DNA of 64,000 nucleotides from Haliotis rufescens (GCF_023055435.1 NW_025964361.1:30132001-30196000); one strand, 5' to 3'. Counted from the first letter of the stretch, positions 1 to 64,000 are shown. Notes: generated by a model from the letters alone, not told the origin. A program made the numbers and translations.

Positions 1-76
1 AAACCACCCGATCATCTTTCTTGGTTTCTTACAACACATTCGGGGGACCTATTCTAACCCGGAAATCCGACCGGGG
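1..76 (-). mobile_element. Family A retroposon, degenerate 5' fragment
   Basis: accacccgatc...gacctattctaacccgga matches the reverse complement of the family A head. Confidence 0.6.
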
Positions 77-224
77 AAAAAAAGGGAGGTAACTGTGAAG
101 ACAATGCAGGTGCTCGTTCACGACATAGTAGGACCAGCACATGGGGTGTTAGCCAATCGTTGGATTCATGAAACCGTCAGCTAACAAGTATTTGAAAATA
201 ACTTGGCCTCATGCAGTTTCAGAA

Positions 225-918
225 TTATGTATTTACTCCATAACACCCACGGTGGTACAGGAGTACAATATATAATTAACATTTGATAAATATACATAGA
301 ACAATTTAAGACATTGTATACATACATTGCATGTTTAAATTAACATCAGGGTGAAGGTTTTAGAACTCACAAAAAAAGTAAAAAGTAAAAGTAAATTTAC
401 ATTAGTGTTGAGTGCTGTTGTTGGAAAAGATCTTGACAAATTATGGACATTGAGGAACTTGTAATACTATTCGGGGATGCTTAGAGATCTATAGAGAGCA
501 AAGAATTCACTTTTAAATAAATAATGATATTCATCAGCTACTACAGGGGGGTTACAAAGTTGGCACGTTCGTTCTTCTCCAGTGACTTTTTTTTCAATCT
601 AGCGGTTTCTACCGGGAATCTGTGATTACAAGTTTTAAATTTGAATAGAGAGATAGATATGTTTTGGTTAAGTGAGAGGAATTTTTCAAAGGAGAGCTCA
701 GGTTTGATATGCTCACATAGATTGCCTTTAGAACTAGATGTGATATTGTATCGCCACTCTTGAAGAAACTGGTTCTTTAAAGTATCTTCGAATGACACGA
801 CACTTTGAACAACCGTGCAATCAACATTGTTCTTCTGTGACTCAAACAAGCTGAGATATTGACTTGTTGCGTACACTCCTGATGCCCAGGGGACCATCTT
901 GTCCCGCTCAAAATGCAT
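225..918 (-). mobile_element. Non-LTR retrotransposon 3' fragment (ORF2 C-terminus; RTE-X/CR1-group-like), decayed
   Basis: Translation LFKFKTCNHRFPVETAR, then after a frameshift ERTCQLCNPPVVADEYHYLFK. This fits the H-x-L-P-I-E-x-G-R / CxxC...DExH zinc-knuckle end of LINE ORF2. An AT-rich 3' UTR-like stretch follows. Confidence 0.75.
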
Positions 919-1670
919 TAAAACAGTCTATTTGCGATCCTTCACGTGGAGGGCACCTCGTACAAGGCCGCATATATATATGAATGTATGTCTATATGGA
1001 ACACTCGTTCAGAGACAATCTGAGGGGCTGTTGACATCAAGTTCATCAAAGAGAGAAATTCTGTGCTGTGGTTGTGACAAGAAAATAGGAGGAGAATCAA
1101 AATATAGTCGCAACTAGGCATATTTTCTTATAATAATGAAGTAAAAACGAAGGAAAAAAAATAAAATCGAAACAGTTTGCTACACTTTACTTTTGAGTTT
1201 GTAAATAGCACTCGACCTTCGTAAAAGAGCCCGTCTAAATGGATGAAAAGTGAACTGATTCAAGTTTAATCATAACTACCAAACACCATAGGCACCTTAC
1301 TACATTGCACTAGAGGTTGATATTTGTGCAAATCCTCAATAAGTAATTACAGAAAATTTTGAGAGCGATACTTTTGAATTCCTGATCAGCAAAAGGCACC
1401 ATTTCAGCAGTTACCAAATGTATTCACAAAATTTTTTGAACATAATTGAGCCGTTTAGGAGCGCTCCGAGGGTGAACCCAAACTTACATTTGAAGGCAGT
1501 TAATTTATAGTCTGGGAAACAACAAATTTCAAACTGAAATTATATGAATTAAAAAAAGCCACGAGTTCAGACGTTGATCATTTGTAGACACTTCACATGC
1601 CACTTTGAACAGTCTATGCATTAAACTCCGGAAATGAACCCTACTCTCATTTGAATGTCCGACGCATTAC

Positions 1671-1831
1671 CTTGGCAACGGAAACAACAACTTGTTTTTA
1701 ATTCCTGTTTAGCAAAGGGCACCAGTTCGGCTCTTGTCTGATGTGTAGATAAAGTTTCATAATTAATATTAAACAGCTTATGAATTATGGCCCGGAAATT
1801 AACCCGGCTTCCATTTCCACAGTCCGACTTG
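1671..1831 (-). other. Candidate exon, 161 nt; coding status unknown
   Basis: Acceptor tttcttttttcacgtttccacgacag, donor AAG|gtaatg, one fully open frame (KSDCGNGSRVNFRAII...CCFRCQ). No recognisable homology. Confidence 0.25.
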
Positions 1832-2159
1832 CTGTCGTGGAAACGTGAAAAAAGAAATAAATACAAAATGCTTAAATAGCAAAATTCACTTTCACCACTT
1901 TCCTGGCGTGTCTACAAAGTTTCACGTCATGCTCCCTAAGCGAACCCTCCCTTTTTTAAACCTACGGGGAAATCGTGGAATAAACGCTGGTTCATTCGAC
2001 GCAAGGGACAACCATCCAGCCAAACAAAACTGAAAGAAAACTTGTTTCAAAAACCTTCTGAAATAATAAAAACACGATGGTTATTCAGGGATAACAGTCT
2101 AGTGTGTTGCCTTGAAACTTGGTCCAACTTTAAGTGTCGCACATGACATCAACAGATGA

Positions 2160-2640
2160 CTGAAATGAACTTTGTCACTGAAGGCTACAAGACATAGTAG
2201 CATGTTGGGGGTTAACATAGATCAATATATACACACCCATGGCGCATTATGTTCAATAGTCACTTAAAAACATTTTAAAACATTTACAGAAAATTGACAA
2301 CGTCTTCATCGTAAGTTTATCTTTTATATTTACAATCAAACAATTTCACCAGTTAAACATTTCTTGTATAGTAAGATTAGAATTTCGAGCGATGGGAACC
2401 AACTTTTCACAAGTTAAGATATAATGATACCCATCTGCTATGGCATTGCATGTTCAGAACGGACATATCCTTTCAACCAGTGGTATTTTTGTCCAGCGAC
2501 CTCTTTCAATTCGTACCCTGTGACAAGACAATCTAAAATGTAACAGTGGCATGTGGAATTGTTTCGGTGAATTAGATTGGTAGAATTCGGTTTTAATTTC
2601 ATTTTTGATAAATTTATAGAACAACAGTACATTCCATGTT
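2160..2640 (-). mobile_element. Second non-LTR retrotransposon 3' fragment (ORF2 C-terminus), decayed
   Basis: LLHFRLSCHRVRIERGRWTKIPLVERICPF, followed by ...AIADGYHYILTC in another frame; same motif type as 225-918. Confidence 0.75.
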
Positions 2641-3240
2641 CGCGCTATTAATAGTATCCAGTCTATATGGCTACGGTATATTTTAAAATAATAAGTGACA
2701 ATATTAGAACATAATATTATGAAATTACAAATAATTATAGCGCAATTTTGCTGTTGCACAACATTAAGGAAAGTACAACTATTTCTTCAAAAGTCACGCA
2801 ATAGTTCTTGAACGCAGTGACTGTTAAAGACCGTGTAGCCCTTGTAATGGCGAAATGTCTCATAGTAATACTGGATTAGAAGGCGTCTTAAAAAACATAC
2901 TTGATATTTTACATAAATAATACACAAACGAAAAACAATTAGTTTTTCAATGAACAAATTGACAATGCATGTATTTTCCAGTCAGTTACCCATAAGTCCC
3001 ATAGTCCAAACTTATATCATACCCAAAGAGAATAAGAGATGGAGACGATGACGAATGGGTCCAGGTTGTGGAGAATTAATACCCTGGCTAATCGAGGATG
3101 CCTCAAATGAATTGTTGATTGTAATTGTGAATGAGTGAGTGAGTTGGGTTAACACATTTTGAGCAGTATGTCAGTTATATGTCAAGGCACGTCTTGTTAT
3201 CTTCTTACGTGTCTTACATGTTATCTTCTTACGGTTATCC

Positions 3241-3325
3241 TTTCCGCGGACACTTGGTGTCATCACTGATTTTCAGTGATCCATTCATATAATTTTCACC
3301 TTGTTTGCCTTTTCGTTGGGAAAAC
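3241..3325 (+). repeat. Unclassified interspersed repeat (other copies ~13337-13450 and ~53961-54080)
   Basis: Shared tttc(c)gcg(g/a)acac(t/c)tggtgtcatcac..attttcagtgat..attcatataa.tttcac at three loci. Confidence 0.6.
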
Positions 3326-4199
3326 GAGATTGATCACTGGCTAGCATTGACTTTTTATATTCGATCTCCCCCTGCATGGTGCTGGTATAGGGTGAGGTAA
3401 GGTACATTTTTTAGGTTAGCTACAGTATTTATTTATTCGTTGCGTAAAGTGCAAAAAAGTTTCGTTCCACACCACGTTCAACTGACGTTTTACTCAAATA
3501 GTCAACTAAGTGATTTGTCACGTACATCAAGGCTCGACCACGGATGATGGTGCACGTGACAGCAGTTGCATGTATATTTCATAAGTTCCGGCCCCGTGCG
3601 ACTGATTGGAGCCAAGGTCTGTCATACCAACCCAGAACTGTCTTCCAGAACAATGAAACACCACGCTGAAGCTAGACGCGGGTTGTTTTATGAAAGCGAT
3701 TAACAATGAAACACATAGATAGATCATGACAGTGTGCTTGAACAGGAATGAAATGACTACCCAACAAACGTGGTGTACCTAGGAATAGAATAACTTTCAT
3801 AGAAAATTATTCCTTGTATCGATTGTTGCTATTCCGATCATTACAGTTGCTAAAGAAAGAGGTTGTTATATTAAACATGGCGACGACTGGCATGTTGTTT
3901 AACATTGACATCTATACTGACATTGTCAATGTACATACAAATTACCTTTGAATGACAAGAATAATATTAATTATTGTTGAATAATGCATAATTTGAATCA
4001 TAGTTTGTCCTCTCCTCGGGACTCGGTTTAAAGAAGACTAATTTGGTCTGATGGTCAGGCTTTGTTTCCTGGTTGACCGTAGGGGTTATGAAACATCAAC
4101 AGCATTCTATTGTGCCCATAATATCAACCACACGTATCTCAGAATCGTTTATTTAAAGATCGCCGTGATATATCTTGAATATATATGACTGTGACTTCA

Positions 4200-5448
4200 A
4201 ACAAGAGGCCCATAAGGCCCGTATCGCTCACTGGATATTTACGCAATCATGACAAAATATACATTTGCATTGTACATGTATATAATACTGCAAAAATTTC
4301 GTAATTTTGACTCTGTCAGCATTTAAAAGGGGTGGATGGCAAATCTAACAGCATGAACGTGTACTTCTCTAGATACAAATGTAGCATAAAGATCTGAAAC
4401 GTTTCCATGTTATGATCCAGGATCTAAGTTTCCAGAGGCAAGGCTGGCGAATCCTATTGGCATAAATGTATTATTCTCTTCATAACAAACAAATGTAAAC
4501 AATGTGTCTGTTTATTATAGGGTGGGGATAATATCGGTTTGCATGTAATGGCCAAGGTTCTAACTCTTTTGGGAGTGCCAGTCCTGGTAGCATGGATGTA
4601 TTGTCTAATGAAGATGAGCATGGGCATATAGGATGGGTATCACTCCAGAATTACTCTTTTTAGCCCCGCCCCCCAGTCCCGGTTTTTCTCCAATTTGAAT
4701 CCCACCATTGGAGAATGCTTCCAACCAAAAATGTTTTATATCTCTCTCTTAGTTCAAGAGAAGAAGTCGTTTAGAGCAATAACGCCAAATTACACCTATT
4801 TCGCCCCGCCCTCAGCCCATTGGGGGGTGATCAACCCTTCTTCCATTTGTACAATTTTGAATCCTCACCACCGGAGAATGCTTCCAATCATATATGGTTG
4901 ATATTTATCTCTTATTTGTAGAGAAGAAGTCGTTTGAAGCAATAACGCCAAATTATCCTTATTTCGCCCCGCCCTCATCCCCTTGGTTGTGCCAGCCCCA
5001 CCATTTGTACAATTTTGAATCCTCACCTCCGGAGAATGCTTCCAACCAAATATGGTTGATATCTATCTCTTAGTTCCAGAGAAGAAGTTGCTTAAAGCAT
5101 AATAGCCAAATTTCCCCTATTTGGCCCCGCCCCTCAGCCCCCTGGGGGTCGGCCACCACCATTTGTTTAATTTAGAATCCTCACCACCGGAGAATGCTTC
5201 CAACCAAATATGGTTGATATCCATCTCTTTGTTCCAGATAAGAAGTCGTTTAAAGCATTATAGCCAAATTAACCCTATTTGGCCCCGGTCCTCAGTCCCC
5301 TTGGGGTCAGCGCTACCATTTGTACAATTTTAATTTCCGATTAGTGCTTCATGAGAAGAAGTCGTTTGAAAAAAATTGTTGCGGGACGGACGACGGAAGC
5401 CACGGTATGGCATAAGTTCACCTTGGTCCTTCGGACCAGGTGAGCTAA
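4200..5448 (-). mobile_element. Non-autonomous Helentron-type element (HINE/DINE-1/CvA-like) with internal tandem array
   Basis: Minus strand starts tagctcacctgGTCCgaaGGACcaaggtgaact (subTIR plus hairpin), then ccgtcgtccgtcc, then 4-5 tandem units, and ends cagtgagcgatacgGGCCttatgGGCCtcttgtt (subTIR plus 3' palindrome). Confidence 0.8.
4660..5335. repeat. Tandem array of ~157-163 bp units (4-5 copies) inside the Helentron-type element
   Basis: gaatcc..acc.ccggagaatgcttccaacc recurs at about 4697, 4860, 5017 and 5174. Confidence 0.9.
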
Positions 5449-6089
5449 CATCAACGTTAAGCGAAGCTAGGTTCGGGCCAAGTGGCAGTTCTACCAGCAA
5501 GATAAATTCAAGTAGTTCACATACTGCTTTGTTTGTCACATTCCATGATATATATATATATATCGACCCGGCAGTTCATGGTCACCCTAAAGAGACAAGA
5601 GTCCACACGGGACACTAATTACAACGTCTAGACCTAGACCTAATGACCAGAGTCTCTCCATAAGACCAATGCTCACATTAATCTTCCTACCCAAAATGTT
5701 AATGGATGTTAGGGTTAGATTTAATGTCCAGCCCGCTACTTTAGTGTCGATAAGTGTGTGATTCTCAAATATGTATTAATATTACGCACTTGTAGTTGTG
5801 TGGACATTTCTGCGTATAGACTTCACAGATACATAAAAATTGAGAATAAGAAAACGCGATGTTGAAACATACATTGCAGTTAAATGTAAAAGGAAAGCCT
5901 ATATTGATTGTGGGCGAAAACGTGCACCACTTTTGTGAAACCCTGGTATATCAATGTGGTAAGGATCTTAATCGGACAATTCGTGAATTCGAATGAACGC
6001 CCGTCCCCACGCTTGCAGCTAAATATACCACGATGAGAGAGTAATGGCACCCTAGGACGCGAGAGGAACTCTAAACTTATGTTTCACAA

Positions 6090-6285
6090 AATACGACTTG
6101 TGTTTTCAGAGTATCCTGACATAGTCAAGGGACGCAACTAAACACATATGCAGCGCATTAATCACCCGTACGCATGTGGAATAGATTCGACTCAATTTCA
6201 ACTGAAGTTTAACGTTATACAACTTGTGTTTTAGGAGGAGCCTGGCATACTCAAGGGACACAACTCAACACATATGCGGCGACTT
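6090..6285. repeat. Diverged direct duplication, ~65 bp, ~126 bp spacing
   Basis: tac.acttgtgtttt...cata.tcaagggac.caact.aacacatatgc.gcg occurs twice. Confidence 0.7.
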
Positions 6286-6442
6286 AAACCATCAGGGAGA
6301 ATTACAGCCTAATCCAAATCAATCTCCTTACTTCATTCAATATGAAACTTAAGGTCTGCGTCATTCCGGGTTTCCTTCCACATGTAGCTGACACGTCATG
6401 ATATAACTGGTATACTGCCACTCATAACTCACTCAATATGAG

Positions 6443-6596
6443 GGGGCGGTCGGATAGCCTAGTGGTTAAAGCGTCGCTCGTCACGCCGAAGACCCGGGTT
6501 CGAATCCCGACATGGGTACAATGTGTGAAGCCCATTTCTGGTGTCCCCCGCCGTGATATTGCTGGAATATGCTAAAAGCGACGTAAAACCATACTC
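6443..6596 (+). mobile_element. Family B tRNA-derived SINE
   Basis: A box tagcctagtgg, B box ggttcgaatcc, (actc)n tail, TSD actcaatatgag. Confidence 0.9.
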
Positions 6597-7044
6597 ACTC
6601 ACTCAATATGAGAGGCGGTTACGGTAACACCATTCCTTATATTTTAATCTAAGTCAACAATTTGTTGTTTCGTATGTTGTTATTAAAACTAGCGCAGGTT
6701 TAGTTACTAGTCAACATGGCAATTAGGAATCAAATCAGGTTAAATCAAACGTCATATCATTGGCTTGACATGATGCTGTTTGTGCATATTAATACATTGC
6801 ATCGTCAATACCGTGAGGGAAATCACAGTCACCCAGCGGTGATACCACGTCCAAGTCACCTATGTGTCGTATATGAGACGATTTAGCGGATCGGATGGTC
6901 TGACTGGTTGATTGAGTACCACATCACCTGAACAGTTTTGGGCGTCGATCAAATATCCTTCGCTTCTTTGTCGATTATGTATTTATCCTATCAGCAACAT
7001 TTATCAATTGTGTGGGCCGAGACATCAAACTTGCCCTTACCGGG

Positions 7045-7600
7045 CATCTTCCCGAGGCAAGGGAGTTAACGGACTATAAAAGTCCATTTTCCATCCTTGC
7101 CGAACTAGGCTGGAATTCCGGAGTTACATTTTGGCTGGACTAACGAGTCTTACATAGTCCAATCAAAATCGCGTAACGACCTGGACATCCGGTTCGTAAA
7201 CAACATGGATTTCAACGTGCAGATTTCTGTTGACTGCATGATTTGCAAAGCATGTGTAACCGCCAACTGGGCGTCGACAGATATTTTGCATATCTTTTCC
7301 TGTTTTTAATCCAGGTTATCAAGTGATTTGATGCACTTCGCTAGGTAAGGCCTATTGTATTACAATATAGATCTTGACTATCGATCAAATGGTCTTGACA
7401 GGGTATCGCCATTTTGTTTGAAGCAATTGCAAGTGTTAGAAGAAGTGGAATCTGATTGGTCAATAGGAGGGACATAGAAGGGAAATAACTTATGATAGAC
7501 ACTAGTGGTGCTACGATCGAGCCTGGAAATTCCAGTCCGGTTCGGCAAGGATGGAAACTGGACTTTTATAGTCAGTTAACTCCCTTGTCTCGGGAAGATG
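7045..7600. mobile_element. MITE with ~75-bp terminal inverted repeats
   Basis: catcttcccgaggcaagggagttaacggactataaaagtcca... at 7045 and its reverse complement ending ...cccttgtctcgggaagatg at 7600; no clear TSD. Confidence 0.8.
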
Positions 7601-7929
7601 TAACTGTGTTTCATTGGAAAATCAAGACTCGTCCTTCTCTAGGATTAGCGTTTTATATTAACATGTCACCGCCATATAGCTGAAATATCGCTGGGTTACA
7701 CAAACGATCAAAACTAACATATAGAAAAATGGAAACGACACATTTCTATAAAGCTACACTGGCTCCTCTTTGTCATCTTGTTGGAGTCAAGTTGGATGGA
7801 TATTGCCTACTTCAAATATCTGCTGACGTGTGTTGCGTGGCTAGTGTATCGCAAATACAGTCTACTGAAACGATGAATGTTTTTGTATACAAGTATCTTC
7901 CTTGCACAAGTCGAATACATGTCAAACCA

Positions 7930-8188
7930 GACCCGTGAAGATCCGGGGTAGAATAGGTCTTCAGCTACCCATGCTTGCCGTAAAAGGCGACTATGCTTGT
8001 CGTAAGAGGCGACTAACGGGATCGGGTGGTCAGGCTCGCTGACTTGGTTGATGAATGTCATCGATCCCAATTGCGTGGATCGATGCTCATGATGTCAATC
8101 ACTGGATTGTCTGGTCCAGACTCGACTATTTACCGACCGCCGTCATATAGCTTGAATATTGCTGATTGCGGCGTTAAACAACAAACAA
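7930..8188 (+). mobile_element. Family A retroposon, full length
   Basis: gacccgtgaagatccggggtag...cggcgttaaacaacaaacaa; 13-bp TSD acatgtcaaacca. Confidence 0.95.
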
Positions 8189-10271
8189 ACATGTCAAACC
8201 AATTGAGTAAGTTCCAATGGTGCTTTGGAGGAGACTTGAAAGCGGGGTTAATATGTTTTTTACAGGGGGGGGGGGGGCAAATATTTGTACAAGTATCACT
8301 TGTCCCCAACTTGTATTTTCATGAGTCAAATAAAACACCGGCTGGCTACGGCACTGCTGTTGAAAATCACAACCAACCCTACTTGAAATATGATCGTCAA
8401 TGCCATATATTTAATTTCCGTCACAAACATAGTTGATCGAAAAATAAACGCTGATAGGGCCAAGGCAACAGGTGGCTGTGAAATCGACGTGTCTTCCGTC
8501 ATATAACTCCTCCATGTGCACCTGCCTTCGAAATTCGCGCTAGCCCATAAGCCCGAGACTACTAGATATATAGTGCTGAAGACAAGTAAAAATCAAATGA
8601 TGGTAGTCCTTGACTAGTAGCATTTGGGGGCAATAATTCTAAGCAGTTCTCAATGCTTCAATTTTGCTACGAATTGGAACTGAATATAACTGACAGGAAA
8701 TTTAAACAGTAAACAGTCTTTTCGCGTCCAAGCCGGGATAACTACAAACTCTGAGCACAGATGAATGTTTATACTATTTCTCTTGACTCATCTAAATATC
8801 TAAGGTTGCATAGACATATTTCAATTTGGGATATACCAGAGCTATAGATAGCTTTTGTTTATTTGGGTATTTTACCCAGAGGTTTGATTTTGATAGGGTA
8901 TCCACAAGTTTAAGAGGGTATTCAATTTGTTGTACCCACCTGTTTCGTGATATTTAGGTATTTAACTTAAAACCTGTTTCGTAACAATCCCTGTAAATCT
9001 TTTAAGCAATTGTGAATAGTTGTATACCCATCTGCATCTGCTTGCGGCTCCCCACCGGGAAGCCATTTTTTTTGTTTACAAAACCTAGCATTGTAGGAAA
9101 GGCACTATTAACTACCAATCAGCGACTGATTAAGATACAACATGTACATTGACTAGGCACGATATGTTTTTCAATTGGCATCTATCAGTTTGTCTGTCGC
9201 AGAAGCATTTCCGAATGCAACTGTCGGGAACTGATCTTGGCGATCGGCTGATGCACAATCATTTTATCTAACAGTTGTAATATAGCAATCGTTTCATCTA
9301 CTAGTTATAATATTCGCATTCATTTTATTTCAATAGCGTATTTATAGTTTTTGTTCCGTATTTGATACTCTAGGTTTTGTTTTGTCTGCGTATTTCAGTT
9401 TATGTAATGCGTATTTTACGCAAATACGCAGCTTATATCGAAATCCGTATACTGCTTATATCGATTGTCGATTAAAACAAAGTAGCAGCTGTGTTGTTCT
9501 GGTCTCGAATATTACAGCACAAATCTGATCAATGTCGAGACAAATGAAATATACAAGACCACAATGGACGTGCATGTTTGCGATAACGATTTTCTGACGC
9601 TGTAACACGCGAATCATACATCCGTGACGGCCTTATAATGAGGCCGCCAGGGGTGTCAAGATGTTGCTTGGCAGTATTATTCGATATGAGTAAATGTCTC
9701 TATCTAAGTCTTGTGGACATCTACTCAAAAGCTGATTAGTGCTGAAAGTAATTTCTTGATGTCCAAAATATCTATGCATAAGTTTTATATATCTGTAGAT
9801 ATTGGCTGTCAGCTGTGTCCGATGTACTTGCTAGCCTCACCGGTGTAGTAGTGAAGTTGGTTGTGCGTCGCATTTAATATATCAATCTAACTCACTCACT
9901 CAAATAAATCTGTTACTTAGAGCGACCAAAACCATTGCAAACTGTTTTATTATATGAATAAACTCCATAAAATACAATCTGCTACGGAAACAGATAAGTA
10001 TTTCAGTCATAATATCCAGCGGAATTAATTAATATTCAAATAGACAGTTTTTCAATACTTTAACGGGTTATTTATCACTACATAAATACGAGAAACATCG
10101 TTAACTCGAAGTTCCTAGACAAGGAGGGAGTGCGAGTGGAGTTATCAAGCAATCGAGCAAAGGGAGTGTCGATATAAGAATACACTGCCTTCTACTATTG
10201 TTGTCAAGTAACATCGTCATTGACGTAAAAGCGTGCAAGAATTTTAGTGCAACAATTTACATTAAAACGTC

Positions 10272-10473
10272 ACCCGTGAAGATCCGGGGTAGAATAGGTC
10301 TTCAGCAACCCATGCTTGCCGTAAAAGGCGACTACGCTTGTAAGAGGCGTCTACGGGATCGGGTGGTCAGGCTCGCTGACTTGGGCGGTGCATGTCATCG
10401 ATTGATTATTGACACAGACCGCAGTCATAGAGCTGGAATATTGCTGAGTGCGGCGTTAAACAACAAACAAACA
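10272..10473 (+). mobile_element. Family A retroposon, internally deleted
   Basis: Family A head and tail present, middle shortened. Confidence 0.9.
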
Positions 10474-11849
10474 GACATCTTGAAATTTAGAGCAAGAGTC
10501 GTGTGATTTTCTTGTAATTTTAGAAAAACTTACTCCATACCACAAAAGTTGTGAAAAGTAGGCACCAAAGACTGAAGCGCGCTGGACATTGCTCGACTTA
10601 AAGGGAAAGTTGACTACTGGAAACCCATCCAGGAAAATAAACCCCAAATCTTCAGCGTGACGAGCCAGCGCCTTACCCATTCGGCCACTCAACCGTTCAG
10701 AGAGGGACGAGTTTCAAAACACGAGAGACTACTTCTCAATCCTCGCAGTAATATCGTTCGCTTGTCAAACATCTTTAGTCAGTTTGCTGCAACTTCATCC
10801 CATTATTCCCAGTGTGTGTTTAAGAGAGAAGTCAACATGAGAATGGATTAAACTGTAGAATTCGTTTAACACAAGTCACTACCGCTTGTCATTGACCGCC
10901 ATTCTCATGTAATTCCGTGTACAGACAATACGGCGATGTGTATTAAGTAGCGTTAAAATACATCAATGGCTTATTTCTCCCTGGCACTGCTCTTGTAGCA
11001 GGGCATTGTGTGGTGATTGGACTCAGTGGATTCAATTTAACCCGAGTGAAGTCACTGGCAATTAGTAGAACTGTAGCCCCGTTCAACTGGGGATCTAACA
11101 TAGGACTCAAATCATATGTACATAATGTCTCGATTGTGACGCGAGACTCAACTCTTATTAAGACTAGGTTTCAGATGCATGATTGCAACTAGCTAATGCT
11201 TTTAGATCGATATGATTAACATTACAGAGTAATAACGAGCCGTTGGCAGAACCGTAAGCCTTTGTCCCTCAGTGCAAATTGTCAGGCCAGTCGAAACCAC
11301 GGTTAAAAGCATGACAGTTATTTAATAAACCATACCAGTGGCTTGTACAGAAGAGCGTTCCATTGCTGTGTGCATGAGCAAGGATCATAACATAATGAAA
11401 AGAAACTACTGTACATAATTATGAATATCTGGCAGTGGTTCCTAATACAGGCTTTTGGTTCGATACATTATCTTGTTTGTGTATGAAGTTGCTTCTGAAT
11501 GTTTCCAAACAAACCTTTCGTGTAATACATGAATTAAAAACTATTGACGATAATATTTACGGCATGGTCGTCTTATTCTTTTACTGATTATTATTATCAT
11601 TATGATTATTGTTATCATCGTACCTCTTACCACTGGTAGTCTATTATCAGGCTTAGGCATGAAGAGAGCTCGGCCCAAACTGTTCATGTTCAATATAAAT
11701 AACGTATTTCAATTTAAATAAAAGGGACAAAACCCTTAAAATTCCATTGTCATAAGAAATCTCCACCCTTAAGATTCCGAGTATATCATAAGCATACTCC
11801 TTTGATTATAATAACTGTTTTGATTATCATTGTAACTATAATTAGGAGT

Positions 11850-12205
11850 CACCATTATCATCATCATCATCATCATCATATTATTATTATCATTATTATT
11901 ATTATAGGCTCATCATCAGCCCAGGGCCCATTGCCTCCTCTACACGCAGCCTAGACAGCGAATGTGACTTTTTTGGAGAATGTGAAGACTCCCCAACACT
12001 GCAGCCTTCTGCATTACCCAGATTGTCAGAAGAGCTGTATTCCTGGTAGCAAACCCGGGTACTCTCCCAACGTCAGTCAACAGATTGGGAGGTACAAAAA
12101 ACCTAAGGCACCGAGAACAATGGGGAGTCGGACAACTTGGTGTTTGGGATGCAAGCATGACATTTCGAAAGCGAAGTCCGCATATTTGCCATGTTATTGT
12201 TGGTG
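11850..12205 (-). mobile_element. R4/Dong-like (restriction-like endonuclease) non-LTR retrotransposon 3' fragment ending in a TAA/TGA microsatellite
   Basis: KYADFAFEMSCLHPKHQVVRLPIVLGALG, frameshift, then MQKAAVLGSLHILQK; matches the KYxDLxxE..PIVIGALG..LQKxxLLG C-terminus of the R4 clade. (taa/tga)n lies directly downstream. Confidence 0.8.
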
Positions 12206-12446
12206 AACGGATTAATACATAATATAAATTGCCTTTTCTAAGGAGTGTATTAAAGAAGGACACGAATAAAACAAACACGGAACTACCAGGTCAGGAACTC
12301 AGTAAGAACACATAAAAAATGTGCACCTATCCGATTAAATCTCTCAACATCTCAAAATATACATTATTCATTTATTCTCGGCACTTTTTGCACTTGAAAC
12401 TTACAGCTCACATTATTCGAACATTCTTAAATATATGATATATAGA

Positions 12447-12688
12447 GATCCGTGAAGTTCCGTGTTAGAATAGGTCTTCAGCAACCATGCTTGCCATACA
12501 AGGCGATTATGCTTGTCGTAAGAGGCGTTTAGCGGGATCGGGGGGTCAGGCTTGCTGTCATCGTATTTCAATTGCGTAAATCGATGCTCATGATATCAAT
12601 CACTGGATTGTCTGATCCAGACTCGATTATTTACAGACCGTCGTCATAGGTGGAATATTGCTGAGTGCGGCGTTAAACAACAAACAAA
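12447..12688 (+). mobile_element. Family A retroposon
   Basis: Head gatccgtgaagttccgtgttagaataggtcttcagc through tail cggcgttaaacaacaaac. Confidence 0.9.
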
Positions 12689-13053
12689 TACATACATAGA
12701 TAGTTGCTCCTTATATTTCCATTAAGAAACTACACCAAACCCATACATAATATTTCTCGTGTTTAAAAGGAAATAGACGTATGGCAATAAATATTGCAAT
12801 GGTACGCCATCAAGCATCATCCCTTTATGTGATGGTGTACAGTTCAGCTGTCATTTCGTATTTTTAGAATTGATTAAATATCTGTATTGAGTTCCCCATC
12901 TACGTGTTCACGTGATTCTAGAGCATTGTGTGACACTCTATCTTACAGCTATATCTTAGTGTCAGGGGGCTTCATGTAGTGCTGGTGACGTCGACACTTG
13001 CAGGCTTTCCATACAATGTCTGGAGGGGTGTCATGGTGTCTGTCATGAAATCA

Positions 13054-13241
13054 GTTTGTTTGTTGTTTAACCCCGCACTCAGCAATATTCCAGCGGTCTG
13101 TATATAATCGAGTAGACGCAATTGGGATACGATGACATGCATCAACCAAGTCAACGAGCCTGACCACCCGATCCCGTTAGTCGCCTTTTACGACGAGCAT
13201 GGGTTGCTGAAGACCTATTCTACCCCGGATATTCACGGGTC
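13054..13241 (-). mobile_element. Family A retroposon, internally deleted
   Basis: Reverse-complement match of head and tail. Confidence 0.9.
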
Positions 13242-14726
13242 ATGAAAACCAGACCCCCATTACTACCCAAACACGTTGTACTTTTGACATAGACATTTCC
13301 AACATACATTTGACACAGACAAAATTTACGAACATAATTTCGCGAACACTTGGTGTCACCAGTGGTCCATTCACACACGTCACAGCAATTCTGCCCAATA
13401 CGTTAAATGGAAAATGTTTCGGCGGATAATCTGGACTGGCTATTATCTTGCACCCCCCTCCACCACCACCGCTGGAGTAAAAAAAATAAAAATATAAATA
13501 AATATGTGACCACCTCCCCCCCCCCCCCGCAACTCAAGTTAAGACTCCACCGCATGTGCCCCTTCTTTGAATAACCACATGCAGGATGTTGAGAGCTGAT
13601 GTTGCCCCAGATAAGCTGGCACCAGGCGATTCTTCCCATTGTTTCCGCTGCTGCATTTCAGTACCCGGATGTTCAAACTCTCGTGATTTGGGTAGGTCGT
13701 GAGTAATCGATATTTGATATTTTAGCGTCAACCTTATAACGGAACACTGTTTTTCATATTAAACAATTAATACGTATTATTTAAAGTTTGGACATGGCTG
13801 TATATAGTTACTCGATCTTCGGATGAATATGGCAATTTAGGGTTGGCATGGCATGGCATGGCCAGAAAGATTATTCTGCGCTCCTGATGGTTTACTCTTC
13901 CTGAAGTGTTTTTTTGTTCGATACACAACGACCGCGAGTCGTGTATTTCTTATGATATATCATAAGTTGATAACATGTACAAGCTTTAAAAACATTTACC
14001 TAAATCTTAATAATAATGACTCCCTGAACAGAATCCGACCTAGGAAATGTCGGACAAGTCCATTTTATGAACAGGTGGGTTAAGTTGGATATATCCCGCA
14101 TATTTTTACAATCCTCACGTAGATTATCTGTATCTTTTCTCCTAATACCGATTGTCATATCTCTCCCACTTTTGGATGCGATCGTTCGTCCATTTATTGC
14201 GTTGATCTCCGTTGCCAAGCTACTTCTATGGGGACCTACTGACAAGAAACCCCCCTCTAAAATATAACGTTGTCCAATTTACGAGTCACCAAGTTGCGAG
14301 CTCATGTTTGAATCACCAGAAATGACGTAATGATAGAACCCCACCCGTCGTTACATAAGTGCAACGATCTTGATGATGAACGCGACGTTGAACCCCACCC
14401 CTGTCTTCGGCGTCTGTGACAGCCTTGTGGCAATGTCGACTGGCACATAGGGAGGAATAAATAGCTATTTATGTACATCTCGCTTTGTGTGCTTGATTAA
14501 CAAGCGTGCGCAAGCTGGGGGAAAATGACCATATATCGATACTATATCGATTTTGTTACCGGTCCGTAATGTTAGTGAATAGGGTTAGTCAGTCTGTTGG
14601 CCGTAGTTCTAAACCTTCATTGAATTCTGGTCTCTAGGTTACCAGCGTCCACGATAGTCCGCGGCCAGCTTACAGTTACGAACTTAGGCATCGATATACA
14701 CGAGATATGAGCCGGTAGCTACTTCA

Positions 14727-14980
14727 GTGAAGATCCGGGGTAGAATAGATCTTCAGTAACCCATGCTTGCTCTAAAAGGCGACTATGCTTGTCGTAAGAG
14801 GCGACTAACGGGATCGAGTGGTCAGGCTCCCTGACTTGGTTGATGCATGTCATCGTATCCCAGTTGCGTGGATCGATGATCATGATATCAATCACCGGAT
14901 TGTCTGGTCCAGACTTGATGATTTACAGACCGCCGTCACAAAGCTTGAATATTGCTGAGTGCGGCGTAAAACAACAAACA
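14727..14980 (+). mobile_element. Family A retroposon
   Basis: Near-consensus sequence. Confidence 0.95.
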
Positions 14981-15140
14981 GTGAGCGAGTATGTGTTTAC
15001 GCCCATTTAAGCATTATTCAAGCAATATCACGGCGGGGGACATTAGAAATGGGCTTCACACTTTCTACCTATCTGGGGAATCGAACCCGGGACTTTGGTG
15101 TGACGAGCTAACGCTTTAACCAGCAGGCCACCCATCGACC
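14981..15140 (-). mobile_element. Family B SINE, tail-to-tail with the family A copy
   Basis: ggaatcgaacccggg (B box, reverse complement) and gggcttcacac body. Confidence 0.85.
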
Positions 15141-15489
15141 CAAAATGAACACGTACCACACGAAACTGTGACGATTCAGAATTGTTAGAGATAATAATGA
15201 ATTCTCGCACACAACTTCCCCGACTGACACACCCATGTTAATCAACACAGCTTAAATCCTACAATCGAAATCAACAGAAAAGGTGACTTCCTAGCTTGAA
15301 CTACCATGGTTCATAGATCAAGGTTCGAGACGCAGCCTGTACATGGAAGTTCCCCCAAGCAGTTGAAAAGCACACACTACAGACGAAAACTACAGTCAAA
15401 ACCAATGCCTACTCCAACTCGAAAACAAAGAATACAGACTAAACCCAACACCATCCTAAATATTGAGGGGTCATTGACAGACAGACATA

Positions 15490-15662
15490 CAGTAAACTAC
15501 GGTTATAACGAACTCAAAGGGACCATTAATTTTAGTTCGTTATATCCGTAGTTCGTTATAAACATATACAGAATATGTACAGCAAATGGTGGGGACAAAA
15601 AAATAAGTTCGTTATATCCGTCAGTTCGTTATAAGCGTGTGCGTTATGAACGTAGTTTACTG
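15490..15662. mobile_element. MITE with CAGT...ACTG termini and TA TSD (Tc1/mariner-pogo type)
   Basis: ta|cagtaaactacggttataacgaac...cgtagtttactg|ta, internal gttcgttata repeats, three copies in window. Confidence 0.9.
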
Positions 15663-17527
15663 TACATGTTGCATATTCACGACAAAGAAGCATTTAACCA
15701 TATTCACCCATTACATCTGTTAATCAACTTGAATAGTACACCAAGTCATCATGTGCTGGCTGACATACGAAATGATTTACAGCATCGTCCAACACAGGTG
15801 GCCCATCACGACCAGCACAGCACCAGGCTTATGCACAAATGTAGTCATCATCATGATGCAGCACACTGGAGCTCCATCAATATAGTGAAAACTACGCCAG
15901 CTGGTGGGTGTACTATAATACACAGTTCAGCGATCACGATACATAAACGTGCTTATTTGATCTTGTAGAACAAGGGTTCTTGCAATTCTAATACATGTGT
16001 GAGAGGTTGATTTAACACAGCCATATACATTGCAGCTTCAGAAACCACTATGGAAATCGAACCCGGTCTTCGGCGTGAAGTGCGTAAACTTTGACCACTT
16101 GCTACCTCAGCGCCCGATACAGTATAGGAGAGGTGTATTGATCCGCGAACAGAATATAGACCTGGTTTTATATTAATAATTTAAACACATCTTTAAAAAC
16201 CTATATGGCATCTTTCATCATCGCTAACATGATCGTATGTAATAAGTTTCAGAAGACATAGAACGGCACGAGTTGAAGAACGATTAACAGGAGAGCTTAG
16301 GTGAGGACCGGGGTCTAATGAAGCCATGCTGGTTCTGCCCTACTTCCTGGCGGCGTAGGTCTCCATCAAGGAAGTAGTCGTGGCCGACGTCCGTGGAGCT
16401 GTCACGTCTCCATTGACATCACAGACAAGTGTTGGTGATCTCCTTGAACGCCCGCAGGTGAGATTCGATTAGGCGCAAATTCAGCATTTAAGGCAGGTTT
16501 CGACGACAACGAACATGCAGTGCGAAAGACTGTTCGCCTATCGCGAAACCCGTCAAAATGACCGATAATCCGTGTTTTGTTCCGTTGTCTGTCCATCCAA
16601 ACCAGCTTCAGTCTTTCCATCATTTTATATACATTCGTGCATGTCACATAGGTAGCCTGGATACATTACCTGTTTTAATTAACTCTGTAGTACACGCCTA
16701 CAATCTGTCTCGGAGTCGTTTTCTGTCACCAGTAAGAGCCAGATAACTTTGCCTCCAAGTACAACAGAGAATATGTCCCGTTATTCACGAAAAACCACTA
16801 CTTGATCCTTTCTGGAAAATGTCGTCTGCTTCCAATTCAAACTGTCGTCTGCTACTAGTACATTTAAAGCCCGTCGTCTGCAATTGCCACTAATTTAACA
16901 TATCGTCTTCTGTCAGACCGACTAACAAGGTTCTACAACAGAGCACTATCTAAATCTATCGCAACTCAATAATAAGCCTGCTCTCTGATATAGCGCCCTG
17001 TTTTGACCGTCTACTTTGGACCCAGACCCAATGCAGACCTGTCGTCCGTTGCCGGACCTATCAACCAGTGAATGCTGCTTTCCAACAGACGTTCAGCTTG
17101 GGCAGAGATCACTCGGCAGTCCGGATGCCCGTATCGATTGTATTGCTCCAGCCATATGTTACCTGCTTTATAATCTGTCGCTTTTGGTCGCCTTATTTAC
17201 CCTATTGTCATCGCAAGCAAACCCACACAGCATACAACAGTTGCAAGCGAAAATAAAATGAGAGAGAAATCCAGTCAAATTCAATCAAGGTTGGAGACAA
17301 ACGTTAGTAGCGTTACTGGCGTTGTCATGGCACGCGACAGAAACAATGCTTCGTAGTCGAAAAACTCAATTAACTTTTGGCAGCCCGTTCACTCAGACCA
17401 TATGGTAGGATAACCAGTACTGGAATAGCTTTAATGTTTAGATAAGCTTAGTCAAAACCCCACAGCTGGGGTAGAACTGGTGTAGAAATGTACAAAGTTG
17501 AATCTATACTAGTGCAGCTATACTTAC

Positions 17528-17824
17528 CTGACACTTCGTACTCCGTCGTCTCACTGTCCGTCCGTCCAGCCACTGGAACCAACCGCAGAGTGTCACCACA
17601 CAGGTAAAAGTGATCACATGACCATGACGTCACTGTTCGAGATACGTTTTCACGAATGACAGAAGAGTAGGGAGTGTGAACGCGGGCTATCTTAAAACGG
17701 TTGGTCGGGACTTTGTCGTGCTCGGTCCAGGTAGCTGACACACGCAGAGCGCCGATAGTTCCTACTTCCTCCGGATCGATCTTCGCAGTTCGCCTCGCTA
17801 ATCCATCCTTTCCAATCGCTAAAT
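17528..17824 (-). CDS. Candidate internal coding exon (297 nt, phase 1-1), product unknown
   Basis: Acceptor tatttcag|at, consensus donor CAG|gtaagt, one open frame of 98 codons (LAIGKDGLARRTAKIDPEEVGTIGALRVSATW...CDHFYLCGDTLRL...EYEVS), in-frame stop just upstream of the acceptor, higher GC than flanks. Confidence 0.45.
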
Positions 17825-18084
17825 CTGAAATAGATTGAAATCAATAATGTGCAACATAACACACAGATGTTGGCTTCTGGTCGCTCCCGGGGAGGGGCGG
17901 TCATATGTCCTGGCATCGCCAGTCCAGTCCTCTCTCTTTAATGGCCCTGTTCCGAATGGTTATCGCCGAGCCGATGTCGGGAAGTCATGAATGCTGCATG
18001 AGCCGTCCCGGGCCACGAGGAGAGGACGATGGGAGGATCGCCGAGCCCGGGGATGTTGAAATGCCAGAGGCGTGGGGACACTTA

Positions 18085-18280
18085 CACCACCATGATTAAT
18101 ATGAGCCAGCATGGCGCTGTTTACACGCTTATAAAAGCTATCGATTTTTTGGAGTGCTTGCATGCACGTACTTTTTACCTGGTGAGAGATGGCGTTGATT
18201 GCTTTCACAGGTGCCCACAGGTGTATCTGACAGGTGACAGAACCGCGTTGGCTACGTGCGGCGTTTATTGGCTCGTTCAG
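18085..18280. promoter_or_regulatory. Candidate enhancer (dense TF-motif cluster)
   Basis: ACAGGTG at 18207, 18217, 18230; TGACAG at 18228, 18235; TGATTAAT 18093; TGTTTAC 18118; TTTATTGG 18264; CpG-rich unique sequence. Confidence 0.3.
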
Positions 18281-19227
18281 GGAAAAGATGACATCGTCTG
18301 CTCGCCGAAAACGAGCGGGAAACACAACTCCACGCAGCCAGCTCGGAAGCAACTGAGGCTTTGCCGATCCCGATAGCCGTCTGGTTATTCCGCCAGCCCC
18401 GGGCTTGAATACATCATTATTCCGTGAAGAACATTCCCTATCAATAATAAAATCTGTTGGCTCCTCGGAGAGCTATTACAATGAGATTTATGTAGGAAGC
18501 GATTCCACTCGACCATGACTCCAAGCAAGAATCAAAGCGTTCGTTCACGTTACCAATACATGAATATTTCACTATCGTAGCTTTGGGCATCGTGTTCTAA
18601 AACCTCTCTGTATTAAGTAACACCGCATTTACGCATTGTGGAATAGCAGTGACACTCCTGTTTGGAATTGTCTTCATAAACAATTCAGGAGGAGATAACT
18701 CTAAAATCCTATGTAGACATGACGCTCCACCCACAAAAGAATTACCGAAATAAGTTAACGTTCTCGTGTTCAGTGTTACCAGCTGCAAAATACTTAAATG
18801 ATAATTTAACCCACAAACGAAGCTGAATCAACTGATCAATTCACATTGAGGTTGTATGGCAATAAACTGATTGATTATGTGCGGGTGACTCTGTCCTTGG
18901 TTCAGTGCATTGATCAGTATGATGCCCATATGCGTTTTTTTTATGAAGGTATGATAATTACCGATATTTTCAATATTCATCCTATTTTTATTATAGAAAT
19001 CTGGGTTTTGAGTGAATTTGTACATATTTTTGATTCATTGTGAAAAGGCAATGATTGGTAAGATTATTATATTTTTATAGAACTATGCAACCCTGTTACA
19101 TTTTTCGGTACTGTCCCCAGTAACATCGTACGGATGACCAAATTTGAGTTTCAATTTAAAATCACTTTGGTCAGGATTTCATTTAAATCACCACGTGTGG
19201 GAGAGGGACCTAGACATGTTCCATCTA

Positions 19228-19467
19228 GTGTTTGTTTGTTTGTTGTTTGAGGACGCACTCACGAATATTCCCGCTAAACGACGGCGGTCTGTAAATAATA
19301 GAGTCTGGACCAGCCACTCCAGTGATTGACACATCATAAGCATCGATATACGCAATTGGGATACGATGACACGCATCAACCAAGTCAGCGAGTCTGACCA
19401 CCCGATTCGGTTAGTCGCCTCTTACGACAAGCATGGGTTTACCTATTCTAACCCGGATCTTCACGGT
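19228..19467 (-). mobile_element. Family A retroposon (single-module variant)
   Basis: Reverse-complement match; TSD ttccatcta. Confidence 0.9.
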
Positions 19468-20159
19468 ATTTCCATCTATGAAACCAACGAACAAGGGTAT
19501 GGTGCTGATTAACCAAGAGTCATAATCAGGACGAAATTTGAATTCGAACCTCCGAGCATTGTACCCTGGCACGACTAAGGGGGGCAACTCTGCACAGCCG
19601 TACGTTCTGTATGAAGAACCGGTGACGAAATCATAGACCGAACACATTAACCAAAAGAACCCAAGATTCGTGGACAGGATTAAAATGGTTGAAATGTGTA
19701 ATGCAGTATAATGATAGGATGGAAAATGTCTTGAACAATACACACTGATGCTTAAATATTTTAGTATGCTGGTGAAAATATGGAGGGAGAGATTGTGCAT
19801 AGTTGACAAGTATTCAGTTGTCGACACATGAACAGGACGATAGGCTTATACTTTATTCATGAGTTGTTCACGATCTGCAGTCGTATCTATTAATCATAGT
19901 TGTCATCAGTCGGTAACAACACGTGTTCCATGTGCTAGACAGTCACCCAGTCAGCCATGTTATTCCCGGGATGTAAAATCGAAAACCAGTGGGTCATCAT
20001 TTTATACTTATACTTGTGCTGTTTCGATAAATAAATCATTCATTCATCATTGTGTCTGTGGGTGTTTAGTCTAAACTTCCACCACAGCCTTATCCCTTAC
20101 CCAATATGACGCTAACCCCCTAAAGTATCTCCGTCACTCTCACCGTGCACTTATCAGCT

Positions 20160-20660
20160 GAAACAATAGGAAACACATACCAGCTTTTCTCGTCCACAAC
20201 ACTGCCCCGTCCTATTGCTTAAACAGCAAGGAAATAATAATATACACCCACAGGCTCTCCCCCTACCCCCAACATTGGCCGCCCCCTCCCCTCACCCCAC
20301 ACTGCCCTGCCTGTACTGCACCTATCAAGGAAATATAAATATACATCTATAAGCCTCGCAACCCACACACTCCCGGATCTCCACACTGCCTTGTCACCCC
20401 GACCCTCCCCCAACACACACGCCACCGCTACGTCCCCGTACTGCATCTTTATCAAGGAAATAAAAATAAACATCTACAAACCAACATACTCCCCGATCTC
20501 CACCCAGCCTTGTTACCCCTCCCCGACCCCAACACTGCCCGTATTACTTCAACAACAGGGAAACAAAAACATTAATCAACACACACACAGAGGCTGTCCC
20601 CCCGTCCCTAAACCACACCCTTCCCACCGCCCCCGAACTGTCGCAGCAGCAGGGACTTAA
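20160..20660. repeat. Degenerate C-rich tandem repeat, ~100-130 bp units
   Basis: Recurrent cacactgccc and tatcaaggaaata blocks. Confidence 0.7.
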
Positions 20661-21906
20661 TTGGAAACCGCTATCAGAGCGGTCTGTCAGGTGACGTTGT
20701 CTTAGAGCATTGTTTATTACTCATTAAGATGTTATCTGGGCTTGAACCGTCATATCACTCGACACCGTGTTTGATGCTGGTCGTGAATATTTATGACCCT
20801 AATCCAACGACATATGTTTCCTCGTGCAGCTCGCGCCTTGAACAAACAGTCCTGTTTGCGGTGATTTCATACTTGAAACCTCCGACAGTTATTACACGGT
20901 TAAAATATCGGCGGGTATTGTTAAAAGGTTTAGAGAAGGAATATTGCGTATCAAATTACAATTTAAGGGAAATTAATAATGCTACTACGATTGCTATTTA
21001 AATTCGCTACAACTGGTGGTTGCATGTAAGGATGGTGAATAGAGCTCACTGTGTGTCACGTTGGAGAATTCCAAAGTGACAATAACGGTTTATGATCCCA
21101 ACAGAACAATGTCACTGTACTCTTTAACGCGTTAAATATGACAATCATCTCACAAATTTAAAAAAAAAAATTTCAATACGAACTGTTGACATTGAATATA
21201 ATGAGCGTATGAAAACCAATGCTGGTACATTACTTCAGTAATCGGTGTCTGAATGCGAGGTTAGCGCCAGAAACCGCTAAAGCAGATATTGCACTCACGG
21301 GACACCCTCAATGAATATTAGTCCAGACGCCTGGCCCTGAGCTTTCAAACAGTGATGATAAAATATCACTTTTGTCTACATCTATGACAAATAAAGACTG
21401 TTGTATATTGCACAATGTAGAAGGTCACATGACAAATCCAATGTTCAATGGGACAATCCCCTTCACCAAGGGAGGTAACCTTTTCATGGCGCTGGAGGAC
21501 CGATGGTTCCGATCGTTTAAAGCGATTTGGTAAAGATCTCTGTTGTATTAGTTTTGTCCAAACCCGTGGTCTCGCTGCATTAAAATAACTTTTCCGAGCA
21601 CTCCCATTTATTTAGGAAAGCAATGGGGGAGGGGGATTCCATTCTGGAACTGGATTTCCTAGCTCCGGTGACCCCCAGTGGAGATGGATCCGGGGTAGAA
21701 TAGGTCTTCAGCAACCCCATGGGCACTTGTGGTGTACCAACTATACAAGATGGATCGGTCTAGATGGCATGCAGGGAAGTCCGCTGGTATCTGTAACGTT
21801 GGTCACGGAATATACCGACTGGACCCGAATTTGTTTTCCGAATTAACTCTTAAAATTAGGCACGAACAACGCATGAGCATACAAATGACCCGTATGAATG
21901 AATGAA

Positions 21907-22195
21907 TGTGGGTTCGAATCCCTGTTTCTAGGTTTGTCAGCACTATACCCGTGCTCGTGGGTTTCACCGAAGTGGTAGACGTCTGAGACCTGCATCACTT
22001 CGGGCTTTCCTCCCACATTAAGCTGACACGCCGTGATATAACTGGACTAATGTTAAAAGCGGCGTTAAACCCAACTCACTCACTCACTCACTCATCAATC
22101 AGGACACGCCGGGCTTTCTTCCCACATTAAGCTGACACACAGTGATGTAACTGAAATACTGTTTAAAGCGGCGATAAACTAAACTCACTCACGCA
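21907..22195 (+). mobile_element. Family D SINE (V-domain-like), 5'-truncated, with duplicated 3' end
   Basis: gtgggttcgaatccc B box, cgggctttcctcccacattaagctgacacgccg, (actc)n tail twice. Confidence 0.85.
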
Positions 22196-23173
22196 TCAAA
22201 CAGTGACGTCGTAATCCATGTCGGTAATAGGACCCTCCGCTCTTATGCTTGTCGTGTGAGGCGACTATTGTCGGGAAGGTAACGCAGTACAGTAGTGGCA
22301 GTACAGCTTCGCCAAATTCTATTCATACCACATACTTCAAACATGACATGGGAATAATTATCTACATTACAAGATAATCATATTAATATATAATTTCAGG
22401 AGAGAGAGAGAGACCTGTTATTAAAATATATCACAAGCTCATTCTCAAATGTACCTAGGACTAGGTTCCACGTTTCTTCACCCATTTTATGAATGTTATT
22501 GATTGCTAGTTATATATAAGATCTAAGCGACCAAGGAGACTCGCGAAAGCCATGCTGGAGACGACAGACAAATCGGATTCCAGAAGGAGCGAAAGGTTTG
22601 TCATGACACATGTTGGTATTCAACAGAATCATAAATTTTCGCTGCTTAACAAACGTGACGAGAATAAGTTGATGGGTGTATATTATATTTGCCATTTAGT
22701 ATCATGTTTTCCAGTCTGGCAGTTAAACAAATAGATAATGGCGTTTCTATATAGAACTTTCTACATGGCATTTGCGTAGTCATTCATGCACAGGTTACCG
22801 TATTTTAATAATAAACTGGTAACACATTCTCCGTGGATGTTCTAACTCTTTATGTATAGAACAATTAACAAACTTGAAGTTGATTTGACTACATATTTTC
22901 ACATTTCGCCAAACGCAGGAATTGACTTCATTATTTCAAAGGGGCATAACTCTTCATTTGTGTCTTTTTCTTCTAAATCGGCGTTCACGCAGTTGGGTAG
23001 TTTCGGAATTCATTTTATTTGAGAATACGGTAATAATATGTTCCTAGCAATGCAGTTAAATGACCGAAAGCAGACCAGGATTACCAAGCTGGACCCATAA
23101 ATCGAAACTGGTGTTAAACGATATAATTCACTGCTGATGCATTAAGATCTCCGAAGTGAAGCCCACATGACTA

Positions 23174-23310
23174 TGTAACGCAGAAAATATCAGCTACAAG
23201 ATATATGGTCACACCAAGTGTCGGTATACTACATAAAAGGACTCATTTTATATAGCATACTGACACTGGGTGTGACAATATATTTTGTAGCTGCTATTCT
23301 TTGCGTTGCA
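23174..23310. mobile_element. Foldback palindrome (~65-bp arms, short loop), probable MITE
   Basis: tgtaacgcagaaaatatcagctacaagatatatggtcacacc... pairs with ...ggtgtgacaatatattttgtagctgctattctttgcgttgca, with about 10 mismatches. Confidence 0.75.
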
Positions 23311-26003
23311 AGCCCCTGTGGTAAAGCCGGAAAACATTGTGTCTACGTCTTACACTGAACAAAATAAAACCTTACCTTACTACACAGACATTTTCGCAAT
23401 CTCCGTCGAAGAGTCTGTTCCCAAAAGCCATAACTGCGAAATCGAAGTGGCCATATGGCTAGCATCCATTCCGAACTAGCTTCCCATTTCGTTCTATCAC
23501 GCCCTACACATGGCTGACCTCCTCGTGTCACGCCCATTCTGGCCACACGTCCCATGAACTGTCCTGGGGTCTCGCAGTCCCGGACATTCGGTATCTCACG
23601 CGGCCGGTCGCCAGCTGACTGCAATCGTTTGCCACTAGAATTAATAGACCATCATGGTCAAATGTATATGTCTGATGAAAATCGATATATGATACACATC
23701 TGTGTGCGTCGTATATATTTAGGCAAGAAGTGTAATGTACGTTTCCATACGACAATGTAGCTATGATTGAATATGTACATTTAGATGTAGCAGGTGTTAT
23801 ATTCTGTGATATACATCAGCTGGTGCATCGCGTGTCGAGTTGACATGAATTATCGCTCTGACATCAAGCCCTCATCCGAAGGTCCCATTACGAAATGGAT
23901 GGGGGTGATTAAATTCTAAGTCCGCCCGCGTCAGAACTTCAACCGATATATAAGTCTGCTTTTTGTGAGTTTGTGAGGAAATGTTCACTTCCCATCTAGA
24001 ATCGAGCCCCCTATCAGTCTCATAAAGTGTCCGTTTGGGAATCGAACCCGGTCAAATAAATATACTGAAGACTGCAAAAGTCTGTGTTTGCTTGTCGCTG
24101 GCGTGAATGTCGGTGTATCTATTTATAGACCGAGTACGGCGGTACAACTGGCTCGCCGCGCACCTGCCATGATTTGCACGTGGTTGCTATGCATCTGCCA
24201 TTTCGAATGCTGCACGTGAAAAACGATCTTTTCGCGAAAATCTATCACGGCAGCTTTTCAGAGCAGCCAGCCTGCTCGTGATCTGTTTTCACCGCAAGGT
24301 CCCGCGAATCTTGAACGGCAGATGAAAGTCATTCACAACTTATGTTTATATTTCATTTTAACATTTAATTACAAAAAGGGTAAAGTAATGCAAAAAAATG
24401 TACTTAATCAACATCATTTTTTTACCGATATGGCTACGGAGCCAAAACGTGCAGCAACAATTTTATACTGCTACATGCTACTGCTAAATCAACGTTCAAT
24501 AAAATTGTGGCAGCTTTGCTTTTTGCACAAATGATGCCGACACTTCTTAGGCTTCTAACATCAGTCTGTAGTGTTCACCAGTTTTTATTAAGTTAGGATG
24601 AAAAACGCTTTTTTCTATTTTTAGGTTCGTCTGCGGACAGATTTAAGACTCGCCATGCACGAAATGGATTCAAAACGTGATACCAACTTTAGGTAAAGGT
24701 TTAGGAAGAAACCTGGGAGCGGGAATGCGAAACATGAGCCATGAGGAATGCATTTATGGAAAATATACCTTAATGTGTATGGAGTCGGGGTTTTATGTGC
24801 TTTTTGATGTATGTATGTATATTCAATAATAATCACGAATCCACCGGTCGTGCAAAGGTAGAATTGAGGTATATTAGTCTGGATATCATGACTGTGTATT
24901 TATCATATTGCTTTAACAACCGTTGTTGGCGTTTCATATATATCATATAATAAACAGTTCGTCATATTCAATACACGTATTGATTTCAAAACATTAGGCG
25001 GCGACAGTCTCATATTGACATAACATTTCAAATAGTAAATGTCAATATGATTGATACCATATTAATGAAATGCAATGATATATTTATAATCAATATATAA
25101 TATGATATACAATATATGATATGATTCATCTGAAGTCATTCTCATGAATGGCAGATTGTTATTTGCGTTTCATTCACTGGTATCTATGAACATATTTAAA
25201 AAACTAAATCTACGTTTTATGTAAAATCCCCAAACATTTTATACTTGAATAGCATTATAAAAAAAATGTAAATAATTTTACGGTTAACATATACACCATG
25301 CTAAATTAAAGATGAAATTATTGTCCGAAACAGTATTTTGTATGATGAGAACGAATGGATATTAGAAGCGTAACCGAGCGAACCAGGTGTCGACAATGAC
25401 ATCGGGTATGCTTCGCGACCCTAGCGTACGGAAACAGACGATGTTGGCCGAAATCGACATCGGCGCCCGGCCTGCACCCACTCGACAGGTCGGACATTGC
25501 TGTTGTCACCGACGTTGCCTAAAGCTACCTGGTCGGGAAATATTAACGTATATTTCTAGATCAATACATCGCCCTTTGTATCGAAATGAAACAATTGCAG
25601 TTAATCTTTCGGCATAGAAACACGCCAATTATATTTGGTCTGGGTATTATTTCTGCGCCAATCTGGAAACAAAACTTGGGCCAATTACACCTGTGTAAAT
25701 GTTCCACTACCCTAACCCTTTTAACTTCAACATTGACTGCAATGATAACGTTGCTATGGAGACTAGTGATACACGTCAATATAAATCAGCAGAATGGCTC
25801 TGGTTAGATAACGTTCCAATAAAATATTATTTATCGTTGGTGAACAGGTAAGTGAACGAAAGAAAAACGGACCGAATTAACAGATGAATGAAAAGGGAGT
25901 GACTGTACAAACGGAGGTGTATGTGGACGAGGGAATTATTTTGGGGAATTAGCGAACGAAAAATGTGGTGATGATTGAACGAACGCTCTAGAAAATGAAA
26001 AAA

Positions 26004-26200
26004 TGGTCTTCAGCAACCCATGCGTGTCATGAGAGGCGAAGAACAGGATCGGGTGGTCAGGCTTGCTGACTTGGTTGATGCAAGTCATCGTATCCCAATA
26101 GTGTAGATGGATGCTCATGAAGTCAATCATTGGGTTGTCTAGTCCAGACTCATATAACTAGAATATTGCTGAGTGCGGCGTTAAAAAGAAGAAGAAAAAG
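26004..26200 (+). mobile_element. Family A retroposon, 5'-truncated
   Basis: ggtcttcagcaacccatgc...gagtgcggcgttaaa. Confidence 0.85.
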
Positions 26201-27317
26201 AATGAACGAACGTTCAAATCAGTGAATGAATGAGCTTTTCAGCGTGATTGGAAGAATAAATGAAGTGGGCGTTTGAAGTTTTTGTGACATTGATAGAATG
26301 GAAGAAAAAGTGAGTGTGAGGATGACAATTAAAAAGTTAACCGAAAAAAATTGTGACAACATTAAAATAACGTCGGCTAAACCTGTACCATGACAATCGA
26401 CATTGCATACCCGTATAACAGGTTTGGTGTCTTCCTCCGCAAGATCTATTTTTCTTGGTGAATAATTTTCGATTTTATTAAATGAGTTAAACTCACGAAA
26501 TCGAGTCTGTTATTTTTACAAAACAAACACACGTTCTGCGTTCGTATTGTGTTTTGTATTCCCAGTAAAATATTGACATTCACAAAGAATTCGACTAAAG
26601 CGCGTCACCGTTCAAACGTGGCACTACGATGAGATCTACGCAGAACTCAATACTTAAACATTAGATCTCAAAGCCACAGACGTGTTTCGTAACACCCCGA
26701 AATGTCAAAGTACATTACCTATCACCGTTGTGACAAAAGCCACACCTGCGTTCGTGGTTATATTGATGGCGGAGCGTGTTGTGCAGTAGATGTGACGGTT
26801 ACCATGGCATGGGAAACCTGAGCCGACCAGAGCAAACACTGCATTTGTTAGTGGTGGGTAGATGAGACGAGGACGCCATAGTGGACGGGTAGGCTTTTAT
26901 TGGTGAACGTGTTGGGTGGCAACAGTCATCTGGGTGTGGCTGTGTGGGACGCCTAATTGGAATTATTGTATCTGTCGATTATCTATCTGTTAATCAATTT
27001 TTTGGATCACATTTCAATCCCTACCTAGATACTTGTATTATTGAATAGTTGTCGACCCGATTTGATTGTTAGGCTTCGTTTGTTAAATGGAAAGTTCGGT
27101 TTAACGCCATATTTAACAGTTGATGGATAAAGTGGATGGGCAACATGTATTCTTTATTAGATGATTTTACCATGTGTGTCTGTGTGATCACAAGGACACT
27201 TTTGTTTATAGAATGTAATTTCAATAACTGTTGTATATAAAGATGTATCATATACATAAGGGGTGTTTGTGTCACGCGACAATATGTTCAACCTATCCAC
27301 CATCCATCTCATGCAGT

Positions 27318-27585
27318 TTGTTTTGTTTGTTGGTTGTTTAACGCCGCACTCAGTAATATTCCAGCTAAATGACGGCGGTCTGTAAATATTATAGTCTGGA
27401 CCAGACAATCAAGTGATTGACATCATGAGCATCGATCCACGCAGTTGGGATACGTAAAATGAATCAACCAAGTCAGCGAACCTGACCACCCGATCCCGTT
27501 AGTCACCTCTTAAGACAAGCATATTCGCCTTTTACGGCAAGCATGGGTTGCTGAAGACCTACTCTACCCCGGATCTTCACGGGTC
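27318..27585 (-). mobile_element. Family A retroposon, full length
   Basis: 14-bp TSD ccatctcatgcagt. Confidence 0.95.
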
Positions 27586-27878
27586 CCATCTCATGCAGTC
27601 TCCCACCCACGCACCAAATTAAATGTACCCAACAAGAATCCTATCTTATTACAACAGATATCCACCCAACAACCCACCCACTCTGACATCTATTTACCTG
27701 CAGCAACATTTATCTACACGACCTTTCAAATCTTTTTTAGAGCGTTATAATTCAATGATTTATTTCATTAGTCTTCCATACACTTCCCTACGTAACACAC
27801 CGTCACATCTACACTACTGCTCACAAGTACTTACCTATTTTATATTGGAATTTTCGAGAAACTTTCCTCAGCAGTACG

Positions 27879-28105
27879 ATACGTTAATTCCTCAAACGTA
27901 CCGCGTTAATTCCGCAAACGTACAGCGTTTATTCCTCGAACGTACCGCGTTAATTCCGCAAACGTACAGCGTTTATTCCTCGAACGTACCGCGTTAATTC
28001 CGCAAACGTACAGCGTTTATTCCTCGAACGTACCGCGTTAATTCCGCAAACGTACCGCGTTAATTCCTCGAACGTACCGCGTTAATTCCGCAAGTCTGCC
28101 GCGTT
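27879..28105. repeat. Minisatellite: 22-bp units alternating as a 44-bp higher-order repeat
   Basis: cgtaccgcgttaattccgcaaa alternating with cgtacagcgtttattcctcgaa. Confidence 0.95.
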
Positions 28106-28523
28106 GCTTCCGCGTTAAGATCGCGGTACAATGGCGGAACTGTGAGTGAGCAGCTGTGAGCAGTAGTATATATGTAAGCCATTTGTAATTTGTTACACTT
28201 TATTACACAAACATGTTATCGCTCAAAGGGAAGGGGGTATTTATAAAGCGCTCCCCCGGGTTAGATTTCCAGCAATGTTGGAAGACCAGTCCTGGTTTTC
28301 CCACAGTGTCATTGCTTGTATGTTGTGTAAAACCTCACACATTAACAGGCTATGTGTAAAATATTACCCGATGGTCTCTCAGAAAACTGAATTTGTGAAA
28401 CAAAAACTTTCATGTAATGATCACAATTTATTTTCCCTAACCCATTTTCGTTTCTGTAAGGTTGGCAGACTCAGGGTGCGACGATAAAGTTGAATTCGCC
28501 CAGCCTGCCAAGGTATTTATCAA

Positions 28524-28668
28524 TGAGTGAGAGAGTGAGTGAGTGAGTCGCTTTCAGCAATAATCCAGCAACGACATCAGAATCTTTACACATCTATGTC
28601 GGGAATCGAACCCGGTACTTCGGCGTGACAGGCGAACGCTTTAACCACTAGGATACCGCATCACCCCC
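28524..28668 (-). mobile_element. Family B SINE, degenerate
   Basis: (gagt)n tail and gggaatcgaacccgg...ctttaaccactagg. Confidence 0.8.
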
Positions 28669-29626
28669 TATTTCACTAAGTAAGAGTATGAATGGAACTC
28701 AGAATTTGCAATTCACAATGTTTGCAAGGAAAACAACCTTCAACTTATCCTCTGGTCTCGATTCATCTTGTTTGGAAGGTCGCCTCCCCTGTAAACATGC
28801 AGCGTACATGCATACACAATTATCAAACACAGACATGTTTCCGTCTCCATTGATCCCTGCAGAAACTACCACACGGAAGTGTCGGCTTGAGACAATGTGG
28901 GGCATTTGTTCATTGAGGCCTGTTCGCAAAAACCCGACCCCAGCGTGGAATTGAGTGCATGGGCAATCTGCATCTATATCTTACATATTAAAAAAATAAT
29001 GTACGTTGATGTCAATCGTCGATATCTGTAGACACGAAGGCACGCTCACCATGATTAAATGATGATGAAAGACAGAGTACACTCCGTACAGGACGAGGTG
29101 CATTGAGATGAGTTTCATATCCGCAATTCACTTGAGTCGGATTGGACGTCGCTCTATAACCAGTTCAGTTATATCACGGCTTATCGGCTTGGTGTGGTAG
29201 GAAGGTAGAAGATGCATGTCTTTTAACAATTCGAAGAAAGCTAAATATGGTACTGACAAACCAAGCATGATAATCATTGCGAATCTGGGATTCTAACCCG
29301 CGTTCATAGGATCCTTGTACCCTAAAAGGGGTGTTATTCTGAGCAGCCCATGTAGCCTCAACTGAACAGTCGAGTTAATTGACACTGTGCTTACATGAAC
29401 CTGTAATTGTTATATAACATTTTATCTACTATAGACATTCTTGTCTATCATATGTTTTTCGGGGGAATGCAAGTACACGTACATTAAGCCGGGTGTCCTA
29501 CACCAACTATCCTTCTATGACCACGTGGAACCACGAATCCTCACATCTGGCTGAATATATTAATTCACTAATCCGTGACCCCATCTCATCGTGGTCGTCC
29601 GATATAACAAGAATCAAGTTAAATAT

Positions 29627-29897
29627 GATTTGTTTTTTTGTTGTTGAACGCCGCACTCAGCAATATTCAAGCTATATGACGGCGGTCTGTAAATAACCCA
29701 AACTGGACCAGACAATCCAGTCTTTGACATCATGAGCATCGATCCACGCAATTGGGATACAATGACATGCATTAACCAAGTCAACGAGCCTGACCACCCG
29801 ATCCCGTTAGTGGACTCTTACGACAAGCATCGTTCGTTGCCTTTTATGGCAAGCCTAGGTTGCTGAAGACCTATTCTACCCCGGATCTTCACGGGTC
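29627..29897 (-). mobile_element. Family A retroposon, full length
   Basis: Reverse-complement match; TSD agtta(a/t)atat. Confidence 0.95.
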
Positions 29898-32077
29898 AGT
29901 TATATATAAATAATAGTTTACTGACCAAATAGCCAACAAAATGTGTTTTCAATTTGCTACCATGAAAAACCCGGTAGCATTGGTAGCTACATATTGAAGA
30001 CATTGTCCAATTGAATTGCTCCAATTTCTTATCGACACTTTTCGACATATTGAGTTCGTCATGACAATTAAGACCTCACAGTCCGCTTTGGAAATATAAA
30101 AATGTAGAGACGTTAAATCTATACGGCGTCTACTGATTCAAAAGAAAATGATCAAACTATTCATTAAACGTTTTACTTCGCAAAAAAGTATCATGAAATC
30201 TGTCTTCAAACGTTCTCAACTTCGGAATAGAAATATCACAACAGTTTTATTCGTTAAACGCGTAACGTGGCGGAAAACCCGTATCACGCAATCAAGTTTC
30301 CGTATACATCATGCTTCAAATGACTCCGAGTATAAAGATTTTCATCATTCGTATAAAAATATGTCATGAAAATGAACGCGCCGTTATATAGTGCACAATG
30401 AAAGCCAGAGAGCAGCAATTAGTAGCAAGCACATCATAAACTACATGCGGTGATTATTAGCTATAATCATAACTGTCAGTCCCATGCACATTTGATACAA
30501 CTACATATTAATAACCACACCCACTTCGCGGACGATTTACTGCATCTGAAAAGAACGATCTCGACAAATTTCCATTAGGACATCGCGTTTACTTCAAATT
30601 TCTCAATAACTCTAGTATTCGACTGTAATTATGCCCATAAAAAGTAACAGGCATACATGATGGAGACGATGACAGGTGTCATATTACTCACACTCAAGGG
30701 TATCGCTTCTACCACGACTACGACACTGTAAGGGTTAAAGTAAAAGCTTATCGCGGAGTGTGGTGGCCACGTGCGGGATTGCATGCGCGGCCACGCTCCA
30801 TGTCACATTTGTCGCACGAAACAAGTTGGCGTTTGATAATCACCATGGCGACCGATCGGATTTAATTTTGACTTAAAACGGTTCCGGGAAGTTATCATAT
30901 TCCACAGAGGCGATTGATCAAAATTGATATACAAAATGCGGCCATGCCGTGCGGGTTGGCGCGATGATTGTTTGATGAGTGTGTTTGACTTGGTTACCAT
31001 GTTACTGGATTCAACGCTCTTACACCACTCTCCAACATGGAAATAAGGGCGGGCCATGTTGACTGCCTATAATCCATTGTATTGCCGACTTGATTGGAGT
31101 CAGGGAGGTTCCAGGGGGCTCTGAACCCCATGCGCCCTTTCCTTCCAGCTGATCCCATCTTCGGAGGCTGATTGCCAACTGCGAGCTCAGTTATATATTC
31201 CATCGCCTCCTGTTCACCTTCTCATATGCTTAATCCACCTTTGGTATTCTGACGCATACGTTTTGTCACGAGCGGCAGCCTCCACAACCATTTGATAAAG
31301 GATAGTGAAGCAAGACTTTGGAATATTCATGACGATCGTGAAGATACGAGGTCTAACTTTCGTATTATTCTATTTGTAATCCGTTAAACATTACCTTTTG
31401 CAATCCGCCCTTCAAGCATATAAAATCGCCTATATTTTACCATAATAGTCTGTATTGGAAGCATGAACGCAGAATGGCATTGCTTGATCTCTGGTAGACC
31501 TTTGATCCTTGGCAGGAGAAAAACACCCTGTATTCACATTAGGCAAATCTTTCAACTTTTTCCAGATACAATCTGATAATGCAGTTTTCATCGTAGTAGT
31601 TTCAGGCGCTCTTTGGTAATCATTTTTATGAGAGGACTATTATTTCTTGAGCACATTGAATTCTTGTAATTAGGATCGGATGGGGCAAACGGCGTCGGAA
31701 CGAAATAATCCTCCAATAAGATTATATCAGCAACTTGTCCATCTCTTGCTGTGGAACCGCCTCAGTTAAACGGGTCTGAGATTCTTCGATGATTCGGGAT
31801 TCGATTTCAGCTGTTGCTTGATAAAATCTACGATTCCGAAATTCCTCGATGATTCCAATATTTTCATGGACTTCCAAACTTGATTTGATAAAACATTCAG
31901 TTGGACCTTTTGTAATATTGGTCACACAACAGTAAGAATTTATGAATAATAATCTGTTTCATCTTTATATGAGGTTTTTAAGGATGCTAAATTCAGCTTG
32001 AAGTGTAGTGTGTGTGGATTGTGGTATAATGTCCATATTCCCAGAGGCTGATACAAGAATCGAAATATCATTTATTT

Positions 32078-32287
32078 GATTTGTTTGCTTGTTGTTTAAC
32101 GCCGCACTCAGCAATATTCCAGCTATATGACGGCGGTCTGTAAATAATCGACCTGCCAGACAATGCAGTGATTGACATCGCGAGCCTGACCACCCGATCC
32201 GTTAGTCGCCTCTTACGACAAGCATAGTCGCTTTTACGGCAGGTATGGGTTGCCGAAGACCTATTCTACCCCGGATCTTCACGGGTC
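32078..32287 (-). mobile_element. Family A retroposon, internally deleted
   Basis: TSD tcatttattt. Confidence 0.9.
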
Positions 32288-32502
32288 TCATTTATTTTAA
32301 AGGTTTCAAAAATTGAAACATAGAACGCGGCAACCAAAACGTGAATCAATGTTTTAACAAATGTATTTGAACAATATACCATGTTTCGAATATAATAATT
32401 TAAAAGTTTGTAGTCGATTTTAACCTGTTATCTGCGATACGACTGAAAGTGGTTTTGCGATGTGGCTGCGATGTGGAAAAGTTTGTCATTGCATTGTAAG
32501 TT

Positions 32503-32760
32503 ACCCGTAAGGGTCCGGGGTAGAACAGGTCTTCAGCAACCCATGCTTGCCGTAAAAGGCGAGTATGCTTGCCGTAAGAGGCGACTAACGGGATCGGGTA
32601 GTCAGGGCCTCTGACTTGGTTATCGTATCCCAAATGCTTAGATCGAGGCTCATGTTGTCAATCCCTGGATTGTCTGGTCCAGACTCAATTATTTACAGAC
32701 CAACGTCTCATAGCTCGAATGTTGCTGAGTGCAGCGTTAAACAACAAACAAAAACAAACA
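32503..32760 (+). mobile_element. Family A retroposon
   Basis: Match to consensus; head-to-head with the preceding copy. Confidence 0.9.
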
Positions 32761-33274
32761 AAATATCGTAAGTTTGTCATTACGATACATTAACGCATTA
32801 CAAACGCAACAGTCACATAACAGTAAGATCAACACGTGGTTCATTGACGAATAGGTATTGATTTTAAACGGTTATCACAACAACGGGTGTCTGGAAGTAT
32901 TCGGGTAACTGTACCACATGGTATTCAGGTGATCACGGTTATCTAGAAGTCAGTCAAGGGTTATAAGGAAGAATTATAGAGTAAAACCCCATGAACCCAT
33001 TGTCGTGGTAAAATCCTTACTTGCACTATGATCTGATATAAATACTCCGATTGTGTCGAAGTACTGCTTACTCGATCTCTTTCTCATGGTCAGAAAATTT
33101 CGCTTTTCTAACGAGGTGTCACTGTATAATATTATCATTTAAGATGATGTCATTAGACGATCAGGACATTCCATATATGTACCGTGATGTTATAGTGAAA
33201 CTCCGCTTGTCTCGAAGTAGCCCTATTCGATATTTGTCATTGATCCGCAGAATATCTTGTTTACACGAACGGAA

Positions 33275-33460
33275 CCCGAAGTGATGCATGTCCTAGACGT
33301 TTACCTTTTTGGTGAAACCCACGAGCACGGGTATGGTGATGACAAACCTAAAAACATAATCAGGACGAACCGGGATTCGAACACACGACCATGGGTTTCT
33401 TGCTCACCTAAGGGTCGTAACTCTGCAAAGCGACATTCGGCTCCTTAGACGACATGGTGA
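33275..33460 (-). mobile_element. Family D SINE, degenerate
   Basis: ggtgaaacccacgagcacgggtat...gggattcgaac. Confidence 0.75.
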
Positions 33461-33577
33461 CCTTTCCCCCCATTGTATTCAGATGGCAACGTACCGATCT
33501 GACCCTTCTTTCAAGGTAGAATCCTTCCCCCTACCCCTTAATAGGACATGTACATGTCATGCTAGACATAGGGATCG

Positions 33578-33936
33578 TTGGGGGGAATTGTGGTTTTAGC
33601 GTTCGCTTGTCACACCGAGGCCCGGGTTCTATTCCCGACATGTGAAGTTTCTGGTATCCCAACTGTGTGATGTTGGAATATTGTTATAAGGGACAGCGTC
33701 CGCCCGGAGAGCGGAAGGTCCGGGGTTCGATCCCCAGCCGCGTCATACCAAAAGACGTTAAAAGATGGTACTTGTTGTTACCCTGTCTGGCGCTCGGCAT
33801 TAAGGGGCTAAAACAAGGACTGGTCGGCCCGGAGTCAGTATACTGTGTCTGAGTGGGGTATTCATGTTAAACTGAGGCATGGTATCTCAGTGAGCTAGCA
33901 CTATAAATCGGCATCAGTCCGGACTAGTACAAGCAG

Positions 33937-33978
<42 letters not shown>

Positions 33979-34082
33979 ATGCACGTCGCTATATAAGTGC
34001 AATAATCTTGGACGCGACGTTAAACCCCATTTCACCTCACCTCACCTGTTATAAGGGGCGTAAAACCGTATTCACTTATTCA
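33578..34082 (+). mobile_element. Degenerate family B SINE interrupted by a family C SINE
   Basis: B head at 33578-33692; tail gcgtaaaaccgtattcac resumes after 34057. Confidence 0.7.
33693..34046 (+). mobile_element. Family C tRNA-derived SINE (Meta/MESC-domain-like), slightly 5'-truncated
   Basis: B box ggttcgatccc, gtcataccaaaagacgttaaaagatggtact...ggcgctcggcattaagg, internal (ca)n, (tcacc)n tail, TSD tgttataaggg. Domain name is from memory. Confidence 0.85.
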
Positions 34083-35075
34083 CACCCGAAATGTGTAGCC
34101 CAGAGCCTCATCTAGCCTGGCTGTAGTAAAACTAAGGGAGGCATTCGCTTGTGAAGTGTGTATGCTTTGACACCCACTCAGCTTATATCAAAGTTCCTGT
34201 CCATCCGCGTCGCATAGTCCCCACCAAACATGGATTACAGTGACCTTGGTATTCCCTCGCCTTGGCAATGTCAGTAACCAAGCACATATAGAAACACGAC
34301 TATAACCAAGAAAGTTAATTCCGATTGACTAACTTCAGTAACATGACCACGTCAAACTGAGTTATTATCCTGATTCTAACATTGTTTGTTTTATTTTCAT
34401 CGTGATTATATATACTATAGCAAAAAGAAGAAACTGTCAAAAAAGCCTGCCTGCAAGGTTTAGAAATCCAGATAACGTGAACCCTCTGATGACGTAATCT
34501 CTTAATGGGAGACGCATTATTAGACGCGGTTTCTGAAAATAGATAAATTTTTCAACTTAAAGTACATTTATTTTTTGTGGAGACATTTTAATGATTTAAA
34601 ACCTGCTTCTTCCATTTTACCAACATGTTCGATGCACCACAATAACTGTTTTGCTACCTAATGTGCATCGCGACCACGTTAGAATGGATCCTCTCGGAGA
34701 AAGCAAGAAGTCTGTAGATTAGACGCATCTCGTTCTCAAGGCATCACTTAAGATTCTTTAAACGACGACTACCACGTCTTCGCCGGGGATAAACACAGAA
34801 TAGAGACGTCCCTGGCGGGGATTTAGAAATGTCGAGGTTCGCTGGGGGCCTATTGGTAACTCTTGATAGCGACGGCAATTAGAGAAGCTGTTGAACAACC
34901 ATGTGATATATGACAGAATGTGTTCCTGGTCCGCTATTAGGAACTGGCCTACACGGAGTGTGCCTCTTCTAAGGGCCCCATTTTGGTGGTACGTATGTAC
35001 ATCGTGTGCCTACTGACGCTGCGAGAGAGGATACGCGATTTTTTGTTTTCGAGGATGCTGAGGTATTTAGTTGGA

Positions 35076-35358
35076 GTGAGTGAGTTAGTGAGTTGGGTTT
35101 TACGCCGCTTTTAACTGTATTCCAGTTATATCGCGGCGTGTCAGCTTAATGTGGGAGGAAAGCCCGGAGTGATGCAGGTCTCAGACGTTTATCACTTCGG
35201 TGAAACCCACGAGCACGGGTATTCTGCTGACAAACCTAATACATAATCGGGGCGAACCGGGATTCGAACCCACAATCATAGGTTTCTGGAGTGCCCAAGG
35301 GACGCAACTCTGCACAGCGAATCGCGGCGCCGTAGACGACTGGGCCACCCGTGCCCTC
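35076..35358 (-). mobile_element. Family D SINE, full length (tRNA-Leu-like head, V-domain-like body)
   Basis: Minus strand gggtggcccagtcgtctacggcgcc...gtgggttcgaatccc...ctccgggctttcctcccac; 13-bp TSD gtatttagttgga. Confidence 0.9.
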
Positions 35359-35737
35359 GTATTTAGTTGGAAGTATTTAGATGGGATGTGCTGCGTCATG
35401 TCGCCATGTTAATGTTTACCCATGACTTCGTTTTTTGTAAACTCCACACTCAGCAATTCGAGCAATAATGACGTTTGGCAATAATTTAGTCTGAACCAGA
35501 TATACCCGTGATTGATATAATGAGCTATCATACGCCTATGTGCAATATTCCAGTTATATCATGGCGGACTAAACGAGTATGAGCTATACAAATCAGGGGT
35601 GAGCAACATTCCAGACCATCGGGGTACGATGACACACGTTTGACCGAGCCTACCTCCTGATACAATTTAGCCTAGCAACAGACGCCGGGGTTGATGGTGT
35701 GTCACCGTGCACCACGACTTGGGACGTTGCTCATGAT

Positions 35738-36873
35738 TAAGGGTGAAACGATACACCGATATTCCGATGCATCACGATACTTGACCCACGATACGATATA
35801 CGATAAACATGGGCCAATTTATCGATACGCCACGATACGAAACGCAAATACCAAGTACAGCGTTTCCTCGTTATTGTGCCTTTCAATAAACCGCTAACTT
35901 GGTTATAGCGCGCTCTAACGCATGGCTCCCATAAACGTACTTACATTTTTAATAAGCTCAAGTTTTACACCGACAGATGTTTTTCCCCATCTCATAAAAC
36001 ATTATCAGCTGATCACCGCAAGCACATAACACCGAAAATACCAGTCAGCAAATCCGAACTGAAGTACGCAATTCAATACCATTATTATACAATCTTGTAA
36101 TTAAAACGTGTTCATTGTATATCTGGACTTGTGTTTGCAATATATTTTATTAATCTTATTCAAAATTTCCTTTAATATTGTTTTCATTAAGTTATGTGAA
36201 ATCGTGTGTGAAGAGATACAGCAACAACGGTCAGATTACCGCTTTTGACGCATTGAAACGAACTTAAGTTGCTAGAGAATGGATACATATATTAAAAATG
36301 CCATACTTTGACTCGTTAAAAGTCATATTTGTTGCAATTTGGCTAATATATGTCACCATAACGTTTTCGCAATCGAAATACATGTAGCACGGGAAGTCCC
36401 TAGGGTGACTGGTCCAGTTGTTCCATACGTAAAAATATCCTGCAACAGCAATCACCAGTACCAAAATGCTACACTTGTGGTTCTTATGATTTTAAATATA
36501 TATATAGTAAAAGTTGCAACTAAGGTAACACGATATTGGAATATATTATTCCTGATAAAACAATAATTTCAGATACAATTTCTTCGACCATTGCATCAAA
36601 ATTCTTTGAAGTTGCACATTAATTATTTTCTGGTGTTTGAACTTTGAATTGTGTTGAAGGAAAGTTAGGGAAAGTTCCACTTTGAAGCTGAACAACTTCA
36701 GTAGTCTTGTTATTATAAAATAATTTTGACTGTTCCCAAATCATGAAAGGTTCAATCTTGACATGCTCTAAGTCTTGTTTTTTTATCATTGCGTATCGAG
36801 ATACGTATCGTATCGTGACCAGAATATCGAGATGCGTATCGTATCGTGACCTTCCTGTATCGTTGCAGCCCTA
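35738..36873. mobile_element. Non-autonomous hAT-like DNA transposon inserted in an old family A copy
   Basis: TIR taagggtgaaacgatac / gtatcgttgcagcccta, 8-bp TSD ctcatgat, subterminal cgatac/gtatcg repeats. Confidence 0.85.
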
Positions 36874-37155
36874 CTCATGATATCAACCACTGGTTTGTGT
36901 GGATCAGACTGGTTTCGTCCACCATGATATAACTGGAATCTAACACACTGCGGTGAAAACAACTAACCTGTTTGACAACTGCCATATTGTTCTACACTTT
37001 GTAAATCATTCCCAGAGGTAAGCTGGATGCTAAAAGTTCGGTTTTGTCACTGAACAAAGGACATTATTAATGCAACACAACTCAACTGATGCGTGTTTCT
37101 ATCCCCAACGATACTGCATACAATGAAAAGCATATGGATTACCGTACTCCATGTA

Positions 37156-37331
37156 CAGTAAACTACGGTTATAACGAACTCAAAGGGACTACAAATTTTA
37201 GTTCGTTATAACCGCAGTTCGTTATACGCATATATACAGCATAACTACAGCAACTAGTCGGGACCCAAAAAGTAAGTTCGTTATATCCGTCAGTTCGTTA
37301 TAAGCGTGTTCGTTATAACCGTAGTTTACAG
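37156..37331. mobile_element. CAGT-ended TA-TSD MITE, copy 2
   Basis: Same family as 15490-15662. Confidence 0.9.
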
Positions 37332-37674
37332 TACAATGAATATGTAATGCGAGTGTTACTTGAAAACCGTTGTACATAATACATACTCCTATATGGCACT
37401 TCGGAAATCTATTGGGTAAACAGTATCACTAACTGTACATAATCACCACTCCCTACTGCTCGGATGTTTAAGTGGTTGTGAGGCTATCTACACTTTGAAT
37501 CGGTTATCAAAAAATACTTACACTATAACCCTAAGAGCAACACAAACCACATGAAGTGACCACAGACAAGTTAGTAAAATATTCATAGCCAGCTTTGTGC
37601 TGACTGGATTCAATCAAAGCTATTATTAATTTCAAATTAAAGCGACACGTCTCTGTTTGTATTGGAATACGTAC

Positions 37675-37920
37675 GATCCGTGAAGATCCGGGGTAGAATA
37701 AGTCTCTAGCAACCCATGATTGGCGTAAGAGGCGACTAATGGGATCGGGTGGTCAGGCTCGCTGACTTGGTTGATGCATGTCATCGTATCCCGTGGATCG
37801 ATGTTCATGTTGTCAATCACTGGATTGTCTGGTCAAGACTCGGTTATTTACAGACCGCCGTCATATAGCTGGAATATTGCCGAGTGCGGCGTTTAAACAA
37901 CAAGCAAACAAACAAACAAA
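37675..37920 (+). mobile_element. Family A retroposon (single-module variant)
   Basis: TSD tggaata(c/g)gtac. Confidence 0.95.
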
Positions 37921-39077
37921 TGGAATAGGTACACGGATAGGTGCAAACATACATACAGTAAACAATGCCTACGTTATATCATTGAGGAATTTTAAAAGTC
38001 CATGTGAAATGCACATCACTCAATTGCGTTTTTCTGTCCTTGGTATAGAGTGGAACCCTGTGTTAAAAAGGATGGTCCTGTTCAAAGTAAAACCTTTCTA
38101 TTTTTTATTTTCTGATTGAGGATTCATGATCACCATGCAATACATCTTTACTAATTATGTATTGATGCTCCTAACGGTAATTGTATGGGAGTTGGGATTT
38201 CCGGCCTAACGGAACTTCATTGTACACGGCTGTGTCAATAATTTACGTGTCTCTATTTAAGCATGGTATTCGTGGAGGATTATGCTTGATTGTACATAGT
38301 GTTATGTCTTGGTGAATATATAACATCAAATATTCAATCCCATTTTCATATGTAGAAACAGACGTAATTAGCAAAGAGGAATAACATTTTTTTTTGTAAT
38401 AATAATCTTTCTCGCGGGAATTGATCTCAGGTCCCAAGTAATAAATAGTTTTTTCTTCCGAAATATCGAGTAGTTAAATCTGTTTTTCCAGTAGTCATTC
38501 CAGAAGAAAGAAAGACACTTTCTATACAAATCCGATTTCTTGTTCAAACGGCGCCCTATGAGTTCCCTTCAGTACTTCAGTGATGTGAAGGTAATATTGA
38601 CGCGTTAGTAAGTGATTTAGTCCCTAGATGTTTGGCACTTTGGTGAAACGGATATGGTGCTGAGAAACCTAAAACCATAATAAGAAAATACCGGGGTTCG
38701 AACCCGCTCCATATGAAGTTAGCAAGAGACCCAATATACAACTACACGTTTGTTAATGCTGCCGTTATACATCACGCTACACCAGTACAACGACACGACC
38801 TCGGGGGCTTTCTCACCAGTATACCACCACGTTCCTAGGGGTCGTCTCACCAGGATCGTAGAACAACCCATCAACTGTTACATAAACCAGTCAGCGTGAC
38901 GTAATAATGAAAATCACAATCACAATAAATATTTATCGATGGTAAAATCGCGATACGATATAAATAACTATCGACGATAAGGTAGCGATACGATACGCTA
39001 TACGATAAATATCTATGGATGGTAAGGTCGCGATGCCAGACACGCAACTGGTATGGGTATGTTCTCTCGTAACAGGG

Positions 39078-39303
39078 GTGCACGGGTGGCCCAGTCGTCT
39101 ATGGCGCCGCGATTCGCTGTGCAGAGTTGCGTCCCTTGCCCCGATTATGTTTCTAGGTTTGTCAGCACCATACCCGTGCTCGTGGGTTTAACCGAAGTGG
39201 TAAACGTCTGAGACCTGCATCACTTCGGCCTTTCCTCCCAAATTAAGCTGACACGCCGTGATATAGCTGCAATAACCGGCGTTACACCCAACTCACTCAC
39301 TCT
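39078..39303 (+). mobile_element. Family D SINE with B-box region deleted
   Basis: Match to the 35076-35358 copy. Confidence 0.9.
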
Positions 39304-39810
39304 CATAAAAGAAACTGACTATAAACATTATACATATTGTGAAGACACCAGGCGTTCGAGAGAAAGTCATTTGATTTTCGTTCGCGCGAAGTCTGGGCAG
39401 TACTGAGGTCAGTTATATATATGTATGAAATATAACACTCTCTTTGTCCAGGGAAGCTGACAGAAGCAGAAAATGTATATCCGTTCATCCGCAGATTATT
39501 TTTTTTTTTCATTTAAAAAAAAGTTGAACAAATGCGTGCTATTTTTTTAAAATGGTAAATTACTAAAATTAACAATAATATTGATTGCTTATGAATATAT
39601 AAACCGTCGTAGGGGAATAGAACGCGCACTGAGAACCACCAGCTTCCGTTCCCGACTTCCGGTGCGGCGCCACAGGGAGCCCTTCCCGCAACGTTGTGTA
39701 CGTTGTCAGGATTAAAGTAAATTAGACGAATTGCGAATTCTGCGAAGTATTAAACTTATTATATCTGTATAACCTGCAATTTGAAACTATGCCCATTACA
39801 ACTACTACTT

Positions 39811-40036
39811 GACCCGGGTTAGATTGAACTTCAGCAACCCATGCTTGACGTAAAAGGCGACTAACGGGGTCGGGTGGTCAGGTGGTCTGGTTGATGTATG
39901 TCTTCGTATCCAAATTGCGTGGATCGATGCTCATGATGTCAATCACTAGATTGTCTGGTCCAGATTCGATTATTTACAGATCGGCGTCATATAGCAGGAG
40001 TATTGCTGAGTGGGGCGTTAAACAACAAACAAACAA
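39811..40036 (+). mobile_element. Family A retroposon, degenerate
   Basis: Head and tail match; flanked by tacaactactact on both sides. Confidence 0.85.
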
Positions 40037-40157
40037 GAGCAAACTACAACTACTACTACCACTACTACTAAGTGACTTTGGTGGTGGAGACTGTTATGGA
40101 TATGTTTGGTGGTTATCAGTGGCAGTAAATGATTGAGCTGCTGGTGAAGTCAAAGTT

Positions 40158-40390
40158 CGTTGTTTAACACCACATTCAGCAATATTCCAGCTTTGTGATG
40201 TCTGTTTTTAAATAATCGAGTCTTGACCAGACAATCCAGTGATTGACATCATTAGCATCGATCCACGCAATTGGGATACGTAACATGTATCAACCGAGTC
40301 AGCGAGCCTGACCACCCGATCCCGTTAGTCGCCTTTTACGACAAGCATATTCGCTTTTACGGCAAGCATGGGTTGCTGAATACCTTTTCT
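40158..40390 (-). mobile_element. Family A retroposon nested in the gag region
   Basis: Reverse-complement match. Confidence 0.9.
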
Positions 40391-40865
40391 ACCCCGCATC
40401 TTCACGGGTAGAACAGAAGGTATATCAGTTACACAAGGTTGCAATCTTGGAGGATGATTTCTCGGTTACTCACATGGTTACTTTCAGGCACTAACGGTTA
40501 CTCCCCCAGGAATGGTGAGTATAATGTCAGGTCAGGTCAGTCAGGTAAGGTCAGAGAAATTACAGGACAGTTTCGAACCCGAGCAACTCCGATAGTTCAT
40601 TTCCTGAGAAATCAGATACCCCCAGTTGGTTCGAAACAGGATTCAGGTTTTTCATCAGGTATTAGAAGGAAATTAATCAACAGCCTCACCTCATGCCTTT
40701 GCGAATGTCTCTGTCGAGCGTATTTCTGAAGTCATTAACACTGACGAGTGTATGTGTGGTGTTCAGCTACCTAAGTCTGCTCTTGTTAGGGAGGAGTGCT
40801 TGCCTTTTAATGGTTGGTGTCGCTTAAAGGGGATATATCCACATTACGGCAAATTCTAATTCTGA

Positions 40866-41213
40866 TGACCGCCTCCGTGGTCTAGTGGTAGAGCGTCCAC
40901 CCGGAGAGCGGAAGGTCCGGGGTTCGATCCCCGACCGCGTCATACCAAAAGACGTTAAAAGATGGTACTTATTGTTACCCTGTCTGGCGCTCGGCATTAA
41001 GGGGCTAAAACAAGGACTGGTCGGCTCGGAGTCAGTATACTGTGTCTGAGTGGGGTATTCATGTTCAACTGCGGCATTGTATCTCAGTGAGCTAGCACTA
41101 TATATCGGCATCAGTCCGGACTAGTACAAGCAGTAACACAAACACACACACGTACATGCACGTCGCTATATAAGTGCAGTAATCTTGGACGCGACGTTAA
41201 ACCCCATTTCACC
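40866..41213 (+). mobile_element. Family C SINE, full length, nested at the protease motif
   Basis: A box tggtctagtgg, B box ggttcgatccc, 11-bp TSD tctaattctga. Confidence 0.95.
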
Positions 41214-41787
41214 TCTAATTCTGAGAGACACAGAGCGCACCAGTTGTTGCTGTAGGAGGGCGTCCTCTCATTGTCGGGAGTTCTAGGTAATATTTCCTTT
41301 ATACGCTGTGACTCGATCTATGGCGAACAAGATCTCCCAGAAGATGCTTCTTTCATAGATTTTTCTCTTCGGGATATCGTTTCTTCAACTGAAAGTACTT
41401 TTCTTTCGAGCAGTACTGCTCATTTTTCGGAACCCGACCCTTTTCTCACTCCAACGGAGATGATTTTATTTCACAGGAACTTGTGAGACGAGCACTTTCT
41501 ACCAACGAGGCTGCCAGTTGGTAGGCTGCCCGATTGTTTCTGCTACTAAGATGATGTTTTGATGAGAAAATGGGGACATTCAGAAGTTTCTGCTCAAGAA
41601 GAGTGGAAAGGTTTTCACCAGGTTGTTGTTCTCCGAGATTTGGTGAACAAGTGATGAGTTTGGCCCATGATACTTCTGTGGCTGCTCAGTTGCGTGTTAA
41701 CAAAACTTTTAAACAAATATTTTAGCTCATTTCCTGTAGCCTAGATTGCATCAGGATTTGTCAAAGTTTTGTAAGACTTATCATGTA

Positions 41788-41957
41788 CAGTAAACTACGG
41801 TTATAACGAACTCAAAGGGACCACTAACTTTAGTTTGTTATAACCGTAGTTCGTTATAAACATATATACAGCATAACAATAGCAAATAGTCGGGACAAAA
41901 AAATCAGTATATCCGTCAGTTTGTTATAAGCGTGTTCGTTATAAACGTACTTTACTG
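41788..41957. mobile_element. CAGT-ended TA-TSD MITE, copy 3, nested in the integrase zinc finger
   Basis: ta|cagtaaactacgg...ctttactg|ta. Confidence 0.9.
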
Positions 41958-42219
41958 TATATCAGATGGCAGGAAAACATAATCAGACGATTCCACCTGT
42001 CCCTTTGAAGCCCGTACCAGCGTTTGAAGAGGTATTCAGTCGGGTCATTAGTGATTGTGTTGGTCTGTTGCCTAAAACAAAGTCTGGTAGCAGGTATTTA
42101 TTGACAATCATATGCGCTTCAAACAGATTCCCAGAAGCCATTTCATTGAGGAAAATTACTCCGCCAGTTATCGTTTGGCTTTGATCAAGTTTATCATCAT
42201 GGTTGCCTCTAAGTAGTTC

Positions 42220-42491
42220 GACTCGTGAAGATCCGGGGTAGAATAGGTCTTCAGCAAACCATGCTTGTCGTAAAAGGCGACTATGCTTGTCGTAAGAGGA
42301 GACTGGAACATGATCGGGTGGTCAGGCTCGCTGACTTGGTAGCTCCTTGTCATCGATCCCAATTGCGAGGATCGATGCTCATGATATCAATCACTGGAAT
42401 TGTCTGGTCCAGACACGATTATTTACAGACCGCCGTCATCTAGCTGGAATATTGGAGTGCGGCGGTAAGCAACAAACAAACCAAACCAAAC
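42220..42491 (+). mobile_element. Family A retroposon nested in the integrase core
   Basis: 11-bp TSD ctaagtagttc. Confidence 0.95.
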
Positions 42492-43187
42492 CTAAGTAGT
42501 TCAATCTGAACAAGGGTCGAATGCCATGTCAGGGTTGTTTCTGGTCATGTAAGAGTTGGGATATAGTGTCTATCACCTTGAGTCACAAGGTGCATCGGAG
42601 AGATATGAAGTCAGTCCAGGAATCCTTAGGGTTCAGTCCCCTTGAAATAGTCACACGGTTAGAGGACAACGTAAGCATTTGTGATGGAGCAATGGCTTAA
42701 TGACCAATCAGATTAGAACTTACAAAACCATGTGTTTCCTTTCCAATAGACTTCTGGGGAAAGCCGACGATGACAAAAGTTACAAAGATCAAAATTTCAG
42801 TCCTGGCGATCGGGTTTTGGTGTTGCTACCCAACCCTGGTCAACCACTGAGTGCTGGATACCATGGTCCTAATGTGATTGATAAGAAGATCAGTGAAACT
42901 GACCACATTGTCCAAACTCCGGGCTGTTGAAAACATTTGAATATGATAAATGGATATCATAACAGGTCTGAATAAGTGCCACCAAGATTCCTGTTGAATC
43001 TGACTTATATGAGTGCAATTCTGAATTAACCACTGATCATGTGATGTTTGTGAAGGTTAGCTCTAGGCTAAAAAATTCTGATGTGTTAAACAACCTTGAT
43101 GAGAAATTAACTAATCTTACTCCAGGCAACAGAGACAGTTGTCAGAGGTAATTCACGATTTTGTCCATTTATTTCCGGATGTACCTG

Positions 43188-43908
43188 CCATGTGAAGGTC
43201 TTCAGCAACCCATGCTTGCTGTTAAAGGCGCCTATGCTTGTCGTAAGAGGCGACTAATGGGATCGGTTGGTCAGGCTCGCAGACTTGGTTGATGCATGTC
43301 ATTGATCCAATTTGCGTGGATCGATGCTCATGATATTAATCACTGGATTGTCTGGTCCAGACTCGATTATTTACAGATCGCCGTCATATAGCAGGAATAT
43401 TGCTTGGTGCCGCGTAAAACAACCAACCAACCAACCTACCTGCGACGAATCTCTTCAGCACCGAGATCGCCACATGGGTTTTGAAATTGTGTTCAGCAGC
43501 TTTCTATTGATCTATGTCAGGGTACACATCTACACCTATGAGGAATCTAACCCGGTCTTACACGTGAGGAGTACCTTCTGATACTGTGCCACCTGGTATG
43601 GGATACCCCTTTATGGCTTGAGATAAGATGCAGCTGTCCTACCTGAATTTCGTGTTCTGCCTGAATGTGTTCCGTTGCTTTCTTTCCCAGAGTGATGACA
43701 GCTATGGAACTCGGTCATCATGCATGGTTCTGTGTTGCTCGTACTCTAAAATAAAGAATTGTTCGTCCAGAGAGAAACCTACAAACACTTGGGATTACAA
43801 TTGTAGGAAGAACGAGTGAGTCAGGTGGGTTTAACTCTGAACAGTTTTTCAGCAAATACCATCATAAAGCTGGAATATTGCTGAGTGCGGCGTTAAACAA
43901 CCAACCAA
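43188..43908 (+). mobile_element. Composite insertion: family A copy, ~415 bp transduced flank, second family A tail
   Basis: 13-bp TSD ccggatgtacctg at 43175 and 43909; 43439-43854 matches 53038-53462. Confidence 0.9.
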
Positions 43909-45869
43909 CCGGATGTACCTGGTCGAGCAGACCGACTTAATCATGCCGTAGATGTGTATGATGAAGTGCCTGTGCAACACCATCCATATCACATGAACCC
44001 AATCATCTTCCGAAAAAGAAGTCAAGTATATGTTGTAGAACGACACCATTAAACCAAGTGGCAGCGCCTGGTGTTCACCATGCATCCTGGTAGCCAAGCC
44101 TGACAACGCCTATCGATGTTGAAATCGTTATCAAAAACTGCCTCGGTCCCCATACTAAGAATTGACGACTTTATTGACAGAATTAGTCAAGTAAGGTTTG
44201 TGAGTAGGTTTGACCTTTTGAGTGGGTATTACTATATCCCGCTAAATGAGCTTGCTGAGAAGCTTTCTGCATTTATTACACCAACAACATCAAAATCAAT
44301 AAAGCTGTGCCATTTGGGTTAAAAGTGCACCAGCTACCTTTCCACCCCTTATGCATGACGTCACTTCAGGCCTACAAGGTATAGAGACATACACCGAAAA
44401 TGTTATAAGCCATGCAGTGGAGTGGGATGATCATTTGAAGAGGATCCGTGCCTTTTGTGAACGAGTATCACAGGTAAAATTGACTAAATCTTGCAACATA
44501 TGAATTTGCTGCCACGTGTTGTGTTCTTAGGACATGTAGTCGGTCTCGGTCACGTACAACTGATCAAAGGAAAGGTAGAAGCAGCTGCCAATTCCCAGTT
44601 CCAGCAAACCAAAATAAAGTTATAAGATTTCTGGGTATGACTGGTTACTCCAGAAAATGTTATCATCATTTCTCTACAGTAGTGGCCCCCTCTCACTTAT
44701 TTGATGGCAAAAAAGACGAAATGTTTTCGGGATAACCACTGCCAGGCAGCTTTTGAAAGGGTAAAATGACCCCTCTCACTTATTTGATGGCAAAAAAGAC
44801 GAAATGTTTTTGGGAATTCCCAGTCATGAAAGCACAAGATTTGGAGAAAACGTTTAAACTGACAATTGGTGCAAGTGACATTGGTGCTGATGGTGTTTTG
44901 TTACAGGAAGAAGTTTGAGAAGCCACAGAAAAATTACTCTACAATTGAGAAAGAAATTCTTGCTTTGATTTTGTCATTGCAACAGTTTCCCACTGAAAAG
45001 TTCACTGATCACAATCAACTGACTTTTCCTCGTGAGATGAAGAACAAAAATCATAGATTGATTAGGTAGAGTTTCTCTTTACAATGGTTTAATTTTGAGA
45101 TCAAGCATATCAACAACAAAGACAATGGAATTGCGGATGTTCTATCTGGAGTCAGTTGAATGGATGAGGACACAAATGATGTTTTGTTAATTATGCAGGA
45201 AGCATGTATTTTATGTTCTTTTAATAGTGTGTCGGGTCAACTTTCTCCTTGCAGTTGTCCATTTCAAAGAATGTTTTCACTGCACTCGAAGAGCCTTATG
45301 TGTAAGAGATAATGTTAGTGGCTAAGACTGTTGGGGGTCTGTTTGTGGTGGTTGTCCGTGGCAGCAATTGGCTAAACTACTAGTAACAAATTAGCAAGTG
45401 CTGTCGTGGCCAAAATGGAACAGCAGTGAACATTGAGCTTTCCTGAATGGCTTCGTTCTAGAACTAGGTTTATCTGCCCTTATGGTGTAGATGAACATGG
45501 CAGACTTGATCGTACAAGACATGTCTGTTTGGGACAGTTTCTGAAGGCTGGCTGTATCTAATGAGAGCAACACGGGGACGATTCCAGGCTTTATCGATCT
45601 CACTTGTTTCTAATGTACCTTTTAAGTGCAATTTGGATACCCAAACTGGGCAAAAGAAGGTATACACCTGACAGCTGGATTTGTAAAAAACTACAAACGT
45701 TATGAAAACGTTTGTAGGGTGAAAACAGTCTAGAAAACCCTGCATACTTAAGGTCAAAAACACGAAATGATACCCTTATTAAATACATCAACATCGAATA
45801 ACTATTTGTTATTTGTTTCACATAAGCCACCATCAAATATTGGTGTATATTTTCTTTTGCTCGTCCATC

Positions 45870-46170
45870 ACAACAATTACTTTCCCATACCGCGGTTGTT
45901 GTAACTATTACTTCCATAATAAAAAATTACTTACTCATCCTAAAGTTGCTGTTACCACTACTATGACTTCCATAATAAACAATTACTTTCTCATACCACA
46001 GTTGCTGTTACTATTACTTCCATAATAAACAATTACTTTCTCATACCACAGTTGCTGTTACTATTACTTCCATAATAAACAATTCATTTCTCATACCACA
46101 GTTGCTGTTGCTATAACTTCCATAATAAACAATTAATTTCTCATACCACAGTTGCTGTTGCCATTATACC
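45870..46170. repeat. Minisatellite, ~50-bp unit, ~6 copies
   Basis: ttccataataaacaattactttctcataccacagttgctgttactattac. Confidence 0.95.
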
Positions 46171-46214
46171 TTTTATTTTTAGTACCACCACTACTAGTTG
46201 AGTGTCCGTGGAAC

Positions 46215-46320
46215 ATTGCTCATGATGTCAATCACTGGATTGTCTGTGCCAGACTCGATTATTTCTAGACTGTCGTTATGCAGCTGGAAGAGCCCTGACT
46301 GAAGTGTAAAACAACAAACT
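46215..46320 (+). mobile_element. Family A 3' fragment
   Basis: tgctcatgatgtcaatcactggattgtctg...aaacaacaaac. Confidence 0.8.
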
Positions 46321-46474
46321 TCACTGCTACTGTTTCTGCTTCTACAACGCATGCCACATCCTACAAACGCTCCCGAACCAGCTGTTGCTACCATTACCGT
46401 TACTACTCGTTTAACAGTAGGTATTAATACTGATATTAACAACAAAACGATGACATCACTGACACAGTCAATTT

Positions 46475-46855
46475 TCTACAAGCACCACCTCAGCAACGAC
46501 TTCCACTACACCAACAACCACAACAAATCACACGACCTCAGCAACGACTTCCACCTCACCAACCACCACTACAAGTTATATTAACTTAGCAACGACATCC
46601 ACTACACCAACCACCACTACAAATGATACTACCACAGCAACGACTTCCACTACACCAACTACGACAACAAATTTTACCGCCTCACCAACGACGTCTACCT
46701 CACCAACCGCCAGTACAAATTATACTACCTCAGCAACGACTTCCACTACACTAACTACGACAACAAATTTTACTACCTCAGTAACGACGTCCACCTCACC
46801 AACCGCCAGTACAAGATAACTACCTAGTTTCCACTACACCAACTACGACAACACG
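46475..46855. repeat. Minisatellite, ~48-bp A/C-rich unit, ~8 copies
   Basis: cctcagcaacgacttccactacaccaac recurs. Confidence 0.9.
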
Positions 46856-47752
46856 TGGTGCCACCACGGATTGGTAAGCCGCTACTCCAACATTAATCAT
46901 GGCAATGATGATGATGAAAATGATGGAGATGATAATGATGATTGTATCTACAACCCATCTGTTTCGTGTGCGACATATCTGAAAGGCGGCGAGACGAGAC
47001 GGTGTGCTGCCCCGATGTAACAGGTGTTCGGTGTTAATAACATCTCTCCTGTCAGGGCCGGTACTACTATTGCCTGTAACGCTGAAATTACATTTGAAGC
47101 TATTACTACACCACCAAAAACATAAAATATCTCCTCCTATTGTATAAGATAGGACATTACCGTTGGAGACTATAAATAAATCAAGATATTGTCAGTGAAA
47201 ATGTGCAATTGAGAGGGCAGAGAATAGGCGAAACATCCAGTTACAATCATTTCGAGAGCAAGCACCACTTAAACTACCAATACATGTTGCCGTTTTGGGG
47301 CGGTGTTTATATTGCAATATCGAGTGTCGGTGACTATGTCAAACTGTTTTATTACTGTGTTTGGCTTTACTTAATTGTATATAGCCAGTTATCAAATATC
47401 AACCTTCTCGACGTAGCCAGGGAGCTTGGATTATGTAGTCCCTGGGGAGCTGATGATGACACCACCAACATCAACAATGATAATGGTAACAATAATAATG
47501 ATGATGATTATAATGATATTTTTACTAAAGCTTATGATAGGGATATTTGTAAGTATCATAATAATTCTCATATTTCCACTACTACGACTACTACTACTAC
47601 GACGAGGACGACGACTTCTACAACTATTCCATCATGGCAAAATAGGTCCCTCCTACTGTTCAATAAGCACAATATTATAGCAACTCCGCCCACCGCCACC
47701 CTAACCAATGGCAACCGAACAGCACCATCACCGCTACACCTACTGCACACAC

Positions 47753-47846
47753 CTCGACGTGTACAGAGAAGGATGCTCCAAGCTGCGGTCAACGTCACAC
47801 CTAGCAGGAAACTCGTCACGCTGCTCCGTGACATGTGGCGTGACAT
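47753..47846 (-). CDS. Candidate first coding exon: signal peptide or membrane anchor, phase-1 donor
   Basis: MSRHMSRSSVTSFLLGVTLTAAWSILLCTRR then GAG|gtgtgt; possible acceptors at 47931 or 47947; GC-rich unique island between simple repeats. Confidence 0.35.
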
Positions 47847-48109
47847 CCGGGTTCCCTACAGCCGTGGCGTTATCGCTTTGTCGCTTCTACAACACAGCCT
47901 GTCGGCCGTCACTGAATCAAACCCATCGAACTAAAAAAAACACTTCCTGAAAGTGTCTGACATTTTGTGTGTCGTGTAGAATTGAATGTCAGTAAGTGCG
48001 TTTAACAACGTCGCACACGTTTCGCAGCCTATTTTGGTATCATCCCGTGTGGCGAAATCCAACCCCCATCAGCCATCTAACCCATCCTCTCATCACTCCC
48101 ACCCTCCTC

Positions 48110-49220
48110 TCTTCTTTACCCATCCTAACCTCATCTCACCCACCCTAACCTCAGCACCACCCTAACCTCATCACCACCACCCTAACCTCATCACCATCCG
48201 TCCACACATCACCAGCACCCTACCCTCACCACAACCACACTAACCCCATCACCATCACCTAACCTCATCACCAAACCTAACCTCATCACCATCACCTAAC
48301 CTCATCAATACCACCTGACCTCATCACCAAACCTAACCTCATCACCATCACCATCACCTAACCACATCACCTAACCTCATCACCACCACCTAACCTCATC
48401 ACCATCACCTAACCTCATCACTTCCATCTAACCTCAGCACCACCCTAACCTCATCACCACCACCCTAACCTCATCACCACCCGTCCACACATCACCAGCA
48501 CCCTACCCTCACCACAACCACACTAACCCCATCACCATCACCTAACCTCATCACCATCACCTAACCTCATCACCAAACTTAACCTCATCACCATCCCCTT
48601 ACCTCATCAATACCACCTGACCTCATCACCAAACCTAACCTCATCACCATCACCATCACCTAACCACATCACCTAACCTCATCACCACCACCTAACCTCA
48701 TCACCATCACCTAACCTCATCACTTCCATCTAACCTCATCACCACCACCTAACCTCATCACCACCACCTAACCTCATCACTTCCACCTAACCTCATCACC
48801 ACCACCTAACCTCATCACTTCCACCTAACCTCATCACCATCAACTAACCTCATCACTTCCACCTAACCTCACCACCACCACCTAACCTCATCAACACCAC
48901 CTAACCTCATCACCACCACCTAACCTCATCACTTCCACCTAACTTCATCACCACAACCTAACCTCATCACCACCACCTAACCTCATCACCACCACCTAAC
49001 CTCATCACCATCACCTAACCTCATCACCACCACCTGACCTCATCACCATCACCTAACATCATCACCATCACCTGACCTCATCACCATCACCTAACCTCAT
49101 CACCACCACCTGACCTCATCACCATCACCTAACATCATCACCATCACCTGACCTCATCACCAAACCTAACCTCATCAACAAACCTAACCTCATCACCTAA
49201 CCACCTCACCACCACCCCTA
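48110..49220. repeat. Minisatellite, ~16-19-bp unit (acctaacctcatcaccatc), with a ~270-bp higher-order duplication
   Basis: Visible directly; the block ccgtccacacatcaccagcaccctaccctcaccacaaccacac occurs at ~48198 and ~48481. Confidence 0.95.
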
Positions 49221-50929
49221 CAGTCAGCACCCCCACCCTCCTCTATCACACTCGCCCATATCTACGACCACACAGAATGGTGCGCCGTGTTTGTGCGGTT
49301 TTGAGTTTCAGACTGCCTGTATTGAGATTGAAGTCATGTCGACCCTTATTAACAACACTGACAATATCCGTTTATTAAACATTCAAAACAAATCATATCA
49401 CTCGTAACAGGCTCCTATGTTTTACAACAAAACAAATAAGGAATAATAAATCGTTTTAAGCGAAAAGGTTAAGATAGTGATCAAGCTGTGTTTATTAAAA
49501 TTCTGCGGATGATCATGTTTCTTCAGCAAAGAATCGTTTTCGTGCTGACGCAATAAACTTGTTCGCACATGAGATCTACGAACAAAGTTGAATAGAGCTT
49601 AATTCGCATCTTATGCAAATGCCCTACCAGCGGGTGAGTGGTATTTGCACTCTAGAACTGGGGGACTGCTCACTTTCTCTGTGTGGGGCTTAATTCTAAT
49701 AAAATATCTCGTAGTTACGGCTGATTTAATATAATAAAACATGCGGCGATATTGCCCGGCATTTATAGTGGTGTTTTCCAAATCCAGGAATTAACAGAGC
49801 TCAGTATAAATTTCGACAGCTGGCGATTAGTGTTAATAACAGTTGACATTTGGGGGACACTCCATTTGTCAGAACCCCAAGGGAGGTAACCCTTGTTGAC
49901 AGTCTAACCGGATATCGATCGGCTGATATCTGGCGAGTCTCTCGCCAAATTGCGAGTGACACAAGATATGATTTACCCCGACGTCGCACCATGCAATATT
50001 CCGTCTGGTAGGCATACAAATAGCAGAATTGATTGCCCATCTAATGTAATTCGCCAAATCCTTTTGAGGAATTTCAAATCGATTGTTTTTCTTGAGAAAG
50101 GGACAAAAATTCGAGATGTTCCTATCATGAAATACGACTAAACGCAACACGGGTCCATGGCGGCATGATCAAAGAGTAAGTGGCTCCCGCTTCAGGGAAT
50201 GAAAGTCGGCCGGCTGCCTGCCGCTCTTTGAATGTAGCAATTGCGTAGAGGCAGATAGTTTATATCAACAAGTGTGCCTTTTGGCATAGTGTTCAGACAA
50301 CTATTCTCCTCGGTCAGCCTTGGGCGAGAAATTTATATATGCAAGAATAAGCTGATGTTTGATAAAAGTAGTACCGGAACGGCCATGGTAAGGCATAACG
50401 AGATTTATTGTCGAAATTGCTTGGGTTTATTTTGATATCTCAGACAACCAAATTAGGATAATGGAGGGTGTTTTGGCGTGAGCGAATAATGTCACCTCAA
50501 AGACGGAAAAAAGTGCAGACATGGATGGTATTTTAAACAAAAAACTCTAAAACCTTACAATATTGTCTTTTTAAAAGAAAAAGAAAAAAAAGGTAAACGA
50601 ATTCTGCAAAAACGGTTTCAGTAATGCTTGGTTCTTATCTTGGGTAAATAATTGAATAATTAGGTGGTTAGGTGTACCCCTGATAGAGGCAAGTACCCTA
50701 GAGGAGATCTGTGAAAGAGGTCGCTTCCTCTGCCCTGCTCATACAGCTCGTCATGATGGCTCTGGTTAATGTCGGTGGTAGTGTGCACGAATAACTTTTC
50801 TTGTGAAATGCTGATATCTTCTTACTTTTTCCTTTAAACAACAGATCTAAAATGTCATATAGTGACAGGGGTGTTTTGGTACACATCCTGATATTTGAAT
50901 GTGTGTGCGCTGTTGCAGCCAACTTTCTT

Positions 50930-51271
50930 CACTCGCTCTGTCATACTCTTGGTCTCCCTCTTTCTGACCTCTCCTCCATCTGTATCGCTCTCCTTTTCTC
51001 CCCCACTCTCTCTGTCGCTCTTTCGCTTCTACTCACTCCCCTCTTTGTGCCATACTGTCTCTTTTTTCCCTTTCTCTCTCCTCCTCCCACCCCTCTCTGT
51101 GCCATACCCTCTCTCCCCTCTCTCTTCCCACCCCTCTCTGCCATACTCTCTCGCGCTCTCTCTGTCATACTCTCTGTCCTCCACTCTGTCTGTAGCCCCC
51201 CACCTCTCTGAGTGCTATACTCGCTCTCTCAACCCTCTCAATATATCCATATAACCACCTCTCTCTCTCTT

Positions 51272-51317
<46 letters not shown>

Positions 51318-51320
51318 CAC
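50930..51320. repeat. Polypyrimidine / (CT)n tract
   Basis: Visible directly. Confidence 0.95.
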
Positions 51321-52769
51321 TCAAGTATAAGTAGCTAATTTTTTATATTATGAAAGTGACGATATAAGTAATTACAGCCCGTGTAAAGTCAAGTCTGAAC
51401 AACATTATGAAATATATATAAAACAAAATGTTCCAAATATTATAAATAAAAAACTAGACGATTGGTGATATTCACCAGCTGTGGCTGCTAGTGTGGGTTG
51501 TTCATTTCCTCCATGAGTAGGACTGACCGTTGGTGAAAAAGAAGAATGAATTTCAGTTTCCGAGTTTGCGATAATCGATCAACAAACGATGATCGATATG
51601 CCCACAAAGGTCAGGTGGCAGCAGCGCATAACATCCGCTCAAACTCGGTTGATGTCACAGAAAAAAATGTAATATCGTTTGCCTCAATCAAATTTATTGC
51701 AATCCATTGTTAGTGGCGTCAAGTTGTTTTCGTAATGACATTATAGTTGTAGTTTTTGCATGAAAAATTGAAAGCGATAGCTGTTTTGGCCAATGACAGC
51801 GGAATCTGGGGAGCGAATCCCACCCAGCAGCCCCGCGGGCTAAACACCAGCCTGGCATTGGCGGCAACTGAGAGCATCTCAATACTCATAAAAAATGTGG
51901 ATGATGTATACCAGAGCTGGATCATAAGTCAGAAAAATAGATTTTTTTATACATTCATAGATACGAAATGAATAAAACGTTAGATGAGATTAAAAAATAG
52001 CCGTTGTCAATATTCACCACAGCGCAATTACAAATAACAAGCTCAAAGCAAAAAACTCCAATCGGGCCCTTTTTAAATAAAAACAACGCGAAATAATTCG
52101 AACCTGCAATGTGAGTTACGAGACAGGTAGACACTCATCGTAGGTTCAACGGGGTTGAAACTGCAATGTTATATTCAATGATACCAGAGAAGTGAAATTA
52201 TGAATATAGTGGTACAGTGAGACCGTCCGTCTGCTCTTGATAACATCGGCAATATATCAGGAAGGTAATGTGCATGCGTGCATATCTAATGCATCATTTT
52301 GAATAAAGGGCATGATTATGCATGTCTGTCCTGAATTAATTCAACGACTAATAATTAATTTTATTCCAGAACAATTATCCAATAATATTATCAAGACAGA
52401 CGCAAAGTTGCCAATTGAAACCATTTGTGTTTTTACACGTTTTGAGAAAATGACATAACATATAAATATATAAAGGAATCAGTGTTAGATTTTCAAACTG
52501 AACCTGACCCACTTTCCTTGCAAACCATTTTGTCTTTCTCTGAAGGGACAAGCAGGGACATATTTTTCAAAGAATATTTCCATTTCTGTGCGATCGTATA
52601 TACACATAAATCTGGTGTATCATTTTGCTTTTTCAACTTCCATAATTTTAAATGCAACTACATTTCAGTTGTGTGCACACATATTGTAAGGTTTTTTTGC
52701 CATCCAAATTCCATTAACCGTTGTGACCTTCCTTCCGATCTTCACATCTGCATGCTCCTGCGACGAATC

Positions 52770-53037
52770 GATCCGTGAAGATCCGGGGTAGAATAGGTCT
52801 TCAGCAACCCATTCCTGCCGTAAAAGGCGACTCTGCTTGTCGTAAAAGGCGACTGACGGGATCGGTTGGTCAGGCTCGCTGACTTGGTTGATGCATGTCA
52901 TCGATCCTAATTGCGTGGATCGATCCTCATGATATCAATCAATGGTTTGTCTGGTCCAGACTAGATTATATACAGATCACCGTCATATAGTTGGAATATT
53001 GCTGGGTACGGCGCAAAACAACAAACAAACAAACCAA
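52770..53037 (+). mobile_element. Family A retroposon, full length (likely transduction source)
   Basis: 13-bp TSD cctgcgacgaatc at 52757 and 53038. Confidence 0.95.
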
Positions 53038-53691
53038 CCTGCGACGAATCTCTTTAGCACCGAAATCGCCACATGGGTTTTTAAAATTGTGTTCAGCAGC
53101 TTTCTATTGAGCCATGTCAGGGTACACATCTACACATATGAGGAATCTAACCCGGTCTTACACGTGAGGAGTACCTTCTGATACTGTTGTATGGGATACC
53201 CCTCTATGGCTTGAGATAAGATGCAGCTGTCCTACCTGACTGGTTCTTCCTGACTGCGTTCCGTTGCTTTCTTTCTCAGAGTGATGGCAGCTGTGGAACT
53301 CGGTCATCATGCTTGGTTCTGTGTTGCTCGTACTCTAAAATAAAGAATTGTTCGTCAAGAGAGAAACCTACAATCACTTGCATCATGAATACACGAGTGG
53401 GATTACAGTTGTAGCAAGAACGAGTGAGTGAGGTGGGTTTAACTCCGAACAGTTTTTCAGCATATAACGCTTTGTGATAAAAAGCAGGATGTAAAACAGA
53501 GCCTTGGCTTATACGACTTTGTCAAGCTAAATCAGCAACGTCATGCCTGACAGTTGATATCCCAGGTGGTGACCAATGCCATTTTGACCAACCGATCCCC
53601 TTTTAGTCACCTATGAGAAACATAAGGTCCCTGCATAATGTGATTCACGGTTGATACCGGAATGGTTGGACATGTTAGTCCATTTCGCGAA

Positions 53692-53960
53692 GGCCCGTGA
53701 AGATTCCGGGGTAGAATAGGTCTTCAGCAACCCATGCTTGCCGTAAAAGGCGACTATGCTTGTCGTAAAAGGCGACTAACGGGATCGGGTGGTCAGGCTC
53801 GCTGACTTGGTTGATGCATGTCATCGATTCCAATTGCGTGGATCGATGCTCATGATGTCAATCACTGGATTGTCTGGTCCAGACTCGATTATTTACAGAC
53901 CGCCGTCATATAGCTGGAATATTGCTGAGTGCGGCGTTAAACAACAAACCAACCAACCAA
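53692..53960 (+). mobile_element. Family A retroposon, full length, young
   Basis: 12-bp TSD ccatttcgcgaa. Confidence 0.95.
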
Positions 53961-55296
53961 CCATTTCGCGAACACCTGGTGTCATCACAGATTTTCAGTG
54001 ATAAATTCATATAACTTTCACAGCTATTTTGCCTTTACGCCTAATGGAATCGGCGGATAATCAAGACAGGTTATTCTCTAGCGTTGTTTAATATTTTGGC
54101 AGCTTTAGTGTAGGACGGTTGTATTCGTCATCCATGAGTAAATAAAACTTGATTGCCCCTTCCAGAACAATTTAAGTTCTGGTGCAGCTTTTACCTTTTA
54201 GCTTTTACTTTGGTTGAGGCATATATGTTCATGGAGTAGATATAGTTTATTGTCTGATTTATCAGAATAGCGCGTCGATGGTCGACATCATTTTAGCTAC
54301 AGAACATCCAGATGTTCAAACATCACAAAACATAATCATTAGTCTTCATAACAAATGTAAATAATACGTCCCGGCGTTCTTGTAAACGAATAAAACGGAG
54401 GAGAATGATATGTGTACTTACTGCATCTAATAGCTCCCCTCACCGCATAATGACACTCCTATTTTACAGTCATTCCATACACCCGCCTCGAGAGAAACCC
54501 ACAAGAAATAAATATCAAATAATCCGGAATTATTTGTGACCAGATTTTAGAAATATTCTCTGAGGAAATATGCACTAACGATTACTGATTAAATAAAACA
54601 GAGGGCAATACTCTGCATTGTAGCAAAATGGCGTCGGGGCTCTAGAGGACTATTTCTTAGCCATATGTCCCCCTGAGGTATTGGCTGGTCGAAAAATCCA
54701 TATCAGTTTTCGTTGAGGTTCCAGCGCCACAAAGGGCCTACTGGAGTGTGTGAATGAGGTTTCTCAACAAACCCATGTCTATCTAGTGTGCCTCGTGCTG
54801 CAAGGAGAAGAAGGGCAATTGGGACTGTTGATGACTCCTTCAACCTATGATAGATAGGGAACGGTAATAGATTTCAAGGGCGAAACTGGTTAGAGGTTGA
54901 CCTTCTAACCAAACCTCGTGACGGTTATATTTTGAATTAGCCATCGGGGTGTTGGTTGAATAATGATGGTGTATTATTTGTTGATAAAACGTTGAATACA
55001 ACGTTTTTGGAGATACACCAGAAACTATTGCAGTATAAAATTTGAATAACTGCAGGTATCGTATATGGTAAGTTGTTACAAGATTAATTTCAAATGGCCG
55101 TCTTGTATCGCGTGTAGAATATGTTACCGTTTTCCTTGCGATTAGTCGAACCTGCTTTTTTCATTTCGTCAGGAAAATGTAAGGCAAACATTTTTTAGTT
55201 GTACAACATGAAAACTTTCAATCATACACGGGGCGAATGTAAAAATTCACAATTGAGGATGTCAACCACTGTTTTCGGGCATCTTCTTAGATTGTC

Positions 55297-55570
55297 GACC
55301 CGTGAAGATTCCGGGGTAGAATAGGTCTTCAGCAACCCATGCTTGCCGTAAAAGGCGGCTATGCTTGTCGTAAAAGGCGACTGACGGGATCGGGTGGTCA
55401 GGCTCGCTGACTTGGTTGATGCATGTCATCGATCCCAATTGAGTAGATCGATGCTCATGATATTATTCACTGGATTGTCTGGTCCAGACTCGATTATTTA
55501 CAGACTGCCGTCATACAGCTGGAATATTGCTGAGTGCGGCGTTAAACAACAAACTAACCAACCAAACCAA
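55297..55570 (+). mobile_element. Family A retroposon, full length
   Basis: TSD cttagatt(g/a)tc. Confidence 0.95.
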
Positions 55571-55784
55571 CTTAGATTATCATCGTAGAATATGCCGAGA
55601 CAATAAAATTGCACAACAATGCTTTGCAGGTCATTATGATGTCATCGTTACCATGACGTCACAAATATTTAGATTCTCAAAATTAAACCAGATGTTATTT
55701 ATCAGACCCACACTTTAATGATTTTAAAGGGATACTGTCTGAAAAGTATTGTTTTTGTCATGTGTTTCCCAAGCCAGGCATCAA

Positions 55785-56065
55785 GTCCTTTAGTCCTAAA
55801 CAGCTAAAAGTATTTCTCTAGCTTCCAACCACTATATTATTTATTTGGACTCAACAGCTGACGTATTTATCTAGGAACCAAAAACATTTTTCTCTAGCCC
55901 TCAACCATAAAAAGTTTTTTTAAGCCTCATCCATAAAGTGCATTTCTCTAGCCTCAAACGCAAAATGTATCTCTCTAACCGCCAGCCACTGAAAGTATAT
56001 ATCGAGCGCTCAATCGTTAAAGTATGTCTCTTATCTCCAACCACCAAAAGTATTTCTCGAGCCTA
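55785..56065. repeat. Degenerate minisatellite, ~30-bp unit
   Basis: aaagtatttctctagcc.caacca recurs. Confidence 0.7.
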
Positions 56066-56240
56066 AAATTTTTCTTAAAGTTACGCAATCTACATCACCT
56101 CGGTGATAGAACAAACCATGGCATACTCAAAAGAAATAGTATTTGCAGTAGAATCGAATTTAATTTAAACTCAGCATACTGTATAAATGAGACTGAAGAC
56201 AGTTCTCGCCAGAATACATACTAAAGACAACTGTACCAAG

Positions 56241-56414
56241 TGAGTGAGTGAGTGAGTGAGTATGGTTTAACGCCGCTTTTAGCAATATTCCAGCGATATC
56301 ACGGCGGGGGACACCTTAAATGGTCTTCACACATTGTACCCATGTCGGGAATCGAACCCGGGTCTTCGACGTGACGAGCGAACGCTTTCACCACTAGGCT
56401 ACCCGACCGCCCCG
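56241..56414 (-). mobile_element. Family B SINE, full length
   Basis: 11-bp TSD actgtaccaag; A and B boxes intact. Confidence 0.95.
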
Positions 56415-57120
56415 ACTGTACCAAGAGAACGAAAAGTAGATTAATATATCCGAGGTGTACCCACAGGCCTTGAGCTTACCATTGCTACACCAAGCTGTCG
56501 TCCAAGGCTACTAGCTTGATTTGAAGTATTTATTGCCATGGTAAAACACAAGGGGGTAGATCTGGACCAGCGCAAGTCCAGCTGATTGTGTCTGATGAGA
56601 GTAGCTCGGCAAGTGTATGTTCGCGAAGCCATCAACTTAGGTGAAGTCACTAGGTGTCTCACTCAACAATAGGATGGCACGTCAGTCATATATACAGAGT
56701 GAGTGACTATAGTTTAAAGCCGCAGTCAACAGATATCAAGTTATAGCAAGGCGGCTGTTAATAATGAGTGAGCGAATGTTGTATGAAGCGGCATCAACAG
56801 ATGTCCAGGTGTAGCTAGGTGGCTGTACATAATATGAGTGAGTGAATGTTGTGTGAGGCCGCAGACAACAGAAATCCAGCTATGTCAGTTAAATGAATGC
56901 ATCAGCAACGATCTGGGTCGACTCTTACGACAAACAGGACTTGCTTGGGACTATTCCCACCCGGAATCACTATTGGGGTAAATATACAGAGAAAGGGTTA
57001 CCAATGTCAAATAATGCCTTTTAGAAATCTAGTATTAGTTATAACGTTATCACAATAATTAGTAAGATATGGGGGTGGGTCAACCAAGTGATTACGCTTT
57101 GGCGTCATAACGAATTCCCG

Positions 57121-57357
57121 TGTCTGTTTGTCATTTGACGAGCAATATTCAAGCTTTATGACGGAGGCCTGTGAATGATCGAGTCTGCACCAGACAATCC
57201 AGCGATTGATATCATGAGCAATACGATGACATGCGTCAACCAAGTCGGCGAGCCTGACCACCCCATCCCGTTAGTCGCCTTTTAAAAAGAGCATAGTCGC
57301 CACCTAAAACAAGCATGGGTTGCTGAAGACCAATTGTAACCCGGATGTTTACGGGGC
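57121..57357 (-). mobile_element. Family A retroposon, diverged
   Basis: Reverse-complement match. Confidence 0.85.
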
Positions 57358-58549
57358 CCGGTATCAATGTATGGAGTGGGAAGCGTAATACTCTAATCAC
57401 GCACACTAAAATAAGACCTCAGTGCGACGGTCAATGCGTGAATAAGGCTTCTATGTTGTAAGGATTTTTGTGAAACATCAAAATCTTTGAAATAGGTATA
57501 CCAGACTCGTGTGTTTGTTGTTTAACGCCCTACAATAAATCAACTGTATACCGATCGGCGACACCGTCTATATCTGATGTGACGATACTGTATGAAAAAA
57601 TGTTTTCTTATTCTGTTTGAGTTTGGAAAACAAATCTCGAATTACGTCACTTGTTATTCTGCCTATTAAGAAAAGAGGATCCAAAATGGCAGTCGACAAT
57701 AAATCGATTTGACAAAATAGACATCAATAGATTGAAAGTTCTGAACCAAACACAAAGCTCAACACAAAAATAGCAAAGCGTTAGTCTTTTTTAAGACGAC
57801 TTCAATGTAGCTTATGACATATTCTTTGTATTCTCGGAATAAAACTCGGAGATATGTTTTAGTACATCTAAAATGGTGACAAGATTAGTTTCACGCTTGT
57901 TGTTATGGTATAAACATTAGATATACTCTACGGTAGTGAACAGACAATGATATTTGAACAATGTGGACGAATGTGGACGAAATACAGTGACGCCGCGTCA
58001 ATCCGGATGGCACCGTTCCCAGTGAATTCATCCAGATTGACAACTGTTAAAGAAGTTCTCGATTTCCCTTTAATTATACATAAACGTTCCGAACAGTAAG
58101 CGTGGTCCGTTTTAGAAACCTCGTAAACACGGACGTTGAGGTGACCCTCCATTTTGGGTAGCTTATGTTTCGCGTATGCCGGTTACGTGAAGCTGTTAAA
58201 TAAAACGTTTTCGTAGCACAGCTCATGTTTTATCAGTGAGACCTTACAACTTGCGACGTTTGCCATTTTTGAGCGCATAACAGTCTTAGACAATATTTAA
58301 CACTTGTAGCTTTTGAAATCAGTCTTATTTGTGCAGTTAATTTTACACGATGAGATACACAATTCAGTATTCAACATATCCGTTAAATTGTAAAGTCAGA
58401 GGTAGGGCTAGCCGGCGACCAAACTACTCAGACACCGTTAACTCGCGACGTTTTCAGAAATTAACTCACGAAACCCAAGTTGTATGTAAATCGTCGCTTT
58501 GTTAACACCAAGTTGCATACAACTTATGTTCGTACTACAAAATGCGAAT

Positions 58550-58750
58550 GCCAGTACCCTGCACAAATTCTCTACCATTCCAGTACTCTAGACCCATTCT
58601 CTACCATTCCAGTACTCTGGACCCATTCTCTACCATTCCAGTACTCTGGACCAATTCTCTACCATTCCAGTACTCTGGACCAATTCTCTACCATTCCAGT
58701 ACTCTGGACCCATTCTCTACCATTCCAGTACTCTGGACACATTCTCTACC
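58550..58750. repeat. Minisatellite, 29-bp unit, ~7 copies
   Basis: cattctctaccattccagtactctggacc. Confidence 0.95.
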
Positions 58751-59015
58751 AAAACTTCCTATCAAAGTGCATGACGCTAAAAATACCATCCAATCAAATT
58801 ACACGGCTAAGTTATCAAATTCTCTGCTAAGTTCCTAATAAGAGACTTGGATATGGTCACGTCACTTCTGAAACAAAGTTTGAGTAAGAATGGATCCAGG
58901 GAATTGATCATAATAGAATGGAGATAATATACCCAAGATAATCGAAGATGAATGTATTCAGTTACAAGAACGTTGCATTTATGTATTCTTGTCCATGTCT
59001 TCCGCCAGGCATTGG

Positions 59016-59355
59016 AGGTGAGGTGAGGTGAGGTGGGGTGAGGTGAGGTGAGGTGAGGTGAGGTGAGGTGAGGTGAGGTGAGGTGAGGTGAGGTGAGGTG
59101 AGGTGAGGTGAAGTGAGGTGAGGTGAGGTGGGGTGAGGTGAGGTGAATTGAGGTGAGGTGAGGTGAGGTGAATTGAGGTGAGGTGAGGTGAGGTGAGGTG
59201 AGGTGGGGTGAGGTGAGGTGAGGTGAGGCGAGGTGAGGTGAGGTGAGGTGGGGTGAGGTGAGGTGAGGTGAGGTGGGGTGAGGTGAGGTGGGGTGAGGTG
59301 AGGTGAGGTGAGGCGAGGTGAGGTGGGGTGAGGTGAGGTGAGGTGAGGTGAGGTG
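59016..59355. repeat. (GAGGT)n pentanucleotide microsatellite
   Basis: Visible directly; explains ORFs 58807..59376 and 58979..59404. Confidence 0.98.
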
Positions 59356-60935
59356 TGACCTTACCCTCTCGGGCACGAGGAGCTAGATACAGTTTCTCTA
59401 ACATTGTTCTGCCGTCAGAGTTATTCGGATACCATACACAGAAGGTTCACATTGATTTTGTCACGGGCACACTAATTCCTATCTGCTTATGATATATATC
59501 GCTTTAAATGCTATTGTGCGACATTAGATCTCTGGCTGTCAGGCACAACCCCATTAGTAAATGAATTGACTTGAAACATTTATCCTCGCACTTCGCCATA
59601 ATTGCAACCATAGCAATTACTAAAATAATCTCCCTTGTATGACATTGTCAACTCTGTTTAGAGGCGATGTGCGTTGACAACGTTATAAATAATTGACGGC
59701 AAGGCTGGATTGCAAGGCCTCATATTTCCCCCCGGGTAAGCACACAGATAAAAAGTCATGTGCCAGATATCTATGGCCCATTAGGCTAGTGGTTTACCCG
59801 CCATGGCTAGAAAATCACTACTTGATTATTATTCATCTCAGTCAGAAACCCAACTGACCACGTTAATAAAACCGGTCAGAAAACGGACAGCACTTGTGCC
59901 CCCAACAACCCCCGTGTCCCCTCTCCATGGTGGCAATTTTAGTGGTATTCTGTATGCTAATGACCCTTTCATTCCACTAATTGTTTCAGCCTTGCGCCGC
60001 CAGGGATCAATAGACATAGACGAGACCTATCCGACTGCATGCTGCAGTCGATTGAATACGCCATTTTTATCAAAAAGGCGATTTGGTCATGTTGGGGGCA
60101 GTTATCGTCCTGTCGTGACGTTCCTGCCCGGGGGTGGCCCATGGTGGTGCCTGTCCGCTGGCCTGAGACCCCTTCATGAATTCACCGCCATGAATCATGA
60201 GCAGAGTCGGGTTTCCAGTTTGGTGTCGTCTGCTGAAGACTCAGCCGTTTCCTCAATTCGTCGAAACGTATTCCATTTGTAACATGACACAAATCTCAAC
60301 ACGAATTATTGTAATTATCTGACAGAGGAATAAGCCATGAACAGAAATTGTCGCGAGACGGCAAATTGATAACTGCAGAACATGCAAAGGGACTTCTTCG
60401 TTGCCCAGAACGCCCCGGAGCTGAGACCACGCATGTCAACAGATCTCCAGACCATCAAGCTGTGTCTTCTCGCTGACTGACATACATACATACAACACAT
60501 GTCACTCCACCATGAGTCTTGAAAATTAATTACTTCTCAGGCACGCGTAACGTTAGACGTCTTCTTTGGGACTGTCCAGTTAGATAGTCCGTATACAGAT
60601 GACTTGTAATGTATCTTCTGAATAGGAGAGCAGAGTTCTCTTAGGTCAGGGAATTTAAGAAAACATATAATCCCAAAGAACGTCTCCGTTACCGTCTTCG
60701 TGAATTATGCTTGCACGCGTGGAAAGTTCTGAGAAGTTTGGACGACACCTCGAGACAGCTATCTGACGCATTGTATTTGCTGAGTGCGGCGTTAAACAAC
60801 AAACCAACCAACCAACTGGAGGAGTGAAACTGAGATATACAACTCCTTCAGTGTTTATCCTTGTCTTTTCACCCTAGTATAGAACTGTATCTCGTTGTCA
60901 GGTACAGCCACGACACGGACACCGGTTCTTAGGTA

Positions 60936-61036
60936 AGTGAGTATTGTTTTATTCCGCGTTTAGCAATATTCCAGCAATATCACGGCGGGAGACAACAGAA
61001 ATGGGCTTCACACATTGTACCCATGTGGGGAACCGA
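60936..61036 (-). mobile_element. Family B SINE 3' fragment
   Basis: agcaatattccagcaatatcacggcggg...gggcttcacacattgtaccc. Confidence 0.85.
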
Positions 61037-61395
61037 ATCGCTGTTATTACACAACAAGGACACCTAGAATATTCGAACTTTTATAAAATCTGTAAAACGA
61101 TCCAAAATGTGATGTTATTATATCAATTTCAAACAAACTTAATTATGTCGATCCAGTCAATCTGGATTCATTAAACTTATAATCAACCTCTTTAATTGTA
61201 AATCTGGGTTGAACCTGTCATTAAACGGCGCATCTTTAATTAAATGTCCAATTTCCGGAACGAGTCTATCCCCTGACTGGTATAACCATACTAAGAAAAT
61301 CAATCAGTTGTTGTGTGACACACATATAATTATATATCCGTAACTTGCTACCACACAAATGTACAGATAGACCAACCACACCCTCAATACTCCCC

Positions 61396-61557
61396 GGGCG
61401 GTCGGGTACCCTAGTGGTTAAAGCGTTCGCTCGTCACGCTGAAGACCCGGGTTCGATTCCCGACACGGGTACAATGTGTGAAGCCCTTTTAAGGTGTCCC
61501 CCGCCGTGATATCGCTGGAATATTGCTAAAAGCGGCGTTAAACCATACTCACTCACT
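61396..61557 (+). mobile_element. Family B SINE, full length, young
   Basis: Perfect 19-bp TSD cacaccctcaatactcccc; near-identical to the 56241-56414 copy. Confidence 0.95.
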
Positions 61558-64000
61558 CACACCCTCAATACTCCCCACACACGAGACAGTCAATTTCACA
61601 ACGACCGCCAGCTTTTCAATTACATGAAACCCGACCGTATCCTTACCCGCCAATTACGATGTTTAGGGGAAATTAAGCAAGAACGTTTGCAATTGTATTG
61701 AGTGCTTGGCTGTTTCAGAAGAAAACTGTTCGCTCGTTAGCCAGTCCATCAGCGTGGAAGAGAAGCATCCAAACCACTTTGGTCGCCTTGCGATCCTCAT
61801 TACAAAAATGATTTGTGTTATTCGTTTAAAAGAATGGATAAATACTTTAATACGCTTCGCCATTAGATGCTAAAACGCATTTGTTGTACGTTCAATAATG
61901 TCTTAATTTCACGGCTTTGCAAAACAATTTGAGTTTTCAACAACCGCCGTTTCCAATTGCCGTGGCATGCACCATAACTATAAAGCTTGCACTGAAAGTT
62001 ATAGGCCTAATTTGCAGGCGGGGGAAAGTCCCCGTGGACACCGTTAGCTTCTTACTTATAATCGGCGTAACACAAGATGGCAGTGTACGCAGGGCTCACT
62101 GATTCTAGCTGAAGTAATCTGACGCATCTGTGCGTTCATGATAATGATAATAAGTATTAGAATCCGTCAATCAACGCTTCTTTACAATACCTTCTTTGAA
62201 GCGGTTGTCTGAAGAAAAAGACTTGGCACCGAAACCAATATCTTTTAATAAGACTGTGGTTGTCGTTGCTGGACATAAAATTCTTCAGCTTAAAGGATTT
62301 GTATCTGGGTCAATATATTTGTTTTTATATGAAATTTTATTGGAATTCGTGGATTATTTTTTTAACTGAAAGTGTCCCGGTGCTTTACTGGAATGATCTG
62401 TCTAAAGCAACAACTTTGCAATTACCGTTACTTTAAATGTGAACTTCAGTTTCAAGTTTGAACCCTCTGTTAAACTTACAAAAAGGCTCACACCATTAAA
62501 GGCCATTTCAGTTTAATTACGAGAGAGATAATTCATCGTAATTTATTTTTTTACAGACATGTACCAAACACAAATAATAGAAAACATTGTTTCTTTTGCG
62601 ACAGAAGGTAAAGTCCTTTATGGAAATGTTCCACGCTATCGTAAGGGAAACTTAAAATAAAAGTGTGAACGATTTCTTTCAGGGCGATGAGCAGTCCGGT
62701 TACTTCTAATAAAAGTTTATCCGGATTTTAATGGGAGAGTTATCTTCCCTTGCCTTAACAATTCTACCATGGCGGATTGAGTTTCAGCTCAGTGAAAAAA
62801 GGTGACAAGGTTAATTTGCAAAATATGTTGCCGATAACGTTATATTTCTTCATGATCCCAAAATGAGGTCAAAATAAGTGCGCCACACCATTCCCAGCAG
62901 CACCTCGTCGCTGCCACTTCTGATTGCCTCGGTCCGTGTGTTCTCAATGTGCCACTCAACTCGGTAATGCTTTTCACAAAGATGAAGTCGGACCCCCATC
63001 CCCCCAATCTAATATGAAAGCCAGGCCACAGAATCAATTCAATTCAATGTCCACTTCCAAATGTCATGAGAGATTAACGATCAGGCTAAATTGAAATATG
63101 ATCAGCTGTGGGGCCGACCGATATGAGGAACTTAATTTCATAAAAGTTACTACCCCGATTACTAATGCCCGATCGGGGCGGGTGGTAGAGACATTGCTGC
63201 CCCAAACAGGGTTGCGTAACGATATCGTGCCTCAAATGTTTCAGCATGGGACTTATTTTCTGTGTCCGTTGGTAGTCGGCATTTAGCATAATGTAATGGA
63301 AAGTGGATGGCTAGCATTGGCGCGGGGTCGAGTTTCGTTTGTGAATGATCACCTGCGTCCTCATCAAAGAGATTTCATGATCTTAACACCAGTTGCCCAT
63401 TCGTGACCAACTCGTGTTATTCCGGGACAAGCCGAATAGCGACTCGTGCCCCTCTCGTGGCCATTTTTGCAACCGGGTTCCGTCTTAGCGCAAACGGGCA
63501 TACCTAAAACAATTGTCAACTCGTTGCGCAATGATTCACATATACTTCCCGATATATTATTTATATTTCAGATGCAATTTAAAGCACATCAGGACATGCG
63601 AAATTATACATTATGATTGAACACATTTAACTGCGTCTTGGGTATATTTTTAGATGCAAGACATATGTAAAAACATAAATTATTTCTGAGGGATTCTTTG
63701 ACGAAGAACTTGAAATCATACGCGCATTCTGATTGGTTTGTCGTATTTTCGCACATAACATTCATCGATAGGGGGACGAGTCTTCTTGCAGGTTACGGAA
63801 AGGGGCGAGTGGTGACGAATGACCAGTTGCCTTTACCGACTAACACGCATGCGCCGAGGGAGCGACATGCACTGGATGCCTATATATGGAAAGGTTCTGT
63901 CAACGTTGCTCATATTGCATATCATACCATCACATATCTTACATATATAAAAGCGTTAATTATAAGATAGAATCATGTATTTCTGTCAAATATCGTCATT

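What the first reader, a model, noticed from the sequence alone, without database searches (positions are those of the whole stretch)
43175..53972. 3' transduction with source and daughter both in the window
Seen: the family A copy at 52770-53037 has its own TSD (cctgcgacgaatc) on both sides. The insert at 43188-43908 has a different TSD (ccggatgtacctg) and contains a family A copy, only the right-hand copy of the source TSD (43439-43451), and ~415 bp matching the source's downstream flank (53038-53462). Inference: a read-through transcript was retrotransposed ~9.6 kb away into the Gmr1 relic. The orphan TSD gives the direction and implies family A can move host sequence.
Basis: partly seen in the sequence, partly recalled or inferred. 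Interest (0 to 1): 0.7.

Follow-up and report, generated by a model that had tools for sequence, protein, structure and literature searches.

The report
Repair copy mimicking SINE transduction
A short jumping element carries 415 bases copied from beside a sister copy 9.6 kb away and ends in a tail from a third copy, so it is likely a DNA-break repair patch copied from the neighbour rather than an RNA read-through jump, and such look-alikes would fool searches for transduction.

Summary
Observation confirmed: both 13-bp TSDs, the orphan TSD and the 415-bp copied flank are there; the flank tag has two hits in the genome; source (S) and daughter (D) share four rare alleles. In 1.864 Mb, five more one-sided SINE-plus-flank pairs were found (four with tags searched genome-wide), all 4.5-23 kb apart, two with 5' flanks, two with remnants of a recipient copy beyond the flank. 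Random retrotransposition cannot give this. Best reading (0.6): a family-A copy at 43188 broke, one end invaded nearby S, copied past its TSD and was end-joined to its own tail: a homology-guided variant of repair-mediated duplication (Pace 2009). Rival (0.25): local retrotransposition with an RNA template switch; the junction sits in the loop of an antisense/sense tail hairpin. Plain 3' transduction is unlikely. An earlier scan note (e1-9808831) saw similar local copying into a SINE elsewhere in this genome.

The parts
43175..43187 (+). Left TSD of the daughter locus
   Evidence: sequence
43188..43438 (+). Family-A body of D; positions >=96 S-derived, first ~76-95 nt possibly from the recipient copy; 16-bp deletion near 5' end
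43439..43451 (+). Orphan copy of S's right TSD
43452..43858 (+). Copied flank (= 53051-53466)
43859..43908 (+). Second family-A tail (consensus position 211 to end), from a third copy; inferred remnant of the recipient
43824..43902 (+). Predicted hairpin of antisense old tail with sense family-A tail; junction in the loop
   Evidence: DNA z -2.26; RNA z -1.74
43909..43921 (+). Right TSD of the daughter locus
42050..45200 (+). Decayed Gypsy-type pol relic interrupted by D (approximate limits); integrase-like part before RT/RNase H
   Evidence: RT_RNaseH E 4e-8, RVT_1 E 0.002; integrase by recalled motif only, no Pfam hit
52757..52769 (+). Left TSD of source S
52770..53037 (+). Source family-A copy S (LP-SINE-like)
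53038..53050 (+). Right TSD of S
53051..53466 (+). Donor flank
53421..53679 (-). Old related repeat ('C'); its tail (53422-53476) ends the donor flank
   Evidence: tail hits, head-like motif; depth peak 53416-53459
53692..53960 (+). Young family-A copy B, 12-bp TSD 53680-53691/53961-53972; not part of the event
   Evidence: 3/256 from consensus; empty site in run X14

Best explanation
The daughter is a family-A SINE copy that holds the 3' part and 415-bp flank of the copy 9.6 kb away, likely patched in by DNA break repair rather than by RNA read-through. Steps: (1, inferred) an ordinary family-A copy R inserted at 43188 and made the 13-bp TSD; (2, inferred) R broke or was trimmed internally; (3, inferred) its left end invaded nearby homologous S and synthesis ran through S's tail, TSD and 415 bp of flank (the copied content is shown); (4, inferred) the new strand was end-joined, almost blunt, to R's remaining tail at position 211 (the foreign tail is shown); (5, likely) S and D flanks kept converting each other afterwards; (6, shown) copy B arrived later. 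The excursion could also have happened while R was being inserted (cDNA invading S); the data do not separate one step from two.
For: Terminal tail is not S's: 7/41 differences, consensus at 235/245; not B's: B 3/256 vs S 19/254, D 17/233 from consensus, B site empty in X14 while flank depth is doubled there. Locality: among 275 3' and 146 5' family-A ends in 1.864 Mb, four other one-sided low-copy pairs (after dropping a tandem duplication and a multicopy host element) plus one, at 4.5, 4.8, 5.0, 10.7, 23.3 kb; chance of all <=23.4 kb given same block 2e-4 (post hoc cut-off), sample is 0.14% of the genome. Tags: 2 loci only, 2 plus one 45-bp partial hit, local pair best among 36 weak family hits; one tag not searched. 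Two pairs capture the 5' flank; one is the mirror of D (remnant 57-189, short templated repeat, source 5' flank, source copy, new TSD; shared alleles stop at 195); another shares alleles only at 24 and 32. The r6 pair repeats D's anatomy (remnant from 171) with a divergence gradient 16/75, 12/106, 10/178. Two local 2-locus copies involve other SINE types, one with no SINE at the donor. In run X12 one contig at double depth spans 53112-53380, ending at two S/D differences, and a 6-bp indel is shared by both paralogs per organism: likely S-D gene conversion. Mechanism precedent: Pace 2009 (PMC2671141); end-joining of failed SDSA in C. elegans (PMC8654963, passages).
Against: No allele with a plain R copy was seen; D appears present in all four runs laid. 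The allele mosaic is weak: best crossover 77-95 has LR ~11 but only 1.4 averaged over positions, and a crossover next to 211 has LR 0.5-4 unless most of S's mutations predate the event. Body-over-flank excess (26/225 vs 23/404, p 0.012) can be explained by flank conversion and is absent in 3 of 5 pairs. The tRNA-headed family B gave no one-sided pair in 179 3' and 124 5' ends (small numbers). The junction in a hairpin loop is not predicted by SDSA/end joining. A 6-nt microhomology was available and not used. 9.6 kb exceeds Pace's 5-kb class. Logan contigs can merge similar paths, so the conversion signal is not proof.
Confidence: 0.6

Rival explanations
1. Local retrotransposition with template switch: RT primed on the tail of an ordinary family-A RNA, which was paired with the antisense old tail at the 3' end of an S read-through RNA, jumped at the duplex end onto that RNA and copied it to S's 5' end; insertion took place near the source.
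For: Junction lies in the loop of the antisense/sense tail hairpin; precise element 5' end; S alleles from 96 to 245; family A has a LINE-type head, proposed Pol II (PMC4758252 section 10), so the T4-T5 runs in the flank need not stop it; r1 daughter ends in bare (ACAA)n; a private haplotype exists in exactly 2 copies 14 kb apart with separate TSDs.
Against: Needs three rare steps; 5'-flank mirrors, recipient-like remnants, bodies unrelated to the donor and a donor without SINE need further switches each; no RNA contig on the flank in the one RNA run laid (X24, 0 laid, weak); the apparent local LINE pair is a high-copy family.
Confidence: 0.25
2. Ordinary transduction from a lost allele of S that carried a 5'-truncated family-A tail at 53467.
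For: Would give D's anatomy in one step.
Against: S-locus contigs of three related organisms cross 53467 without such a tail (X12, X13, X14); does not explain locality or the other pairs.
Confidence: 0.06
3. One reading: read-through from S (possibly to copy B, with later deletion) retrotransposed at random and happened to land 9.6 kb away.
For: New TSD, orphan TSD, S alleles in the body.
Against: Foreign tail; B younger than D; random landing within 10 kb has odds ~1.5e-5 in 1.33 Gb, yet every low-copy pair found is local.
Confidence: 0.04

Closest known systems
Repair-mediated duplication (RD) by capture of proximal DNA, Pace et al. 2009, PMC2671141 (parts 1-3 of 8 and passages read)
   Same: A TE copy interrupted by a 50-600-bp insert found at one other, nearby place; attributed to SDSA; near-blunt or filler junctions; either orientation.
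   Different: Vertebrates only there; proximal class <5 kb; 2-9-nt microhomology priming. Here invasion is likely guided by a paralogous SINE, so donor tail and TSD come along and mimic transduction; their filter (fragments <95% length, ends within 30 bp) would exclude D (full-length piece, 59-nt overlap).
LINE/SVA 3' transduction; Alu transduction not confirmed in 118,489 AluY (bioRxiv 10.1101/2024.04.29.591526, part 1 of 3 read)
   Same: Source TSD plus flank inside a new TSD.
   Different: End is a foreign tail domain, daughters are local, 5' captures as common as 3'.
Chimeric retrocopies by template switch or RNA ligation (U6/L1; bioRxiv 10.1101/2025.02.02.635956, abstract and outline seen)
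   Same: 3' part from a retroelement tail, 5' part from another RNA, one TSD.
   Different: Those are dispersed; here donor is 9.6 kb away and head is the same family.
LP-SINEs Hdi_LP/Hmi_LP (Matetovici 2016, PMC4758252; passages, section 10, supplement hits)
   Same: No tRNA head, TSDs, tandem-repeat tail, length ~255 bp, a GGCGACTAA motif occurs in the supplement alignment.
   Different: Consensus is in a figure and supplement file 1 was not searchable, so identity was not tested; 'transduction' does not occur in that paper's main text.

Membership tests
LINE-mediated 3' transduction | Source element with own TSD; daughter holds source 3' TSD and flank inside a new TSD | tested here: met
LINE-mediated 3' transduction | Daughter's 3' end made from the read-through transcript itself | tested here: not met
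   terminal 50-nt tail domain from a third copy, not S, not B
LINE-mediated 3' transduction | Whole body from the source, as alike as the flank | tested here: inconclusive
   26/225 vs 23/404; crossover LR 1.4 averaged, 11 at best
LINE-mediated 3' transduction | Daughters dispersed in the genome | tested here: not met
   all 6 low-copy pairs at 4.5-23 kb
LINE-mediated 3' transduction | Read-through RNA | tested here: inconclusive
   1 RNA-guess run laid, 0 contigs
Repair-mediated duplication (Pace 2009) | Insert inside a TE, present at only one other place | tested here: met
Repair-mediated duplication (Pace 2009) | Donor within 5 kb | tested here: not met
   9.6 kb; sister cases 4.5-23 kb
Repair-mediated duplication (Pace 2009) | No new poly-A or TSD at the captured segment's own border; microhomology, filler or deletion | tested here: inconclusive
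   no TSD or tail at 43858/9; junction blunt or 1 nt; mirror case has microhomology plus short repeat
Repair-mediated duplication (Pace 2009) | Orthologous uninterrupted TE (pre-capture state) | tested here: inconclusive
   contigs break at the repeat; none shows a plain copy
LP-SINE | 5' ~70 bp homologous to Nimb-17_LMi 5' UTR | not testable with these tools
   reference sequences in figure; only a 9-nt motif found in supplement file 4
LP-SINE | TSDs and tandem-repeat tail, no tRNA head | tested here: met
   39 of 106 near-full copies with direct TSD; no Rfam family hit
Gmr1-like LTR element (host relic) | Integrase before RT-RNase H | tested here: inconclusive
   RT/RNase H by Pfam; integrase by recalled motif, no Pfam hit

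The most novel reading that the evidence does not exclude
Family A retrotransposes preferentially next to its source, and pairing between sense and antisense Nimb-type tails guides the reverse transcriptase from one RNA to another, so that a stringent SINE shuffles neighbouring host DNA over 5-25 kb, on the order of a thousand times per genome.
Probability: 0.2. Interest if true: 0.72.

Novelty: new variant of a known kind. Interest (0 to 1): 0.42.

Why it matters
A TSD-bounded SINE plus orphan TSD plus unique flank is the standard proof of 3' transduction. Here it likely arises without RNA. If so, transduction counts and source-element maps in SINE-rich genomes need a distance and terminal-remnant filter, and repair-mediated duplication extends to an invertebrate in a homology-guided form that the original screen excluded. 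Two such pairs in 1.6 Mb of unselected blocks suggest roughly 200-6,000 per genome (my Poisson extrapolation). No function of the copied flank is shown.

Tried and rejected
High-copy subfamily or distant source: rejected; best whole-genome hits to D's body (92-93%, 40 of 5,177 candidates scored) are near-consensus copies and say nothing on descent. Read-through to copy B: rejected. Splicing as the cause of the junction: no GT donor at 53467 (sequence). Known ribozyme in family A: no Rfam hit. Long-range S-tail/C-tail pairing in the donor: not favoured (z +0.73). Local LINE pair as proof of local retrotransposition: high-copy family, 1,494 candidates. Inter-contig pair r8/r4: host element with 590 candidates. 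r2 122576/123807 and family-B pairs: tandem or segmental duplications. r2 55094/73918 dropped (flank is a tandem repeat, 13 hits). Displaced-TSD scan found 0 of 106 and missed D itself, so it is not used. Excess allele sharing at <=20 kb over all pairs is slight (6/719 vs 58/12235). No host gene found: 14 of 36 ORFs scanned, 0 Pfam hits. Laying on the whole 11.9 kb was swamped by repeats. RNA run X24 gave no cover. Paper searches found no report of SINE-guided repair mimicking transduction; the library is incomplete, and PMC358520 was not held.

Full report
Observation. Source S (52770-53037) and daughter D (43188-43908) each have their own 13-bp TSD; D holds S's right TSD (43439-43451) and 43452-43858 matches 53051-53466. 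The flank tag has 2 matches in the 1.33-Gb genome. Family A is an abundant ~260-270-bp SINE-like repeat (358 hits in 1.864 Mb) without tRNA head or Rfam match; it resembles the LP-SINEs of PMC4758252 (identity not testable). D interrupts a decayed Gypsy-type pol relic (RT/RNase H; integrase recalled only).

What was missed. D ends in a second family-A tail (43859-43908, consensus 211 onward). It differs from S's tail at 7 of 41 sites and from B at 2 of 41, and lacks G235 and A245 that S and D's first tail share. Copy B (53692-53960) could in principle have supplied it, but B is 3/256 from consensus against 19/254 for S and 17/233 for D (Poisson p 0.07 at the flank rate, 1.5e-4 at the body rate), and run X14 shows B's empty site while carrying two single-depth flank contigs and one of double depth. 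S-locus contigs of X12, X13 and X14 cross 53467 with no tail. So a third copy made D's right end and TSD.

Descent. S and D are the only 2 of 242 copies with T96, T207, G235, A245; 10 of 7,503 pairs share four or more rare alleles. Body divergence is 26/225, flank 23/404 (p 0.012). A crossover model puts the best switch at 77-95 (LR about 11; 1.4 averaged), so a recipient-derived 5' part is possible, not shown. Related organisms give a second explanation for the younger-looking flank: in X12 one contig of double depth covers 53112-53380 and ends at two S/D differences, and a 6-bp insertion is in that contig but in neither paralog of the window or of X14: likely gene conversion, with the caveat that these contigs can merge paths.

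Context survey. I joined nine blocks (1.864 Mb) and searched flanks of 275 3' and 146 5' family-A ends. Besides D, one search listed six pairs; one is a tandem duplication, one a multicopy host element. The four left, plus one short pair, lie 4.5, 4.8, 5.0, 10.7 and 23.3 kb apart; three are in the block around the window, two in 1.6 Mb of unselected blocks. Four tags were searched genome-wide and each has the local partner as sole or best match. Anatomy: one is D's mirror (recipient piece 57-189, short templated repeat with microhomology, 113 bp of donor 5' flank, donor copy, new TSD; shared alleles end at 195); one 5' capture shares alleles only at 24 and 32; r6 repeats D (remnant from 171; divergence 16/75, 12/106, 10/178; no TSD found); r1 ends in bare (ACAA)n with body 28/235 vs flank 6/106. 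Self-comparison of the first 1.064 Mb added two 2-locus local copies beside other SINE types, one whose donor has only a microsatellite. Against generality: tRNA-headed family B gave no one-sided pair in 303 ends. A private haplotype in exactly two copies 14 kb apart fits either conversion or local retrotransposition.

Mechanism. Random insertion cannot give six local pairs in 0.14% of the genome. Break repair explains locality, 5' and 3' captures, remnants and allele gradients: one end of a broken copy invades a nearby paralog, runs past its TSD and is end-joined to the other end (inferred; compare PMC2671141, and PMC8654963 passages; one-sided invasion seen only as a cited title). Unexplained by it: the junction sits in the loop of a predicted hairpin between the antisense tail of the old element C and the sense tail (z -2.26 DNA, -1.74 RNA). 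An RNA duplex guiding an RT jump would predict that, which keeps local retrotransposition alive at about 0.25.

Comparison and novelty. It works like repair-mediated duplication but fails that class's 5-kb and abutting-fragment criteria; it looks like 3' transduction but fails the end-formation and dispersal features. Confirmed SINE transductions are scarce: none among 118,489 AluY. Nine paper searches found no description of this mimicry (9 papers hold 'repair-mediated duplication', listing only for eight); supplement file 1 of PMC4758252 and bioRxiv supplements were not seen. Earlier scan notes (unchecked): e1-9808831 describes local copying into a SINE in this genome; e1-10133478 also files family A near LP-SINEs; they call the animal an abalone, which I did not test. 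Verdict: real, new variant of a known kind, interest 0.42.

Noticed in passing
window 12447-12688 and L012 (about 8490-8750): Two family-A copies 14 kb apart, separate TSDs, share a private haplotype found exactly twice in the genome: full-length conversion or local retrotransposition.
   Followed up: partly
L007:3248-3761 vs L007:7969-8335: Mirror event: 5' flank of an inverted copy captured inside a remnant family-A copy with new TSD.
   Followed up: yes
L169:2245-2900 vs L171:5570-6115: Same anatomy as D at 23 kb; remnant later split by a tRNA-SINE insertion.
   Followed up: partly
L082:6661-6890 vs L084:2878-3098: tRNA-SINE tail followed by 167 bp copied from beside a (TATG)n microsatellite 16 kb away that has no SINE.
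   Followed up: partly
L008 about 1830-2160: Family-A copy whose internal 22-bp unit is amplified about 14 times into a minisatellite.
   Followed up: no
window 16484-16561 (-): miR-981 precursor (Rfam RF01926, 56 bits).
   Followed up: no
window 53421-53679 (-): Old repeat with family-A-like head motif and CACT-repeat tail, interrupted by copy B; a likely older LP-SINE relative.
   Followed up: partly
window 61397-61560, 56241-56412: tRNA-headed SINE (family B) sharing the ~45-nt tail with family A, so likely the same LINE partner.
   Followed up: partly
L018:4827-5221: Young LINE 3' region with at least 37 identical copies among 40 scored: recently active family.
   Followed up: no
L059:4085-4397 and L061:4466-4778: Two 97%-identical 313-bp MITE-like copies 20.7 kb apart.
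   Followed up: no
window 48089-49240, 58548-59355, 4685-5331: Minisatellite arrays.
   Followed up: no
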